From Alphaproteobacteria bacterium (GTDB taxonomy: Bacteria; Pseudomonadota; Alphaproteobacteria; RF32; CAG-239): a DNA stretch of 40,355 nt. The translations under genes and the position numbers were made by a program. This document shows positions 1 to 40,355 of the stretch, one piece after another. The notes under the pieces were generated by a model. That model worked only from the letters and a program-made list of their open reading frames with translations. It was not told where the DNA came from and did not search any database. How positions within the stretch are numbered: the first letter of the stretch is position 1; every line of letters begins with the position of its first letter. The DNA is taken from contig JBGVOY010000025.1 in assembly GCA_045126755.1 (NCBI GenBank), forward strand, positions 1 through 40,355, read 5' to 3'.

Positions 1-2420
1 GAAATCACGTTATCTAAAGATGAGACATTGCTTTTTGATAAGAAAGAGAAAAACAATATACGAGAATAATAAGTTCTAAACTTGTTTCTAATACTTTCTA
101 TCTCTTTGTTTGAGTTGATTTTATCATCTTTTTGAGGTGTATTTTTAGGTTCTTGAGGATTTTCAGGAGAATCAGGGATAGAAGGTGTTTCTAAATCTGT
201 ATCATCACCTTCTACTGCATCAATAGTAAAACCTTGATTAGAACCTAATTCACCTTGTTTTTCAATTTCTGCTTTAATTTCAGAAACATTTAAGAGAGAT
301 AAGTCAATAGGAATATCTCTTGCTTCATCAACAACACTTCTATTACTTGAATATTGGCTGATTGCACTTAAAATATCGCTTGGTTCAACCTTATTAATTT
401 TATCTTTATTTAATACAATAATAGGAGATATTCTTAAATCTTCTTCTAAACGCTCTTCTAATTTTGAATTTCCTCGTTCATCAACATTGGCATTATATAT
501 TTGTGATTTCATTTCTTGCATAACAAACAAACGATGCGGATCAAAGTCAACTAGTAAGGTTTGAGGTTTCATATTATATTTAATTTCTTCACCATCTTTA
601 TCTACTAGCTTCTTAATATATTGGTTTTGAAGACGAAAAATAGCTTGGTCATATTCTTGCGGGGATGATGTGTCTTTGAGATAAATCATTGTATCCCATT
701 GTTCAACAGTACTTCCTGTCAACATACGATTAACCGTTAGTGTTAGTGTTTTTTTGCCCTCTGCTTCATATTTTTTTATTTTATTTTTAACATCTGTAAC
801 ACTTTTATACAGATTAAATTTCTCTACTCCTGAAATATTAATTATTTCATATTCACTTAAATTTTTGAATTTACTTTTCTTGCTCTTAATTAGTTCTTCT
901 AAAGCATCACAAGAGGCACAATATGGCAAAACACAAACAATATGTTGACACATCTTACCTTGTTTTATCTTATCATAATCAAGGAAACTCAGTATGTTAT
1001 CATCTGTTTTGCTACCATCAATAACTTCAAATAATTCTAAAACTTCTTTTTCAAAAACGAATTTCTTATGGTCACCATTATCTGCTTTTTGAACTGATTT
1101 TGGTTTAAGCAATGCCGAAAACGCATAACTCACCCCTGATTGTTTTAATTCTTGTAACTTTTCTTGTGCAGATTTACTTGGATTAAAAGCAAACCTAACC
1201 ATTTGAGGAAAACCGTAGTATGGATTATCCCATTCTTTAATCTCATCAGATAAAATATGTTCTTTATCCCATTTTTCTTGTTCTTTAACTATATCTGAAA
1301 ACTGGCAAAATGAAATAATATCCTCTTTAGAAAACTCACTTCCCATCAAAATACGATATGGTGTACCGGATAAATGCAATCTGACTTTTGCTTTCAATTG
1401 CTTGATTTGCTCATCAGCTACTTCACTTTCGATATAATCATCTATATCAGCATCTGTTTTTTTCGAAGTATATTTATCCTTTACATCTTCTTCATACTTT
1501 ATTGCTTTAAGAACTTTACCATATTGTTCAGCTCTTGCTCCATAATGTGTTTCATCAACAATCAACAAATCTATTTGACTTTCAAACACTTCTTTGTGCT
1601 TTTCTTTAATTTCAGGACCTTGTAAATCCTGCAAAGTCAAAAAGATAGCAATTTTGTTGCCTTCTTGTAAAGTATTGGTTATAATATTTTCTTCTTTCAA
1701 TCGTTCACTATCTAAAAACTTATATTCTTGAAAATTATCTGCACTTTGAACTGTTTTTTTCCATTCTTCTTTAACATCAGCTTTTGCTGACACTATCAGA
1801 ACGATTTTAGCCCCTTTTGTAGCATCGGATATTGGCATCTCTTTTGCGCAACACATGGAAGTAAATGATTTACCAAAACGCATCACGGCATACATTAAGA
1901 GATTAGTACGACCATTGTTAACTGCCTTACAAAAATTATCAATTGCTTCTTGTTGATTTGGTCTTGGTTTCCAATAGCCTGTAGATTTATACTCAGTAAT
2001 AACAGGCATATTATCGTCGGTTTTATAATATTGATACTTATTTGGAACAGAGTGATAACTGTCAGTAATAACCACTATAGCTTTTTCAACATCTCGCTTT
2101 TCAGCATCTTTAAAAAATTCATTCGAATAGTAAATACCTTGTTTTATATCAGATTTTTGTAAACGAATTTTATTCAATTCTTTTTCAAGATATTGATGGA
2201 CAGCAAAATCCCTAAAAAATATTTCATTATTTACTGTTGCTTTATCTTCAAACTCTTTTTGTAAATCAGGAAAATGTTTTTTCCATTCCTTAAGTCTTTC
2301 CGAGACAGGTCTATATGTATCGCCAACTTTAAGATAATTAGGAATGGTATTTGTCTTAAAAGCATAAATATGAGGTTCAACACGACCAACAATAATCTCA
2401 TCCAAAACAGTTGTGTCCAT
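1..2420 (-). CDS. SF2 (DEAH-type) helicase-family restriction/defence enzyme with N-terminal GIY-YIG/T5orf172-like module; C-terminus lies beyond the window edge
   Basis: Minus-strand frame is open from ATG (complement of 2418-2420) to base 1, about 806 codons. It is absent from the ORF track because it is open-ended. My translation starts MDTTVLDEIIVGRVEPHIYAFKTNTIPNYLKVGDTYRPVSERLKEW (GIY-YIG/T5orf172-like). It then shows Walker A-like MRFGKSFT, DEAH box LLIVDETHYG, motif III LSGTPYR and motif VI-like QAIFRLQN. All plus-strand track ORFs here are short shadow ORFs. Confidence 0.75.
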   Translation of the reverse strand, partial: MDTTVLDEIIVGRVEPHIYAFKTNTIPNYLKVGDTYRPVSERLKEWKKHFPDLQKEFEDKATVNNEIFFRDFAVHQYLEKELNKIRLQKSDIKQGIYYSNEFFKDAEKRDVEKAIVVITDSYHSVPNKYQYYKTDDNMPVITEYKSTGYWKPRPNQQEAIDNFCKAVNNGRTNLLMYAVMRFGKSFTSMCCAKEMPISDATKGAKIVLIVSAKADVKEEWKKTVQSADNFQEYKFLDSERLKEENIITNTLQEGNKIAIFLTLQDLQGPEIKEKHKEVFESQIDLLIVDETHYGARAEQYGKVLKAIKYEEDVKDKYTSKKTDADIDDYIESEVADEQIKQLKAKVRLHLSGTPYRILMGSEFSKEDIISFCQFSDIVKEQEKWDKEHILSDEIKEWDNPYYGFPQMVRFAFNPSKSAQEKLQELKQSGVSYAFSALLKPKSVQKADNGDHKKFVFEKEVLELFEVIDGSKTDDNILSFLDYDKIKQGKMCQHIVCVLPYCASCDALEELIKSKKSKFKNLSEYEIINISGVEKFNLYKSVTDVKNKIKKYEAEGKKTLTLTVNRMLTGSTVEQWDTMIYLKDTSSPQEYDQAIFRLQNQYIKKLVDKDGEEIKYNMKPQTLLVDFDPHRLFVMQEMKSQIYNANVDERGNSKLEERLEEDLRISPIIVLNKDKINKVEPSDILSAISQYSSNRSVVDEARDIPIDLSLLNVSEIKAEIEKQGELGSNQGFTIDAVEGDDTDLETPSIPDSPENPQEPKNTPQKDDKINSNKEIESIRNKFRTYYSRILFFSFLSKSNVSSLDNVI

Positions 2421-3475
2421 TATGCTTTCTCCAACAATGACTTAAATGTTATTATTTCTTTTGCACGCCAATCTTTAATTCTGCAGTATTGAATAGTATT
2501 ATCTTTATCAAAAAATGATAATTGCTCTGTCTTTTGAGCCATATCACACATTGGAACTGTATAAGTTAAACCATCCATTTGCCATATATTCCAAGATATT
2601 ATAGTTGCAATTTCCTGTAATTGTTTTGCACTTGGTAAAATATTAAATTTAAATTTCATATTATCCATAAAGGTAAATAGTAAATTTTCTCGTGCTAACA
2701 GCAAATTATCCCCTTGATATTCAAAACCATAAATGCTCTGAAATGCACGAACTGTCCATTTATACCAGTCCTTTATATCCTCTGTATTTTCATTGACTAC
2801 ACGCAACTTTCTATCTAAAAGACCGATACGCTCTTCAATTTCAATGTATTTTCCTGTAACTGTATCATATCGACTAACTAAGTATGGAGCTTCACCGCAA
2901 GTAATTTCCATACGATTACCATCTACGTACTTTTGCCATGTGTGCTTTTTATCATTAGGAAAGACAATTTTTTCTTTTGTAGCTTGCCATTGTTTATCTT
3001 TGGTATAGTTAAAAACATCTGCTCTACCAAACCATTGCTCATCAACTAAATTATTTTGAGCATTACATATCCATGATGGTGTAAATACTTCGGCTTTCTC
3101 TCTGGTACGATTTAGTTGATTATCTCGTGATTTAGCAGCTCTTGGACGAATAATTTTATTCCTACTTCCTATAATCAAAGTCGAAAGAATTTCACAGTTT
3201 GAGCAATATGCATCACCATATTCTTCATAATCAGAAGTAGCCCATATGATATTGCGCCCCATTGTTCTATCTTTGAGTAAAGTATCAAATAACTTCTTGT
3301 TATATTGTAAAATATTTTCTTCATTAACATCTATTTGTTTTTTGATGTAAAAATCAACATATCGGCTTTTATCCACACAGCTAAGCATGGCATTATATTC
3401 ATTTTTACTAATAACGCCTTGATTTACTTTATAATTCAAACTATTTTCTAGTTGTATGTTTGTTAAATATTCCAT
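2420..3475 (-). CDS. Partner of the helicase-nuclease; gamma-class N6-adenine DNA methyltransferase-like protein (atypical, no NPPY-type motif seen)
   Basis: 351-aa ORF. It has AEVFTPSWICN (FTP motif typical of gamma-class MTases), EITCGEAPYL (resembles the SAM-binding ExxCGxGxFL motif I) and IYGFEYQGDNLLLARENL (motif II/III-like). I find no (D/N/S)PP(Y/F). The stop overlaps the downstream ATG (TAATG at 2418-2422), so the two genes are translationally coupled. Confidence 0.55.
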   Translation of the reverse strand: MEYLTNIQLENSLNYKVNQGVISKNEYNAMLSCVDKSRYVDFYIKKQIDVNEENILQYNKKLFDTLLKDRTMGRNIIWATSDYEEYGDAYCSNCEILSTLIIGSRNKIIRPRAAKSRDNQLNRTREKAEVFTPSWICNAQNNLVDEQWFGRADVFNYTKDKQWQATKEKIVFPNDKKHTWQKYVDGNRMEITCGEAPYLVSRYDTVTGKYIEIEERIGLLDRKLRVVNENTEDIKDWYKWTVRAFQSIYGFEYQGDNLLLARENLLFTFMDNMKFKFNILPSAKQLQEIATIISWNIWQMDGLTYTVPMCDMAQKTEQLSFFDKDNTIQYCRIKDWRAKEIITFKSLLEKA

Positions 3476-3700
3476 ATTTGTCCTTTATTGGATGATGATA
3501 CATACATTCTTCATAAAATTCAATATAAGAATAGTTTATTTAACAGATTCTTTAGGCTTATTTAAAATATGAGAAAATTAACACCTTTGATTTTTAACCA
3601 TACAGCCACGTCGCAGGGATTTTATGACAAGTTGCATATATTTTGCGACCATCCGCACTCAAAACGCAGGGAAACTAAGGGAAATAATATATAAAATTAA

Positions 3701-3997
3701 CTAAAACACCAAAACTAAGTCTTTTTCAATTCGTTTATAAAAACTCTCATCAATCTTGTGATAGTCGCTGAAATTGACAATATACGGCAGTGAACTCGCA
3801 TCAAATTGTTGTTTTAAGTATTCAACATCACTTAAAGGCATTTCAGTATCACCTTTAATCAGTATATCTAAATCTGAAACTTTGGAATATTTCCCCTTCA
3901 CCCGAGAGCCATAAAAATAAAACGTATATGTCGCTGAATATGGCTCCAAGATTGACTTAACAATGCTTTCTTCGGCTTCTGAAACACCTTTTATCAT
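3701..3997 (-). CDS. MNT-type nucleotidyltransferase (antitoxin of HEPN/MNT pair, HI0073-like)
   Basis: 98 aa with a GSRVKGKYSKVSDLDIL pol-beta nucleotidyltransferase signature (GS-x9-DxD). It lies 3 nt downstream of the HEPN gene. Confidence 0.85.
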   Translation of the reverse strand: MIKGVSEAEESIVKSILEPYSATYTFYFYGSRVKGKYSKVSDLDILIKGDTEMPLSDVEYLKQQFDASSLPYIVNFSDYHKIDESFYKRIEKDLVLVF

Positions 3998-4000
3998 TTT

Positions 4001-4423
4001 TTAAGCTCCAGCAACGGCTTTATCAAAACTATTTACCAAAAACTCTGTATCGGCAATAAATGGAGGGATAATTTTCAATAGTTCTCTTGCTTTTTCAATA
4101 TTATATTCGTGTGAAGTGTCATTACGTTTAGCGTAATAAAGTTTCCAATTTTCCCAATCTTCAACCATATCATAACCAGCCATAAGACGAAAGATGTTAT
4201 TGACTGTCAACTCTTTATCATCTTTAGCATAAGCCAATTTGAGGTATTTACGCATTAATTTCAGCGAAGTTTCCATTGTATATTCAAAACGCTTAACGCA
4301 AGAATCAGCCACAATATCAGCGATTGAGGTATCATCTTTCTTCTGGTTATAAACTTCCCAGCAACTTTTTAAGGTTGCCAAGGCATTTTTTAACGCATCA
4401 ATACTAAATTCTTCGCTATTCAT
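4001..4423 (-). CDS. HEPN-domain nucleotidyltransferase substrate-binding protein (HI0074-like toxin)
   Basis: 140 aa with RNDTSHEY (the Rx4-6H HEPN motif). Pairing with the MNT gene is typical. Confidence 0.85.
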   Translation of the reverse strand: MNSEEFSIDALKNALATLKSCWEVYNQKKDDTSIADIVADSCVKRFEYTMETSLKLMRKYLKLAYAKDDKELTVNNIFRLMAGYDMVEDWENWKLYYAKRNDTSHEYNIEKARELLKIIPPFIADTEFLVNSFDKAVAGA

Positions 4424-4775
4424 ATTTCTTTTTCCTTATCAAATATATAAACAGACTATGACAGTTTTATCAATTTTTCAAGTGTATATTTCCTTTTTCC
4501 ATATAAAAACCATCGTATATTTTTTGTAAATTAGAATTTACACCCCAGAAAATATTTTAACAAGTTATTGATTTTATGAAAAAATGAGGCTTTATGATTT
4601 TATCAACTCAGACAACAAAAATGTACTACCTAAATCAGACACCGCATCAAACATCTCCTAATATCATTATCTTACAAGCTATATAACGAAAAAACAAAAA
4701 AATCTAGTTTATAATGTTTTTTTAATTAGTTTTACATAGTATTGATAATAAAGGTAAGACATAGAGGAATATAAT

Positions 4776-5255
4776 ATGAAATTTACAACAATATTCAATG
4801 AAGAGATAAATACTACTTGTGCTGGGTGTGTGGTTACTGATAATACAAAATTCACAGAAGGTCGGATTTATCAATCCAAATTATGGGACTTAAGTCAAGA
4901 TTTTGAAATTGCTTATCCGGGAATGGTTGTTTTATCACCAATGCGCCATGTTTCAACTTATATAGATTTAACAGAAGATGAAATTAAAGAATTAAACGTT
5001 CTGACATTTCATTGCAAAAAGGCTATTAAAAAAATATTTGATTGTGAGAATGTGGCGTATATGTTCTATGAAAAATCTAATGGTCATGTTCATTTTGTGA
5101 TTATTCCGTTGCATGGTCTAATACAGATAAAAGATAAATATTCCGTTTTGGGAGAATTGATATCTATGGCGAAAGATTTGCGCACAAACAAAGAAAATAT
5201 GACACATGTTGTCAGAGCAATTAGTGGTTTTAGAAAATACTTTAAGAACGTATAA
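4776..5255 (+). CDS. HIT (histidine triad) family nucleotide hydrolase/transferase
   Basis: 159 aa with GHVHFVIIPLH (histidine triad HxHxHxx) and an N-terminal CAGC. An AGGAAT Shine-Dalgarno-like sequence lies upstream. Confidence 0.8.
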   Translation: MKFTTIFNEEINTTCAGCVVTDNTKFTEGRIYQSKLWDLSQDFEIAYPGMVVLSPMRHVSTYIDLTEDEIKELNVLTFHCKKAIKKIFDCENVAYMFYEKSNGHVHFVIIPLHGLIQIKDKYSVLGELISMAKDLRTNKENMTHVVRAISGFRKYFKNV

Positions 5256-5292
5256 ACTCGAGAATTGCACATAGTCTCCAGCCACATTTAAC

Positions 5293-5318
5293 AAAGGACG
5301 AGAAATCGTCCTTTTTTC
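5293..5318 (+). terminator. Rho-independent terminator after the HIT gene
   Basis: GGACGA-GAAA-TCGTCC hairpin followed by TTTTTT. Confidence 0.7.
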
Positions 5319-5411
5319 TTTATAACTCAAGCATTTGAGTTGGTCCGTGTGAGATATTAAAAACAGCTCATTTTAGGCATTTACACAGACTAAACTGAAT
5401 AATTAACATAC

Positions 5412-5444
5412 AAAAGAAAGGCTTTTTTATTAGCCTTTCTTTTG
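5412..5444 (-). terminator. Hairpin terminator downstream of the LysR gene
   Basis: AAAGAAAGGC (5413-5422) pairs with GCCTTTCTTT (5433-5442). A/T runs sit on both sides. Confidence 0.6.
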
Positions 5445-5459
5445 TTCTGGTTTTCCTCT

Positions 5460-6464
5460 TTACTTTCCACTTAATATTTCAATAATTGGTAAATTTTCAT
5501 TATTTAATGTAGGGATAGGATTTTCCATTCTATCAATAATATTCTTATAGAAATTTATAAGTGTTCTTATTCTTGGTATATCTTTTGTATATCTATTAAC
5601 ATATAGATAATAACATATAGAATTATCGCATGGTATATTATCCAGGCTAACTAACCCTTGCGATGCAAAACTTAATGGCATAATTCCTATACCAGTGCTA
5701 TTTTCTATTGCATTGATTAGCGCCAAGTTATTATTTGTTTGAAAACAGATATGGGCTTGTTTTAATTTTTCTTCACCAATGGCGTGCTTTAACATATTGT
5801 TATGTTTATGTACTAATCTATGATTTTTAACCAAATCATCTAGGTCTACAGGATAACCATGCTCTGATAAATAATTAGGTGAAGCAAAAAATCCGCAATA
5901 TACTGTTTTCTTAGTTATTTCTACAATATCAAAACTATCTATCGGCTCACTACTTAATATAATATCCACATCTCTCATATTAAGTTGAGATGCATCTGTA
6001 GCTGAAATTGAATTAATTTTCAAATCAGGAAAAATATCAAATAATGCTGATAATTCATGTGGAACCATGTATGAAGCATATCCTAAAGAGATAAAAACAC
6101 GTACTTCTCCTTTTATCTCTTTATTTTCTAGTTTTATTGCTGAAATATCATCAAGTATTTCTTTAATTTTTGATGCTTTTTCAACAATGCGTTGTGCTAC
6201 ACTAGTTAAATTTGATCCTTTACCACTACTTGAAATTAACTTTACACCTAAGTATTCTTCTAAATTTTCAATATACTTACTAATTGTATCTATTGAAATA
6301 GATAATGCTTCAGATGCCTTTCTTTTTCCTGAGCATTGGTCAATTGCTTGTAAAAACAAAAGACTCTCTATCAATGATATATCTTTTTTGCTAACCATCT
6401 GTTTATTATTCCTCTGATTGGAAAATGCATTAAGGTGGTCGGAGAGTTCAGAAATCAAATGCAT
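5460..6464 (-). CDS. LysR-family transcriptional regulator
   Basis: N-terminal wHTH (LIESLLFLQAIDQCSGKRKASEALSISIDTISKYIENLEEYLGVKLI) plus a substrate-binding-domain-sized C-terminus. AAAGGA lies 8 nt upstream of the ATG at 6464. An alternative start at 6398 is possible. Confidence 0.85.
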   Translation of the reverse strand: MHLISELSDHLNAFSNQRNNKQMVSKKDISLIESLLFLQAIDQCSGKRKASEALSISIDTISKYIENLEEYLGVKLISSSGKGSNLTSVAQRIVEKASKIKEILDDISAIKLENKEIKGEVRVFISLGYASYMVPHELSALFDIFPDLKINSISATDASQLNMRDVDIILSSEPIDSFDIVEITKKTVYCGFFASPNYLSEHGYPVDLDDLVKNHRLVHKHNNMLKHAIGEEKLKQAHICFQTNNNLALINAIENSTGIGIMPLSFASQGLVSLDNIPCDNSICYYLYVNRYTKDIPRIRTLINFYKNIIDRMENPIPTLNNENLPIIEILSGK

Positions 6465-6925
6465 AAAAATGATCCTTTAACCTTTAAAGTCTTAAAAGAC
6501 TTCTGGACATTCGTTAAAGCTCCCCGGCCATAAATGGATCGCAAGAAATCTTTTTGCCTAAAAACGCGACTATGCATTAAGCTTCTGACGGCTCGAACAA
6601 CATAAAACATTTTCTGTTGTTTTGTTTATGTTAAATCTATAACTAAAAAGTAATCAATTCTTATTTTTAGATACAAGGATACGAAAAATTAGTACACAAC
6701 ATTTTGTTATTTATATACATTTTATTAAATAAAGTTATCTGTACTAAAAATTAGAATATGCTGACACAAAAAGTTCATTATTACGATTTTTTCTTATGTA
6801 TAGTACATTTTTTGATTATTGATTTTATATCTTTCATAAATGAATATTTTAGATACCTTCCAAAAGAAGTGTACCTAAGTCTATGTTTGTTAGGTTTCTT
6901 GTTATTAACATTAATGGAGCAGACA

Positions 6926-7801
6926 ATGAACAATAGTATTTATTTTGATAATTCGGACTTTTCAGAACAGGCTAATATGATAAAGTATTTACAAAGTATA
7001 AAACGTTATCCACTTTTATCACTTAATGAAGAATATGAATTAACTAAACAATATGCAAATACTCATGATGAAAAATTAGCCAATAAACTCATAAACTCTC
7101 ATTTAAGATTGGTAGTTAAAGTTGCTAGTGCTTATAAAGGATATGGATTACCTATGAATGAAATTATTGCCGAAGGAAATATTGGACTTTTAACCGCTGT
7201 TAAAAAATTTAACCCAGATAAAGGGTTTAGATTTTCAACATATTCCTTATGGTGGATTAAAGCTTATATTCAAAAATATATTTTAAATTCTTGGTCGTTA
7301 GTAAAAATTGGCACAACATCTGCTCAAAAAAGATTATTTTTTAATTTAAGAAAAATAAAAAACAAACTAAACTTAATTGATGATAGAAATATGGATGACA
7401 TGACTATTGATAAAATTGCATCTTCATTATCAGTTAGTTCTACAGATGTGAAAGAAATGAATAATCGCATGACAGCTCAAGACACTTCTCTTAACACTTA
7501 TATTAATAACGATTCCGATAATGGTGATGAGTTTATTGATTTCATTGTAGACGGAACTATAAATCAAGAAGATAAACTTATAAATAATCAAATATATTCA
7601 TATAGGAAGAAGCTATTTTATAGTGCTTTATCATGCTTAAATCCTCGTGAAAAAGATATTCTGTTTAAACGTAGATTACATTCTATTCCGCAAACTTTAG
7701 ACGCTTTAAGTACTACGTACAATATATCTAAAGAAAGGGTTAGACAAATTGAATTAAACTCCATAAAAAAGATACAAAAGAATATTCCATTATTACAATA
7801 A
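6926..7801 (+). CDS. rpoH: RNA polymerase sigma-32 (heat-shock sigma factor)
   Basis: It has NSHLRLVVKVA, EGNIGLLTAVKKFNP and an RpoH-box-like AQKRLFFNLRKIK. GGAG lies 6 nt upstream of the ATG at 6926. The track ORF start (6758) adds a hydrophobic, non-sigma extension and is rejected. Confidence 0.9.
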   Translation: MNNSIYFDNSDFSEQANMIKYLQSIKRYPLLSLNEEYELTKQYANTHDEKLANKLINSHLRLVVKVASAYKGYGLPMNEIIAEGNIGLLTAVKKFNPDKGFRFSTYSLWWIKAYIQKYILNSWSLVKIGTTSAQKRLFFNLRKIKNKLNLIDDRNMDDMTIDKIASSLSVSSTDVKEMNNRMTAQDTSLNTYINNDSDNGDEFIDFIVDGTINQEDKLINNQIYSYRKKLFYSALSCLNPREKDILFKRRLHSIPQTLDALSTTYNISKERVRQIELNSIKKIQKNIPLLQ

Positions 7802-7843
7802 AATTTTATTTTAAAGTTATATATTTTATTAATCACTATAAAT

Positions 7844-7880
7844 AAATCCCCTTATCTTATATGGGGGATTTGTTAATTTT
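7844..7880 (+). terminator. Rho-independent terminator after rpoH
   Basis: AAATCCCC (7844-7851) pairs with GGGGATTT (7864-7871), followed by a T-rich tail. Confidence 0.65.
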
Positions 7881-8215
7881 AAAACGCTATTTAACACTAC
7901 TTTAATATTATTTATAAAGAAGATAGAACTTTACTTAATTTTGTTATTATATATCAATCATCATAAATTATTTTTTCTATAAAAAGAGCAAAATAATTAC
8001 TATGGTCTAAAAGTACATGTACTTTTTTATATAAAGATATGTATTTTTTACCCATCAAGCATTTCAGTGTTATAAATTTTATTATATGCTTATATAAGAA
8101 ATTGAATCATCATAAAAAAACGAACACCATTTACAAAATCTAGGAATTGATAAATGCAAATTGTAATAATATATTTAGAGTGTAAATAATTTAATAACTT
8201 TTTTTGGAGGCTAAA

Positions 8216-8419
8216 ATGTTACGCGGTACTGTTAAATGGTTTAATACTGTTAAAGGATATGGATTTATATTACCAGAAATAGGAGAAAAAGATGTTTTTG
8301 TTCATATAACACAAGTTCAAAAATGTGGTTTAAAAAGATTGTTTCCGGGACAAAATATAAGTTTTGAAAAATATGATGATAGAGGTAGAGTTGCCGCGGG
8401 AAATTTACAGCTTTTATAA
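8216..8419 (+). CDS. cspA: Cold-shock protein (CspA family)
   Basis: MLRGTVKWFNTVKGYGFI...DVFVH carries the RNP1/RNP2 motifs. GGAGG (8206-8210) precedes the ATG at 8216. The track start at 8204 is a TTG. Confidence 0.9.
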   Translation: MLRGTVKWFNTVKGYGFILPEIGEKDVFVHITQVQKCGLKRLFPGQNISFEKYDDRGRVAAGNLQLL

Positions 8420-8445
8420 TACATTGAAAAAACATATATATTTTT

Positions 8446-8636
8446 AAAGTCGTCAGGATTTGAGCAAACGAATTTTGTTTGCGAAAACGTGCTAACCCGA
8501 AAGGGGCGCTGTGCCTTGCGTGCGCCAAATGGCGACTTTTACTTTTATTTTCAAGCGTTTAAGCCGGTTCGAAGATGAACATATTTTGAAGGCTTGTTTT
8601 ACAATATCTTCGAACTCACTTTTATATTTTTCAATA
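8446..8636 (+). repeat. Copy A of a ~190-bp G+C-rich structured intergenic repeat (two terminator-like multi-hairpin modules)
   Basis: Near-identical to 9861-10055. Module 1: closing stem AAAGTCGTC/GGCGACTTT encloses hairpins GCAAAC-GAATTTT-GTTTGC and GGCGC-N12-GCGCC, followed by a T-run. Module 2: GTTCGAAGAT (8567-8576) pairs with ATCTTCGAAC (8606-8615), followed by a T-rich tail. Confidence 0.85.
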
Positions 8637-8693
8637 ACTTAGCAAATTACATTATTTATAATAATCTACTTTTATTTAATGCATTAATAAGCA

Positions 8694-8722
8694 TTGTATA
8701 TAATAAAAATATATGATACACT
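8694..8722 (+). promoter_or_regulatory. Putative sigma-70 promoter of the kinase gene
   Basis: TTGTAT, 17-nt spacer, TGaTACACT (extended -10). Confidence 0.4.
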
Positions 8723-8750
8723 ATGCATAGTATATTTGTTGAGGTAAAAG

Positions 8751-9815
8751 ATGACAGATGAATTTGTAGTCCAATTTTTTCAAGAAAATTTTTCTTACAC
8801 TCCAGAAAACTTAAAGTCTGGTGAAAACTCCGTATCTTTTCAGCACAATGGTTATAGAATAAGGTTTCCTAAAAAAGAAAGCTCTATTCAAGATTATGAA
8901 AAAGAAGCATATATAAGTCGATACATAACAGAAAGAGATCCTGATTTAGCCATTCCAATTGTTGAAGTTAAAGAAAAAAATGGTCAAAAGTTTTCTGTGC
9001 ATCAAGAAATTGAGGGGAAAACATTAATTGGTAGATTACCTGAAGATAAAGACAACATACATTTTGAAAGTTTATCTAGTTCAGAAAGAAAAAAATTGGC
9101 AAAAGACATCGGTGTATTTTTGGCAAAATTACATAACATTTCATTGCAAGACGCAGATAGAGAAATTGTAAAATCCAAACAAATGGGGATACAGGCAGAG
9201 GATAATCCTAATTTTATGGAAAAAAATGAAACACTTTATAGAGATTTAGGCATAGAATACAAGCCCATAAAAACAAATCAAGAAGATTTAGTCCTATCTC
9301 ATAATGACTTTCATGGTGGCAATTTTATTTTAGATGAAGAAAATAATTTTAAAGGTGCAATTGATCTAGGAGAGGCTGGAATAAATTATCGTTATAAAGA
9401 TTTTATGTCTTTATATTCTTCGTATGGTAGAGAATTTATACGGGATGTCGTTAGCTCATATAATGAAATTAGTACAACATCTATATCTATGGAAGAACTC
9501 GATTTTCATTATTTAAATAAAGTTGCGGATTTTGCGCACTATGCTGCAAGACCAGAATATGCAGAAAAATCTCATCAATTACAAAAGATGTTTGACAAAT
9601 GCATAAGTGATTATAAAAGCGATAAGTCTCAAGAAAATGTTGAGAAAGAGCTTGCAAAAACGCGTCAAAAGATATCAGAAAATAAGTCACCGGATAAAAG
9701 CATCGCTGAATTGCGTGGAATATTATCTGTAACCAAAGCACCTTACAAACCACAAGAAATAACGATAGCTCCTAATACTTTACGTTTACATCAAAGCAAA
9801 AAACAAAATGATTAA
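8751..9815 (+). CDS. Aminoglycoside-phosphotransferase (APH)/choline-kinase-fold kinase with a Lys/Ser-rich C-terminal tail
   Basis: It has LSHNDFHGGNFIL (catalytic HxDxxxxN loop) and IDLGEAG (DxG metal-binding motif). GAGGT lies upstream of the ATG. The last ~65 aa are low-complexity. Confidence 0.8.
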   Translation: MTDEFVVQFFQENFSYTPENLKSGENSVSFQHNGYRIRFPKKESSIQDYEKEAYISRYITERDPDLAIPIVEVKEKNGQKFSVHQEIEGKTLIGRLPEDKDNIHFESLSSSERKKLAKDIGVFLAKLHNISLQDADREIVKSKQMGIQAEDNPNFMEKNETLYRDLGIEYKPIKTNQEDLVLSHNDFHGGNFILDEENNFKGAIDLGEAGINYRYKDFMSLYSSYGREFIRDVVSSYNEISTTSISMEELDFHYLNKVADFAHYAARPEYAEKSHQLQKMFDKCISDYKSDKSQENVEKELAKTRQKISENKSPDKSIAELRGILSVTKAPYKPQEITIAPNTLRLHQSKKQND

Positions 9816-9860
9816 AAGAGTTTAGCTCAAAGATTGCGTGTCGTCTCCAGCCAGAGTTCA

Positions 9861-10055
9861 AAAGTCGTCAGGATTTGAGCAAACGAATTTTGTTTGCGAA
9901 AACGTGCTAACCCGAAAGTGGCGCTGTGCCTTGCGTGCGCCAAATAGCGACTTTTTTTTTGTTATTTTCCAAGCACTTAAGCTAGTTCGAAGATGAATAT
10001 GTTTTGGATGCTTGTTTTACAACATCTTCGAACTCACTTTTTATATTTTTCAATA
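9861..10055 (+). repeat. Copy B of the ~190-bp structured intergenic repeat
   Basis: Aligns with 8446-8636 in the same orientation, with scattered substitutions and small indels in the T-runs. In copy B the module 2 stem is 11 bp (GTTCGAAGATG/CATCTTCGAAC). Confidence 0.85.
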
Positions 10056-10090
10056 GTATGCATTTTGTATAAATCTTAATACAAATAAAT

Positions 10091-10119
10091 TTGACATATT
10101 TAAAGAAAAATGATACAAT
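10091..10119 (+). promoter_or_regulatory. Near-consensus sigma-70 promoter
   Basis: TTGACA (10091-10096), 17-nt spacer, TGaTACAAT (-10 at 10114-10119). Confidence 0.65.
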
Positions 10120-10149
10120 ATGATATGTTTATTGGTAAGGAGTAATTTT

Positions 10150-10845
10150 ATGGCAAATTGGATAAAAAAAATAAGAGATTTTTTCTTAAGTGATGAACCT
10201 CAGACCGAACAACAAGAATTAGTTGAAAAGCCTCAAAAAGAAAAGACATCCCCAAAAAAGAAAACACCTCAACAACAAAAAAAACGTAAGACATACACTT
10301 TTGATGATTTAGCATTTAGTTATGATAATTACTCTGTTCTTGCCGGTAGAGGTGTTAGCATAACTTCTTATTTAAGATTTGATAATGGATATTCCATGTA
10401 TGTTTCTGTGGCTAACTTCGCGAATGAAAACTTTCTTCATTCTAAAAAAGATTTTTTAGAACATGACTATCTATCTGCCTATAAAATAACTATTGAAGAC
10501 CCTAAACATTGTCGAAACAATACTTGCTTAAACGAAGATGGAGAAAGTATTTTAGCTTATAGCAAAAAAGATGTTACAAGGGTGATGAAACAAATTCAGC
10601 AATTAGATGAGAATGGGCAATTACCTAAAGTAGATACAAAAATAAAAGTTGAAGCAAGAAAAAATAATATTAAAAAAGCAAGAGATTTAAGAAAAGAGCT
10701 GGAAAAACGCAATAAAGAGGAGCGTATTTCAGGAGTTGTCATTGCTGATAATATTGCCAAGAAAATTATTTCCGGTGAAGAAAAAAGACAAATAACACCT
10801 GATGTTGTTGCAGAATATAAAAAACAAGCCTTACATAATAAATAA
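10150..10845 (+). CDS. Hypothetical protein with a Lys/Gln-rich N-terminal region
   Basis: AAGGAG (10137-10142) precedes the ATG at 10150. The track start at 10120 abuts the -10 box and is unlikely. I recognise no motif. Confidence 0.7.
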   Translation: MANWIKKIRDFFLSDEPQTEQQELVEKPQKEKTSPKKKTPQQQKKRKTYTFDDLAFSYDNYSVLAGRGVSITSYLRFDNGYSMYVSVANFANENFLHSKKDFLEHDYLSAYKITIEDPKHCRNNTCLNEDGESILAYSKKDVTRVMKQIQQLDENGQLPKVDTKIKVEARKNNIKKARDLRKELEKRNKEERISGVVIADNIAKKIISGEEKRQITPDVVAEYKKQALHNK

Positions 10846-10873
10846 TTTAATAAAATAAATATTATCGTTTGAT

Positions 10874-10904
10874 AAAAAAATCTCCTATAAAGGAGATTTT
10901 TTTA
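10874..10904 (+). terminator. Rho-independent terminator
   Basis: AAAAATCTCCT-ATAA-AGGAGATTTTTTT. Confidence 0.75.
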
Positions 10905-11002
10905 TAGCTACTGCTTCTTTACCTTATTTTGAACAATAATGTAAAGAATAATCAATGCAAAAAACAATGAAATTGCATTAAAGAGTATCATTTGAACAGA
11001 AT

Positions 11003-11041
11003 GTAAATACCGGAAAAACCGTATATCAACCTGAAAGATAA
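11003..11041 (+). pseudogene. Remnant of a deaminase paralog (3' end; possibly a collapsed gene from ~10945)
   Basis: 34 of 39 nt are identical to 16676-16714, the 3' end of the deaminase CDS. All five differences are synonymous, so it still encodes VNTGKTVYQPER-stop. An in-frame stop lies 7 codons upstream. There is weaker, gapped similarity of 10945-10997 to 16205-16250, including an identical caatgcaaaa 10-mer. Confidence 0.55.
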
Positions 11042-11052
11042 TAGGCTCTAAC

Positions 11053-11089
11053 AAAAAAAACTCTTGCTTTATTAGCAAGAGTTTTTTTT
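11053..11089. terminator. Bidirectional hairpin terminator
   Basis: AAAAAAAACTCTTGCT-TTAT-TAGCAAGAGTTTTTTTT lies directly downstream of the minus-strand hydrolase gene. Confidence 0.75.
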
Positions 11090-11090
11090 G

Positions 11091-11882
11091 TTACATACGT
11101 TGCAACCAATTATAAATTAATTCTGGAGTTTCTTCTGCCCAAAAAACCTCTCGATGCCCCTTTTCTGCCAACAAATGCAACTCTGCGTTATTTTTTCTTT
11201 GTTCGTATAATATTTTTGCATGATGGACAGGAACTAAAGTATCAGTAGTTCCGTGAATAATTAAAATCGGTGCTGTAAATTTTTGAATAGTTTTTTCAGA
11301 TGGATAATCATCTTTTAATATCCAATTAGAAAATGGATATTTTTCTGCAACCAAGCGAGATAATGATGCAAAAGGAGAAATTAGAGCCAATCCATCAACA
11401 TTTCTTTTGCTTGACAAACCAATTGAAGCAGCACACCCAAATGAATTTCCGATAACAATTATTTTGGAATATCCTCTCTTTTTAATCCAATCATATATCT
11501 CTGCTCCGTCTGAAAACATTTTATCTTGATTTATTTTACCTTCTGAATTGCCATATCCTCTATATTCAGCTAAAAAAACTCCATATCCATCTTTACTAAA
11601 ACGCATTATTTGAGGTGCAAATTCTGCAATTTGCCCACGATTACCATGAAAAAATAATATAGCAGGAAAATTCTTATCACCATCTTTTATCCATGTCATA
11701 ATTTTTGTACCATCAGACATGGTTAACATATTTTCGCTAACATCATTTAAATTGGCTTTTTGTGGTGAAATATAGTCTTTATCAGGCTTAAACAACAATT
11801 TATCTTGCATTAGAAATAAAGTTGTTAAATATAAAATAAATAAGCAAACAACACCACTTAACAAACAAACAATCTTTTTCAT
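11091..11882 (-). CDS. Membrane-anchored alpha/beta hydrolase (BEM46-like)
   Basis: N-terminal TM segment, FFHGNRG, nucleophile elbow GNSFG, and C-terminal D...GH. Confidence 0.8.
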   Translation of the reverse strand: MKKIVCLLSGVVCLFILYLTTLFLMQDKLLFKPDKDYISPQKANLNDVSENMLTMSDGTKIMTWIKDGDKNFPAILFFHGNRGQIAEFAPQIMRFSKDGYGVFLAEYRGYGNSEGKINQDKMFSDGAEIYDWIKKRGYSKIIVIGNSFGCAASIGLSSKRNVDGLALISPFASLSRLVAEKYPFSNWILKDDYPSEKTIQKFTAPILIIHGTTDTLVPVHHAKILYEQRKNNAELHLLAEKGHREVFWAEETPELIYNWLQRM

Positions 11883-12061
11883 ACATTATCCTTTTATTAA
11901 CAGGAAACAAAGCACAAATACAAAGTATGCTTAAAACACTTTTGACATATATTTGTATCAGACAATAGCGAATGTCAATAAATAACTTGATATTTTTCAA
12001 TTTTTATGATATTTACACACCATTAAAATTCTTATCCTACAATGCTCACAAACAGTATAAC

Positions 12062-12874
12062 ATGAAAAAATTTTATTTACTTGTTTTAACATTTATGCTT
12101 CTCGGTTGTTCATTCTTAAGCAGTGAGCGAAGTGTTTTGTTACAAAATAATCAAGGACAATCTATATATGTTAAAATCCATAATAAAACCGGTAGTAAAT
12201 TAGCATTTATCTTACATGGTTTAGCTTCTGATATGAATCATCAAGTTGTGCAATCGGCCAAAAAAGCTTTTTTAGATAACGGATATACTGTTGTTACTTT
12301 TGATGCCAGATATTCTTTAGGTAAAAGTTATGGTAACGTTTCTAATGCTTCTTTAAATACATTTTTAGAAGATTTAGAAACTGTTGTAAACTGGGCTAAG
12401 GAACAAGATTTTTACCATGAACCATTTGCCGTTGCCGGACATTCACTTGGAGGCGCCGCAACTATTTTATATTCTCATAACAATGATAATATAAATTTTT
12501 TAATACCCGTTGCACCGGTTGTCGGCGGACAACAGTGGGAAAATTCATGTATGAACAACATGCCTGATTTTTGTAAACAATGGAAAGAAAAAGGTTATTA
12601 TGAATATAAACTAAAGGAAAAATCTGCAAACATTTTTTACACAGTCGTTGATAATGCAAAATCGTATAACGCATTAGAATTGGCACAAAACATTAAAACT
12701 CCTACATTATTTGTTATTGCAGAAAAAGATAGAGTAATTGAAGAAAAAGATGTGAAAAAGCTTGCAGATATAATGAATGCAAAGATTGCAAAAATCTCTC
12801 AAAGCACACACAATTTTACAACGAATAAAAATCAAAACGATTTATATCAAGCTATTTATGACTTTATAAAATAA
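12062..12874 (+). CDS. Lipoprotein alpha/beta hydrolase
   Basis: MKKFYLLVLTFMLLGC carries a lipobox and GHSLGG is the nucleophile elbow. The track start at 11972 was trimmed to the ATG at 12062. Confidence 0.8.
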   Translation: MKKFYLLVLTFMLLGCSFLSSERSVLLQNNQGQSIYVKIHNKTGSKLAFILHGLASDMNHQVVQSAKKAFLDNGYTVVTFDARYSLGKSYGNVSNASLNTFLEDLETVVNWAKEQDFYHEPFAVAGHSLGGAATILYSHNNDNINFLIPVAPVVGGQQWENSCMNNMPDFCKQWKEKGYYEYKLKEKSANIFYTVVDNAKSYNALELAQNIKTPTLFVIAEKDRVIEEKDVKKLADIMNAKIAKISQSTHNFTTNKNQNDLYQAIYDFIK

Positions 12875-12877
12875 TTA

Positions 12878-13438
12878 CTATACCAAATTATCTATATTGT
12901 CTTTTGCTTTTGCTAAAATATCTTCCACATTATTACCGTAAACATCCAAACCTTCGGCTTTTATTAAAACAACATCTTTTATTCCATAAAATATCTTACT
13001 TAAAGCTTCGATATACTTGAAACCAAAATCATCAGGACCATATCCGCCTTTAGTTGTTACATAATAAAGTTTTTTAGCTTTACATAACGAAACTATTTCA
13101 CCTTTTGCAGAATAATCAAATACTACCTTTAAAACATTTATATACTCAAAAAAAACTTTTAACATTGATGGAAAAGACAAATCCCAGTAAGGTGCAGCAA
13201 CAACAATAATATCTGATTTTGCAAAATCTTTGGCATATGAAAACACTTTATCATTAAAGTTTCTCTCTGATATTAACTTATCTCTTTTTTGCAAAATACT
13301 ATCATCAACAGGTGCTATTTTTTCTTCAGTCAGCACTATTTCTTTGACCTCACCACCGATTTTATTAACCAAATAATCAGCTAATATTTTTGTTCGTGAA
13401 TTTTTTCTTATGCAAGAATTGATATAAAATGTCTTCAT
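12878..13438 (-). CDS. Flavodoxin-like-fold NAD(P)H oxidoreductase (AzoR-like)
   Basis: 186 aa. VAAPYWDLSFPSMLK resembles the AzoR/flavodoxin-like FMN-binding segment. Confidence 0.7.
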   Translation of the reverse strand: MKTFYINSCIRKNSRTKILADYLVNKIGGEVKEIVLTEEKIAPVDDSILQKRDKLISERNFNDKVFSYAKDFAKSDIIVVAAPYWDLSFPSMLKVFFEYINVLKVVFDYSAKGEIVSLCKAKKLYYVTTKGGYGPDDFGFKYIEALSKIFYGIKDVVLIKAEGLDVYGNNVEDILAKAKDNIDNLV

Positions 13439-13613
13439 GTTATTCTCTTTAAATGTTTTATTTTACATAAATATATTATCTGCAGTAATTTTTTTCAACA
13501 GTTAATTTGAGTAACAGCAATTAATTTGTAGAGCGCAATCCCCTCATCTTCTCACAACATCATCCGGTTCAAATTCATTGAAAAAACGGTGGGGCAAAAC
13601 CAAAAAATATGAG

Positions 13614-13642
13614 TTGACCTATTTTTCCTCTTATGATATAAG
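13614..13642 (+). promoter_or_regulatory. Putative sigma-70 promoter of gpt
   Basis: TTGACC, 17-nt spacer, TGaTATAAG. Confidence 0.5.
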
Positions 13643-13674
13643 GCGAAAGTTATTTATCTTTAGAGAGGTATAGT

Positions 13675-14103
13675 ATGAAGAATATTACATTTGCAGAAGT
13701 CAAAGATGCTTGCCAAATTATTGCTGATAAAATTAAATCTGAAAACCCGGAAAAAATTACAATTGCAGCAGTTTCTCGCGGAGGACTTATTCCGGCAACC
13801 ATAATATCACACTTGCTCGGAATTAAAGATATCAGATTTATCAGACTATCCTCTTATACAAATGACCATCAACAATCTGAGCTTATTGATACAACTTGTG
13901 ATGATGTCCTTAATGAAAAAACGACATACATAATAGATGATATTTGTGACAGTGGTGAAACACTACTCTACTTGCGCAAAAAATATCCGTTGGCAAAACT
14001 TTACACCGTTATAAATAAAAACCCGACAATAAAACCAGATTTTGCAGCAATCACAGAGCCTATGGGTTTATGGATAACATTCCCTTGGGAAACTATTGAA
14101 TAG
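13675..14103 (+). CDS. gpt: Xanthine-guanine phosphoribosyltransferase
   Basis: It has AVSRGGLIP, SSY, a PRPP loop YIIDDICDSGETL and C-terminal FPWE, and is collinear with E. coli Gpt as I recall it. Confidence 0.85.
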   Translation: MKNITFAEVKDACQIIADKIKSENPEKITIAAVSRGGLIPATIISHLLGIKDIRFIRLSSYTNDHQQSELIDTTCDDVLNEKTTYIIDDICDSGETLLYLRKKYPLAKLYTVINKNPTIKPDFAAITEPMGLWITFPWETIE

Positions 14104-14214
14104 TGTTTGTTCAGCTCAAAGATTATAATAAAAAATAACAAAATATTTATTCCAATAATAAGTTGATTTATGACAACAATAATGTTATAAGAATATATAT
14201 TGGGGAATAAGCTT

Positions 14215-15657
14215 ATGGAAAATAGCGAACGCATTAAACTATCCACTGAATTAGGGCTCATAGTTGCAAAAGAGCTCAAGGAAAAGTATGGAATAGACAA
14301 ATGGAAAGATGGCAGTATTACCACTTTTACTTTTACCAAAGAAGAACTGTCTTATATCCAGACATTGACAATTAAAGACACCCATCAAGGCGATTTGGTT
14401 GGGATTGAGCATTTTCCGTCATTAAAGAGTTTAACTATTGATAGTTCAAAGAGCCGCAGAAATTTAGATGAATACACTCACCCAAAAAACATAAGATCTA
14501 TTAACGACAAAGATATTGCGAGCATAGAAAAATGCGCAAATCTTGAAAGTTTAACAATTATAAATCAGCCCCTTATTACAGAAATAGACTTAAGTGGAAT
14601 GCCTAAATTAGATGATGTAAATATTATCCATAATATGAATCTGGAAAAAATTCACGGGATTGATAAATTACACGGCCTAACGTCATTAACATGTTATGGA
14701 AATAATTCATTGTATGAGTTTGATGGTTTAGATAAAGCTATTATTCAAAACAGAGAACACTTTGATGAGCTTAATTTAGATGTTTTACTCTTTCCTAAAG
14801 CCATAGACTACAAACCTGATGGTTCATATAATCAAGAAGCATTAGTGGCTTTAGAAGACATTAACGGCTTAAGCAGAGGTCTTAATAATGTTAAATGGTG
14901 TGAAAATATAACCAATCATTCTGCTGTTAAAATATCTCATCATGAAATGCTTACAATGCACAACAAAGCATGTCAGATTTTACACGATATATGTTCTCCT
15001 ACTGCCAGTCTGCCGGAAACGGTTTTGGCTGTTGAAAAATATTTGGCTGAAAATGTTTCTTATGATGATGAATCTCTTAAAACCGGACACACCAAATATA
15101 AAGATAATATCTTAGACGGACATAAATACGGTTCAAATGGTGCTTATGAATGTTTGATGAAAAGTTGTTGTGTTTGTGAAGGTTACACAAGAGGAGAGCA
15201 ATATCTGCTTGCCCTCAAGGGTATTAAAACTCGTAACGTGTACTGTATTGGCACTCCTGACACACTGGGAATGGCAGACCATTCCAAAAAAAATGATAGC
15301 CAGAAAGATTATATCTTACCCCGAGAGGGCTATCATAGCATTATTTACATTGAAGGAGGTTATGGCTTATATAGTGACCCTTGTTGGAATGCATGTCGTT
15401 ACCAACAGGGCGACAAATCGTTACCGTATAGCCTTTTAACAAAAGAAGAAATCGGCAAATCGCATACACTTTCTTTTGAAGAACGATCACACGGATTAAG
15501 CATAAGAGCCGTAACTCGTTCACAAATTGCACAATCCATTGAGCGCAATACATTGTTTCAAAAATCTCTCACAAGTGAAGTTGCTGAACAAAGGAGAGTA
15601 TTACAACAAGATGTTATCGGCATAATCAGAGGTAAAGATGGAAAATCATATCAGTAA
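14215..15657 (+). CDS. Leucine-rich-repeat protein fused to a transglutaminase-like (papain-fold) cysteine protease core
   Basis: The N-terminal half has internalin-like LRRs (FPSLKSLTI, CANLESLTIINQPLITEIDLSGMPKLDDVNI, LHGLTSLTC). The C-terminal half has a Cys-His-Asp arrangement: CVCEGYTRGEQYLL, GYHSIIYIE, LYSDPCW. ATG at 14215; the track start is a TTG at 14200. Confidence 0.75.
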   Translation: MENSERIKLSTELGLIVAKELKEKYGIDKWKDGSITTFTFTKEELSYIQTLTIKDTHQGDLVGIEHFPSLKSLTIDSSKSRRNLDEYTHPKNIRSINDKDIASIEKCANLESLTIINQPLITEIDLSGMPKLDDVNIIHNMNLEKIHGIDKLHGLTSLTCYGNNSLYEFDGLDKAIIQNREHFDELNLDVLLFPKAIDYKPDGSYNQEALVALEDINGLSRGLNNVKWCENITNHSAVKISHHEMLTMHNKACQILHDICSPTASLPETVLAVEKYLAENVSYDDESLKTGHTKYKDNILDGHKYGSNGAYECLMKSCCVCEGYTRGEQYLLALKGIKTRNVYCIGTPDTLGMADHSKKNDSQKDYILPREGYHSIIYIEGGYGLYSDPCWNACRYQQGDKSLPYSLLTKEEIGKSHTLSFEERSHGLSIRAVTRSQIAQSIERNTLFQKSLTSEVAEQRRVLQQDVIGIIRGKDGKSYQ

Positions 15658-16000
15658 AAGTCAGGTTTATGCTGAAGTTTATTCGGTTTTAAAAGCTTTA
15701 GGCAATCAATATATTCAAAAAATACCACAACCGGTTTTTAACACGATTGCAGCCAATCGTGATGAACAGTATGAGAAAAAAATTGATGAAGAAAAACCTC
15801 TTGAAGAACAAAACCTGTCTACAAAAACAATCGCTATGTTAGCTGCATTAAAAATGGACTACTGGTGCGAAACAGAACAAGAAAAACAATCTTTGCGAGC
15901 TATACTTAATTTGAATGAAGAAAAACAATCCGGTCGACCGTTATCAACAGACAGTAAGAAAGCCTGGATTGAAATGCTGAAAAATAAAGTTAAAAGATAG
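15638..16000 (+). CDS. Small acidic hypothetical protein, translationally coupled to the LRR-transglutaminase gene
   Basis: 120 aa. It overlaps the upstream CDS by 20 nt. I cannot name a catalytic motif. Confidence 0.6.
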   Translation: MENHISKSQVYAEVYSVLKALGNQYIQKIPQPVFNTIAANRDEQYEKKIDEEKPLEEQNLSTKTIAMLAALKMDYWCETEQEKQSLRAILNLNEEKQSGRPLSTDSKKAWIEMLKNKVKR

Positions 16001-16171
16001 TGTTTATTTAACTGCGTTTTCCAAAACGGAATAAGAAAATAAATTTTAAAACATTCAAATTTTAAAGTCCGGTTATAACCGAACATCTTTTAATTTTGCT
16101 TGACTAATTTTGCTTTTCATATACATTTTATGGCATTATTTGTAAAAATTACAATCTTGGGAGATTTATTT

Positions 16172-16714
16172 ATGTTAACAAACACACAAGTTGTTGCCAA
16201 TGAAGAAATAGACAATGCAAAACTTGAAAATGCCAAAAAGATTATTTTGCAACTTCAAGCAGAAATGGCAGACTATATTGCAAACGGTTCCGGCCCATTT
16301 TTAGCAGCAGTTTTTGATGACAAAGGGAACTTAATTTCAAAAACTGCAAACTCGGTTGTTTCTGAAACATGTTCTAATAATCATGCAGAAATGAACGCCA
16401 TTAAAATGGCACAAAAGAACCTTGGCACATATGACCTTTCAAAACACAATTTAAGCCTATACGTTACATCTGAACCATGCATGATGTGTATCGGTGGCAT
16501 TATGTGGTCCGGAATTAAGGCCGTTTATTATGGTGTTCCGTCAAAAAGGGTTGAAGAAATCACAGGTTTTGATGAAGGTTTTAAACCAAACTGGTTTGAA
16601 GAATTCAAAAACCGTGGGATTGTTGTTTACGGCAACATAGAAGTTGAAGAAGGCGAAAAAGTTTTACACAACTACGTAAACACCGGAAAAACCGTATATC
16701 AACCGGAACGCTAG
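16172..16714 (+). CDS. CDA-fold nucleoside/nucleotide (guanine/tRNA-adenosine-type) deaminase
   Basis: Zinc motifs HAEMNAI and PCMMCIGG are present. GGGAG lies upstream of the ATG at 16172. The track start at 16100 is a TTG. Confidence 0.8.
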   Translation: MLTNTQVVANEEIDNAKLENAKKIILQLQAEMADYIANGSGPFLAAVFDDKGNLISKTANSVVSETCSNNHAEMNAIKMAQKNLGTYDLSKHNLSLYVTSEPCMMCIGGIMWSGIKAVYYGVPSKRVEEITGFDEGFKPNWFEEFKNRGIVVYGNIEVEEGEKVLHNYVNTGKTVYQPER

Positions 16715-16726
16715 TTTAGAGAAAGC

Positions 16727-16757
16727 AAAAAGCCCCCTGCATGCAGGGGGCTTTTTA
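16727..16757. terminator. Strong hairpin terminator between convergent genes
   Basis: AAAAAGCCCCCTGC-AT-GCAGGGGGCTTTTT. Confidence 0.8.
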
Positions 16758-16769
16758 TATGAAGCTACT

Positions 16770-17030
16770 TTACTTTTTTATCTTCTTTACAATAATCATG
16801 TAAAGGATTATAAGAGCAAAGAACAGCGATATCGCATTGAACAATATCATCTGGATTGAGCTAAGGTATACACCATACGCAATCCATGATATCATGCCAA
16901 TACAATAGATGATGTATGTGCCCAATGATAAGCCTGACACATCTCTTGTCTTGATAGTCTGCAGTGTCTGAGGCAAGAATACCACAGCAGTGCAAATTCC
17001 GGCTATATAGCCCAACAGTTCTCCAAACAT
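16770..17030 (-). CDS. SemiSWEET / PQ-loop family transporter
   Basis: 86 aa with three TM helices and an LPQ motif (FLPQTLQTIKTRD). Confidence 0.75.
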   Translation of the reverse strand: MFGELLGYIAGICTAVVFLPQTLQTIKTRDVSGLSLGTYIIYCIGMISWIAYGVYLSSIQMILFNAISLFFALIILYMIIVKKIKK

Positions 17031-17094
17031 AATAAATCCTAATTAAGTTAATACATTGTATTTATATCACACTTTTAGATAAATGTAAATATGT

Positions 17095-18318
17095 TTATTC
17101 GCAAAAACCTCGTTTGTTGATTTCTTGCCAGAGTTCTTCATCTGCAGCATCTGTTTGTTCATTAGATTCTGCGCCACTATAGTAAGACACGCCGTTTTCA
17201 TCAACGCCTGATTTTTCGCCATACTTTTCAATCAAATCAGCATATGTGTCTTTAACAGTTTGAACGTATTCTGCAGGCAGATTACAAATTTTGGTATAAT
17301 CTTCATGTTCTTGACCACGAGTTAACAAGTTTGTAAAAGTAAGTTTACAACCATCTTCTGTTTTTTTATACTTAAAGCCTGTTTCTACTTTAACTTCACC
17401 AAATTTTTCTTTTTGAGTTCCTGATGAACCGTCTTTTTTAGCACATTTATCAATTGAAAACATCAACCTTTTTTTCATATATTTTTGTTCAAAATCATAT
17501 TGACTAAAAGTTTTATCTTGCATCATGGTTCTGATATCTGCCCATGATTGAACGTTTTCAAGTTTTTCTTTAGGAATACTGATTGTAAATGGTGTTACTT
17601 TAGCAAGGCAGTTTTCATTTTGCCACCCCAAAACATCGATAGTTTCGCTTAAGAACAAAACTTCTCTTGTTGCAGTTGCTTGTTCGCATACATGTAAAGA
17701 TTGCAAAAACTGAGGTTCAAACACATCGAATTTTTTTAGTTCTTCAAGTTTTTCTTCTTCAGATAATTCAGCTTGAATGAGCTTACATTTTTGGTTTACT
17801 TTTGCCCATTCAATATTAAACCGGTTATCTGTCATAGTGTATTTTGAAGATGCTTCTAAAACAAGATTACCTGCCTCATCTTCTGTTGTTACAAAGCCGT
17901 CAAAAGTTTCGGTAATAACCTCGTTGGTGCGATCATTCATAGCGTTTAACAAAGCTTGACGCTCTGTATCGGCAACCAAGCATTCATAAATCTGTTTGCC
18001 TAATAAACCAACTTTCATTGTAACATCAAAAGCGCATTTATCTGCTTGTTTACCTTTAATATTTACTTTAACAGCCAAATCACCACCAAACATTTCGCCT
18101 ACTTCAACAAGTTCGGGGTTATGTTTTGTAAAATCTTCCGAATAAGGAGAACAATCTGCAACAGAAGCTAAAAGTTCGTCACTAAAAGTGTATAGTTTTG
18201 GGTTTTCATTAACGCTTTTTACAACATTTTCCTCCCCCATAGAAACGCTTGCGCTAAAAGCCATACAATTTGTTGCAATAAAAGTGCTTAAACACAAAAC
18301 AGATAAAAGTTTTTTCAT
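17095..18318 (-). CDS. Secreted Cys-containing hypothetical protein
   Basis: It has a signal peptide (MKKLLSVLCLSTFIATNCMA) and eight further Cys residues. I recognise no motif. G+C is somewhat higher than in neighbouring DNA. Confidence 0.7.
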   Translation of the reverse strand: MKKLLSVLCLSTFIATNCMAFSASVSMGEENVVKSVNENPKLYTFSDELLASVADCSPYSEDFTKHNPELVEVGEMFGGDLAVKVNIKGKQADKCAFDVTMKVGLLGKQIYECLVADTERQALLNAMNDRTNEVITETFDGFVTTEDEAGNLVLEASSKYTMTDNRFNIEWAKVNQKCKLIQAELSEEEKLEELKKFDVFEPQFLQSLHVCEQATATREVLFLSETIDVLGWQNENCLAKVTPFTISIPKEKLENVQSWADIRTMMQDKTFSQYDFEQKYMKKRLMFSIDKCAKKDGSSGTQKEKFGEVKVETGFKYKKTEDGCKLTFTNLLTRGQEHEDYTKICNLPAEYVQTVKDTYADLIEKYGEKSGVDENGVSYYSGAESNEQTDAADEELWQEINKRGFCE

Positions 18319-18524
18319 AAAAAAATCTCCTTATTAACATAATTTTTAACTGCCTATAAGCATAGCACACAACTTCAAAAAATTTATACATGCTTTTTAT
18401 TTTTACACACATAATTTTTTTGAGTTTTTTGAGCATATAAAACGTTGCAAAATTATTTTTGATGATGTATAGTGCTTGAAGTTTACAAATTAGTTGAAAA
18501 TAATTCTAAATTAACCATAAAAAA

Positions 18525-18989
18525 ATGAACACAGCAAAAAAAATGAGAATAGAAGCTTCGCTTTCCATTGTGGAAGATGTTAAAAACAACAAATTCCTTA
18601 TGATTCGTCACCACAGAGGCATAAACAACGGATGTATTAACTTTCCCGGTGGTAAAAAAGAACCGAATGAAACCATTGAAGATTGTGTAGTAAGAGAAAC
18701 GTTTGAAGAAACCGGAATTTCCATAAAAAACCCCGTAAAAGTCGGATATGTAGAATTCCCGAGCGTAAACTTTTATGTTCACATTTTTAAGAGTACTGAA
18801 TTTTCCGGTGAAATCAAAGAAAACAAAGCAGAAGCTGATGTTTTTTGGCACGATACGGATAAGATTCCCTATCATGAAATGCGCGAAGCAGATAAAGACT
18901 TTTTACCCGATATTTTATCCGGTAAATACGTGAACCGTAGGTACATCTATGATGAAAACTTTCAGATTGTAGACATTGTTAACCTATAG
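18525..18989 (+). CDS. NUDIX hydrolase (MutT-like)
   Basis: Nudix box GGKKEPNETIEDCVVRETFEETGI. Confidence 0.85.
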   Translation: MNTAKKMRIEASLSIVEDVKNNKFLMIRHHRGINNGCINFPGGKKEPNETIEDCVVRETFEETGISIKNPVKVGYVEFPSVNFYVHIFKSTEFSGEIKENKAEADVFWHDTDKIPYHEMREADKDFLPDILSGKYVNRRYIYDENFQIVDIVNL

Positions 18990-19012
18990 AATTTGCTCAA
19001 ATTTAATCATTA

Positions 19013-19053
19013 CAGACCGGATTTTTTCAATTTCCGGTCTGTTTTGTTTTTTT
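19013..19053 (+). terminator. Rho-independent terminator after the Nudix gene
   Basis: CAGACCGGA (19013-19021) pairs with TCCGGTCTG (19033-19041), followed by a T-run. Confidence 0.8.
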
Positions 19054-19244
19054 AATGTAGATAACAGGTAGTATATATTGAACAAAACAAAAAAAAATTG
19101 ATATAAAAGATTATATGCTTAATACTGACCCTATTCCACCACCTAAAAAAATACCTAAAATTTGCATATTATCCTCTCTTTCATGTAACAAAAAGAATAT
19201 GCCAAACTTTGTTAAAAAGCTACAAATTATTTCATATTTTTCTA

Positions 19245-19273
19245 TTGACAAAAACCACATATTTTACTATTAT
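19245..19273 (+). promoter_or_regulatory. Putative sigma-70 promoter
   Basis: TTGACA (19245-19250), 17-nt spacer, TATTAT (19268-19273). Confidence 0.5.
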
Positions 19274-19307
19274 TGAAAGTGTGTTACAATAATGAGGATA
19301 TATTTTG

Positions 19308-20102
19308 ATGTTCGGAAAATCTAAAAACCCTGATGAATTTAAAACTTGGAAAGAAGTTTATTTATACTGCTCCAAGAAAGCAAACAAAGAACAACGTCCG
19401 ATAAAAGAGGTTCTTACAAGTCTTCCTGATGACATGTTCAAAAAGTTTGTTGAGATTGTAGATGATACAGCTTATACTTGGGAAAAAGTATGGTTTGGCG
19501 AGGACGTACGCCGCCCTAAATTTGCTGCAGAAAACTTCTGTTCGCTTATTAATAGTGAAAAAGATAAAAGAAATAAACGCAAAAGAGAAGAACAATTCAA
19601 TAAAGCTCTTGAATCTTTCGGTAAAGAAGGTGGTTCAAAGATTGTCGTGCAAAAGCTTTCTTTTCATCATGAAGGTATTACTTCTACAAGACAAGGTATT
19701 TCCAAACCCGATTATGAAACTCAAGGTTATCTCATATCTTTAGAACATGAGGGCCACGGGTTTTTAATCGGTGATATTGATACATACAAAAGAGATGGCG
19801 GTTTTATTAACCCTTCCACTATGGGCGTTCAAAAAAGTAGCCAAGATTTTGTTAAAAAACACTTCAAAGAAGTTTTTGGTGTTACTGAAGTTAAAAAACC
19901 CGAAGATGAAAAAGCTGCTATTCTGGATATTCTTCATGGCAAAAAACCGGATAAAGATTTTTTACTCTACTATGTATACGAATTTATGCTCCAAGAATGT
20001 AAGAATAAAGAAAAAGAGCAAGCTCAAAAGCATATTAAAGACAACAAAATAAAAGAAAAAATCATTACAAGATTGAAAAAATCAAGAGGAAAATCATCCT
20101 AA
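19308..20102 (+). CDS. Hypothetical Lys-rich protein
   Basis: 264-aa ORF with GAGGA 9 nt upstream of the ATG at 19308. I recognise no motif. The alternative-frame track ORFs inside it are low-complexity shadows. Confidence 0.65.
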   Translation: MFGKSKNPDEFKTWKEVYLYCSKKANKEQRPIKEVLTSLPDDMFKKFVEIVDDTAYTWEKVWFGEDVRRPKFAAENFCSLINSEKDKRNKRKREEQFNKALESFGKEGGSKIVVQKLSFHHEGITSTRQGISKPDYETQGYLISLEHEGHGFLIGDIDTYKRDGGFINPSTMGVQKSSQDFVKKHFKEVFGVTEVKKPEDEKAAILDILHGKKPDKDFLLYYVYEFMLQECKNKEKEQAQKHIKDNKIKEKIITRLKKSRGKSS

Positions 20103-20112
20103 AAAATAAAAA

Positions 20113-20146
20113 AAATACGCACTATTAAAAATAATGCGTATTTTCT
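20113..20146. terminator. Bidirectional hairpin terminator
   Basis: AAATACGCA (20113-20121) pairs with TGCGTATTT (20135-20143). A and T runs sit on both sides, between convergent genes. Confidence 0.7.
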
Positions 20147-20160
20147 TGCTTTTTAACCCA

Positions 20161-20481
20161 CTACACTTCATTTAATAACGGAATAATGTTAATAACCGGT
20201 GTTTCATACGGGTGCACTTCTTTTATAGCCTTTAGTGTTTGCTCTAAATTAAGCGTTTCTACTCTTACCTCTATCTTCAACTCTTCTTCCCGGCTTATTT
20301 CAAGAGGCTTTCCTATGTATGGTTTTGCGTTTTCTAACGAACGCCATGTGCCCATAACCTTGCTGTAAGATAAACAACTGTCATAGTTTCCGATATGGCC
20401 GGCATCTACATTTTGTAAGGCAGTTTGTAATTCTTTCAAATGTGTTTCGGGTATAAATATTTCCAATTTACAAAATTTCAT
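20161..20481 (-). CDS. YqfO-like small protein (NIF3-associated/CutA-like fold family)
   Basis: 106 aa. It has FIPETHL...AGHIGNYDSC...HPYETPV, which resembles the YqfO/NIF3-insert-domain family as I remember it. Confidence 0.55.
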   Translation of the reverse strand: MKFCKLEIFIPETHLKELQTALQNVDAGHIGNYDSCLSYSKVMGTWRSLENAKPYIGKPLEISREEELKIEVRVETLNLEQTLKAIKEVHPYETPVINIIPLLNEV

Positions 20482-20685
20482 CTTTTCCCTTTTGAACGTT
20501 ACTTGTTAATCGATTTTTTTATTTTCATACATTTTGTTAAAATTATCAAGACTGTTTATAATATTCTTCCTGCCAAATAGACCAAAAACTATTATAATAT
20601 TGTTTGATTATTAATTAGTATGTATGTCCTCCCACCTTGGCAAGTAAGACCAAAGGACTAACGCCAAAATTAACTTATATTTATT

Positions 20686-21459
20686 ATGCAAACAATTTTC
20701 GACAGAGCCGGTTTTGAGTATGCTCTCATCGCAAACTGCGCAATCACAGACGGTTTAACCAGTTATGTAACATTCAAGGAAGATGGAACTCCTGTTGTCA
20801 TCCGTAACGGACAGCCTGTTCTCTCAAGCTTTTTCACCGACGGCAACGGACGTTGGGGCAAATTGATTAACTCTACAGACCCAAAGAAAGTTGAAAAGGT
20901 CATGAAGAAGGCAGAGAATCACGTTATCGCGTTACATAACGGTGAACTTGTTTGCCAGCTTGTACCTCTTACAGGTATTGTTTGGCACGATGACATGGGA
21001 AATAAGTTCTACCTCATTTCTCGTTTCGAAAGAGAAGAGTTGGAGGCTGATAACCTTGCCTATGTAACAGCTGAAAGCGAAGGCACTTACGAAACCATAA
21101 AGTACATCGCATACAACGGAACAGAATTTATCGATGTTCCTCGTTATCTCTATAATGAGAAAAACAAGAGATTCACCGCTGGCGCTAACTTCAAGGCTAT
21201 GGCTTACGCCGAAATGCGCAGACGTGGTAATGCCTCAATCGCTGTGAAGAACGGCGCACGTAAGGTTTATGCCCGTCTGAGTGAGAAAGGCGAATATATC
21301 ATGGCACACACTCAGGGCGCTTATGAGGCTCAGAAGCTTGGCGATGAAGGTAGCTACTTTGTGGAATACTGCGACAGCACCAGTGGAGGTTGGAATGTTC
21401 CAATGGACGAGTTCCCAAAAAGATATCAGATTTATTCGCCTGTCCTCTTATGCCAATAA
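20686..21459 (+). CDS. G+C-rich foreign-looking ORF of unknown function whose last ~13 codons read out-of-frame gpt-derived sequence (chimeric 3' end)
   Basis: 257-aa ORF. Two 60-nt lines counted by hand give 26/60 (20761-20820) and 30/60 (21241-21300) G+C, against 9-20/60 in typical lines elsewhere. From 21419 onward the DNA is homologous to gpt. Confidence 0.6.
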   Translation: MQTIFDRAGFEYALIANCAITDGLTSYVTFKEDGTPVVIRNGQPVLSSFFTDGNGRWGKLINSTDPKKVEKVMKKAENHVIALHNGELVCQLVPLTGIVWHDDMGNKFYLISRFEREELEADNLAYVTAESEGTYETIKYIAYNGTEFIDVPRYLYNEKNKRFTAGANFKAMAYAEMRRRGNASIAVKNGARKVYARLSEKGEYIMAHTQGAYEAQKLGDEGSYFVEYCDSTSGGWNVPMDEFPKRYQIYSPVLLCQ

Positions 21460-21688
21460 TCATCAACAATCCGAACTGATTGATACAACTTGTGATGATA
21501 TACCTGATGCTAAAACAACATACATTATAGATGATATTTGCGACAGCGGTAAAACCTTACTGTATTTACGCAAAAAATATCCGTTGGCAAATAATTATGT
21601 TCTTATCAACAAAAATCCAGACATAAAACCTGACTTTGCTCCAATAACCGAACCAAGTGATTTATGGATTAACTTTCCTTGGGAATAG
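21419..21688 (+). pseudogene. 5'-truncated paralog of gpt (C-terminal ~90 codons, frame intact)
   Basis: It encodes KDIRFIRLSSYANNHQQSELIDTTCDD...TTYIIDDICDSGKTLLYLRKKYPLA...FPWE-stop. It is collinear with gpt residues ~51-141 (13825-14103) at roughly four-fifths nucleotide identity by eye. No N-terminal part and no start codon are present. Confidence 0.8.
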
Positions 21689-21754
21689 GCAAAAAACATA
21701 AAAAAATAATATTCACGGATATGATAAAATAACTTTCTGTTTACGGCCTTTATA

Positions 21755-22027
21755 TTATTTGCTTATTAACTGATACCCTTTTTGCCAAACAGTGCGTATA
21801 CACTGTTTTCCTTTTCCCGCTTGATTAACCTTTTTTATAAGCTTGCTGATTATAACTCCAACAATTTTTATTTCCGGTTTTTCATCAAATTCTGTTTGTA
21901 AACAAGTAAATATTTCCTCTTTACTTACAACTTGTCCTTTTTTTGATAATAACAGTTCAAAAGTAACATATTCTTTTTTTGATAAATATATAGTTTCTTT
22001 GTTTATTGTAATTTCAAATTTTTCCAT
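21755..22027 (-). CDS. Stand-alone OmpR/PhoB-type winged-helix DNA-binding protein (no receiver domain)
   Basis: 90 aa. It has LSKKEYVTFELLLSKKGQVVSKEEI...VIISKLIKKV...IRTVWQKGYQL, which matches the trans_reg_C pattern. Confidence 0.7.
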   Translation of the reverse strand: MEKFEITINKETIYLSKKEYVTFELLLSKKGQVVSKEEIFTCLQTEFDEKPEIKIVGVIISKLIKKVNQAGKGKQCIRTVWQKGYQLISK

Positions 22028-22096
22028 TACTTTATCCTTCCCTGAAGCGCTACGTTAAATTATAATAAAAAAACATCTGACACAACTTGTCATACG

Positions 22097-22741
22097 CTAC
22101 TTTTTTATTGACTTTATAATTTCTTTAATTTGTGAATTAACTTTAAAAGACTCTCTTATTTTTTGCAGGGCTTTGTTATAAGTTTTTACATTTAAACCGC
22201 ATTTTTCAGATTGTAAATATCCCAAACAAATATCCGGATATTTTCCCATTATGGTTGCTATGGCCCAAGCTATTCCCATTTGAGCATAATACTTATCGGC
22301 ATTAAGCTTTTCTAAGACATCAATAACTTTGTGTATGTAGCTGTCATTTAAGAAATGCGATAACATTATTACAGAAACAATCCTACTTTCAAACTCTTTA
22401 TCACTGTTTTTATATTGCATCAAATAATTCCATACAATTTCCGGATATTTTCGAGCTATTTTAAAACTTTGACACAGTGAATCATTTACGGCCCAATCTT
22501 GCACGTATGGAACAAAATCCGCAAAATATTTGAGTAATATGTTTATATCGTCTTTTGCATACCCTAACACGAAAGCATGAAGTAATTTAAGTTCAAAAGT
22601 TTCAAACTTATTATTATCCAAAAATTCTTTATAATCTTCTTTGGCAATCTGTTTGGCAAATTTTTTAAGTTCCGGAACCGATATTCCGAAAGAAGTTCTT
22701 TTTATGTTGTTTAGTTTATGTTTTATATTTGTTAAATTCAT
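22097..22741 (-). CDS. DNA alkylation repair protein (AlkD-like HEAT-repeat glycosylase family)
   Basis: WAVNDSLC and the helical-repeat character fit the family. AAGGA lies 7 nt upstream of the ATG at 22741; the track start at 22807 was trimmed. Confidence 0.7.
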   Translation of the reverse strand: MNLTNIKHKLNNIKRTSFGISVPELKKFAKQIAKEDYKEFLDNNKFETFELKLLHAFVLGYAKDDINILLKYFADFVPYVQDWAVNDSLCQSFKIARKYPEIVWNYLMQYKNSDKEFESRIVSVIMLSHFLNDSYIHKVIDVLEKLNADKYYAQMGIAWAIATIMGKYPDICLGYLQSEKCGLNVKTYNKALQKIRESFKVNSQIKEIIKSIKK

Positions 22742-22936
22742 TTTTATATCCTTATTAAAAGATACTAATACAATATTATTGCAACAACAAGCTATTTTTA
22801 TAAACATTGTGCTTTATAAATATAAAATTATTTCTGCTCGCAGTTATCGGATAAACAACTTGACAATTTAAGATAAAAATAATATAAACAGAACAATTTA
22901 ATTACATTATTGTTTAACTAAATTATTGTTTGTCCT

Positions 22937-23359
22937 ATGAAACTTAAAGGTTTAATTCTTATTCCGTCACGATTTGACGATCCTGAAATCAAGTTTGATT
23001 TGTCTTCTTTTATCGTCAATATGGATGATAACAGCCAAATGGAACTTGACTTGCTGCATGTAAACTGCCCAACACTTGCAAGTATGGCCGATGCAGTATC
23101 AGAGTATTTTACGGAGGTAATTCAGCGCCAACCGACTCAAGAAAATGTCTTGATGGCAACTTACCTCGGAATGATTGACATGCTGCTCAGAGACTATCCT
23201 AACGGTTTTCCGATTAGACAGGATATTTTAAATATCATACATCAGGAACCGGAGTTTAGGCATATTCAGAGCCATACCGGTTACTATTACCAGTTTAACA
23301 TGAGCGACTGGGACGCTGCCAAAAAAGCTGTTATGGTAGAAATGCACGTAATCCGCTAA
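22937..23359 (+). CDS. Hypothetical protein
   Basis: 140-aa ORF with visibly higher G+C, followed by a terminator. I recognise no motif. Confidence 0.6.
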   Translation: MKLKGLILIPSRFDDPEIKFDLSSFIVNMDDNSQMELDLLHVNCPTLASMADAVSEYFTEVIQRQPTQENVLMATYLGMIDMLLRDYPNGFPIRQDILNIIHQEPEFRHIQSHTGYYYQFNMSDWDAAKKAVMVEMHVIR

Positions 23360-23370
23360 TCAAACGAAAG

Positions 23371-23400
23371 AACCCTACGTAAAGCGTAGGGTTTATTTTA
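23371..23400 (+). terminator. Rho-independent terminator
   Basis: AACCCTACG-TAAAG-CGTAGGGTT followed by a T-rich tail. Confidence 0.7.
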
Positions 23401-23479
23401 TGTATAAGCCAACCATTAAAGCTCCTTAATAATTACGGTTTTAATCGCATTAGGACATAAACACCTTTTAGTTAATATG

Positions 23480-24298
23480 TTATATGTTTTTTACGCTTAA
23501 TATCATTGAAATTGTGTGTTTTTCATTAGGAGCAAGAGTGATAAAATTATCTCCATTATTGGAAGGTTCAACACAAATAAAATGTTTATATTGACCGGAT
23601 GTTGCCTCCTTTACATCTTTATCGGGATTCCAAACAACCGTAGAATTTGAGCCTTTCTTTTCAAGCTCTATAACTCTTTTTAGTTCATTATCAATAATTT
23701 CTACTCTCCCTAAATGGTTGATAAAAGAAGCATCAAACTCCTCTCTGATGACTAAATCATCCTCCAGTGTATATAATTTACCGTCAAGTGCATTTTTATA
23801 TTGATATCCCTTCAGACCTTTTATTTCTATGTTATCTCTTGAACTTACATAAAAATATGAATGAAGTGCTTCACTGAAAACAAAATCTTTATCTCCCAAG
23901 TTTGTTGTTTCTAAACTACATTCAAACTTATCGGTTATCTTAATAAATAAATTAGCACAAACATTAGCATTATATTGTTTATCGGGTAATAAACACAGAT
24001 GGGCCGTAATTTTTGTTTCATCAACGTATATATCTTTTAACTTCCATTCAGAGATTCGGGCAAAACCGTGTCTTGGAAAATCCGAATTTAATTGTTCTTG
24101 AGCAAATCGAGGCCAACACACCGGTATTCCTCCTCTAATTGCCTGAATATTATCAAATTCATTTAAATCTCCAAGCCAAAACACGTCATATTCTTGATTT
24201 TTAGGACGATATGATAAAACGTTACCGCCAAAAAGCGATATTTTACATTCCGCCATTGTATTTTCTATTGTTATAACACCTTTATTAACCGTATACAT
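23480..24298 (-). CDS. Aldose 1-epimerase family protein (D-hexose-6-phosphate mutarotase, YeaD-like)
   Basis: It has RGGIPVCWPRF and FPRHGFAR. AAGGA lies 8 nt upstream of the ATG at 24298. The track start at 24355 is a TTG. Confidence 0.8.
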   Translation of the reverse strand: MYTVNKGVITIENTMAECKISLFGGNVLSYRPKNQEYDVFWLGDLNEFDNIQAIRGGIPVCWPRFAQEQLNSDFPRHGFARISEWKLKDIYVDETKITAHLCLLPDKQYNANVCANLFIKITDKFECSLETTNLGDKDFVFSEALHSYFYVSSRDNIEIKGLKGYQYKNALDGKLYTLEDDLVIREEFDASFINHLGRVEIIDNELKRVIELEKKGSNSTVVWNPDKDVKEATSGQYKHFICVEPSNNGDNFITLAPNEKHTISMILSVKNI

Positions 24299-24376
24299 AA
24301 ATAAATCCTTGTAATATTTTTTCACATTTTCCCGTAAACGAGGGATGATTGTCAATATATTTTTCTTTTATGGCAC

Positions 24377-24411
24377 AAAAAAGCCTCGACATAAAATATC
24401 CGAGGCTTTTT
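24377..24411 (-). terminator. Rho-independent terminator after aas
   Basis: AAAAGCCTCG (24379-24388) pairs with CGAGGCTTTT (24401-10). A T-run follows on the minus strand. Confidence 0.75.
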
Positions 24412-24424
24412 AATGTTAAATATA

Positions 24425-26614
24425 TTAACTTGCTTTTTTAAGTTCTTGTTGCTCCAGTTCTTCAAGAACTTCTCTTTTCAAGGTAATATTGTCTGTTTTA
24501 CCTGTTGCAAATGTCGGTATACTATCACGATACAATATTATACGAGGCATAAACAGTTCGGATAAACCATTATTTTTAACATATTCGTGTAAAACATCTT
24601 GTTTTACTTGTTTATTAGTGGTTACCAAAACAATTTGTTCACCTTTGCTTTCATGAGGAATTGCAACGACACCGTATTCAAAATCAGGTCCCATCCATTC
24701 GTATGCTTTAATAACCATTTCCAAAACAGCAGTTAATGATACCATTTCACCACCTATTTTTGCAAAACGTTTGATACGGTCACGAATATATATAAAGCCG
24801 ATTTCATCGATTTCTACCACATCTCCGGTCTTATACCAACCGTCTTCCGGCGGAACCAACACGCCCGGATTATCAGGCATATAATATCCTAACATCACAT
24901 TAGGTCCTTTAACCCAAAGCTCACCGCCTTTATCAATTCCGGGAACCGGTTCAATTTTATACTTCATGGCAGGAAGTAACTTACCGATTGAACCGAATCT
25001 GTTAAATACACTGTTGTTTCCGGTAACCACAGGCGAACATTCGGTTGAACCGTATGCTTCCATCATTCTGATACCCATGCGTTCCATCCACATATTACGT
25101 GTATCAAGTTTAACAGCCTCTGCACCACCATACATAAAGCGAACATTATGGAAATCATACGGGTGAGCTATTTTGCCATAACCTCTGAAAAACGTATCTG
25201 TTCCGAATATGATAGTTGCACCTAATTCATAAACAAGCTCGGCAATAACACGATAATGTAAAGGCGAAGGATACAAGAACAGGCGGCTTCCTTCAAATAA
25301 TGGGAATAATGTTCCTACCGTTAAACCGAAACTATGGAACATAGGCAACGCATTAAACACTAAATCTGTTGTGTTAAGAGTTTCAAGAGCAGCTAATTGC
25401 TTTATGTTTGAGACTATGTTAGCATGGCTCAATACAACTGCCTTCGGGGCTCCCTCAGAACCTGATGTAAACAAGATAACCGCTTTTTTGCTTCCGCCGT
25501 CTTTATGCGGAACACGTTTAATCTTGTAACGTAAAAATGCACCTATTTTAGCTGTTAAGCTGATATATTTTGCCATAGATTCTAAGTAAAATACTTCTAC
25601 ACCGTTAGCTTTTAATACTTCCACAACAGATTCAAGCTTAGCTGTTCTTACAAATGTCAAAGAAGTAATAACCATTTTTACTTGTGCTGTTTTGCACATA
25701 GACATAACGTTTTTGGCTCCGACAGAAAAATTAAGCATAACCGGAACTCTCTCGTATGCCGACAAACCGAAGAATGTGCAAACTGCAGCAATAGTGTTAG
25801 GCAACATCAATCCGATATGTTCAAAGTGAGTAGTTCTTTTTTTGAAGAACTTACCGATAACAAAAGATTTAATAATCAAATCTTTGAAAGAATTAGGCTT
25901 ACGATTGATGTCTTCAATAACTCGCGGACGTTTGAAAAAGAATCCTTTTTTAGAGTGGACTTTAGCCGTTTTCATAAGCTGAGCAAACAATGAAATATTG
26001 GGCTTGTAGTTAATTTCAAACTGCATATCACGTAAAATTGTGTAAACTTCGTTACTGATATGGTCACGTTGACGACGTAATTCATCTTTCAACTTAAACG
26101 GTCTAGGCTCGCCAACCGTAATACGCATCTTAGGAAGCGGACGATGAGGCAACTTTCCTTTGGTTTTTGAAAAATAGCCATATTGCGGACCATCAATCCA
26201 CACCGGAATAATCGGGGCTTTAGACTTATCCGCTACCAAACCGGGAGCTTCGTAAATTTTCATTAAGCCACCGCTTTCAGTAATACGACCTTCAGCAAAA
26301 ATAACAACCAAACGACCACTGTCAACTTTTGAAATCAACTCCTTAATATCCGATGGTTCAATCGGATTAAAAAGCATTATATCAGCATATTTCATCAAAT
26401 TGCGTATCCAATGACGACGATACAAGTGCCCATTTAATGCAAACACCGGATTACCGGGTAAAAATGCGTATAACAATAATGGGTCTAAATATGACACGTG
26501 GTTAGATACATACACACCCTTCTTAGGAAGTTTTTCCATATCAAAGCGGATTTTACATCTGCTTTTAAATAAGGTAAAGAATGTTCTTAAACAGAATTTT
26601 ACAAAGTTATTCAA
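24425..26614 (-). CDS. aas: Bifunctional 2-acylglycerophosphoethanolamine acyltransferase / acyl-ACP synthetase
   Basis: The N-terminal PlsC-type acyltransferase part has NHVSYLDP (HX4D) and FAEGRITESGG. The C-terminal AMP-dependent synthetase part has ILFTSGSEGAPKAVVLSH. Apparent TTG start. Confidence 0.85.
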   Translation of the reverse strand: MNNFVKFCLRTFFTLFKSRCKIRFDMEKLPKKGVYVSNHVSYLDPLLLYAFLPGNPVFALNGHLYRRHWIRNLMKYADIMLFNPIEPSDIKELISKVDSGRLVVIFAEGRITESGGLMKIYEAPGLVADKSKAPIIPVWIDGPQYGYFSKTKGKLPHRPLPKMRITVGEPRPFKLKDELRRQRDHISNEVYTILRDMQFEINYKPNISLFAQLMKTAKVHSKKGFFFKRPRVIEDINRKPNSFKDLIIKSFVIGKFFKKRTTHFEHIGLMLPNTIAAVCTFFGLSAYERVPVMLNFSVGAKNVMSMCKTAQVKMVITSLTFVRTAKLESVVEVLKANGVEVFYLESMAKYISLTAKIGAFLRYKIKRVPHKDGGSKKAVILFTSGSEGAPKAVVLSHANIVSNIKQLAALETLNTTDLVFNALPMFHSFGLTVGTLFPLFEGSRLFLYPSPLHYRVIAELVYELGATIIFGTDTFFRGYGKIAHPYDFHNVRFMYGGAEAVKLDTRNMWMERMGIRMMEAYGSTECSPVVTGNNSVFNRFGSIGKLLPAMKYKIEPVPGIDKGGELWVKGPNVMLGYYMPDNPGVLVPPEDGWYKTGDVVEIDEIGFIYIRDRIKRFAKIGGEMVSLTAVLEMVIKAYEWMGPDFEYGVVAIPHESKGEQIVLVTTNKQVKQDVLHEYVKNNGLSELFMPRIILYRDSIPTFATGKTDNITLKREVLEELEQQELKKAS

Positions 26615-26631
26615 AGTTTTTCTCCGTCTGT

Positions 26632-26652
26632 TACAACATATATTGTGTTGTA
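26632..26652. promoter_or_regulatory. Candidate operator palindrome in the aas-fadL divergent intergenic region
   Basis: TACAACA-N7-TGTTGTA, a perfect 7-bp inverted repeat 18 nt upstream of the aas start. Confidence 0.3.
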
Positions 26653-26924
26653 TACAAAAAAGTTGTTTTTGTAAAGATAAAAAAAAGTATAGTGGATTAT
26701 TGAAAAAATACGCTTACCAACATATTGTTTTTGCGTTAAAAATAAAAAATTATCAACGTGTTTATATATTAGTGCTTGCATTTTATTTTTTTATTGTCTA
26801 TAACGCCCGAGTAACATATTATGTACATTTATTTCAAATATGCCGAAAATATACAAAACTATAATAAATAATAAATAAGGTATTTAATGCATATTAAGTT
26901 ACTTTGGATTAACAGAAAAAGTGA

Positions 26925-28172
26925 ATGAATAATATGAATAAAATTTTAACTTTAACAGCATTGGGAACTGTTTTATTAGCTGCCAATGCACAAGCTGCCG
27001 GTTTCCACTTACGTGAACAGTCAGCTGCAGCTCAAGGTAACGCTTTTGCAGGAGCAACAGCAGGTGCCGAAAACAATTCTTATGCTTATTTTAACGTAGC
27101 AGGTTTAACCAAACAAGAAGGAACTCAATTTAATATTGGCGGAACATATATTGCTCCTAAAGCAAGAGCCGAAAATGTTAAATATATTGATAACAGCGGA
27201 AATACTCAAAGAGGTTCTGATATTAACAATATTGTTCATGCCGCAGTTGCTCCCAATATGAACTTTTCTCATCAAGTTGATGAAAAAACTTTTTTGGGTG
27301 TTTCAATGAACGTTCCTTACGGTATGGTAACAAAATATGATAGAGATTGGGCAGGTTCTGACCATGGTATCACATCCAAAGTTACCGCTGTTACACTAAC
27401 TCCGATGGCTGCATACAAAGCAACCGATAAATTATCAATAGGTGCCGGTGTTCAATTACAATATATGAAAGCAAAATTAACCAATACTGCGCAAGCCGGT
27501 TTATTGCATACTCGCCTTGAGGGTGATACATTCGATATCGGCTATCAATTAGGTGCTTTGTATGAATTTAATAACAATACTCGTATCGGTTTAGGATACA
27601 GAAGCGAAGTTAAGCACAAACTTAAAGGTGAAATTGAGGCTTCAATGCCTTTACCAATGCTTAACCAAGATATCAGTGCACGATTAACAACTCCTGCCAT
27701 GGCTTCAATCGGTATTTTCCACCAAATGAACGAAAAATGGGCTGTGATGGCAGAATATCAACGTGTATTCTGGAGTTCTTTTGATTATCTTACCATTATG
27801 GGTAGTGATACGCAATCTCAAGTTTCACAAGTTAAAGAAAAATGGCGTGATACAAACTTCTTTGCCGTTGGTGCAAGTTATCAAATTGACAACCAATGGA
27901 AATGGCGTTTAGGTTTGGCTTATGACCAATCTGCCGTTCGCATGAAACACAGAACTCCGCGTATTCCGGACTCTGATCGTTTGTGGTATTCAACAGGTTT
28001 GAACTATCAATATAACGATAAGTTGAGTTTTGATTTGGCATACACATACATTTATGCCCACAAAGCTCACATGCACACAAAGAATATCACACCTGCTGAT
28101 CAAAACAGAGCATCCGTAGATTTTTCTAACTCTGTTCAGTTGTTTGGTTTTTCGCTTAATTACAAATTCTAA
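26925..28172 (+). CDS. fadL: Outer-membrane long-chain fatty acid transporter (FadL/OMPP1/TodX family)
   Basis: Signal peptide ending ANAQA, then AGFHLREQSAAAQGNAFAGATAGAENNS (FadL N-terminal hatch signature) and a C-terminal ...LNYKF. Confidence 0.85.
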   Translation: MNNMNKILTLTALGTVLLAANAQAAGFHLREQSAAAQGNAFAGATAGAENNSYAYFNVAGLTKQEGTQFNIGGTYIAPKARAENVKYIDNSGNTQRGSDINNIVHAAVAPNMNFSHQVDEKTFLGVSMNVPYGMVTKYDRDWAGSDHGITSKVTAVTLTPMAAYKATDKLSIGAGVQLQYMKAKLTNTAQAGLLHTRLEGDTFDIGYQLGALYEFNNNTRIGLGYRSEVKHKLKGEIEASMPLPMLNQDISARLTTPAMASIGIFHQMNEKWAVMAEYQRVFWSSFDYLTIMGSDTQSQVSQVKEKWRDTNFFAVGASYQIDNQWKWRLGLAYDQSAVRMKHRTPRIPDSDRLWYSTGLNYQYNDKLSFDLAYTYIYAHKAHMHTKNITPADQNRASVDFSNSVQLFGFSLNYKF

Positions 28173-28188
28173 ATTAAGCGTAATTTGA

Positions 28189-28219
28189 AAAAAATCCGGA
28201 TTTTCATCCGGATTTTTTT
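28189..28219. terminator. Bidirectional hairpin terminator between fadL and the radical SAM gene
   Basis: AAAAAATCCGGA-TTTTCA-TCCGGATTTTTTT. Confidence 0.8.
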
Positions 28220-28228
28220 ATGCTTATT

Positions 28229-29050
28229 CTAAAATTTCAGTTTATTTAAATGATAATCAACTAACTCTCCTCCGTAACAAACGACATTTGAAAATCCGTA
28301 ATCTAATTTTTTGGCATAAAATGTTATGGGCTTATCTGCATAAATCCATTCATATCTGTCAAAGAACTTTTCATCTTTTAACTTAAATTCAGCGCTTAAC
28401 ATCATTTTTTTTATAATTTCATCACTGTCTTTTTTGGTTAAAGCATTTTCTACAATCCATTTTGTATACGGATTTGAAAGATTATTATCTCTGGTATTTA
28501 AATTAAGTGTTTTAAGACTAACCGTTTTAATATTGGGATATGTATCCAAATATTGTTTTATTTCGCTTAAATATTCTTCAAATGATTTATTTTTAAGCAT
28601 TACATAATTTAAGCGCACATCAGCTTTTGAAAAATTTTTACAATTTAAATAATCCTGATTATATCCCAATATTTTCATATCTTTTTCAGGTGAAAAATCA
28701 ACACGCGTGATTTCAATTAAAAACTTATCTTTAATCAAATCAAGTTTTTCAGGTTCAAAGAAAATATTTCCCGATGACTGAAAGCGATATTCTTCAAACA
28801 TATCCGATGATGTAACCGTATCATAAACTTTCTTTATTGTTTCAAACGAATGCAGTGAAGGTTCTCCGTTACCGCAAAAAATGAAATACTTAAATGATAT
28901 ATTTTTTTCTTTTAAGAATTGTAAATTATATTTTAGCTTTTCAATCTTATCATCGACTAACGGCCATTTAGTGATTTTTGCCGTGCAATACGGACAATTT
29001 TTATTACACTTAAACGACGATAAAATGAGTTCAAATTCTTTATACTGCAT
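28229..29050 (-). CDS. Small radical SAM enzyme (no SPASM or other auxiliary-cluster Cys motifs)
   Basis: CNKNCPYC (CX3CX2C) at residues 15-22 and a GNGEP (GGEP-like) SAM motif. GGGAGAG Shine-Dalgarno sequence upstream. It overlaps the upstream gene by 11 nt. Confidence 0.8.
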   Translation of the reverse strand: MQYKEFELILSSFKCNKNCPYCTAKITKWPLVDDKIEKLKYNLQFLKEKNISFKYFIFCGNGEPSLHSFETIKKVYDTVTSSDMFEEYRFQSSGNIFFEPEKLDLIKDKFLIEITRVDFSPEKDMKILGYNQDYLNCKNFSKADVRLNYVMLKNKSFEEYLSEIKQYLDTYPNIKTVSLKTLNLNTRDNNLSNPYTKWIVENALTKKDSDEIIKKMMLSAEFKLKDEKFFDRYEWIYADKPITFYAKKLDYGFSNVVCYGGELVDYHLNKLKF

Positions 29051-29555
29051 AACACTCTCCCTTTAACAATTTTTTGATGATTAAACTAATTTCATCATAT
29101 TTTTGATATTTATAAACTTTGATTTTGTTACTTTTTTGCATTGCATTTGCAATAGCAAACCAATATTCAGACTTGATGGCATAATTTCCTTCTTCCTCTT
29201 TATAAAGTATAATGATTTCTTTATTTTGTTCTATTGCCCAGCCCAACTCGACAACTGTTCCTACCGAAAAGCTTTCACTGAAGACGCAGACAAAAGTCTG
29301 GCTGTTTTTAACAGCCTCAAATTCGGCATTTAACACTGTGTTGCAATCTGTTGAGGTATAATTTCCTTTTGATGCCTCTTCACAATAAAAAGGGCCCGAA
29401 TAAATAAAACTGTTATCAACAATCAAATTCGGTTGTGCAAAGGCCAAATCGGTTGCACTTCCGAGCAACAATGCTCTGTAATCGTATGACAAAGCATCCG
29501 GTAAAATTGTATTTTTGCTTTTATTAAATTTACCGCTAAAATAAACTCTTTTCAT
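29040..29555 (-). CDS. Nucleoside 2-deoxyribosyltransferase / Rcl(DNPH1)-like Rossmannoid protein
   Basis: RVYFSGKF (like the N-terminal iYlAGp motif) and SVGTVVELGWAIEQNKEIIILY (like the GT..E.G.A catalytic-Glu segment). There is a 4-nt ATGA overlap with pnuC-like. Confidence 0.65.
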   Translation of the reverse strand: MKRVYFSGKFNKSKNTILPDALSYDYRALLLGSATDLAFAQPNLIVDNSFIYSGPFYCEEASKGNYTSTDCNTVLNAEFEAVKNSQTFVCVFSESFSVGTVVELGWAIEQNKEIIILYKEEEGNYAIKSEYWFAIANAMQKSNKIKVYKYQKYDEISLIIKKLLKGECYAV

Positions 29556-30103
29556 TTCGCATAACCCTTCATTATTTTATTCCAATAAACATAAGAAATT
29601 ACAGCCAGAAATGTCCATAAAACATTTAAGCTCAATAAACAGATAGCCGTTTTTTCTAAAAATACGTATTCAATTACATAAAAAATATCGTTTACAAACC
29701 AGATAAACCAAGTATCAATTTTTCTTACAACCATATAATATGTCGCAAATAAAGATGATATGCTGGTAAATGAATCTAAAAATGGTAAGGGGTCATTGGT
29801 TTTCTTTAACAATAAAGCCCCTAAAAATGTCCCGATTAAAATCAAAAACCCGTATATAAGTCTTTCTTTACTGTTGCAAACAGATATTTTAAGTTCTTTT
29901 TTTGTGTTCCACAGAATATATCCGCTAATTCCGAAAAATACATACAAAAGAGAATTTATCGTATCTCCGTATAAGCGATTTGTATATGAAAACACCAATA
30001 AACAAGCCATTTGCAGAATATAAAACACCCAATTACTGCGTTTGTTAAAAAGCACAAAAATGCTTTGCAACAAACCAAAGGCTGTTGCCCATATTTCGAA
30101 CAT
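29552..30103 (-). CDS. pnuC: PnuC-family nucleoside-type vitamin transporter (substrate not assignable)
   Basis: About 7 TM segments. It has DPLPFLDSFTSISSLFATYYMV.RKIDTWFIWFVNDIFY, matching the PnuC PFLD...W..W..N/D signature. Confidence 0.8.
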   Translation of the reverse strand: MFEIWATAFGLLQSIFVLFNKRSNWVFYILQMACLLVFSYTNRLYGDTINSLLYVFFGISGYILWNTKKELKISVCNSKERLIYGFLILIGTFLGALLLKKTNDPLPFLDSFTSISSLFATYYMVVRKIDTWFIWFVNDIFYVIEYVFLEKTAICLLSLNVLWTFLAVISYVYWNKIMKGYAK

Positions 30104-30114
30104 ACATTAAACTC

Positions 30115-31308
30115 CTAGTCTATCGGATTATTGTCTGCATAGTTATCAAAATAGCCTTTTATCAAAATAACCGGAGTTCCTTTATCGCCCGAACCGCTGG
30201 TTAAATCGCACAGAGAACCCAATAAATCGGTAATTTTACGCGGAGTTGTGCCGATTGAATAAAAACCGTCTGCGGATTTCTTTTCCGATATTGCTTTTTT
30301 GACTGCTTCTGTAGGGTTATCTACGTTATTATCAGCCACCGCCTTTATTTTAATTTCATTTGGCATACCTTCCAAACCTTTAGTATACCCCGGAGACACG
30401 ACAGGATCGGCAAATTCCCATATTTTTGTGTTAGGACATTTAAACCCGCCATCGCCATAAATCATTACCTCTATATGTTTACCGGTCTTATCCTTCAACA
30501 TCTTTTGCAAATTGAGGCAAAATCTTTCACAATCCCTCGGAAATAATTTTAACCGGTTACTGTCAGAATAGTTTGAACCTAATAAACCAAACTCACTCCA
30601 TCCTCTGTTTTTATCGGGTAAGTTACATATTTCATCTAATGTAAACGCAGTAGCTCCTGCCTTAATTAAAATTTGCTTTTGACGATGACGAACGTGTATA
30701 CTTGAAACAATTACCTGATGAGTAAATTTTAATATGTCTTTAGGATTATTTAGCAATACAACCTCTATATTGGGCGCAATATCTTCATACATTCGAATAT
30801 GGTCTGAACCTGTTATTGGATGATGAAAAACACCAAATTTTTCACGAAAATCTTGCTTTGTAATAATATCCGTATACGGATTTATGTCCGATTCAAATAA
30901 TTTATCCTCATCCATTATGGCATTTCCCACTTCATCTGCAGGATATGAAAGGCATACATACACTTTACCGCTTACACCTTTGGCTATTCCTTCCAAAATT
31001 TTTGCAAATCTGTTTCTTGATAAGATAGGAAATGCAACCGCTACATCGCCTTGCGGAAATTTTTTTGCAACATCATTTGCAATATCTTCTATGGTAACAA
31101 AATTGCCCTGAGCTCTGGCTAAAAAAGATTCCGTTATACCGATAATATCACGATTATTTAATTGTATAGGCTGATAATCGGAGTTTTTTGCTTCAAGCAA
31201 TGTATCAACAATAATGCTTGATATATCTGCTCCTTGAGTAATAATCGGCATTCTGATACCATAAGCCGATGTTCCGACATAACGAATATTAAAATTTTTT
31301 TTATTCAT
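30115..31308 (-). CDS. CofE-like (F420-0:gamma-glutamyl ligase superfamily) protein with an extra internal region
   Basis: It has PIITQGADIS...DIIGITESFLARAQG, GLLGSNYSD, IYGDGGFKCP and LTSGSGDKGTPVILIKGY, collinear with CofE motifs as I recall them. AGGAG lies 7 nt upstream of the ATG at 31308. The track TTG start at 31338 is rejected. Confidence 0.65.
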   Translation of the reverse strand: MNKKNFNIRYVGTSAYGIRMPIITQGADISSIIVDTLLEAKNSDYQPIQLNNRDIIGITESFLARAQGNFVTIEDIANDVAKKFPQGDVAVAFPILSRNRFAKILEGIAKGVSGKVYVCLSYPADEVGNAIMDEDKLFESDINPYTDIITKQDFREKFGVFHHPITGSDHIRMYEDIAPNIEVVLLNNPKDILKFTHQVIVSSIHVRHRQKQILIKAGATAFTLDEICNLPDKNRGWSEFGLLGSNYSDSNRLKLFPRDCERFCLNLQKMLKDKTGKHIEVMIYGDGGFKCPNTKIWEFADPVVSPGYTKGLEGMPNEIKIKAVADNNVDNPTEAVKKAISEKKSADGFYSIGTTPRKITDLLGSLCDLTSGSGDKGTPVILIKGYFDNYADNNPID

Positions 31309-31402
31309 ATTTTTTCTCCTTGACAGTAGGTTAATCAACTTTGGTTTGTCTCGACTGTCCCTACAAGACCCAAACCGATAGAGAAGCTTTTTTTAACTTC
31401 TT

Positions 31403-31936
31403 CTAAAATGTTTCGTTTTCATAAAAATTTTTAATAATTAAATCAATATTTTCAGGATGAACAAGCTCTTTCCATCTGATATCTTTAAGCACAATCATAT
31501 CACGAACCATATTGCCTGACAGAAAAGGAAAATCTTGTGTTGTTCTTGAACAAAGGCCAACATTTTTAACATCTTTTGCAAAGAAAGCATATTCATTTAT
31601 GTCTCCGACATACATTATGTCCGGAGCAGTTCTGTCAGGAAGTTCTTTTTTAATTGTATTAAGCACATGTTCATTCCATGGTAAATTAACGCTGTCTTTG
31701 ACACCGATAATTCGTAAATTTGCGTATGCCTTGTTGTTTTTCCATACATTTTGCACCATTTTTTTGCGAACAAAATATGGTAGCGGATTTTTCTCGGTTC
31801 CGCTTTCTTGTGCAGATCCGATAACAACCGTTCCATACTCGCATTCTTCCATCATTGTCGTAACAAGCCTGTTATGACCGATATGAAAAGGCTGACAACG
31901 TATGATACAAAACCCATGCTTATACTTAAAACTCAT
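31403..31936 (-). CDS. nadM: Archaeal/NadM-type nicotinamide-nucleotide adenylyltransferase
   Basis: It has IIRCQPFHIGH (GRxQPFHxGH), VIGSAQES, NPLPYFVRKKM and SGNMVRDM...WKELVHPE, collinear with the M. jannaschii NMNAT pattern. Confidence 0.8.
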   Translation of the reverse strand: MSFKYKHGFCIIRCQPFHIGHNRLVTTMMEECEYGTVVIGSAQESGTEKNPLPYFVRKKMVQNVWKNNKAYANLRIIGVKDSVNLPWNEHVLNTIKKELPDRTAPDIMYVGDINEYAFFAKDVKNVGLCSRTTQDFPFLSGNMVRDMIVLKDIRWKELVHPENIDLIIKNFYENETF

Positions 31937-32050
31937 AAAAAAAACCTTTCATTCTGAAAGGCCAACACATCAACACGGATAAATCCGTTATAAGATGACC
32001 GGCCAAGTCTGTTGTTCCCACCCATTGCCCTCGAGTGCCGGAACACATCA
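31937..32050 (-). promoter_or_regulatory. Structured 5' leader with aptamer-like hairpin, competing antiterminator and intrinsic terminator that also masks the SD (candidate riboswitch, class unassigned)
   Basis: Read on the minus strand. P1 is CCGGC (32041-32037) with GCCGG (32003-31999), extended by GATG (32049-32046) with CATC (31997-31994), and encloses a G-rich 33-nt core ACTCGAGGGCAATGGGTGGGAACAACAGACTTG. A second hairpin is ACGGA-TTTA-TCCGT (31988-31975). The terminator is CCTTTC-AGAAT-GAAAGG plus T8 (31961-31937), ending at the ATG. The 9-nt repeat TGATGTGTT occurs at 32050-32042 and at 31972-31964. Confidence 0.5.
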
Positions 32051-32078
32051 AACGTATCACTTGCAAAATAATTGTCAA
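32051..32078 (-). promoter_or_regulatory. Putative sigma-70 promoter of the nadM operon
   Basis: On the minus strand: TTGACA (32078-32073), 16-nt spacer, TGaTACGTT (-10 at 32056-32051). Confidence 0.55.
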
Positions 32079-32126
32079 GTATTTTTTAACAAAGGACTAT
32101 TTTTTTATTGGCAAGCGGTTTTTTAT

Positions 32127-32786
32127 CTATCCCTCAACAATAGCTACACCGGCGCTTGTGCCTAAGCTTGTTGCTCCTGCTTTTATCATTTCAATAGCAG
32201 TATTCTTATCTCTGATACCGCCCGAAGCCTTTACCTTAACATTAAATGGCGAAACCGTGTCGGCCATTAGCTTAACATCTTCAACCTTTGCCCCTACCCC
32301 GTTCTTTACAAAACCGGTAGATGTTTTAACAAAGTCTGCTTTTGCTTCAACGCAAATTTCACAAGCCTTTTTAATTTCTTCTTTAGTTAATAAATCTGTT
32401 TCTAAGATAACTTTTAGCACATTATTGGGGCAAGCTTCTTTAACCGTTTTAATATCTTCTTTTACAAAATCCCAATTATTATCCTTAATTGCCGAAACAT
32501 TTATCACCATATCTACTTCATCTGCGCCGTCTTCAATAGCTGACTTTGCTTCATAAGCTTTAACTTTGCTGATATTTGCTCCTAAAGGAAAACCTATAAC
32601 CGTTACAATTTTAACATCTGTTTCTTTTAAGAACTCTTTTGCTTGCTTAACGTAAGCCGGATTGACGCACACTCCTCTAAATCCGTATTTTTTAGCTTCA
32701 GAATAGAGTTTTTCAAACTCTTGTGCGGTTGCATTTTGTTTTAAGAGTGTATGTTCAACATATTTAGCTAAATTTTGCATATTCAT
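32127..32786 (-). CDS. deoC: Deoxyribose-phosphate aldolase
   Basis: It has VCVNPAYV, VIGFPLGAN, DEVDMVIN, DFVKTSTGF and VKASGGIR, collinear with B. subtilis Dra/DeoC. Confidence 0.9.
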   Translation of the reverse strand: MNMQNLAKYVEHTLLKQNATAQEFEKLYSEAKKYGFRGVCVNPAYVKQAKEFLKETDVKIVTVIGFPLGANISKVKAYEAKSAIEDGADEVDMVINVSAIKDNNWDFVKEDIKTVKEACPNNVLKVILETDLLTKEEIKKACEICVEAKADFVKTSTGFVKNGVGAKVEDVKLMADTVSPFNVKVKASGGIRDKNTAIEMIKAGATSLGTSAGVAIVEG

Positions 32787-32795
32787 ATTCCTTTC

Positions 32796-33389
32796 TTAAT
32801 TAACGGTTCTTTCTAACTCTGCGATTCTGGGTAATACGGAATTTTCAATTATAAAAGAAATGGCTTTTTCTACTGTTTTATCAATATTTATTAGCGCTGC
32901 TGTAATTTCTTTTTGTTCTTTTGATACAGATGCTTTTTGAGCAAGTTTTGCGTAGGCATCAGACATTTCTGAAAGCGAATCTACAATTTGTGCAACATAA
33001 TTTGGCACTTTCAGGTCATCGCATCCGCCCCAAAAACCTTCCAAAAATCCATGTTCAAGCTCTTCAAACCGCAGTTTTCCCCATAAAACATTATCTTTAG
33101 GAGCTTTAGAAAGTTTTATTTTGTTATAACGAATTTGCTCAAAAATTTCATCCCATAACCCCATAAAAAACTTAAAAAACAACTCTGCTTCATTTTTAGT
33201 TTCAAGACGAGGCTGCTTATTTTGCTCCCAAAAAGAAGATATTACATCTGTCGGGCGCAAATTTAAGTTAGGAGAGCATATTGCTCCGGCAAACTTGAGT
33301 TTAACAACTTCGATTGAGGTAGGACATTCGTAGTGATTTAAGAAATTTTTGAACTTATCATCACCAATATATTCATTTTCGCTTTGCAT
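32796..33389 (-). CDS. UPF0149 (YecA/YgfB-like) family protein
   Basis: 197 aa. FAGAICSPNLNLRPTDVISSFW...ELFFKFFMGLWDEI matches my memory of the UPF0149 pattern. Function unknown. Confidence 0.5.
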   Translation of the reverse strand: MQSENEYIGDDKFKNFLNHYECPTSIEVVKLKFAGAICSPNLNLRPTDVISSFWEQNKQPRLETKNEAELFFKFFMGLWDEIFEQIRYNKIKLSKAPKDNVLWGKLRFEELEHGFLEGFWGGCDDLKVPNYVAQIVDSLSEMSDAYAKLAQKASVSKEQKEITAALINIDKTVEKAISFIIENSVLPRIAELERTVN

Positions 33390-33452
33390 TTAAAATCTTC
33401 TTCGTATAATATGGTTAAAACATTGATACATAATTTAACGGAGTTTAAAAAA

Positions 33453-33767
33453 TTGTCCAGTATAAAAATGCTGATAACCATATTTATTTTTTTCTTAACA
33501 TCTTGTTCGTTGTTGGAACCTTTTGTTGACAGGCGACGAAATGCCGGTGTGGAAAACATAGAAAACTTATATGTCGGACGATCAACCCCGTCATCTCCGG
33601 CAATATGTTATAACGGGTTAATTACCAAAGAACAGCAAATACAAGAATTGGCCGACGCCGAATGTAAAAAACATAACACCGGAACATCTGCAGTTAAAAC
33701 CCACACTACCAGATTTACCTGTAAAATGTTTTTACCGTCGCACGATTATTTCAAATGTGTTAAATAA
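33453..33767 (+). CDS. Small lipoprotein
   Basis: Lipobox in ...IKMLITIFIFFLTSC. I favour the TTG at 33453 (GGAG 9 nt upstream) or the ATG at 33468. The track start at 33384 and the ATG at 33411 sit on or abut a TATAAT box. Confidence 0.55.
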   Translation: MSSIKMLITIFIFFLTSCSLLEPFVDRRRNAGVENIENLYVGRSTPSSPAICYNGLITKEQQIQELADAECKKHNTGTSAVKTHTTRFTCKMFLPSHDYFKCVK

Positions 33768-33786
33768 ATTTTAGAAAGAAGCAAAA

Positions 33787-35526
33787 ATGACTATATCTAT
33801 TGAAAAAACAATTAACGAAAAACTTGCAAATATTTTTAAGAATCTTGAATTAGATACCAATTACGCCATTGTGAAAGTATCTGACAGGCCGGATTTGAGC
33901 GATTTACAGTGTAACGGCGCATTAGCGCTTGCAAAACAGTTAAAGAAAAATCCGCGCGAAATTGCAACCTTAATTGTTAATCAGTTACAATCGGATATTG
34001 CTGTTGACAGTGTTTCGATTGACGGTCCCGGATTTATTAACATTAAGCTCAAGAATGATTTCATTGCTCAAAAAATGCAAGAAATGCTTAATGATGAACG
34101 TTTAGGTTGTGCAAAAGTTACAAATCCTAAAAAAGTTGTTATGGATTTTGGCGGTCCTAACGTTGCAAAATCTTTACATGTCGGGCACTTACGTTCGGCT
34201 GTTATAGGCGAATCTATCAGAAGAATTGAGCAATTTATCGGTAATGACGTAATATCCGATGTTCACTTTGGTGATTGGGGAACTCCTATGGGTATGATTT
34301 TGGCTGAAATTATTGAAAAAGACGGCGACTTATCAAAAACAACCGATTATAACATTGCGCAAATTTCTGCCTTTTACAAACAAGCAAACATTCGTTGCAA
34401 AGAAGATGAAACAGCTAAAGAAAAAGCTCGTCAAATTACGGCAGAACTTCAGAACGGTAACCAAGAATATAAAAGAGCATGGCAACATTTAAGAAAAGTA
34501 TCGGTAGATGATGTAAAAAAGAATTATGACGAATTAAACGCATATTTTGACTTATGGCTTGGCGAAAGTGATGCACATAATGCAAGTGGCGAAGTTGTAA
34601 AAATTGCAAAAAATACCGGTTTATCCGAAGTTGATGACGGAGCAACCATTATCCGCTTGCCTGAAACAAACAAACCGATGCCTCCTGTAATTATAGTAAA
34701 ATCTGACGGAGGTTTCGGTTATCAGGTAACAGATATTGCCACAATTAAAATGCGTTATGATGACTTAAAAGCAGATGAAATTATATATATTGTAGATAAA
34801 CGTCAATCGCTTCATTTTGAACAAGTATTTCAGGTTGCCGATATGTTAAAACTGGCTCCAAACACAAGTTTTAAGCATATAGGTTTCGGAACCGTAAATG
34901 GCTCGGACGGAAAACCGTTTAAAACTCGTGACGGCGGAGTTATGAACTTGGAAGATTTGATAAATATGAGTAAAGATAAAGTTCGTCAGTCTATGCCTAA
35001 AGCAAATGAAGTTGAAGGATATGGCGAAAAAGAAATTGAAAAACTCGTATCACAAATATCAATGGCTGCAATAAAATTCCAAGATTTGAAAAATTCTATT
35101 GCGTCAGGATATGTGTTTGATTTAGAAGATTTTGCTAAATTTGATGGTAAAACAGGGCCTTATATTCAATATGCGGTTGCTCGTATCAACTCAATTTTGA
35201 GAAAAGCAAAATCAAGCGGTCTTGAAAATGGCTCTGTTATAATAAATAATGAAGATGAGCGTAATCTGGCATTAAAGCTTGCGCAAATTGAAAACATTGT
35301 CTTTAGAGCCCATAACGATAAAGAACCAAGCATTATTGCAGATTATGCCTATACTTTAGCACAGACATTTTCAAGTTTTTACAATGCCTGCCCGATTATG
35401 AATGCTAAAGACGAACAACTTACAAAATCTCGTTTAAGTTTGGCATACTTGGTAAAAGAAGAGCTAACGCTAATGCTGTTCTTGTTAGGCATTGAAGCTC
35501 CTGAAATTATGTTAAAAGCAAATTAG
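33787..35526 (+). CDS. argS: Arginine--tRNA ligase
   Basis: 579 aa with a HVGHLRS (HIGH) motif, class I Rossmann features and the anticodon-binding C-terminus typical of ArgRS. Confidence 0.95.
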   Translation: MTISIEKTINEKLANIFKNLELDTNYAIVKVSDRPDLSDLQCNGALALAKQLKKNPREIATLIVNQLQSDIAVDSVSIDGPGFINIKLKNDFIAQKMQEMLNDERLGCAKVTNPKKVVMDFGGPNVAKSLHVGHLRSAVIGESIRRIEQFIGNDVISDVHFGDWGTPMGMILAEIIEKDGDLSKTTDYNIAQISAFYKQANIRCKEDETAKEKARQITAELQNGNQEYKRAWQHLRKVSVDDVKKNYDELNAYFDLWLGESDAHNASGEVVKIAKNTGLSEVDDGATIIRLPETNKPMPPVIIVKSDGGFGYQVTDIATIKMRYDDLKADEIIYIVDKRQSLHFEQVFQVADMLKLAPNTSFKHIGFGTVNGSDGKPFKTRDGGVMNLEDLINMSKDKVRQSMPKANEVEGYGEKEIEKLVSQISMAAIKFQDLKNSIASGYVFDLEDFAKFDGKTGPYIQYAVARINSILRKAKSSGLENGSVIINNEDERNLALKLAQIENIVFRAHNDKEPSIIADYAYTLAQTFSSFYNACPIMNAKDEQLTKSRLSLAYLVKEELTLMLFLLGIEAPEIMLKAN

Positions 35527-35535
35527 GAAAAAAAT

Positions 35536-36747
35536 ATGACTGATTTATCGCAAGTTTTAGCCCATTACGGCATAGAGGGTGAAGTTATCGGAACACAAGT
35601 TGGTCCTTTGGTTACGCAAATAAAATTTAAGCCGGTTGTCGGAACAAAAATAAAAAGTGTTGAAACCGTATTGGCTGATATTGCACGAGAAGCCGGCTTA
35701 AAAAGCTTGCGGATAAGTAATGTCTGCGAAGATAATTGTATCGGTTTTGAAGTTCCTAACGAAGAACTGCAAACAGTATGGTTAAAAGATGTTTTAGAAT
35801 CAGATGAATTTAAGACCGCTAAAGGAAATCTGCCGATTAGCTTAGGTGCTGAAATTGGCGGAAAGCCAGTCTTTGCCGATTTAGCAAAAATGCCTCATTT
35901 ATTGGTTGCCGGAGCAACCGGTTCAGGAAAATCTGTCGGATTGAACGCTTTTATAATATCTTTGATAAAAACAAAGCGACCGCATGAATTAAAATTTGTG
36001 ATGATAGACCCGAAGCGGATAGAGTTTTCGGTTTATAATGACCAAGAATATATGTATATGCCGGTCATTACCGACAATGATAAAGCATCGCTTGCATTAG
36101 AGCATTTAACAGAAGAGATGAACAGAAGATATACTTTGTTTGAAAAATCAAGAACAAAAAACATTGAAGAATACAACCAAAAAGAAGGTTTTATACCATA
36201 CATTGTAGCCATTGTTGATGAGTTTTCAGATTTAGTTTTATCAGATAAAGCTGTTGAAAAGCATATACAAGTATTAGCTCAAAAGGCAAGAGCGTCAGGT
36301 ATACACTTAATTATTGCCACACAACGTCCTTCAGTAGATGTTGTAACCGGAAGCATCAAAGCCAACTTTCCTTCCCGATTGGCTTTTAAGACTGCCTCCG
36401 GAGTAGATTCAAAAACCATACTTGATACAACAGGAGCAGAAGATCTAATCGGTAGAGGCGATTGTTTATATTTATCAGGAAACGGTGAGATGAAACGCAT
36501 TCACGGAGCATATATTACAACTCAGGAAATTGAAGCAATATTAAAGCCATACCATAAAAAAGTTGAAGATATACTTCAAGATAAAGAAACGAAAAAAGAT
36601 AATAAAACCGAAGAAAAACCAAAAAAGAAAAAACAGTTTTTCTTGATTGCGTGGATTGTTGCTTTGTGGAAATATTTAGGTAAACGTGAGCAGAAAAAAC
36701 TTTTAAAAATGCTCTTTGAACTGATATTCGGGGTCAAGAAAAAGTAA
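35536..36747 (+). CDS. ftsK: FtsK/SpoIIIE-family DNA translocase, motor (alpha-beta) domains only, with an unusual Lys-rich plus hydrophobic C-terminal tail
   Basis: Walker A GATGSGKSVGLN, Walker B IVAIVDEFSDL, and IIATQRPSVDV. It has no N-terminal TM region and no gamma domain in frame. It ends ...KKKKQFFLIAWIVALWKYLGKREQKK.... Confidence 0.85.
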   Translation: MTDLSQVLAHYGIEGEVIGTQVGPLVTQIKFKPVVGTKIKSVETVLADIAREAGLKSLRISNVCEDNCIGFEVPNEELQTVWLKDVLESDEFKTAKGNLPISLGAEIGGKPVFADLAKMPHLLVAGATGSGKSVGLNAFIISLIKTKRPHELKFVMIDPKRIEFSVYNDQEYMYMPVITDNDKASLALEHLTEEMNRRYTLFEKSRTKNIEEYNQKEGFIPYIVAIVDEFSDLVLSDKAVEKHIQVLAQKARASGIHLIIATQRPSVDVVTGSIKANFPSRLAFKTASGVDSKTILDTTGAEDLIGRGDCLYLSGNGEMKRIHGAYITTQEIEAILKPYHKKVEDILQDKETKKDNKTEEKPKKKKQFFLIAWIVALWKYLGKREQKKLLKMLFELIFGVKKK

Positions 36748-36768
36748 ACTTAACTCAAGGATTGCAAA

Positions 36769-37022
36769 ATGGTTAATGATACAAGCATTATTTATGAACT
36801 GGATGAACTTCATAAACTTGTTAAATCAGATAAAAGTGATAAAGATAATTAAGAGATGCTACCACCTATCGCTACATTGAAACTATGCAAAAAAGAGGTT
36901 TAGTTTCTTTTGAAACAAACGGAATTGACCACACAATGAGTGATGGCAGCAAAGTTTATTCGGTCAGTTTTAAGGTAAATGATAATCAAAAAATAAATTT
37001 GTTATCGCAACAAAATCAATAA
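36769..37022 (+). pseudogene. Frameshifted small winged-helix ORF, possibly the decayed FtsK gamma domain
   Basis: ATG at 36769 gives MVNDTSIIYELDELHKLVKSDKSDKDN-stop at 36850-36852. A different frame, open from 36849, reads LRDATTYRYIETMQKRGLVSFETNGIDHTMSDGSKVYSVSF...-stop at 37020-37022. The joined product resembles the pattern of FtsK gamma (..GYNRAARLIDQME..GIVS...GSKPREV). Confidence 0.45.
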
Positions 37023-37053
37023 ATTTATGTAAATATTTTACAAGGCCATATTT

Positions 37054-37623
37054 TTAAGCATAACCGGTAATATTGATATATCTGGAAAAATCTATTCCTG
37101 TTTCATCCAATGCCTTTTCCCATTTGAGTTCATCGGGCGTATTAAACAACAAATCTTGACTGGCATCCGTAATAAACCAATGGTTATGCTTTATTTCTTG
37201 TTCAAGTTGTGAAGGTTCCCATCCGGAATATCCCAGTGCAATCAAATTATTTTTCGGCCCTACTCCATAAGCAATATCGGTTAAGACATCTAAAGATGAA
37301 GAAACCGCTATCTCATTATCAATTTTAAGAGTTCCCGGTTTCAGATACTCTGAACTATGCAAAACAAAGCCTCTTATTTTATCAATCGGGCCACCTTGAT
37401 ATAAGAACATGGAATCAAGATTAACATTAGGAGTAATCGGCAATTTAACAGCTAAATCGGAAAAAGAAAAATCTTTCAATTTGCGGTTTACAATAAACCC
37501 CATTGCCCCGTCTTTACCGTGAGAACAGATATATACAAGTGTGTTCTCAAAGCGCTCATCTTCCATTTGAGGCGTCGCTATCAAACACTTTCCTGTTAAA
37601 AATTTATTATTAAAATCCGGCAT
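37054..37623 (-). CDS. yqgE: YqgE/AlgH family (UPF0301) protein
   Basis: 189 aa with GKCLIATPQMEDERFENTLVYICSH...GAMGFIVN...YQGGPI, typical of AlgH/YqgE. Confidence 0.85.
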   Translation of the reverse strand: MPDFNNKFLTGKCLIATPQMEDERFENTLVYICSHGKDGAMGFIVNRKLKDFSFSDLAVKLPITPNVNLDSMFLYQGGPIDKIRGFVLHSSEYLKPGTLKIDNEIAVSSSLDVLTDIAYGVGPKNNLIALGYSGWEPSQLEQEIKHNHWFITDASQDLLFNTPDELKWEKALDETGIDFSRYINITGYA

Positions 37624-37747
37624 TTGTTGTATATATCCTAAAATTATAATTGTTTATTCTTACCGACTATTATATCATAAAAAAGAAATAAATAAATAAC
37701 TTTTTATGTGCGGCATGGTAAAATTTATTAAATATATAGTTTTTTTT

Positions 37748-40355
37748 ATGTTTTTTTTCAATATCATTAGTGCAAAAGCATCTAATGTTATTATGGAATT
37801 GGAAGATGATGATAATCCGGCCTATATATCGGCTGAATTCAAAGGTGCGCTAAATCTGCCTCATCCGTTATTATTCAGAATGTTACTTGAAAATAACAAT
37901 AATACATCCGGCGGGAGATTGTTTTTAATCGGATATTATTTTCATTCAAAATATCCGGAAGATGCCATAGAATATGATTTTAGTGAAGATGTTGCCGCAA
38001 TTTTTCCTGATTTAAGCACAAAAGAACTGCTTGATAAAACAGATTTTATTAGACTTCTGGTCAAAACTTACCGTTGGGGAATGGATAAATATAAAGATAT
38101 GGCCAAAGAAATGATTGCGCCCAAAGCACCGCCGCTGATTGTTGATGACGATGAATATGCCATGATGGGCTCGGTTGATTACATACCGGTTCCCGAAGGT
38201 TCTTTTGCCGTAATTGATGAATTTAAGAAAGTTATAAGCTACAGCGCAAATCCTAAAGATGTTGAAGCAATGGAGGCTTATCGCTCACGCCAACTTGAAA
38301 AAAAAGAAAATAAAACAAACTTTGAAAAATTTCAGTCTATGGTCAGTAAAATTGAACTTTCCAAAATACACAGATACGGTATTGACTTGCCTAACCCGTT
38401 TGTAGGAAACGCAGGTGTTGCACCGTGGGTTGAAAATAATGGTTTTAAAGCTCGTATTATATCTGAATTAGCTCAAATTAACAATGCTCCGACAATTATT
38501 GCCGGTATGCATATTATTACCCCTAACCATCGTTTTATACTTGCAAACGACTTATCTGAAGAATTACAAAAACCTGAAATTGAAATAATAAGTTCGCAAA
38601 ATGTCAAATCATACAAAGTTTATTATCCCATGCCGGTTCCGATAGTGCATGAAGATATGATAAATGCCTATTCCGGCGATTTGTCATTCCCGATAGTTAT
38701 CGAAACTCAAAATCCTGACAGTGAGGTAAATTTTGTTGCAAAAATAACATATCAGAGTTGTGACGGGCGCATAAATTGTGAAAAACAAGAACTTATTTCA
38801 GGAATAAATATTGAAAAGAGCACTGATAATACGGCATCTGCCATAAAAAATTTTACCAAACAAAGTTTTTACAATATACCGCAAGAAAAGAGCCCTTATC
38901 TGAAAATAAAAGATATTTATACCAAACTTGATGAAAACAATAAACTCGTTAAGCAAATTCTTATTGCAATCAAATACGAAAAAACTCCTAAAAACTTTAA
39001 TTTGTTGATTGAAGATGCCCAAAATACGACTTTCTCGGCACCTAAATATAACATTAACGATAATGTTTTATATGCCAGTGTTACTCCTTTAACGAACAAT
39101 GATAAATTGTTAAATTCAACGTTAGATATTAGCATCAGACTGAATAACTATGCTTTTTTGAGAAAAAGCATAAATCTCTCCGATTATTATTCCGACAACT
39201 CTGCGACAGATAATTTGTTTAACATTTTGATTATGGCTTTTTTCGTCGGCTTATTGTTTAATTTTATGCCATTGGGTATTGCCTTTTTATCGTTGGGTAT
39301 TGCCGGAACAGACAATAAATTAAAAGACAAAAGAGCAACATATTGGTTATATGTTATTTTTTCAATGTTTTTAGCATTTGTAACCTTTTCATCAATATGT
39401 TATTACCGAGATATGTTTATGATATGGGGACAGCAGTATACAAATTATTTTTGTTTGTCTTTTTATGTTTTTGTTTCTATGGGAATGTATTTTTCCGTTA
39501 AATACAAACAGCATTTACTTGCTTCAAATTACAAAATCAAGGCCTTATTTTTCGGATTTTTATTAGTTCCGGCTATTTTGTATTCATATACACCTAACTT
39601 GGAAAATTTACTCTATAAGCTTAGTTTTTTTGAGTATAAAGACATATTTTTGATTTTAAGTGTCTTATTTTGCGGTGTTGTTTTGCCGTATATTATCTTA
39701 TTTATCCTGCAATATAAAAAATATTTGATTATAAAAAGAAAAACAAGAAAATTTATTCTGAGCATAGGTGAATGTGCGTCTTTGATAGTGTTTATCTATT
39801 TATCAGGCATACTTTTTATGCAAACACATTTGTGGCCTTTTGCCAAGTCTGTTGTGTTGATATCGATTGTTGCTTTATTGTATAAATATTGTTACAACTT
39901 TATAGAGGCTTTATACCAAACAGATTTAAGTAATCAAAAAAAACAAATTGCAGAAAAAACCTTATTATGTATTGCATTGCTGTCTACCGTATTTTTTGCA
40001 TCAAAAGTTGAAAATATCCTAACTCATAAATTTAATGAATCTCCGATAATGATATCCGAAAAACAAATTGATGAGTTAATAGCCGACGGATATACCGTTA
40101 TTGTCGGTATAACCGCCGATTGGAGTTATTTCAGCAATCTAAATAAGATTACTACTCTTAACAAAGCTACATTAAAGCAACTCGAAAAAGCATATAAAAT
40201 CAAATATATTGAGATAAATTCAACAAATATGCTCCCAAACATCAGAGAATTTTTGCAAAAACACAACAAAACTTCCCTTCCCGTGTATGTTTTGTATAAC
40301 ATAAATATGAATAAAGGAATTGTTTTACCTGAATTGTTGAACAGAAATAATTTAG
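37748..40355 (+). CDS. DsbD/ScsB-like membrane protein with degenerate redox motifs; 3' end beyond the window
   Basis: The frame is open from the ATG at 37748 to the window end, about 869 codons. It is absent from the track because it is open-ended. The periplasmic DsbD-alpha/ScsB-like domain retains SCDGRINC. The multi-TM core has FNFMPLGIAFL where DsbD carries a Cys. The C-terminal thioredoxin-like domain has ADWSYFS instead of a WCxxC. Confidence 0.75.
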   Translation, partial: MFFFNIISAKASNVIMELEDDDNPAYISAEFKGALNLPHPLLFRMLLENNNNTSGGRLFLIGYYFHSKYPEDAIEYDFSEDVAAIFPDLSTKELLDKTDFIRLLVKTYRWGMDKYKDMAKEMIAPKAPPLIVDDDEYAMMGSVDYIPVPEGSFAVIDEFKKVISYSANPKDVEAMEAYRSRQLEKKENKTNFEKFQSMVSKIELSKIHRYGIDLPNPFVGNAGVAPWVENNGFKARIISELAQINNAPTIIAGMHIITPNHRFILANDLSEELQKPEIEIISSQNVKSYKVYYPMPVPIVHEDMINAYSGDLSFPIVIETQNPDSEVNFVAKITYQSCDGRINCEKQELISGINIEKSTDNTASAIKNFTKQSFYNIPQEKSPYLKIKDIYTKLDENNKLVKQILIAIKYEKTPKNFNLLIEDAQNTTFSAPKYNINDNVLYASVTPLTNNDKLLNSTLDISIRLNNYAFLRKSINLSDYYSDNSATDNLFNILIMAFFVGLLFNFMPLGIAFLSLGIAGTDNKLKDKRATYWLYVIFSMFLAFVTFSSICYYRDMFMIWGQQYTNYFCLSFYVFVSMGMYFSVKYKQHLLASNYKIKALFFGFLLVPAILYSYTPNLENLLYKLSFFEYKDIFLILSVLFCGVVLPYIILFILQYKKYLIIKRKTRKFILSIGECASLIVFIYLSGILFMQTHLWPFAKSVVLISIVALLYKYCYNFIEALYQTDLSNQKKQIAEKTLLCIALLSTVFFASKVENILTHKFNESPIMISEKQIDELIADGYTVIVGITADWSYFSNLNKITTLNKATLKQLEKAYKIKYIEINSTNMLPNIREFLQKHNKTSLPVYVLYNINMNKGIVLPELLNRNNL

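What the first reader, a model, noticed from the sequence alone, without database searches (positions are those of the whole stretch)
20630..21688. G+C-rich foreign ORF joined abruptly to a 5'-truncated gpt paralog: recombination junction or assembly chimera
Seen in sequence: 20686 to about 21418 is far richer in G+C than its surroundings. Hand counts give 26/60 and 30/60 in two lines, against 9-20/60 elsewhere. It encodes a 257-aa protein with no motif I recognise. At 21419 the DNA switches, without any spacer, into sequence homologous to gpt codons ~51-141 (13825-14103). The foreign ORF then terminates 13 codons later in a wrong gpt frame. The gpt-derived frame remains open to its natural stop (FPWE-stop) but has lost its N-terminus and start. 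Inference: foreign DNA (composition reminiscent of Bacteroidota-like genomes) was inserted into, or recombined with, a second gpt copy and truncated both partners. Alternatively this is a metagenomic misassembly.
Basis: partly seen in the sequence, partly recalled or inferred. Interest (0 to 1): 0.65.

Follow-up and report, generated by a model that had tools for sequence, protein, structure and literature searches.

The report
Recombination scar: two truncated genes
A real break-and-join scar in an uncultured cattle-gut alphaproteobacterium fuses the front two-thirds of an unknown-function gene to the back two-thirds of a purine-salvage gene, leaving two dead fragments; other strains of the same species still carry the salvage gene intact at this spot, so it is an ordinary pseudogene-forming event, not an assembly error or Bacteroidota DNA.

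Summary
20686-21418 has 45.7% G+C against 32.4% for the window. At 21419-21429 the DNA switches into the 3' part of a gpt-like phosphoribosyltransferase gene.

- **Not a chimera.** The junction is spanned by contigs from at least eight independent runs or assemblies, each with its own SNPs.
- **The G+C-rich ORF.** It is the first ~248 codons of a ~390-aa protein family with no known domain or solved fold. The family was found only in rumen/gut Alphaproteobacteria, the window's own lineage. In all 19 loci examined the gene is 4-13 points richer in G+C than its flanks. High G+C is therefore a family trait and does not point to Bacteroidota.
- **The gpt fragment.** It is codons 51-139 of "gpt2". 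This 139-aa gene is intact at exactly this locus in other strains of the same species (L023-L025, X17, X18; right flank 99.4% identical).
- **The join.** A 94%-identical full-length relative, seen in metatranscriptomes, shows that the join lies in an 8-nt microhomology, GATATCAG (21422-21429).
- **Both pieces look dead.** The gpt piece lacks its start and its SRGG loop. The truncated ORF shows 5 nonsynonymous to 2 synonymous strain SNPs, against 38:113 in control genes.

Best reading: a microhomology-mediated illegitimate recombination at the edge of a strain-variable region. Whether the DNA was imported or rearranged internally is unresolved. Interest is low.

The parts
20617..20685 (+). Native 5' leader of the ~390-aa family gene. 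It contains a conserved hairpin: GTCCT at 20626-20630 pairs with AGGAC at 20654-20658.
   Evidence: The leader is nearly identical in L002-L004 upstream of their full-length genes. A G-C to A-U compensatory change occurs in the stem. There is no Rfam match. An RNA contig of X24 covers 20656-20678.
20686..21429 (+). Codons 1-248 of a ~390-aa conserved hypothetical protein family. This is the 5' two-thirds of the gene; the 3' ~145 codons are missing.
   Evidence: 33 homologues, 49-70% identical over 96-98% of the query, nearly all 385-446 aa long. No Pfam, NCBIfam or PHROG match. GC 0.457. RNA contigs 94% identical continue past 21429 as ..RYQ|FYGADEQGRA.
21422..21429 (+). Crossover microhomology GATATCAG, shared by the family gene and gpt2.
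   Evidence: Intact gpt2 in L023 reads ..GGAATTAAGGATATCAG|ATTTATTCG. The full-length family relative reads ..CCAAAAAGATATCAG|TTCTACGG. The window has A at 21421 (family state), where gpt2 has G.
21430..21459 (+). Out-of-frame tail of the truncated ORF. It is gpt2 DNA read in the wrong frame: 9 codons plus the TAA stop.
   Evidence: ORF list and translation.
21419..21688 (+). 3' remnant of gpt2: codons 51-139 plus the stop of a 139-aa XGPRT-like phosphoribosyltransferase. It lacks the start, promoter and SRGG loop.
   Evidence: 100% aa identity to residues 51-139 of P0156. 98.7% nt identity to L023 10151-10523. Pribosyltran domain, profile positions 57-151 only. dN/dS against gpt1 is 0.08 with dS 1.4.
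   Evidence: PF00156, E 7e-11. NCBIfam xanthine PRTase, 78 bits. Its upstream context (abhydrolase, abhydrolase, FMN_red) matches a sister species, L035.
21791..22049 (.). 259-nt segment holding most of a 90-aa Trans_reg_C gene (21755-22027, minus strand). It is present in fusion-type strains and absent from intact-gpt2 strains.
   Evidence: L023 and L025 join 21790 directly to 22050. The same joint is seen in X17 and X18. Pfam Trans_reg_C, E 6e-14.

Best explanation
**What it is.** This is the right-hand scar of a microhomology-mediated illegitimate recombination in an uncultured rumen/gut alphaproteobacterium.

**Ancestral state (shown).** It still circulates in the same species. An intact 139-aa gpt2 sits immediately upstream of the DNA-alkylation-repair gene.

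**Fusion lineage (shown).** Everything left of gpt2 codon 51 is different DNA. That DNA ends inside a ~390-aa lineage-specific gene at codon 248. The two were joined at the 8-nt overlap GATATCAG.

**Result.**
- A 257-aa open frame made of the family N-terminus plus a 9-residue nonsense tail.
- A promoterless, start-less gpt2 3' fragment in the +1 frame. It lacks the SRGG pyrophosphate loop.

**Inferred.**
- Both pieces are non-functional remnants.
- gpt function is covered by gpt1, 7.3 kb upstream, which lies within the DNA found only in fusion-type strains.
- The high G+C of the ORF is a constant property of this family. The likely cause is codon usage of a strongly transcribed gene. It is not a mark of distant origin.
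- The joining mechanism was most likely homology-facilitated illegitimate recombination of imported DNA from a related alphaproteobacterium. An internal deletion or rearrangement cannot be excluded.
For: **Junction is real**
- Contigs span 21419 in X2 (21104-21900), X3 (21272-21654), X1 (21360-21900), X4 (21374-21900), X6 (20980-21459) and X15 (21356-21506).
- L022 from another sample is colinear at 99.0% over 21.9 kb and calls the same 257-aa ORF.

**Intact gpt2 allele at the same locus**
- P0156, L023, L024 and L025 carry it.
- L023 10151-10523 equals window 21419-21790 at 98.7%. L023 10523-20255 equals window 22050-31783 at 99.4%.
- X17 and X18 contigs run from 21422 leftward into ..GCTCATTTGCTCGGAATTAAG.
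- DNA left of the junction is unrelated between the two alleles.

**Microhomology**

**Truncation of the family gene**
- 31 of the 32 homologues other than the window's own protein are 385-446 aa; one 328-aa sequence lacks its N-terminus. The alignment stops at KRY.

**Relaxed constraint on the truncated ORF**
- Strain SNPs are 5 nonsynonymous to 2 synonymous, against 38:113 in neighbouring genes (Fisher p = 0.017).
- Near-invariant P79 and V165 are replaced in the window.

**gpt2 was functional until recently**
- dN/dS against gpt1 is 0.08.
- Only 2 synonymous differences separate the fragment from intact gpt2.

**G+C is a family trait**
- The gene is +0.04 to +0.13 above its flanks in 19 of 19 loci.
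- Gene GC tracks host GC (r = 0.76). The window's residual is +0.036, or 1.6 SD.
- Only the family gene yields RNA contigs of 150 nt or more in metatranscriptomes laid on 7 kb of L003 and on 20300-21900 of the window, apart from one 165-nt contig in X25 at 21610-21774.

**Precedent**
- HFIR joins use 3-10 bp microhomologies (PMC6382021).
Against: - The left end of the strain-specific DNA was not reached. Import versus internal rearrangement is therefore not settled.
- The parental full-length family gene was seen only as 94%-identical RNA contig fragments. The exact donor sequence at the crossover is inferred.
- The 257-aa frame is still open in every strain seen. Its promoter and leader are intact. 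AlphaFold gives the N-terminal ~200 residues pLDDT of about 90 as a compact part. A residual function of the truncated protein is not excluded.
- The SNP test rests on only 7 sites.
Confidence: 0.82

Rival explanations
1. Internal rearrangement, with no imported DNA. The ancestor carried the full-length family gene, gpt1 and gpt2 on one chromosome. A large deletion or inversion with end points in the 8-nt microhomology joined them. Intact-gpt2 strains later lost the gpt1 region.
For: - It would produce the same junction anatomy.
- G+C of window 14-20.6 kb (0.32-0.37) is typical of the genome.
- The region is rearrangement-prone. There is a 2.6-kb indel upstream of gpt1 and a 259-nt indel downstream.
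Against: - L023 has no family gene within 10 kb left of gpt2.
- Intact-gpt2 samples X17 and X18 show no contigs of 95% identity or more over window 10-20 kb, and none of 88% or more over 20.1-21.4 kb.
- The exact gpt1 protein was found in 9 samples, none of which is among the 3 samples with intact gpt2.
- No full-length family protein above 70% identity is in the 5.8-billion-protein collection.
Confidence: 0.3
2. Metagenomic misassembly: two unrelated contigs were joined by the assembler at a shared k-mer.
For: - The window is a MAG contig.
- In X5 a contig begins exactly at 21422. This shows a graph branch there.
Against: - Six Logan assemblies from several studies and one ENA MEGAHIT assembly cross the junction, with their own SNPs.
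- The overlap is 8 nt, far below assembler k-mer sizes.
- The branch in X5 is explained by the two alleles occurring together.
Confidence: 0.01
3. A functional new gene. Either the 257-aa protein works as a stand-alone N-terminal domain, or a +1 ribosomal frameshift near CCAAAAAGA yields a family-PRTase fusion protein.
For: - The ORF is open in all strains and its leader and promoter are intact.
- The N-terminal ~200 residues are confidently modelled.
- The gpt frame is open from 21281.
Against: - The excess of nonsynonymous SNPs and the loss of near-invariant residues.
- The PRTase fragment lacks the first 50 residues, including the SRGG loop.
- C CCA AAA is a -1 type slippery site, whereas the gpt frame needs a +1 shift (read from the sequence).
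- No homologue has this architecture.
Confidence: 0.04
4. Site-specific integration of a mobile element into gpt2, with the fragment being the displaced gene end at an att site.
For: - The left regions carry island-type genes: T5orf172/ResIII in the window, and HsdR and a DnaB_C/AAA_25 protein in L023.
- A full gpt copy lies 7.3 kb to the left.
Against: - No integrase or recombinase lies near the junction.
- gpt1 is uniformly about 77-80% identical to gpt2 along its whole length. It is not a host/element hybrid.
- The other partner is a broken protein gene, not an element end.
Confidence: 0.04

Closest known systems
Homology-facilitated illegitimate recombination (HFIR) junctions in naturally transformable bacteria (de Vries & Wackernagel 2002; Prudhomme 2002; Meier & Wackernagel 2003, as summarised in PMC6382021)
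   Same: - A novel joint forms at a short microhomology: 8 nt here, 3-10 bp in HFIR.
- Recipient DNA is lost (the gpt2 5' part and its upstream region) and non-homologous DNA is gained.
- Both genes at the joint are truncated.
   Different: - The homologous anchor on the other side was not seen.
- Competence, RecA dependence and the donor are unknown.
- A purely internal microhomology-mediated deletion would look the same at this end.
Xanthine-guanine phosphoribosyltransferase (Gpt/XGPRT; NCBIfam NF006613; type I PRTase, Pfam PF00156)
   Same: - gpt1 and intact gpt2 are 139-142-aa type I PRTases.
- Both have the SRGG loop and the PRPP motif (YIIDDICDSGxT).
- Their best family match is XGPRT.
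   Different: - Scores are far below the equivalog cut-off (78 against 138 bits).
- The window's second copy is only residues 51-139 and cannot be an enzyme.
~390-aa conserved hypothetical family of rumen/gut Alphaproteobacteria (e.g. NCBI 'hypothetical protein J6039_03570', P0023)
   Same: - The window's ORF aligns from residue 1 to the invariant R-Y, at 49-70% identity.
- It keeps all 40 invariant columns that lie in that part.
- It shares the same conserved leader as L002-L004.
   Different: It lacks the C-terminal ~145 residues, including the near-invariant CIPQWGD...NPQVN...YACSY block.

Membership tests
Type I phosphoribosyltransferase / XGPRT (gpt) | Match to the Pribosyltran domain (PF00156) above the gathering score | tested here: not met
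   The fragment 21419-21685 scores 21.9 bits against a cut-off of 26.3 and covers profile positions 57-151 only. gpt1 scores 42.1 bits and passes.
Type I phosphoribosyltransferase / XGPRT (gpt) | PRPP-binding motif (acidic pair followed by a small-residue loop) | tested here: met
   TYIIDDICDSGKT is present in the fragment and identical to intact gpt2.
Type I phosphoribosyltransferase / XGPRT (gpt) | N-terminal core strand and pyrophosphate (SRGG) loop; own start codon | tested here: not met
   Intact gpt2 and gpt1 have ..AAVSRGGLIPAT.. at residues 31-42. The fragment begins at residue 51.
Type I phosphoribosyltransferase / XGPRT (gpt) | NCBIfam equivalog score for xanthine PRTase (NF006613, cut-off 138 bits) | tested here: not met
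   gpt1 scores 78.2 bits and the fragment 35 bits. 'gpt' is therefore a likeness, not a proven orthology.
~390-aa rumen/gut alphaproteobacterial hypothetical family | Full-length architecture (~385-446 aa) with the conserved C-terminal block | tested here: not met
   The window's copy ends at family residue ~251.
~390-aa rumen/gut alphaproteobacterial hypothetical family | N-terminal sequence homology, including the invariant residues | tested here: met
   E 1e-63 to 1e-118, 96-98% of the query covered; the invariant columns include the window's sequence.
HFIR / microhomology-mediated illegitimate recombination | Short (3-10 bp) microhomology exactly at the novel joint | tested here: met
   GATATCAG is shared by intact gpt2 and by the full-length family relative.
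HFIR / microhomology-mediated illegitimate recombination | Homologous anchor at the other end of the acquired segment | not testable with these tools
HFIR / microhomology-mediated illegitimate recombination | Acquired DNA comes from another lineage | tested here: inconclusive
   - The 10-21.4 kb block is absent from intact-gpt2 samples.
- gpt1 is only 77% identical to gpt2 and has the sister-species context.
- No donor genome was identified.

The most novel reading that the evidence does not exclude
The broken ORF is a window onto an undescribed protein family. The family is ~390 aa, restricted to rumen/gut Alphaproteobacteria, and matches no Pfam, NCBIfam or PHROG model and no solved fold. 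It is consistently the G+C-richest gene of its neighbourhood, the gene of its neighbourhood best represented in metatranscriptome contigs, and always preceded by a conserved structured 5' leader that has no Rfam match. If that leader is a new cis-regulatory RNA and the protein is an abundant new-fold component of these bacteria, the family is the real discovery, not the scar.
Probability: 0.3. Interest if true: 0.55.

Novelty: new member of a known kind. Interest (0 to 1): 0.22.

Why it matters
**The scar itself.** It matters little for biology: two pseudogene remnants at the border of a strain-variable region.

**What it is useful for.**
- It is a clean natural example of illegitimate recombination. 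Both the ancestral and the derived alleles still circulate in cattle and pig gut samples, and the crossover is resolved to 8 nt.
- It is a caution that a sharp G+C step in a MAG need not mean a chimera or distant horizontal transfer.

**The by-product may be worth more.** The orphan ~390-aa family, with its conserved leader and apparently high transcription, could merit follow-up in these uncultured gut Alphaproteobacteria.

Tried and rejected
I could not look for a second family copy or for the left boundary in the window's own genome.
- The look-up of encoding contigs with the window's own 257-aa protein found nothing.
- One look-up was wasted because I trimmed the start instead of the stop of a minus-strand gene. 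It was repeated correctly.
- tblastn of 12 window neighbour proteins against the 19 family loci gave no hit. The family gene has no conserved neighbourhood, and no gpt lies next to it anywhere.
- The sister species L020 (ArgRS 89% aa) is syntenic only from 32.8 kb rightward, so it was of no use for the junction.
- Function of the family was not found:
  - Pfam, NCBIfam and PHROGs gave no match better than E 0.04.
  - A PDB sequence-profile search gave nothing below E 0.49.
  - Foldseek against PDB gave nothing below E 0.3.
  - BFVD gave only uncharacterised viral proteins matching ~150 residues (best E 1.5e-6).
- A hybrid gpt1 (host 5' part plus element 3' part), as expected for an integrating element, was rejected. 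gpt1 differs from gpt2 evenly along its length.
- A programmed -1 frameshift at C CCA AAA was rejected because the gpt frame is +1.

Full report
**1. Observation**

Window 20686-21418 has GC 0.457 and GC3 0.47. The whole window has GC 0.324. The other 28 ORFs of 150 aa or more have mean GC3 0.255, with a maximum of 0.351.

From 21419 the DNA aligns without gaps to 13825-14091 of the 142-aa phosphoribosyltransferase gene at 13675-14103. Identity is 78.7% nt and 73/89 aa.

The 257-aa ORF (20686-21459) ends shortly after the switch. The gpt reading frame is +1 relative to it and stays open to ...FPWE-stop at 21688.

**2. Organism**

- The window's ArgRS has 84-100% identical relatives. The named ones are 'Alphaproteobacteria bacterium' MAGs.
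- Earlier notes on this genome also call it a gut alphaproteobacterium.
- The runs holding the sequence are bovine, pig and other gut metagenomes.

**3. The junction is not an assembly artefact**

Logan contigs of independent runs cross 21419:

| Run | Span |
|---|---|
| X2 | 21104-21900 (4 SNPs) |
| X3 | 21272-21654 |
| X1 | 21360-21900 |
| X4 | 21374-21900 |
| X6 | 20980-21459 |
| X15 | 21356-21506 |

The left edge is crossed in X2 (20300-20780) and X3.

An ENA assembly of another sample (L022/L026) is colinear with the window at 99.0% over 21.9 kb. It has the same 257-aa ORF called.

**4. What the G+C-rich ORF is**

It is the N-terminal part of a ~390-aa family. There are 33 proteins, 49-70% identical, covering 96-98% of the query. 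Nearly all are 385-446 aa long.

The alignment runs from residue 1 to the invariant R250-Y251 and then stops. The conserved C-terminal third is missing, including CIPQWGD, NPQVN and YACSY.

The family has no Pfam, NCBIfam or PHROG model and no PDB sequence relative. An AlphaFold model of P0002 has mean pLDDT 78.8, with about 90 over the first ~200 residues. It finds no PDB fold below E 0.3. In BFVD it finds only uncharacterised viral proteins over ~150 residues.

All 17 loci in GTDB species genomes are rumen/gut Alphaproteobacteria or 'proteobacterium' MAGs.

**5. The high G+C is a family trait**

- In 19 of 19 loci with full-length genes, the gene exceeds its flanks by 0.038-0.132 in GC.
- In 11 of 19 loci it has the highest GC3 of all ORFs in the locus. 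Gene GC tracks host ORF GC (r = 0.76, p = 2e-4).
- The window's value is 0.036 above the regression line, which is 1.6 SD.
- In metatranscriptomes, RNA contigs of 150 nt or more landed only on the family gene when laid on 7 kb of L003.
- On 20300-21900 of the window they landed only on the ORF part. The one exception is a 165-nt contig in X25 at 21610-21774, on the gpt2 3' end and downstream DNA.
- This fits strong transcription and codon bias, but only qualitatively.
- Nothing points to Bacteroidota.

**6. What the gpt fragment is**

A search with the 89-aa fragment found P0156, a 139-aa protein whose residues 51-139 are 100% identical to it. Its contigs are L023 (21 kb), L024 and L025. They place it at the same chromosomal locus.

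- L023 10151-10523 equals window 21419-21790 at 98.7%.
- L023 10523-20255 equals window 22050-31783 at 99.4%.
- This stretch runs through the DNA-alkylation gene, the aldose epimerase gene, the acyl-AMP ligase gene, FadL and the NAD-salvage operon.
- Homology starts at gpt2 codon 51.
- To the left, L023 has two FMN-reductase genes, a DnaB_C/AAA_25 gene, hypotheticals and HsdR. None of these is related to the window's left side.
- Runs X17 and X18 carry the same intact allele.

The species is therefore polymorphic. The allele with intact gpt2 is ancestral for this gene.

The fragment differs from intact gpt2 by 2 synonymous sites. It differs from gpt1 with dN/dS 0.08 and dS 1.4. gpt2 was thus a long-standing functional gene that was cut recently.

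**7. The crossover**

- Intact gpt2 reads GGAATTAAG GATATCAG ATTTATTCG.
- RNA contigs in X22-X24 are 94% identical to 20752-21429. They differ at 34 codons, 22 synonymous and 12 nonsynonymous. They continue after 21429 with TTCTACGGAGCAGACGAGCAAGGTAGAGC, which reads ..RYQ FYGADEQGRA. That is the normal continuation of the family.
- Both parents share GATATCAG (21422-21429). The window has the family's A at 21421.
- An 8-nt microhomology is typical of illegitimate recombination. HFIR joints use 3-10 bp (PMC6382021).

**8. Are the pieces alive?**

The gpt piece has no start, no promoter, and lacks residues 1-50, which include the SRGG loop. From what is known of type I PRTases, it cannot fold as an enzyme.

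The truncated ORF keeps its leader and stays open. However, the seven strain polymorphisms inside it are 5 nonsynonymous to 2 synonymous, against 38:113 in the neighbouring genes (Fisher p = 0.017). The window itself has H for the near-invariant P79 and A for the near-invariant V165. I read both pieces as young pseudogenes.

**9. How it arose**

*Shown:* a join at a microhomology, loss of the gpt2 5' part with its upstream DNA, and different DNA to the left.

*Inferred:* import of DNA from a related alphaproteobacterium, with one illegitimate end. The support is as follows.
- The block at about 10-21.4 kb is not seen in the intact-gpt2 samples X17 and X18.
- The exact gpt1 protein occurs in nine samples. 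None of them is among the three samples holding intact gpt2.
- gpt1 is only about 77% identical to gpt2.
- gpt1 carries the abhydrolase, abhydrolase, FMN_red upstream context found in a sister species, L035.

An internal deletion or rearrangement remains possible, at roughly 0.3. The left boundary could not be reached.

**10. Verdict**

This is a real but ordinary recombination scar with two truncated genes.

- 'Chimera' and 'Bacteroidota-like foreign DNA' do not stand.
- The most interesting by-product is the orphan, apparently highly transcribed ~390-aa family with its conserved leader hairpin.

Noticed in passing
window 20617-20685; L002 6174-6244; L003 5865-5935; L004 2301-2371: The family gene carries a conserved ~55-nt leader, GTCCTCCCACCTT(A)GGCAAGTRAGAYYAAAGGAYTAAYGCC. 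It has a stem GTCCT/AGGAC that shows a G-C to A-U compensatory change. There is no Rfam match. Other subfamilies have different conserved leaders: ...CGAGAGA...CCTGAAAGGGAG in L001, L006, L007, L012, L014, L016 and L018, and a GCCC-GAAA-GGGC hairpin in L008-L011, L015, L017 and L019.
   Followed up: partly
window 21791-22049: A 259-nt segment holds most of a stand-alone 90-aa winged-helix (Trans_reg_C) gene. It is present in all fusion-type assemblies and absent from the intact-gpt2 assemblies where this site could be checked (L023, L025, X17, X18). The gene's last 12 codons lie in the shared DNA, so the intact-gpt2 lineage probably deleted it. Each allele would then carry one derived change.
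   Followed up: partly
window 11011-13612: A 2.6-kb block holding two alpha/beta-hydrolase genes and an FMN-reductase gene upstream of gpt1 is missing in other fusion-type strains. X2/L027 jumps from 11010 to 13613 with about 280 nt of other sequence between. L026 also lacks the block, while L028 has it.
   Followed up: no
window 24425-26614 vs L021 607-2721: The 729-aa acyltransferase + AMP-binding gene is called as two genes (67 aa and 628 aa) in the 99%-identical assembly L021/L022. It is intact in L023. This is either a strain frameshift or an assembly error.
   Followed up: no
runs X6/X7, contig of 1933 nt laid on window 21419-21685: Another organism in the same samples has an intact gpt that is 87% identical to the fragment, closer than gpt1 at 79%. 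Similarity stops exactly at the coding-region ends. X6 and X7 look like one data set filed twice.
   Followed up: no
window 1-4500 and L023 1-8400: Both alleles have different defence- or island-type genes left of gpt. The window has T5orf172 + ResIII helicase. L023 has type I HsdR and a DnaB_C/AAA_25 protein. They share only one small gene, 97% identical in protein (L023 64 aa; window ORF 3701-3997, 98 aa). The gpt locus seems to border a strain-variable island.
   Followed up: partly
P0002 model (family residues ~350-393): The family's conserved C-terminal tail (GIPKxxISASNLSNFLxETLGVP...) is predicted with low confidence, as loose helices. The proteins have no N-terminal signal peptide. Given the large VirB-type secretion system noted earlier in this genome, a C-terminal export signal is conceivable but untested.
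   Followed up: no

Follow-up and report, generated by a model that had tools for sequence, protein, structure and literature searches.

What does a tightly packed set of genes for a NadM-like nucleotidyltransferase, a CofE-like protein, a PnuC-like facilitator, an NDT-like putative N-glycosidase and a small radical SAM (rSAM) protein do, and do its members belong to one pathway? We addressed this in a window, the whole analysed stretch of 40,355 nt, comprising positions 1 to 40,355 of contig JBGVOY010000025.1 (assembly GCA_045126755.1; Alphaproteobacteria bacterium; RF32; CAG-239). Five open reading frames fill positions 28229-31936 of the minus strand (Table 1). Their coordinates confirmed the dense packing described in the initial annotation, with overlaps of 11 nt (NDT-like/rSAM) and 4 nt (PnuC-like/NDT-like) and gaps of 11 nt (CofE-like/PnuC-like) and 94 nt (NadM-like/CofE-like), and likewise its layout of one promoter and one structured leader before the genes and a strong terminator after the last. 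This terminator follows the rSAM gene and is bidirectional, separating the operon from a converging fadL-like gene. The -35 box is conserved in 17 distinct leaders of related loci, about 35-40 nt upstream of the first leader hairpin (P1), but the window has only a weak -10 element, and a simple promoter scan therefore missed the operon promoter. For the CofE-like gene the ATG start gives 397 aa and a TTG at 31338 gives 407 aa; homologs measure 394-400 aa. A deoC gene (32127-32786; TIGR00126, 278 bits) adjoins the operon upstream of its promoter and lies outside the transcription unit. As the initial annotation had noted for NadR/NRK, Pfam and NCBIfam profile searches recognised no ribosylnicotinamide kinase in the window.

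Table 1. Features of the operon and its control regions
Feature	Position	Strand	Description or basis
NadM-like	31403-31936	-	177 aa, NadM-family (archaeal-type NMNAT-like) nucleotidyltransferase
CofE-like	30115-31308	-	397 aa, long divergent CofE-superfamily protein
PnuC-like	29552-30103	-	183 aa, PnuC-family nucleoside facilitator
NDT-like	29040-29555	-	171 aa, NDT/Rcl superfamily, most like nucleoside-5'-monophosphate N-glycosidases
rSAM	28229-29050	-	273 aa, rare uncharacterised radical SAM family
-35 box TTGACA	32073-32078	-	sequence read
Aptamer-like leader part	31994-32044	-	covariance model, covariation
Expression platform	31937-31993	-	terminator scan, folding
Bidirectional intrinsic terminator	28188-28219		14-bp stem, A/T runs on both flanks

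Comparison across genomes revealed that two modules, each mobile in its own right, have been joined in the operon. Module B (the triad of PnuC-like, NDT-like and rSAM) was invariant in 24 of 24 rSAM-anchored genome loci, drawn from gut Alphaproteobacteria and MAGs labelled 'Bacilli', where the gut genomes are reduced and its chromosomal surroundings ordinary; it also occurred in the diverged locus L047 and, with a different gene order, on a 416-kb viral contig. Module A (NadM-like and CofE-like, usually with a DUF5662 gene) accompanied the triad in only about 9 of the 24 loci and was also found without it, as the bare pair with its leader in L034, L038 and L040, and partners are exchanged between modules, as in the CofE-DUF5662-PnuC arrangement of L041. 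Ten triad loci, and L047 as well, encoded a P-loop protein of about 300 aa; none of these loci carried NadM/CofE. All five genes, usually with the DUF5662 gene, kept the same order in at least nine related species-level genomes and in metagenome contigs. Thus, the proposal that the five genes form an undescribed pathway stands in part: their ordered co-occurrence is real, the CofE-like, NDT-like and rSAM proteins are members of no characterised pathway, and the literature searched held no paper on this gene combination, but the two modules are separable and do not make one indivisible unit.

These distributions bear on the simplest account, plain PnuC/NadM nicotinamide-riboside (NR) salvage with the CofE-like, NDT-like and rSAM genes as fortuitous neighbours. 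By themselves, PnuC and a NadM-like enzyme would match the established scheme (PMC13464706, PMC2330246). However, the NDT-like and rSAM genes stay with PnuC-like in every rSAM-anchored locus, across phyla and on the viral contig, overlap in the window, and are fused elsewhere (NDT::rSAM in P0362 and P0365, rSAM::NDT in P0373 and P0374); furthermore, in many genomes the leader is followed by NadM-like and then by the CofE-like gene, and no NR kinase was recognised. Co-occurrence and fusion contradict fortuitous neighbours, and this account is scarcely credible.

The triad proteins could be assigned with differing precision. The PnuC-like protein scored 112.7 bits with Pfam, passed TIGR01528 (59.9 bits; cutoff 42.45) and matched the solved NR transporter 4QTN (E 8e-10), although PnuC-family members also transport thiamin, riboflavin or deoxynucleosides (PMC7749635). 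The NDT-like protein matched 4JEN (BcmB; E 2e-6) in the PDB and BcmB, MilB, NDT, DNPH1 and BlsM in Foldseek searches. Its Tyr5, Glu78, Glu103 and Ser129 are invariant and Ser97 is conserved at 90% or more, and these residues align with what we take to be the catalytic and phosphate-binding residues of Rcl and NDT; a Tyr stands at the position that would mark 2'-deoxy specificity by comparison with MilB and BcmB. With PDB, Foldseek and residue alignment in agreement, the NDT/Rcl-like call in the initial annotation was borne out, and the protein appears most like an Rcl/DNPH1-type N-glycosidase. The rSAM protein carries an invariant Cys triad (C15-x3-C19-x2-C22) and a GNGEP motif. Its AlphaFold model (pLDDT 89) lay nearest to MoaA, viperin-like enzymes and BlsE (TM 0.46-0.62, 13-20% identity; TM 0.50-0.62 for MoaA and viperin-like folds alone), all of which act on nucleotides or nucleosides. 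The initial annotation had noted a viperin/QueE-like pattern; the fold is MoaA/viperin-like, and no NCBIfam que family matched. Both NDT-like and rSAM fell under curated family cutoffs, while their superfamily-level calls hold. The rSAM family is very rare: a set of 1.84 billion proteins yielded only 106 cluster representatives. Distant relatives are encoded alongside CYTH proteins, another rSAM and an Apyc1-like MBL hydrolase.

Such fold neighbours could mean that the rSAM dehydrates nucleotides in the manner of viperin and, with a kinase, glycosidase and transporter, makes, processes or exports a modified nucleotide or nucleoside (an antiviral, an antimetabolite or a modified-base precursor). 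Relatives fused to cytidylate kinase (P0402/P0403) recall viperin/CMPK2 logic, P0373 gave a weak PADLOC pVip match, the company or phage-like context of distant relatives fits, and BlsM/BlsE and MilB provide a precedent for glycosidase and rSAM in nucleoside antibiotic synthesis. However, the window's proteins had no PADLOC match and the rSAM reached 15 bits with the viperin model, whose cutoff is 180. The reduced gut genomes, ordinary chromosomal setting, vitamin-style regulation (leader RNA or NrtR-like repressor), importer-type transporter and absence of glycosyltransferase or tailoring genes also speak against this role, which we regard as improbable.

In Module A, the NadM-like protein is an adenylyltransferase-type enzyme at superfamily level (Pfam CTP_transf_like, 27.9 bits; PDB NMNATs, E 4e-6), but the more specific NadM identity fell short, its match to NCBIfam NMNAT models (E 1.6e-14) being under the curated cutoff. 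The CofE-like protein belongs to the superfamily (PF01996, 167 bits), as proposed, whereas the label 'CofE ligase' is an over-annotation: CofE equivalog models were far under cutoff, the family profile matched CofE structures no better than E about 0.03, and two residues among the putative metal ligands are missing; on these grounds we rejected it as a true F420 ligase. Clostridial orthologs, about 55% identical, are stand-alone genes lacking NAD neighbours, which counts against a NAD role. In one clostridial locus (L004) a preQ1 riboswitch, 3.5 kb away from the CofE-like gene, has another transporter under its control.

Gene context nevertheless ties Module A to NAD salvage. The NadM-like protein shares 34% identity (E 4e-23) with the adenylyltransferase of a pncA-X-pncB-nadE cluster, and this homolog lies within pncA-NadM'-pncB-nadE beside CofE-like(-DUF5662-PnuC), with Nudix-NrtR adjoining; the CofE-like gene neighbours NAD genes in L039 and L041, which are related and represent one lineage. 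An NrtR_WHD regulator (E 1e-14) was encoded downstream of the triad in nine loci, and operator-like palindromes were present at the PnuC promoter. Together, the NrtR-type regulators and the Preiss-Handler cluster point to NAD metabolism over generic nucleoside modification. The suggestion of NR-type salvage gained from these contexts and from the TIGR01528 score; the score of the NadM-like protein, below the NMNAT cutoffs, counts against it.

Alternatively, the triad might salvage the base of another modified nucleoside by glycosidic cleavage and a radical step, the NAD-like neighbours being unrelated. Queuosine salvage employs the hydrolase QueK and the rSAM lyase QueL; a transporter, glycosidase and small rSAM in auxotrophic gut bacteria follow the same logic, and vitamin-scale flux suits a SAM-consuming enzyme. 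However, tgt/que genes were absent from every examined locus, que-family models did not match, the regulators and partners are NAD-type, and the preQ1 riboswitch serves another transporter, making this a very remote prospect.

The leader RNA is real beyond chance. It scored 72.5 bits with covariance model R1. Hairpin P1 (32044-32014) is marked by an invariant GG bulge and a loop reading AGGGCWA, and the loop of the small hairpin P2a (about 32009-31997) displays UUGGCC; GGC in the one loop is complementary to GCC in the other. Among the 17 distinct copies, P1 was 99.4% paired with 7 of 11 pairs changed on both sides, as were 3 of 3 pairs in P2a; 0 of 500 shuffles attained the score observed for these copies, and slid controls collapsed. 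For the loop-loop contact there was a single compensatory event, in L034. No Rfam family matched, even at E<=10. Downstream follow a variable hairpin and an intrinsic terminator, with its stem at 31963-31943 and a U-run behind it; a GAAAGG ribosome-binding site lies in its 3' arm, and the ATG (31936) comes immediately next. The GGCC on the 5' side of the terminator can instead pair with a conserved upstream GGCC as an anti-terminator, a pairing present in the minimum-energy fold, and an RNAalifold consensus of 11 leaders kept P1 and the terminator. The leader occurred only upstream of Module A; it had been taken to control all five genes, yet it belongs to the NadM/CofE module and not to the transporter triad. 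Among the loci examined, leader and NrtR-like regulator were mutually exclusive, the regulator standing in where the leader was missing. In the ligand-free state, the upstream GGCC would pair with the terminator's 5' arm and allow read-through, while a ligand of the end-product type, plausibly related to NAD, would stabilise the P1-P2a loop contact, freeing the terminator, hiding the ribosome-binding site and switching the operon off. In leaderless genomes an NrtR-family repressor with palindromic operators would take over. Instead of sensing a ligand, the leader may be bound by a protein.

We favour, at a probability of roughly 0.4, a single transcription unit in which two fused modules would take up a vitamin-like nucleoside and convert it to feed NAD; this nucleoside is most likely of a pyridine (NR) type. 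The PnuC-like facilitator would admit the nucleoside and phosphorylation would trap it. The cytidylate-kinase::rSAM fusions P0402/P0403 and the P-loop partner speak for a kinase link. In Firmicutes-type loci the co-encoded P-loop protein would be the trapping enzyme; in window-type operons, which lack it, the CofE-like protein is a candidate for the NTP-dependent step, e.g. NR to NMN, a kinase substitution that we infer purely from complementary distribution. The NadM-like enzyme would then adenylylate the mononucleotide to a dinucleotide. By MoaA/viperin-type chemistry, the rSAM could take hydrogen from the sugar of the phosphorylated nucleotide, and the fused or adjacent Rcl-type enzyme could cleave or exchange the base on the 5'-phosphorylated product, so that the pair would make a usable base or nucleotide out of a nucleoside form that is non-standard or damaged. 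Counting against the NAD reading, cleavage of NMN by an N-glycosidase would be self-defeating.

Rather less likely, though the strongest competitor, is deoxynucleoside salvage or sanitation by a PnuN-type importer, an Rcl/DNPH1-type dNMP N-glycosidase or phosphodeoxyribosyl-transferase and a deoxynucleotide-acting rSAM, merely co-transcribed with the NAD-related pair. The NDT-like Tyr, and the neighbours Ham1/RdgB (beside the triad in eight loci and CofE-like in L040), Endonuclease V (beside the fusion in L047) and a MazG-like gene (nearby in phage-like L045), fit deoxynucleotide handling and weigh against the NAD reading. Consistent with such handling are also the presumed Rcl/NDT residue correspondence, the EGTDxxGKT motif of the P-loop partner, typical of dNMP/TMP kinases, the (d)CMP-kinase fusions and phage carriage of the triad. 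The Tyr/Phe specificity rule behind such a deoxy preference may not apply to this protein, and we know of no deoxynucleoside salvage route that requires a rSAM. A PnuN deoxynucleoside-transporter subfamily does exist (PMC7749635). Freed deoxyribose-5-phosphate could feed DeoC here, as the initial annotation envisaged, but deoC was adjacent in none of the other loci examined, and the link is not conserved. NAD is indicated instead by the NrtR-family regulators and by the joining of the triad to NadM in one operon, and a rare module with vitamin-type regulation would be unusual for bulk dNTP supply.

What is known of NR salvage also weighs against our preferred reading of a pyridine nucleoside feeding NAD. 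Known NR salvage (NARP3, PMC13464706) needs neither a glycosidase nor a rSAM, and the NAD route therefore leaves the role of the invariant NDT-like/rSAM pair unexplained; it is the chemistry of this pair that is undescribed.

Reading the open reading frames (ORFs) of the window placed all five minus-strand genes of the operon where the initial annotation had put them. In transcriptional order they encode a NadM-like, a CofE-like, a PnuC-like, a nucleoside deoxyribosyltransferase-like (NDT-like, of Rcl/DNPH1 type) and a radical SAM (rSAM) protein. Neighbouring genes overlap by 4 and 11 nt or are separated by gaps of 11 and 94 nt, and the base composition of the operon is that of its surroundings. 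The remaining window is ordinary alphaproteobacterial chromosome, with genes for a sigma factor, LysR, ArgRS, FtsK, Aas, FadL, and AlgH, and annotation of its ORFs revealed no further NAD gene. Five window ORFs of 241-407 aa (2420-3475, 10120-10845, 17095-18318, 19305-20102, and 20686-21459) had no Pfam match at E<=1e-4.

Features of the operon and its flanking control elements
Feature	Position	Strand	Remark
TTGACA box	32078-32073	minus	upstream of GC-rich structured leader
Terminator-like hairpin, U-run ending directly 5' of ATG	31963-31943	minus	terminator scan
NadM-like	31403-31936	minus	ORF
CofE-like	30115-31308 (from ATG)	minus	ORF; homologs 394-400 aa
PnuC-like	29552-30103	minus	ORF
NDT-like	29040-29555	minus	ORF
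rSAM	28229-29050	minus	ORF
Bidirectional terminator, 14 bp	28188-28219		downstream of last gene (rSAM)

When the family calls of the initial annotation were checked with Pfam and NCBIfam, they held at the superfamily level but not at the curated level, where only PnuC among the five proteins passes (TIGR01528, 59.9 bits vs a cutoff of 42.45; PF04973, 112.7 vs 27.3). The NadM-like, NDT-like, and rSAM proteins scored below their own curated cutoffs, and the CofE-like protein passed a broad Pfam model only.

We then analyzed the distribution of the five genes in 24 species-representative genome loci anchored on the rSAM protein, all from animal-gut metagenome-assembled genomes (MAGs) and labelled by their depositors as Alphaproteobacteria, Ca. 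Enterousia, 'Bacilli' or 'Clostridia'. Mapping of the window proteins on these loci showed the PnuC-like, NDT-like, and rSAM genes, here called the triad, together in 24/24. The co-occurrence of all five genes, on which the proposed pathway had been made to depend, thus held for the triad but not for the NadM/CofE pair, which lies upstream of the triad in only 8 of the loci, with a CofE remnant in one more, and is also found without it. In L034, a related locus, both genes of the pair stand without the triad, and the same arrangement occurs in L038 and L040, where only a short ORF is left of NadM-like but the leader and CofE-like persist. The converse is seen in L013, a triad locus in which CofE-like is a 70-residue remnant (5705-5905) between NadM-like and PnuC-like and the leader and other genes are intact, indicating that at least one lineage can do without the CofE-like gene. 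In triad loci bearing NadM and CofE, an additional gene, DUF5662-like, usually lies between CofE and PnuC. Furthermore, a 416-kb IMG/VR contig carries the triad in the order PnuC-rSAM-NDT, and the related locus L047 holds a diverged form in which NDT and rSAM are one fused protein. Further viral-contig scans returned only the same 416-kb contig, and GenBank phages and plasmids contained no relatives of the rSAM or NDT-like proteins. We conclude that the operon is an assembly of a NAD-linked pair and a rare transporter-glycosidase-rSAM triad. The neighbouring deoC gene, which the initial annotation had tied to the pathway, adjoins the operon in the window only among the loci mapped, and we dropped it as a component of the system.

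Several other features of these loci were observed. The taxon labels of some MAGs (L008, L011, L014, and L019) are clearly inconsistent with locus content: L008, labelled 'Candidatus Gastranaerophilales', carries six genes that L009 and L012, both labelled Alphaproteobacteria, carry in identical order; their identities to the window proteins match and their leaders are almost the same, which suggests binning or labelling errors in public MAGs. A conserved gene for a ~90-aa lipoprotein-like protein, which may be a substrate-capture component, lies directly upstream of PnuC-like in alphaproteobacterial triad-only loci (L018:5631-5903, L022:891-1163, L028:5564-5890) and has no copy in the window. 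Hypoxanthine/xanthine housecleaning genes recur beside both modules in different phyla, most commonly Ham1/RdgB (L040:1907-2494, L011:10038-10601, and 7 other triad loci) and including endonuclease V in L047 (6728-7405); this recurrence may be functional or reflect conserved housekeeping synteny.

The link to NAD metabolism comes from the transporter, the adenylyltransferase, and their regulators. The PnuC-like protein matches the solved nicotinamide riboside (NR) transporter 4QTN over residues 6-181 (E 8e-10), and context alone, namely the NrtR-like regulators and NadM, suggests that it carries NR rather than the thiamin, riboflavin or deoxynucleosides of PnuT/PnuX/PnuN. The NadM-like protein scored 53.9 bits against TIGR01527 (cutoff 127) and 46.8 against NF002243 (cutoff 181). 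It nevertheless contains the nucleotidyltransferase motifs QPFHIGH at residues 15-21, of the (H/T)xGH type, and LSGNMVRD near residue 140, of the SxxxxR type, both of which also align with its homolog in the related locus L041. A homolog (34% identity, E 4e-23) lies inside a pncA-X-pncB-nadE cluster adjoining NrtR. We assign the protein to the NadM-type NMN adenylyltransferase family, with the activity itself predicted, as is co-transcription of its gene with PnuC from the operon layout. In one lineage (L039 and L041/42), CofE-like adjoins a Preiss-Handler cluster with a divergent Nudix-NrtR, in L041 in the arrangement CofE-DUF5662-PnuC; NadE and PncB of the L039/L041 cluster pass curated cutoffs, and its adenylyltransferase is the NadM-family homolog with 34% identity to the window protein.

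In nine triad loci, a gene just downstream encodes a protein of 241 aa that includes an NrtR-type winged-helix domain (E 1e-14), and in several of these loci near-perfect palindromes surround the -35 box from which PnuC would be transcribed. The palindromes flank or overlap TTGACA upstream of PnuC-like (L017, about 560-700; L027; L011, about 5760-5930; L014; L019), with sequences such as TTACATATGGTAT-AAA-ATACCATATGTAA and, at a second site, TTATGGTA-AAAAA-TACCATAA; a different palindrome, TACACTTTTAGTGTA, is found in L015 and L014. It is likely that these palindromes serve as operators for the NrtR-like regulator encoded alongside. The great majority of NrtR regulons concern NAD, although some govern pentose or PRPP metabolism (PMC2330246); the nrtX/nrtY genes of that study are unrelated to those described here. 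Known NR salvage combines PnuC with NadR, which provides both kinase and NMNAT (PMC13464706, PMC6593275). Neither NadR nor a ribosylnicotinamide kinase (RNK) was found in the window or loci by Pfam, NCBIfam or inspection of neighbourhoods, in agreement with the initial annotation. We favour, at a probability of about 0.4, the view that the leader controls an operon for salvage of a vitamin-like nucleoside, which would most probably belong to the pyridine/NAD family.

To characterize the glycosidase of the triad, we compared its predicted structure (pLDDT 85) with known folds. The top Foldseek matches were BcmB, MilB, NDT, DNPH1, and BlsM (E 3e-6 to 2e-3, target TM up to 0.77, 13-19% identity). 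The window protein scored 21.6 bits against PF05014, under the gathering cutoff of 28.8; many family members do carry a precomputed match to this model. The invariant Glu103, within FSVGTVVELGWA, aligns with the BcmB motif. Tyr5, Glu78, and Glu103 are invariant in the family and align with Tyr13, Asp69, and Glu93 of Rcl and Tyr7, Asp72, and Glu98 of NDT, the catalytic positions, in an alignment that is provisional. In the same provisional alignment, Ser97 (>=90% conserved) and Ser129 (invariant) align with Ser87 and Ser117, the two serines that bind the 5'-phosphate in Rcl. Because catalytic and phosphate-binding residues align with those of Rcl and NDT, the protein looks like a nucleotide N-glycosidase or base-exchange enzyme, and the initial guess of an Rcl/DNPH1-like protein is corroborated by the Foldseek neighbours and the aligned catalytic residues. 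From work on MilB and BcmB, Tyr at the first position reportedly marks a preference for 2'-deoxy substrates.

The rSAM partner belongs to a tiny family: a word-indexed search gave 263 matches, and an exhaustive profile search only 106 in 1.84 billion representatives. The window protein has a CX3CX2C cluster motif, a GGE-type SAM motif, and a partial TIM barrel, and its Pfam score of 25.6 bits falls just under the cutoff of 29.5. Invariant in the family are C15-N-K-N-C19-P-Y-C22 and G60-N-G-E-P64; Cys15, Cys19, and Cys22 are its only invariant cysteines, which indicates that a MoaA-type second C-terminal [4Fe-4S] cluster is absent, and NCBIfam gave no MoaA model match. The predicted structure (pLDDT 89) has MoaA, viperin-like enzymes, and BlsE as its nearest Foldseek neighbours, at TM 0.46-0.62 and 13-20% identity, that is, at the superfamily level only (MoaA, TM 0.62 at 14% identity; viperin-like enzymes, TM about 0.55). 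All of these are rSAM enzymes whose target is the sugar moiety of nucleotides or nucleosides. Of the families named initially for comparison with the rSAM, MoaA and viperin appear among the fold neighbours, and the viperin/pVip model scored below its cutoff (NF038283, 15.4 bits vs 180). The comparison with QueL/QueK covered the que-family models of NCBIfam and the gene neighbourhoods; the models gave no match and no que/tgt neighbours were seen. PADLOC returned no pVip match for the rSAM and no defence-system match for any window protein, PHROGs gave generic names only, and single-sequence PDB searches with the CofE-like and rSAM proteins returned nothing useful.

Fusions join the two enzymes in both orders, as NDT::rSAM (P0362, P0365) and rSAM::NDT (P0373, P0374) in metagenomic proteins. 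Two distant rSAM relatives, P0402 and P0403 (32-33% identity to the window rSAM), carry an N-terminal cytidylate-kinase domain, and a ~300-aa protein with an EGTDxxGKT P-loop precedes or follows the NDT/rSAM pair in 10 triad loci and L047; its kinase call is tentative, from weak matches (E about 0.02-0.003). From an ERKF motif, the N-terminus of the ~300-aa protein was assigned by eye to CYTH, but BLASTP comparison with a CYTH protein called by Pfam did not confirm the assignment. The fusions and kinase partners argue that the NDT-like/rSAM pair acts on a phosphorylated nucleoside entering via the PnuC-like transporter. Together with the invariance of the triad, the fusions contradict plain PnuC/NadM salvage of NR with chance neighbours, the case that the initial annotation had named as refuting its proposal.

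Some relatives of the pair occur in other surroundings. In L043 (4665-9764; also L044), a locus from a pig-gut metagenome, a cytidylate-kinase::rSAM fusion with 33% identity to the window rSAM neighbours a CYTH protein, a second small rSAM, a LysR regulator, an Apyc1-like metallo-beta-lactamase-fold hydrolase, and a 191-aa protein that is CYTH-like by eye, a set that is possibly a nucleotide-based conflict or signalling system. In L045 (1-12002), the 654-aa fusion P0373 comprises an N-terminal domain without assignment, an rSAM, and an NDT-like domain; it lies among many small same-strand ORFs without Pfam matches and a MazG-like gene, and the context looks phage-like.

The Rcl-like residues of the NDT-like enzyme and the types of its kinase partners would also fit deoxynucleoside salvage or sanitation, the main rival, as would the Ham1, EndoV, and MazG-like neighbours, the existence of a PnuN subfamily (PMC7749635), and deoC next door. 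The regulators, however, are of NAD type and the adjacency of deoC is not conserved, and we regard this alternative as rather unlikely. The rSAM fold, the kinase fusions, and the conflict-like contexts of distant relatives could moreover point to a viperin-like product-forming or defence role; such a role lacks PADLOC support and fits poorly with vitamin-style regulation, which makes it improbable.

The CofE-like protein scored only 37.6 bits against TIGR01916 (cutoff 180.65) and 40.9 against NF009809 (cutoff 274), with matches confined to N- and C-terminal stubs, and its PF01996 match (167.5 bits, E 4e-49) stretches residues 27-395 over a 218-position model. Its family profile aligns with the CofE structures 2G9I/2PHN via three short motifs at an E of only about 0.03, and in this alignment CofE Asp109 and Glu208 correspond to an invariant Leu243 and Ser373, while Asp150 may correspond to Asp286. 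Asp109, Asp150/Thr151, and Glu208 of A. fulgidus CofE are its conserved, putative metal/GTP ligands. No F420 genes (cofC/cofD/fbiC) were found in the window or in about 20 CofE-like loci, as the initial annotation had remarked of its context. Its designation as a CofE-like ligase does not extend to F420-0:gamma-glutamyl ligase function: we rejected a bona fide CofE, as both equivalog models failed and the putative metal-ligand positions Asp109 and Glu208 are Leu and Ser. Alphaproteobacterial and clostridial CofE-like proteins are about 55% identical, and the gene stands alone in Clostridia. Since the P-loop partner and the NadM/CofE pair never occurred in the same locus among those examined, we infer that the CofE-like protein might supply the missing NTP-dependent step. 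The CofE-like genes of L039 and L041, which lack the leader motif, share a different conserved GC-rich hairpin with a T-run, AAGCTCTC...GGGGGGCTTTTTATATTTT, at about 4940-4990 in L039 and about 4950-4995 in L041, just upstream of the ribosome-binding site (RBS). This hairpin could terminate the unit upstream or act as a separate regulatory element.

Finally, we analyzed the leader, a structured 5' RNA formed by hairpins P1 and P2a and the terminator preceding the NadM-like ATG, with an aptamer-like part of 51 nt (32044-31994, minus strand). Its conserved blocks TCGAGGGCWATGGG and AGACTTGGCC co-occur only upstream of NadM-like, or of a NadM-like remnant followed by CofE-like. Across 14 distinct sequences, P1 is 99.4% paired with 7/11 pairs changed on both sides, and in the small hairpin P2a 3/3 pairs are changed on both sides; 0/500 shuffles reached the leader score, and every slid control collapsed. 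The P1 loop (GGC) is complementary to the P2a loop (GCC), and the diverged L034 alters both loops together (GAC with GUC), a single compensatory event. RNAalifold on full leaders retained P1 and the terminator, the single-sequence minimum-energy fold paired an upstream GGCC with the terminator 5' arm, and the terminator scan showed that the terminator overlaps the RBS. The covariance model of the leader, R1, found a single copy in each NadM/CofE locus (52-79 bits), and no other match in 542 kb exceeded 13 bits; it detected none before the clostridial CofE-like genes or before PnuC where the triad stands alone; a DNA-pattern scan of metagenomes added only 4 copies. Rfam 15, including NAD+-I and NAD+-II, gave no known-RNA match for the leader in the window and 19 loci at the gathering score, and nothing relevant for the leader alone at E<=10. 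Leader and NrtR-like gene are mutually exclusive among the loci.

With a conserved aptamer-like part showing covariation and an expression platform, the leader fits the generic definition of a riboswitch, with ligand binding putative. The most economical reading is an OFF riboswitch, in which the ligand would stabilise the loop-loop contact so that the terminator is released, the RBS is hidden, and the operon is turned off; the leader may instead be a protein-binding element. The only riboswitch seen in the Rfam scans, a preQ1-I element (41 bits) in the Clostridium niameyense locus L004 (4351-4394), precedes the gene for an ECF S-component and one of 229 aa, 3.5 kb upstream of a stand-alone CofE-like gene; it controls a different gene and is probably unrelated to CofE-like.

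A transporter and conversion enzymes controlled by a riboswitch or a repressor make a familiar kind of operon, but the parts here are unfamiliar: the rSAM family has no characterised member and an Rcl-like protein as its obligate partner, the CofE-like family is mis-named, and to these come DUF5662 and a leader RNA that Rfam does not contain. These gene combinations are not described in the searchable literature, which also returned nothing relevant on DUF5662 or on CofE with NAD. There is a real though minor chance that the operon combines a new NAD-metabolite riboswitch class, new radical-assisted Rcl-like/rSAM chemistry, and a long CofE-like family that is a NAD-pathway enzyme rather than an F420 ligase. 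If true, the leader would be a third NAD-type riboswitch class; the glycosidase and rSAM, often one fused protein, would transform a phosphorylated nucleoside by a radical-assisted route, a new salvage route common to reduced-genome gut bacteria and a jumbo phage; and the CofE-like protein could, for instance, be the NR kinase so far missing in PnuC-positive bacteria without NadR. A metabolite-binding leader would not only add a riboswitch class but also name the ligand that governs the pathway. The glycosidase and rSAM pair is common to uncultured gut Alphaproteobacteria, Firmicutes-type MAGs, and a giant phage, and its substrate would show which nucleoside auxotrophic gut bacteria scavenge and probably reveal a new radical nucleotide reaction. 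Thousands of database entries named 'coenzyme F420-0:L-glutamate ligase' in F420-less organisms (Clostridia, gut Alphaproteobacteria) would need re-annotation, and a CofE-like protein working in NAD salvage may fill the long-standing NR-phosphorylation gap of PnuC-positive, NadR-negative bacteria.

Among known systems, PnuC + NadR salvage (bacterial salvage III; phage NARP3, PMC13464706; PMC2330246) likewise encodes a PnuC-family facilitator with an NMNAT-type adenylyltransferase, under NAD-style control (here NrtR-family repressors in sister loci) and in a mobile, occasionally phage-borne module. The window operon, in contrast, has no RNK domain or NadR, the invariant partners of its transporter are an Rcl-type N-glycosidase and an rSAM that the known pathway does not need, and it adds a divergent CofE-superfamily protein, DUF5662, and control by an RNA leader. 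The PnuN + nucleoside deoxyribosyltransferase salvage of lactobacilli (PnuN cited in PMC7749635) also couples a PnuC-family transporter to an NDT-superfamily enzyme; here, however, the enzyme looks like a nucleotide (5'-phosphate) glycosidase coupled to an rSAM, and control is by NrtR-like proteins or leader RNA instead of NrdR. The CofE-like protein shares PF01996 membership and three collinear motifs with the F420-0:gamma-glutamyl ligase CofE/FbiB, but has 397 aa vs about 250 aa, owing to about 150 aa of insertions, and occurs in NAD-gene contexts and non-F420 Clostridia with no F420 genes nearby. With DNPH1/Rcl, MilB, BcmB, BlsM, and NDT, the NDT-like protein shares the fold (Foldseek E 3e-6 to 1e-4), the catalytic Glu motif xSxGTxxELGWA, the N-terminal Tyr, and an acidic residue, and it has two Ser at the positions of the phosphate binders of Rcl; it differs in an invariant block of its own, GPFYCE.AS.G..TSTDC, and in always being paired or fused with an rSAM. 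That rSAM resembles MoaA and viperin/pVip, its nearest structural neighbours, in its partial TIM barrel with CX3CX2C, and nucleotide kinases are fused to its relatives or encoded beside them, an arrangement also seen with viperin and CMPK2, yet it is 13-20% identical to them at a TM of only 0.50-0.62, fails viperin models, and has a conserved beta-rich C-terminal domain of its own (FFDRYEW...YGGELVDY). The leader, like the NAD+-II (pnuC motif, PMC7749635) and NAD+-I (nadA motif) riboswitches, is a short 5'-UTR element before NAD-salvage/pnuC operons that combines a bulged hairpin with a long-range loop contact competing with the expression platform; unlike them, with no sequence or structure match to either (Rfam cmscan, E<=10), it consists of two hairpins whose loops are complementary, shows a GG bulge and an AGGGCWA loop, has a terminator-type platform, and occurs in gut Alphaproteobacteria.

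Follow-up and report, generated by a model that had tools for sequence, protein, structure and literature searches.

The window, that is, the whole stretch of 40,355 nucleotides that was analysed, carries on its minus strand an operon headed by a nadM-like gene, with a leader directly in front of it. The genes of the operon were assigned as follows.

31403..31936, minus strand: gene 1, a NadM-like NMN/NaMN adenylyltransferase of 177 aa with an HxGH motif (Pfam PF01467)
28229..31308, minus strand: the downstream genes of the operon (Pfam), given in the lines below
31308-30115, minus strand: CofE/F420-ligase-like (Pfam)
30103-29552, minus strand: PnuC (NCBIfam nicotinamide riboside transporter equivalog, 59.9 bits against a cutoff of 42.45)
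29555-29040, minus strand: nucleoside 2-deoxyribosyltransferase / nucleotide N-glycosidase-like (NDT-like), nearest to a CMP N-glycosidase
29050-28229, minus strand: small radical-SAM protein (Pfam)

Gene 1 scores under the cutoffs of the NCBIfam NMNAT models, and its best matches among solved structures are archaeal NMNATs and NadM-Nudix. The gene order of the window operon is kept in the homologous loci termed group 1, and pnuC, third in the window, most often occupies third or fourth place in the operon under control. Group 2 consists of a paralogous operon, nadM-like-pncA-pncB-nadE, whose PncB scores 471.7 bits against a 469-bit cutoff and whose NadE scores 216.6 bits on TIGR00552; in one contig, operons of the two groups are adjacent. 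A hint at NAD, given in a preliminary description of the leader, fits this gene context through the assignments of PncB, NadE and PnuC. nadA was not present in any locus examined, and a scan of the operon proteins with PADLOC and PHROGs gave no link to a defence system.

The preliminary description had listed a number of literal sequence elements, and every one was found in its place by a sequence and regex check: minus-strand TTGACA-N16-TACGTT at 32078-32051 with a TG at 32059-32058, GAUGUGUUCCGGC at 32049-32037 and GCCGGUCAUC at 32003-31994, a G-rich core (32032-32007), the 9-nt repeat UGAUGUGUU with copies at 32050-42 and 31972-64, and CCUUUC-AGAAU-GAAAGG at 31961-31945, with the SD GAAAGG at 31950-31945 and the start codon AUG at 31936-31934. 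Its view of a riboswitch-style leader of no known class agrees with the search against Rfam 15, in which a pnuC model is included: nothing in the window reached the gathering score, and with the threshold relaxed to E<=10 the stretches 31850-32150, 31280-31420 and L043:3780-4660 returned chance matches alone (snoRNA, CRISPR repeat, sRNAs). By itself, the leader folds little better than its shuffles (z = -1.65); hence, it is the comparative evidence, and not the single-sequence fold, that marks it as more than chance.

Approximately 170 copies of the motif were found, spread over about 86 loci and usually two to an operon; every locus comes from uncultured gut Alphaproteobacteria. The motif precedes the nadM-like gene in 80 of 80 fetched genome loci, in the window and in those metagenome contigs that reach far enough upstream, all loci having been fetched via the nadM-like protein. 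A MAFFT alignment of all subtypes misaligned the two groups at P2 and at the pseudoknot; therefore, per-group and model-based alignments with custom parsing were used. In the aptamer hairpin, at the 5' end of the mRNA, a P1 of 5 bp and a P2 of 5-7 bp are separated by a 2-nt bulge in which one G is invariant. The loop has the consensus R-A-G-G-G-N4-5, within which the 5' strand of a pseudoknot is located, and the A-rich linker of 7-16 nt that follows has a conserved AAC, with GAC in its place in copy A of group 1, including the window. The invariant or conserved unpaired positions are the bulge G, the GG of the loop and this linker trinucleotide. In the window, copy A and its surroundings are arranged as follows.

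32051..32078, minus strand: predicted sigma-70-like promoter, -35 TTGACA 32078-32073, 16-nt spacer, -10 TACGTT 32056-32051
32014..32044, minus strand: copy A hairpin, P1 GUUCC 32044-32040 : GGAAC 32018-32014, bulge GG 32039-32038
within this hairpin, minus strand: P2 CACUC 32037-32033 : GGGUG 32023-32019 and loop GAGGGCAAU 32032-32024 (MFE fold)
32001..32013, minus strand: copy A linker AACAGAC 32013-32007 and pseudoknot 3' strand UUGGCC 32006-32001
31960..32004, minus strand: antiterminator, GGCCGGUCAUC 32004-31994 : GAUGUGUUGGCC 31971-31960 (unconstrained MFE)
31988-31975, minus strand: variable hairpin ACGGA-UUUA-UCCGU inside the antiterminator
31937..31963, minus strand: intrinsic terminator that also sequesters the SD, GGCCUUUC-AGAAU-GAAAGGUU 31963-31943, then U8 31944-31937

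In the group-2 alignment, compensatory changes were observed in 10 of the 12 hairpin pairs, and 97.8% of all structure cells were paired, compared with 37-49% in slid controls. In a set of 102 distinct sequences drawn from several subtypes, covariation extends to 11 of 12 hairpin pairs, with 98.4% of cells paired as against 44-50% in the slid controls. Covarying helices and conserved unpaired nucleotides in a structured 5' UTR or intergenic element, the generic marks of a riboswitch, were both found, and on this comparative footing the leader is to be regarded as a real, conserved regulatory RNA with a hairpin-plus-pseudoknot sensor. A covariance model (R2), run over the whole window, matched copy A at 32048-31993 with 26.6 bits (E=8e-5) and gave no further motif matches in the remainder.

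A different architecture had been put forward in the preliminary description, namely a long-range closing helix (32049-32037 : 32003-31994) around the G-rich core and three exclusive folds driven by the duplicated 5' strand. The complementarity does exist in the window, and the inner CCGG:CCGG can be paired in 80% of homologue cells. However, among 68 homologous leaders the outer part (GAUG/CAUC) reaches no more than 45.6% paired cells, and in the inner part (CCGGC/GCCGG) a two-sided change was seen in just one of five pairs (3/68 sequences); overall, 67% of cells are paired, compared with 98% for the local hairpin, which takes the same 5' nucleotides. The upstream copy of the 9-nt repeat, although present in the window, is not conserved in homologues. 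Promoter position bears on the same question: a sigma-70-like -10 box ends 6-7 nt ahead of the first hairpin base in 50 of 60 distinct upstream regions. Because of this geometry, the mRNA start is placed at the aptamer P1, with the copy-A start predicted at or beside G32044, and the GAUG strand, which lies 2-5 nt past the -10 box and upstream of that predicted start, is very probably untranscribed. A start beyond the closing helix had been named in the preliminary description as grounds for giving up its model; here such a start is predicted, not mapped. The closing helix is therefore considered very improbable, and covariation favours the local hairpin (32044-32014) with a loop-to-3' pseudoknot instead.

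This pseudoknot was seen as at least six different complementary duplexes among the homologous copies (GGCUUA:UAAGCC, GACAGU:ACUGUC, GGCAGU:ACUGCC, GGCCUA:UAGGCC, GGCC:GGCC and GACU:AGUC), and a Watson-Crick complement of at least 6 bp is present in 47 of 117 unique instances, compared with 0.5% of shuffled tails. In copy A of the window, the loop nucleotides G32029-G32028-C32027 pair with the 3' strand, the contiguous Watson-Crick pairs numbering only 3 (GGC:GCC), with extra pairs A32026/A32025 : U32005/U32006 around a bulged or mismatched G32004. These three pairs are by themselves not above chance, and the pseudoknot of this copy is deduced from its homology to copies in which the pseudoknot covaries (copy B). 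The GCC of the 3' strand is invariant throughout copy-A leaders.

Downstream of the aptamer, the terminator consists of a 9-pair stem (31963-31943) and U8, as is characteristic of intrinsic terminators, and a 2-kb scan found 31963-31937 to be the sole terminator-like site. The succession of stem, U7-8 and AUG is kept in all copy-A leaders. Among the homologues, 79 unique leaders again show the antiterminator together with the terminator/SD hairpin, so that this part of the mutually exclusive OFF-switch folds proposed earlier stood, while the closing helix that was to accompany them did not. The RNAalifold consensus of 25 group-1 leaders likewise gave the hairpin and the antiterminator, with a few compensatory changes. 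In 46 of the 79 unique copy-A leaders, the unconstrained MFE contains the antiterminator without the full terminator, and the full terminator is restored by blocking the pseudoknot 3' strand; with that strand blocked, a full terminator is predicted in 75 of 79. For the window leader, 9 terminator stem bases are formed with the strand blocked and 5 without. Antiterminator and terminator are thus predicted to be mutually exclusive.

The mechanism suggested by these folds is as follows. The mRNA would begin at the aptamer, with its bulged 12-bp hairpin, loop, A-rich linker and pseudoknot 3' strand, and in copy A that strand (UUGGCC) is predicted to overlap the 5' strand of the antiterminator, as would be required of an expression platform. 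Without ligand, the antiterminator would form and engage the GGCC at the terminator base, so that transcription would read through and the SD would be left free. With ligand, the pseudoknot would be stabilised and the antiterminator blocked; the terminator, which holds the SD and abuts the AUG, would then form and silence the nadM-like gene and those behind it at the level of transcription as well as translation. In this model, the switching element is the GGCC strand sequestered by the pseudoknot and not the formation of the closing helix.

A second aptamer in the same operon, copy B, had been overlooked in the preliminary description (31376-31322). It lies between nadM and the cofE-like gene, ahead of the latter.

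31322..31376, minus strand: copy B, P1 GGUUU 31376-72 : AAACC 31347-43, bulge GG 31371-70
within copy B, minus strand: P2 GUCUUG 31369-64 : CGAGAC 31353-48, loop UAGGGACAGU 31363-54 (from the sequence)
within copy B, minus strand: linker with UUAACCU, pseudoknot GACAGU 31359-54 : ACUGUC 31327-22 (from the sequence)
31306..31321, minus strand: SD AAGGAG 31321-31316, abutting the copy-B pseudoknot 3' strand, and AUG 31308-31306, the likely start of the cofE-like gene

Copy B was found in 36 of 36 group-1 loci inspected, and its pseudoknot covaries (GACAGU:ACUGUC, GGCAGU:ACUGCC, GGCUUAU:AUAAGCC, GGCCUA:UAGGCC). Model R2, which was built without the copy-B subtype, scores the copy B of the window at just 12.6 bits. 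All copy-B instances have the SD adjoining the pseudoknot 3' strand; one aptamer is accordingly found with two expression platforms, a terminator in copy A and an adjacent SD in copy B. In L002 and L004, pnuC comes just after copy B, and in L018 and L036 copy B is found directly upstream of hisG, which is followed by purC-like and formamidase-like genes, with hisA and hisIE also present in L018. The 6-bp pseudoknot of the window copy, which ends at the SD of the next gene, probably adds translational repression, the direction of switching being presumed. At 6-7 bp, the pseudoknots of copy B may already be stable in the ligand-free state, and folding does not reveal whether they act positively or negatively. 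A hairpin past the nadM stop codon was tried as an anti-SD for gene 2, and its complementarity to the SD was not consistently above shuffles.

The length of the copy-B pseudoknots, which could form without ligand, would also suit a protein-dependent attenuator, in which the hairpin-pseudoknot is bound by an RNA-binding regulator (the NadM-like protein acting autogenously, or a PyrR-like factor) that chooses between antiterminator and terminator. The constant company of the nadM-like gene in the sample is what autogenous control would give, but it is partly forced by the way in which the loci were fetched. A search of the operon proteins for RNA-binding domains found none, and the motif has the hallmarks of a small-molecule aptamer: the purines left unpaired where helices meet are invariant, the helices covary, a single core is joined to two kinds of platform, and the whole sits at the extreme 5' end of the mRNA. 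Such an attenuator is considered unlikely.

With regard to specificity, metagenomes were searched with the conserved hairpin of copy B; the 6 contigs recovered all carry the same operon and add no new gene context, and some 620 kb of flanking sequence held no further motif matches. The motif is absent from the more distant NadM-like homologues (P0055, P0062). Viral contigs gave 0 matches to the copy-B pattern; a looser loop/pseudoknot pattern picked out 106 stretches, of which 80 were scanned with the covariance model as a negative control, and none of these 80 loci matched (716 kb of unrelated viral DNA chosen for its loop and pseudoknot strings). In the searchable literature, with subscription journals outside its scope, no third NAD+ class and no riboswitch candidates near pncA, pncB or nadM were found. 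Large anonymous catalogues of gut structured RNAs could include the motif unnamed.

Two known classes come closest. NAD+-II, the pnuC motif (Panchapakesan et al. 2021, PMC7749635; structures PMC9841397, PMC10085692), is likewise tied to NAD salvage, and a pnuC gene is present in the operon studied here. The two RNAs resemble each other in being small single domains with a short pseudoknot, an A-rich 3' tail with a conserved C (essential in NAD+-II), an SD at or beside the pseudoknot and a presumed OFF logic (PMC9841397, PMC10085692). In NAD+-II, however, P1 is followed by a large internal loop (J1) and P1a; the 5' strand of its invariant 3-bp pseudoknot UCC:GGA, in which GGA is the SD, lies in that internal loop, and the terminal loop is variable (PMC9841397). 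In the present motif, it is the terminal loop that is conserved and that contains the pseudoknot strand (3-7 bp); this strand covaries freely, and a 2-nt bulge is the sole internal feature. Reports of NAD+-II come only from Streptococcus, and its action is on translation alone, whereas copy A controls an intrinsic terminator; the published 55-nt NAD+-II RNA has no evident sequence similarity to the motif when the two are compared by eye. NAD+-I, the nadA motif (Malkowski et al. 2019, PMC6859854), shares the likely ligand family, the feedback on NAD supply, and a rare and phylogenetically narrow occurrence. It is built of two tandem bulged-stem domains without a pseudoknot, upstream of nadA (de novo synthesis) in Acidobacteria, whereas here each aptamer is one hairpin-pseudoknot, with separate copies before different genes of a salvage operon in gut Alphaproteobacteria whose loci lack nadA. 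A faint likeness to NAD+-I had earlier been seen in an AACAACA element, which is not conserved in homologues. As neither architecture nor the Rfam 15 cmscan, even at E<=10 on short stretches, places the motif in either class, it is very unlikely to be a divergent member of one of them.

The H-type pseudoknot riboswitches (SAM-II, SAM-V, preQ1-II, SAM/SAH and guanidine-III) are alike in that a hairpin loop pairs with a 3' strand in or touching the expression platform, with the ligand presumed to stabilise the pseudoknot. The motif differs from these in its gene set, its long bulged 12-bp stem and its 7-16-nt linker with the conserved AAC (GAC in group-1 copy A), and shows no sequence or profile similarity to them (Rfam negative). 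Overall, the motif ranks as a strong candidate for a riboswitch class of its own.

As to the ligand, the group-2 operon nadM-like-pncA-pncB-nadE bears the same motif as the window operon. This points to NAD+ or a close pathway intermediate (NMN, NaMN, NaAD or NR) as the most likely ligand, which the RNA would bind directly, and the motif would most likely silence NAD-salvage genes once NAD+ or a close precursor is abundant. The fuller reading, in which the leader belongs to a previously uncatalogued cis-regulatory RNA class and is a ligand-sensing OFF riboswitch with NAD+ or a close intermediate as its likeliest ligand, is considered rather probable. The enzymes NadM, NadE, PncB, HisG and PurC-like all use ATP, and PncB and HisG use PRPP. 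The same new class might hence respond to something other than a nicotinamide or nicotinate nucleotide, such as ATP/ADP/AMP, ADP-ribose, PRPP, AICAR/ZMP or a product of the cofE-like, NDT-like, radical-SAM, hisG or purC-like genes. The copies before hisG in L018 and L036, with the further genes named above, and the uncharacterised enzymes of the group-1 operon are in line with such a ligand, as is the report that NAD+-I riboswitches do not discriminate against ATP (PMC10702441). On the other hand, the genes of the group-2 operon make up precisely the Preiss-Handler salvage route, with no additions, and it would be illogical to place enzymes under an OFF switch that senses the substrate they use up (ATP, PRPP). 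Since the conserved unpaired nucleotides are largely common to all four subtypes, a single ligand is expected for both operon types, and a ligand of this other kind is possible but clearly less probable than NAD+ or a close intermediate. The hisG context of copy B in L018 and L036 is not obviously explained by NAD+.

A similarly modest chance is given to a metabolite without a known riboswitch: NaMN/NaAD, ADP-ribose, or a product of the cofE-like, NDT-like, radical-SAM, hisG-hisIE-hisA, purC-like or formamidase-like genes. Such a product could be a NAD-like dinucleotide, of the carboxamide-azole type or another, synthesised by the second NadM paralogue. If this were true, the group-1 operon would encode an undescribed cofactor or salvage pathway, with the riboswitch ligand as its handle.

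NAD+ is among the most abundant and ancient of cofactors. Two NAD+ riboswitch classes have been reported so far, both rare and narrowly distributed, and each recognising half of the molecule (PMC10702441, PMC7749635). If the motif is a third, unrelated NAD+ aptamer, its roughly 170 natural variants, covarying pseudoknot and two platforms would make it a well-constrained system for the recognition of NAD+ or its precursors and a new sensor scaffold, and feedback control of the whole salvage pathway (nadM-pncA-pncB-nadE, pnuC) would be shown for uncultured gut Alphaproteobacteria. The motif also marks a conserved group of uncharacterised enzymes (cofE-like, nucleotide-glycosidase-like and radical SAM and, in some genomes, hisG/purC-like) as one regulon, and through this shared regulon their function becomes experimentally approachable.

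The DNA-binding repressors NrtR, NiaR and NadR repress nadM/nadD, pncA, pncB, nadE and pnuC when the NAD pool is sufficient. The regulon described here is alike in kind and differs in that control is carried by the mRNA leader.

The minus-strand leader at 31937-32050 had been set down, from sequence alone, as riboswitch-style and of no assignable class. A string check of the window located all strings quoted in that preliminary description, including a 9-nt repeat, at their coordinates. The leader proved real, and no Rfam 15 family was matched at the thresholds tried (gathering score for the window; E ≤ 10 for short stretches). It holds the sole terminator-like site found in a 2-kb scan. Taken alone, its fold stability is barely beyond that of shuffled sequences (z = -1.65) and therefore the argument depends on cross-genome comparison. 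On that comparison, the leader belongs to a well-covarying class of hairpin-pseudoknot RNAs that is not catalogued. The structural model first proposed for it is superseded, and the finding is more interesting than that model implied. Directly behind the leader lies a five-gene operon.

Leader and operon of the window (minus strand)
Promoter and leader, read from 32078: TTGACA-N16-TACGTT-UGAUGU-GUUCCGGCACUCGAGGGCAAUGGGUGGGAAC-AACAGAC-UUGGCCGGUCAUC-UUAUA-ACGGAUUUAUCCGU-GUU-GAUGUGUUGGCCUUUCAGAAUGAAAGGUUUUUUUU-AUG
Gene 1: NadM-like NMN/NaMN adenylyltransferase; archaeal NMNATs are the best solved-structure relatives
Gene 2: CofE/F420-ligase-like protein
Gene 3: PnuC, above the NCBIfam equivalog cutoff for nicotinamide riboside transporter
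Gene 4: nucleoside-deoxyribosyltransferase / nucleotide N-glycosidase-like protein
Gene 5: small radical-SAM protein

Upstream of the leader lies deoC, an adjacency that is not kept in homologous loci. A caveat on sampling is that these loci were all reached through the NadM-like protein, which has 62 close clusters, the labelled ones being Alphaproteobacteria MAGs. A profile scan restricted to a single genome for each species found 158 relatives, and 80 loci were kept, nearly all from uncultured gut Alphaproteobacteria of humans, ruminants, rabbits and chickens (one carries the name Candidatus Scatocola). Orthologues of the window's protein (L001-L035, group 1) share 67-78% identity with it and a paralogue group (L037-L080, group 2) about 45-49%; both co-occur in several genomes. 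Group-2 operons consist of nadM-like-pncA-pncB-nadE or shorter versions. One motif is common to the regions upstream of the nadM-like genes of both groups. No further copies were found in about 620 kb of flanks or in the rest of the window, none in 716 kb of unrelated viral DNA, and none at more distant NadM-like genes. On one metagenome contig (L086:35-7816), a group-1 operon (nadM-cofE-DUF-pnuC-NDT-rSAM) directly follows the last genes (pncB-nadE) of a group-2 operon, so that the two types are physically linked. In most group-1 operons, cofE-like and pnuC are separated by a conserved gene encoding about 130-175 aa (L001:5827-6345 and orthologues). It matches no family significantly (a weak DUF5662 similarity and a His-rich HD-like motif were noted) and is absent from the window's operon. 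Five operon contigs (L002, L009, L025, L036, L076) are labelled as Lachnospiraceae, Gastranaerophilales/-aceae, Lactobacillales or Lactobacillaceae MAGs. In these, the nadM-like gene shares 46-76% identity with that of the window, as in alphaproteobacterial loci; the labels are likely due to mis-binned contigs, horizontal transfer of the operon being the alternative.

The aptamer begins with a 5-bp P1, followed by a bulge of two nucleotides, the second always G, and by a P2 of 5-7 bp. Its loop starts with (N)R-A-G-G-G and continues for 4-5 variable bases. After the strands that close P2 and then P1 comes an A-rich linker of 7-16 nt, which ends in AAC or AACC (GAC in the group-1 copies upstream of nadM, copy A), and downstream of it lies a strand with complementarity to the loop's 3' half. 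Among 37 group-2 sequences, compensatory changes were found in 10 of 12 hairpin pairs, and 97.8% of structure cells were paired versus 37-49% with slid partners. With 102 distinct sequences from several subtypes in a model-based alignment, 11 of 12 pairs covaried and 98.4% of cells were paired, versus 44-50% in slid controls; this alignment is biased towards structure, and the per-group MAFFT result is concordant with it. Against a covariance model built without it, the window leader reached 26.6 bits (whole-window E = 8e-5), the sole significant match in 40 kb. A weak match at 20679-20717 on the plus strand (13 bits, E ~0.3), comprising an AAC...GAGCCGG tail without the hairpin, was judged to be chance.

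The preliminary description had instead proposed a long-range closing helix (32049-32037 with 32003-31994). In an alignment of the same kind its outer part was paired in 45.6% of cells and its inner part in 80%, with two-sided change in a single inner pair, and it was rejected. It is absent even from the leader's single-sequence MFE fold, which comprises a local hairpin (GUUCC-GG-CACUC ... GGGUG-GGAAC), a long antiterminator helix and a truncated terminator. The CCGG at 32041-32038 (P1 end and bulge) is self-complementary to that at 32002-31999 (pseudoknot 3' strand and flank). Across copy-A leaders the homologous positions can pair in 80% of cells, without covariation; this may reflect an alternative pairing in the ligand-free state, a tertiary contact made by the invariant bulge G, or no more than a side effect of sequence conservation.

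In most group-2 loci the covariance model also matched the intergenic region behind the nadM-like gene. Inspection revealed this second aptamer, copy B, in all group-1 loci as well as in the window, where it had been overlooked between the nadM-like and cofE-like genes (31376-31306, minus strand; aptamer 31376-31322). There, a perfect 6-bp pseudoknot ends right at the SD AAGGAG. A mechanical ORF call starts the cofE-like gene at TTG 31338 (minus), within the copy-B linker; judging by the SD and the conserved distance from it, the true start is more likely AUG 31308-31306 (MNKKNFNIRY...). In B copies, the complementarity of loop and downstream strand is perfect, and lineages differ in the strand pair that they use.

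Pseudoknot strand pairs
GGCUUAU:AUAAGCC, most group-2 copy Bs
GGCCUA:UAGGCC, L041
GACAGU:ACUGUC, window and most group-1 copy Bs
GGCAGU:ACUGCC, L023, L032, L033, L035
GGCC:GGCC, L062, L080
GACU:AGUC, copy A of L036

A Watson-Crick complement of at least 6 bp was present in 47 of 117 unique instances versus 0.5% of shuffled tails. Hence, the pseudoknot is backed by multiple independent compensatory changes. Copy-A pseudoknots are shorter: GGCUU(A):(U)GAGCC in group 2, and GGC:GCC plus interrupted A-U pairs in group 1, including the window, whose copy-A pseudoknot is probable from homology and GCC invariance rather than from this copy by itself. A stem-loop without a U tract directly follows the nadM-like stop codon in the window (31402-31381, minus) and most group-1 loci, ending 2-4 nt ahead of copy B. 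Its structure is kept while its sequence varies (MFE -4 to -13 kcal/mol); its 3' arm was not consistently more complementary to the next SD than shuffled sequences were.

In copy A, the 3' strand of the pseudoknot, UUGGCC (32006-32001), shares bases with the 5' strand of the antiterminator, GGCCGGUCAUC (32004-31994), which pairs with GAUGUGUUGGCC (31971-31960); the GGCC of the latter doubles as the base of the terminator stem (31963-31943). For 25 group-1 leaders, RNAalifold gave hairpin, antiterminator and truncated terminator. When the pseudoknot 3' strand was barred from local pairing, the full terminator formed in 75 of 79 unique leaders, in 46 of which it was absent from the unconstrained fold; in the window, paired stem bases rose from 5 to 9. 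In all leaders the terminator 3' arm is the SD (GAAAGG, GAGAGG or AAGGAG), followed by U7-8 and directly by AUG, and therefore a single hairpin would block both elongation and initiation. It is proposed, from conservation and fold prediction, that ligand would stabilise the copy-A pseudoknot, the antiterminator would be lost and the terminator/SD hairpin would form. Copy B is without a terminator, its pseudoknot 3' strand ending 0-2 nt ahead of the next gene's SD; it probably occludes the ribosome-binding region, the sign of regulation not being settled by folding alone. The class would control NAD-salvage operons, usually through two copies, a transcriptional/translational one at the mRNA 5' end and, by inference, a translational one ahead of gene 2. 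Of 60 distinct regions upstream of copy A, 50 have a TTGACA-like -35 and a -10 element, spaced by 16-18 nt and ending 6-7 nt before P1 (TTGACA-16-TACGTT-6 nt-G32044 in the window). From this geometry, transcription is predicted to start where the aptamer does, and the mRNA 5' end would lie there; the GAUG strand of the earlier helix (32049-32046) is probably untranscribed.

In the non-subscription literature searched, only two NAD+ classes were reported and no candidate motif at pncA, pncB or nadM; the motif may stand in subscription papers or in anonymous motif catalogues. NAD+-I consists of bulged stems in tandem upstream of nadA in Acidobacteria (PMC6859854, PMC7749635). NAD+-II is nearest in function and general style, with its short pseudoknot, the essential C in its A-rich tail, and an SD located at the pseudoknot, but its pseudoknot strand originates in a large internal loop and is invariant (UCC:GGA), while its terminal loop is variable (PMC9841397, PMC10085692). 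The present motif shares its topology with H-type pseudoknot riboswitches but no profile similarity with any member.

The unpaired conserved nucleotides (bulge G, loop GG, linker AAC, or GAC in group-1 copy A) are largely common to the four subtypes, so a single ligand is likely for all. The full group-2 operon is a complete Preiss-Handler salvage route to NAD+ (PncB, 471.7 bits versus a 469-bit cutoff; NadE, 216.6 bits on TIGR00552), with one motif copy ahead of nadM and another ahead of pncA, and the group-1 operon combines an NMNAT paralogue with PnuC. Gene context makes a nicotinamide or nicotinate nucleotide a reasonably probable ligand, and NAD+ as the end product, or a late intermediate, fits an OFF switch on genes of salvage and uptake. 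The chief observation at odds with this is that copy B lies directly upstream of hisG in L018 (4554-8521) and L036 (4549-8511), on which account an adenine nucleotide, PRPP, ADP-ribose, ZMP or an unknown product is kept as an alternative ligand. Behind hisG in both loci are a divergent purC-like gene and an acetamidase/formamidase-like gene, and in L018 also hisA and hisIE. These hisG-linked copies are not obviously explained by NAD+ and may mark an unknown pathway. L036 carries three motif copies in one operon, ahead of nadM, cofE-like and hisG.
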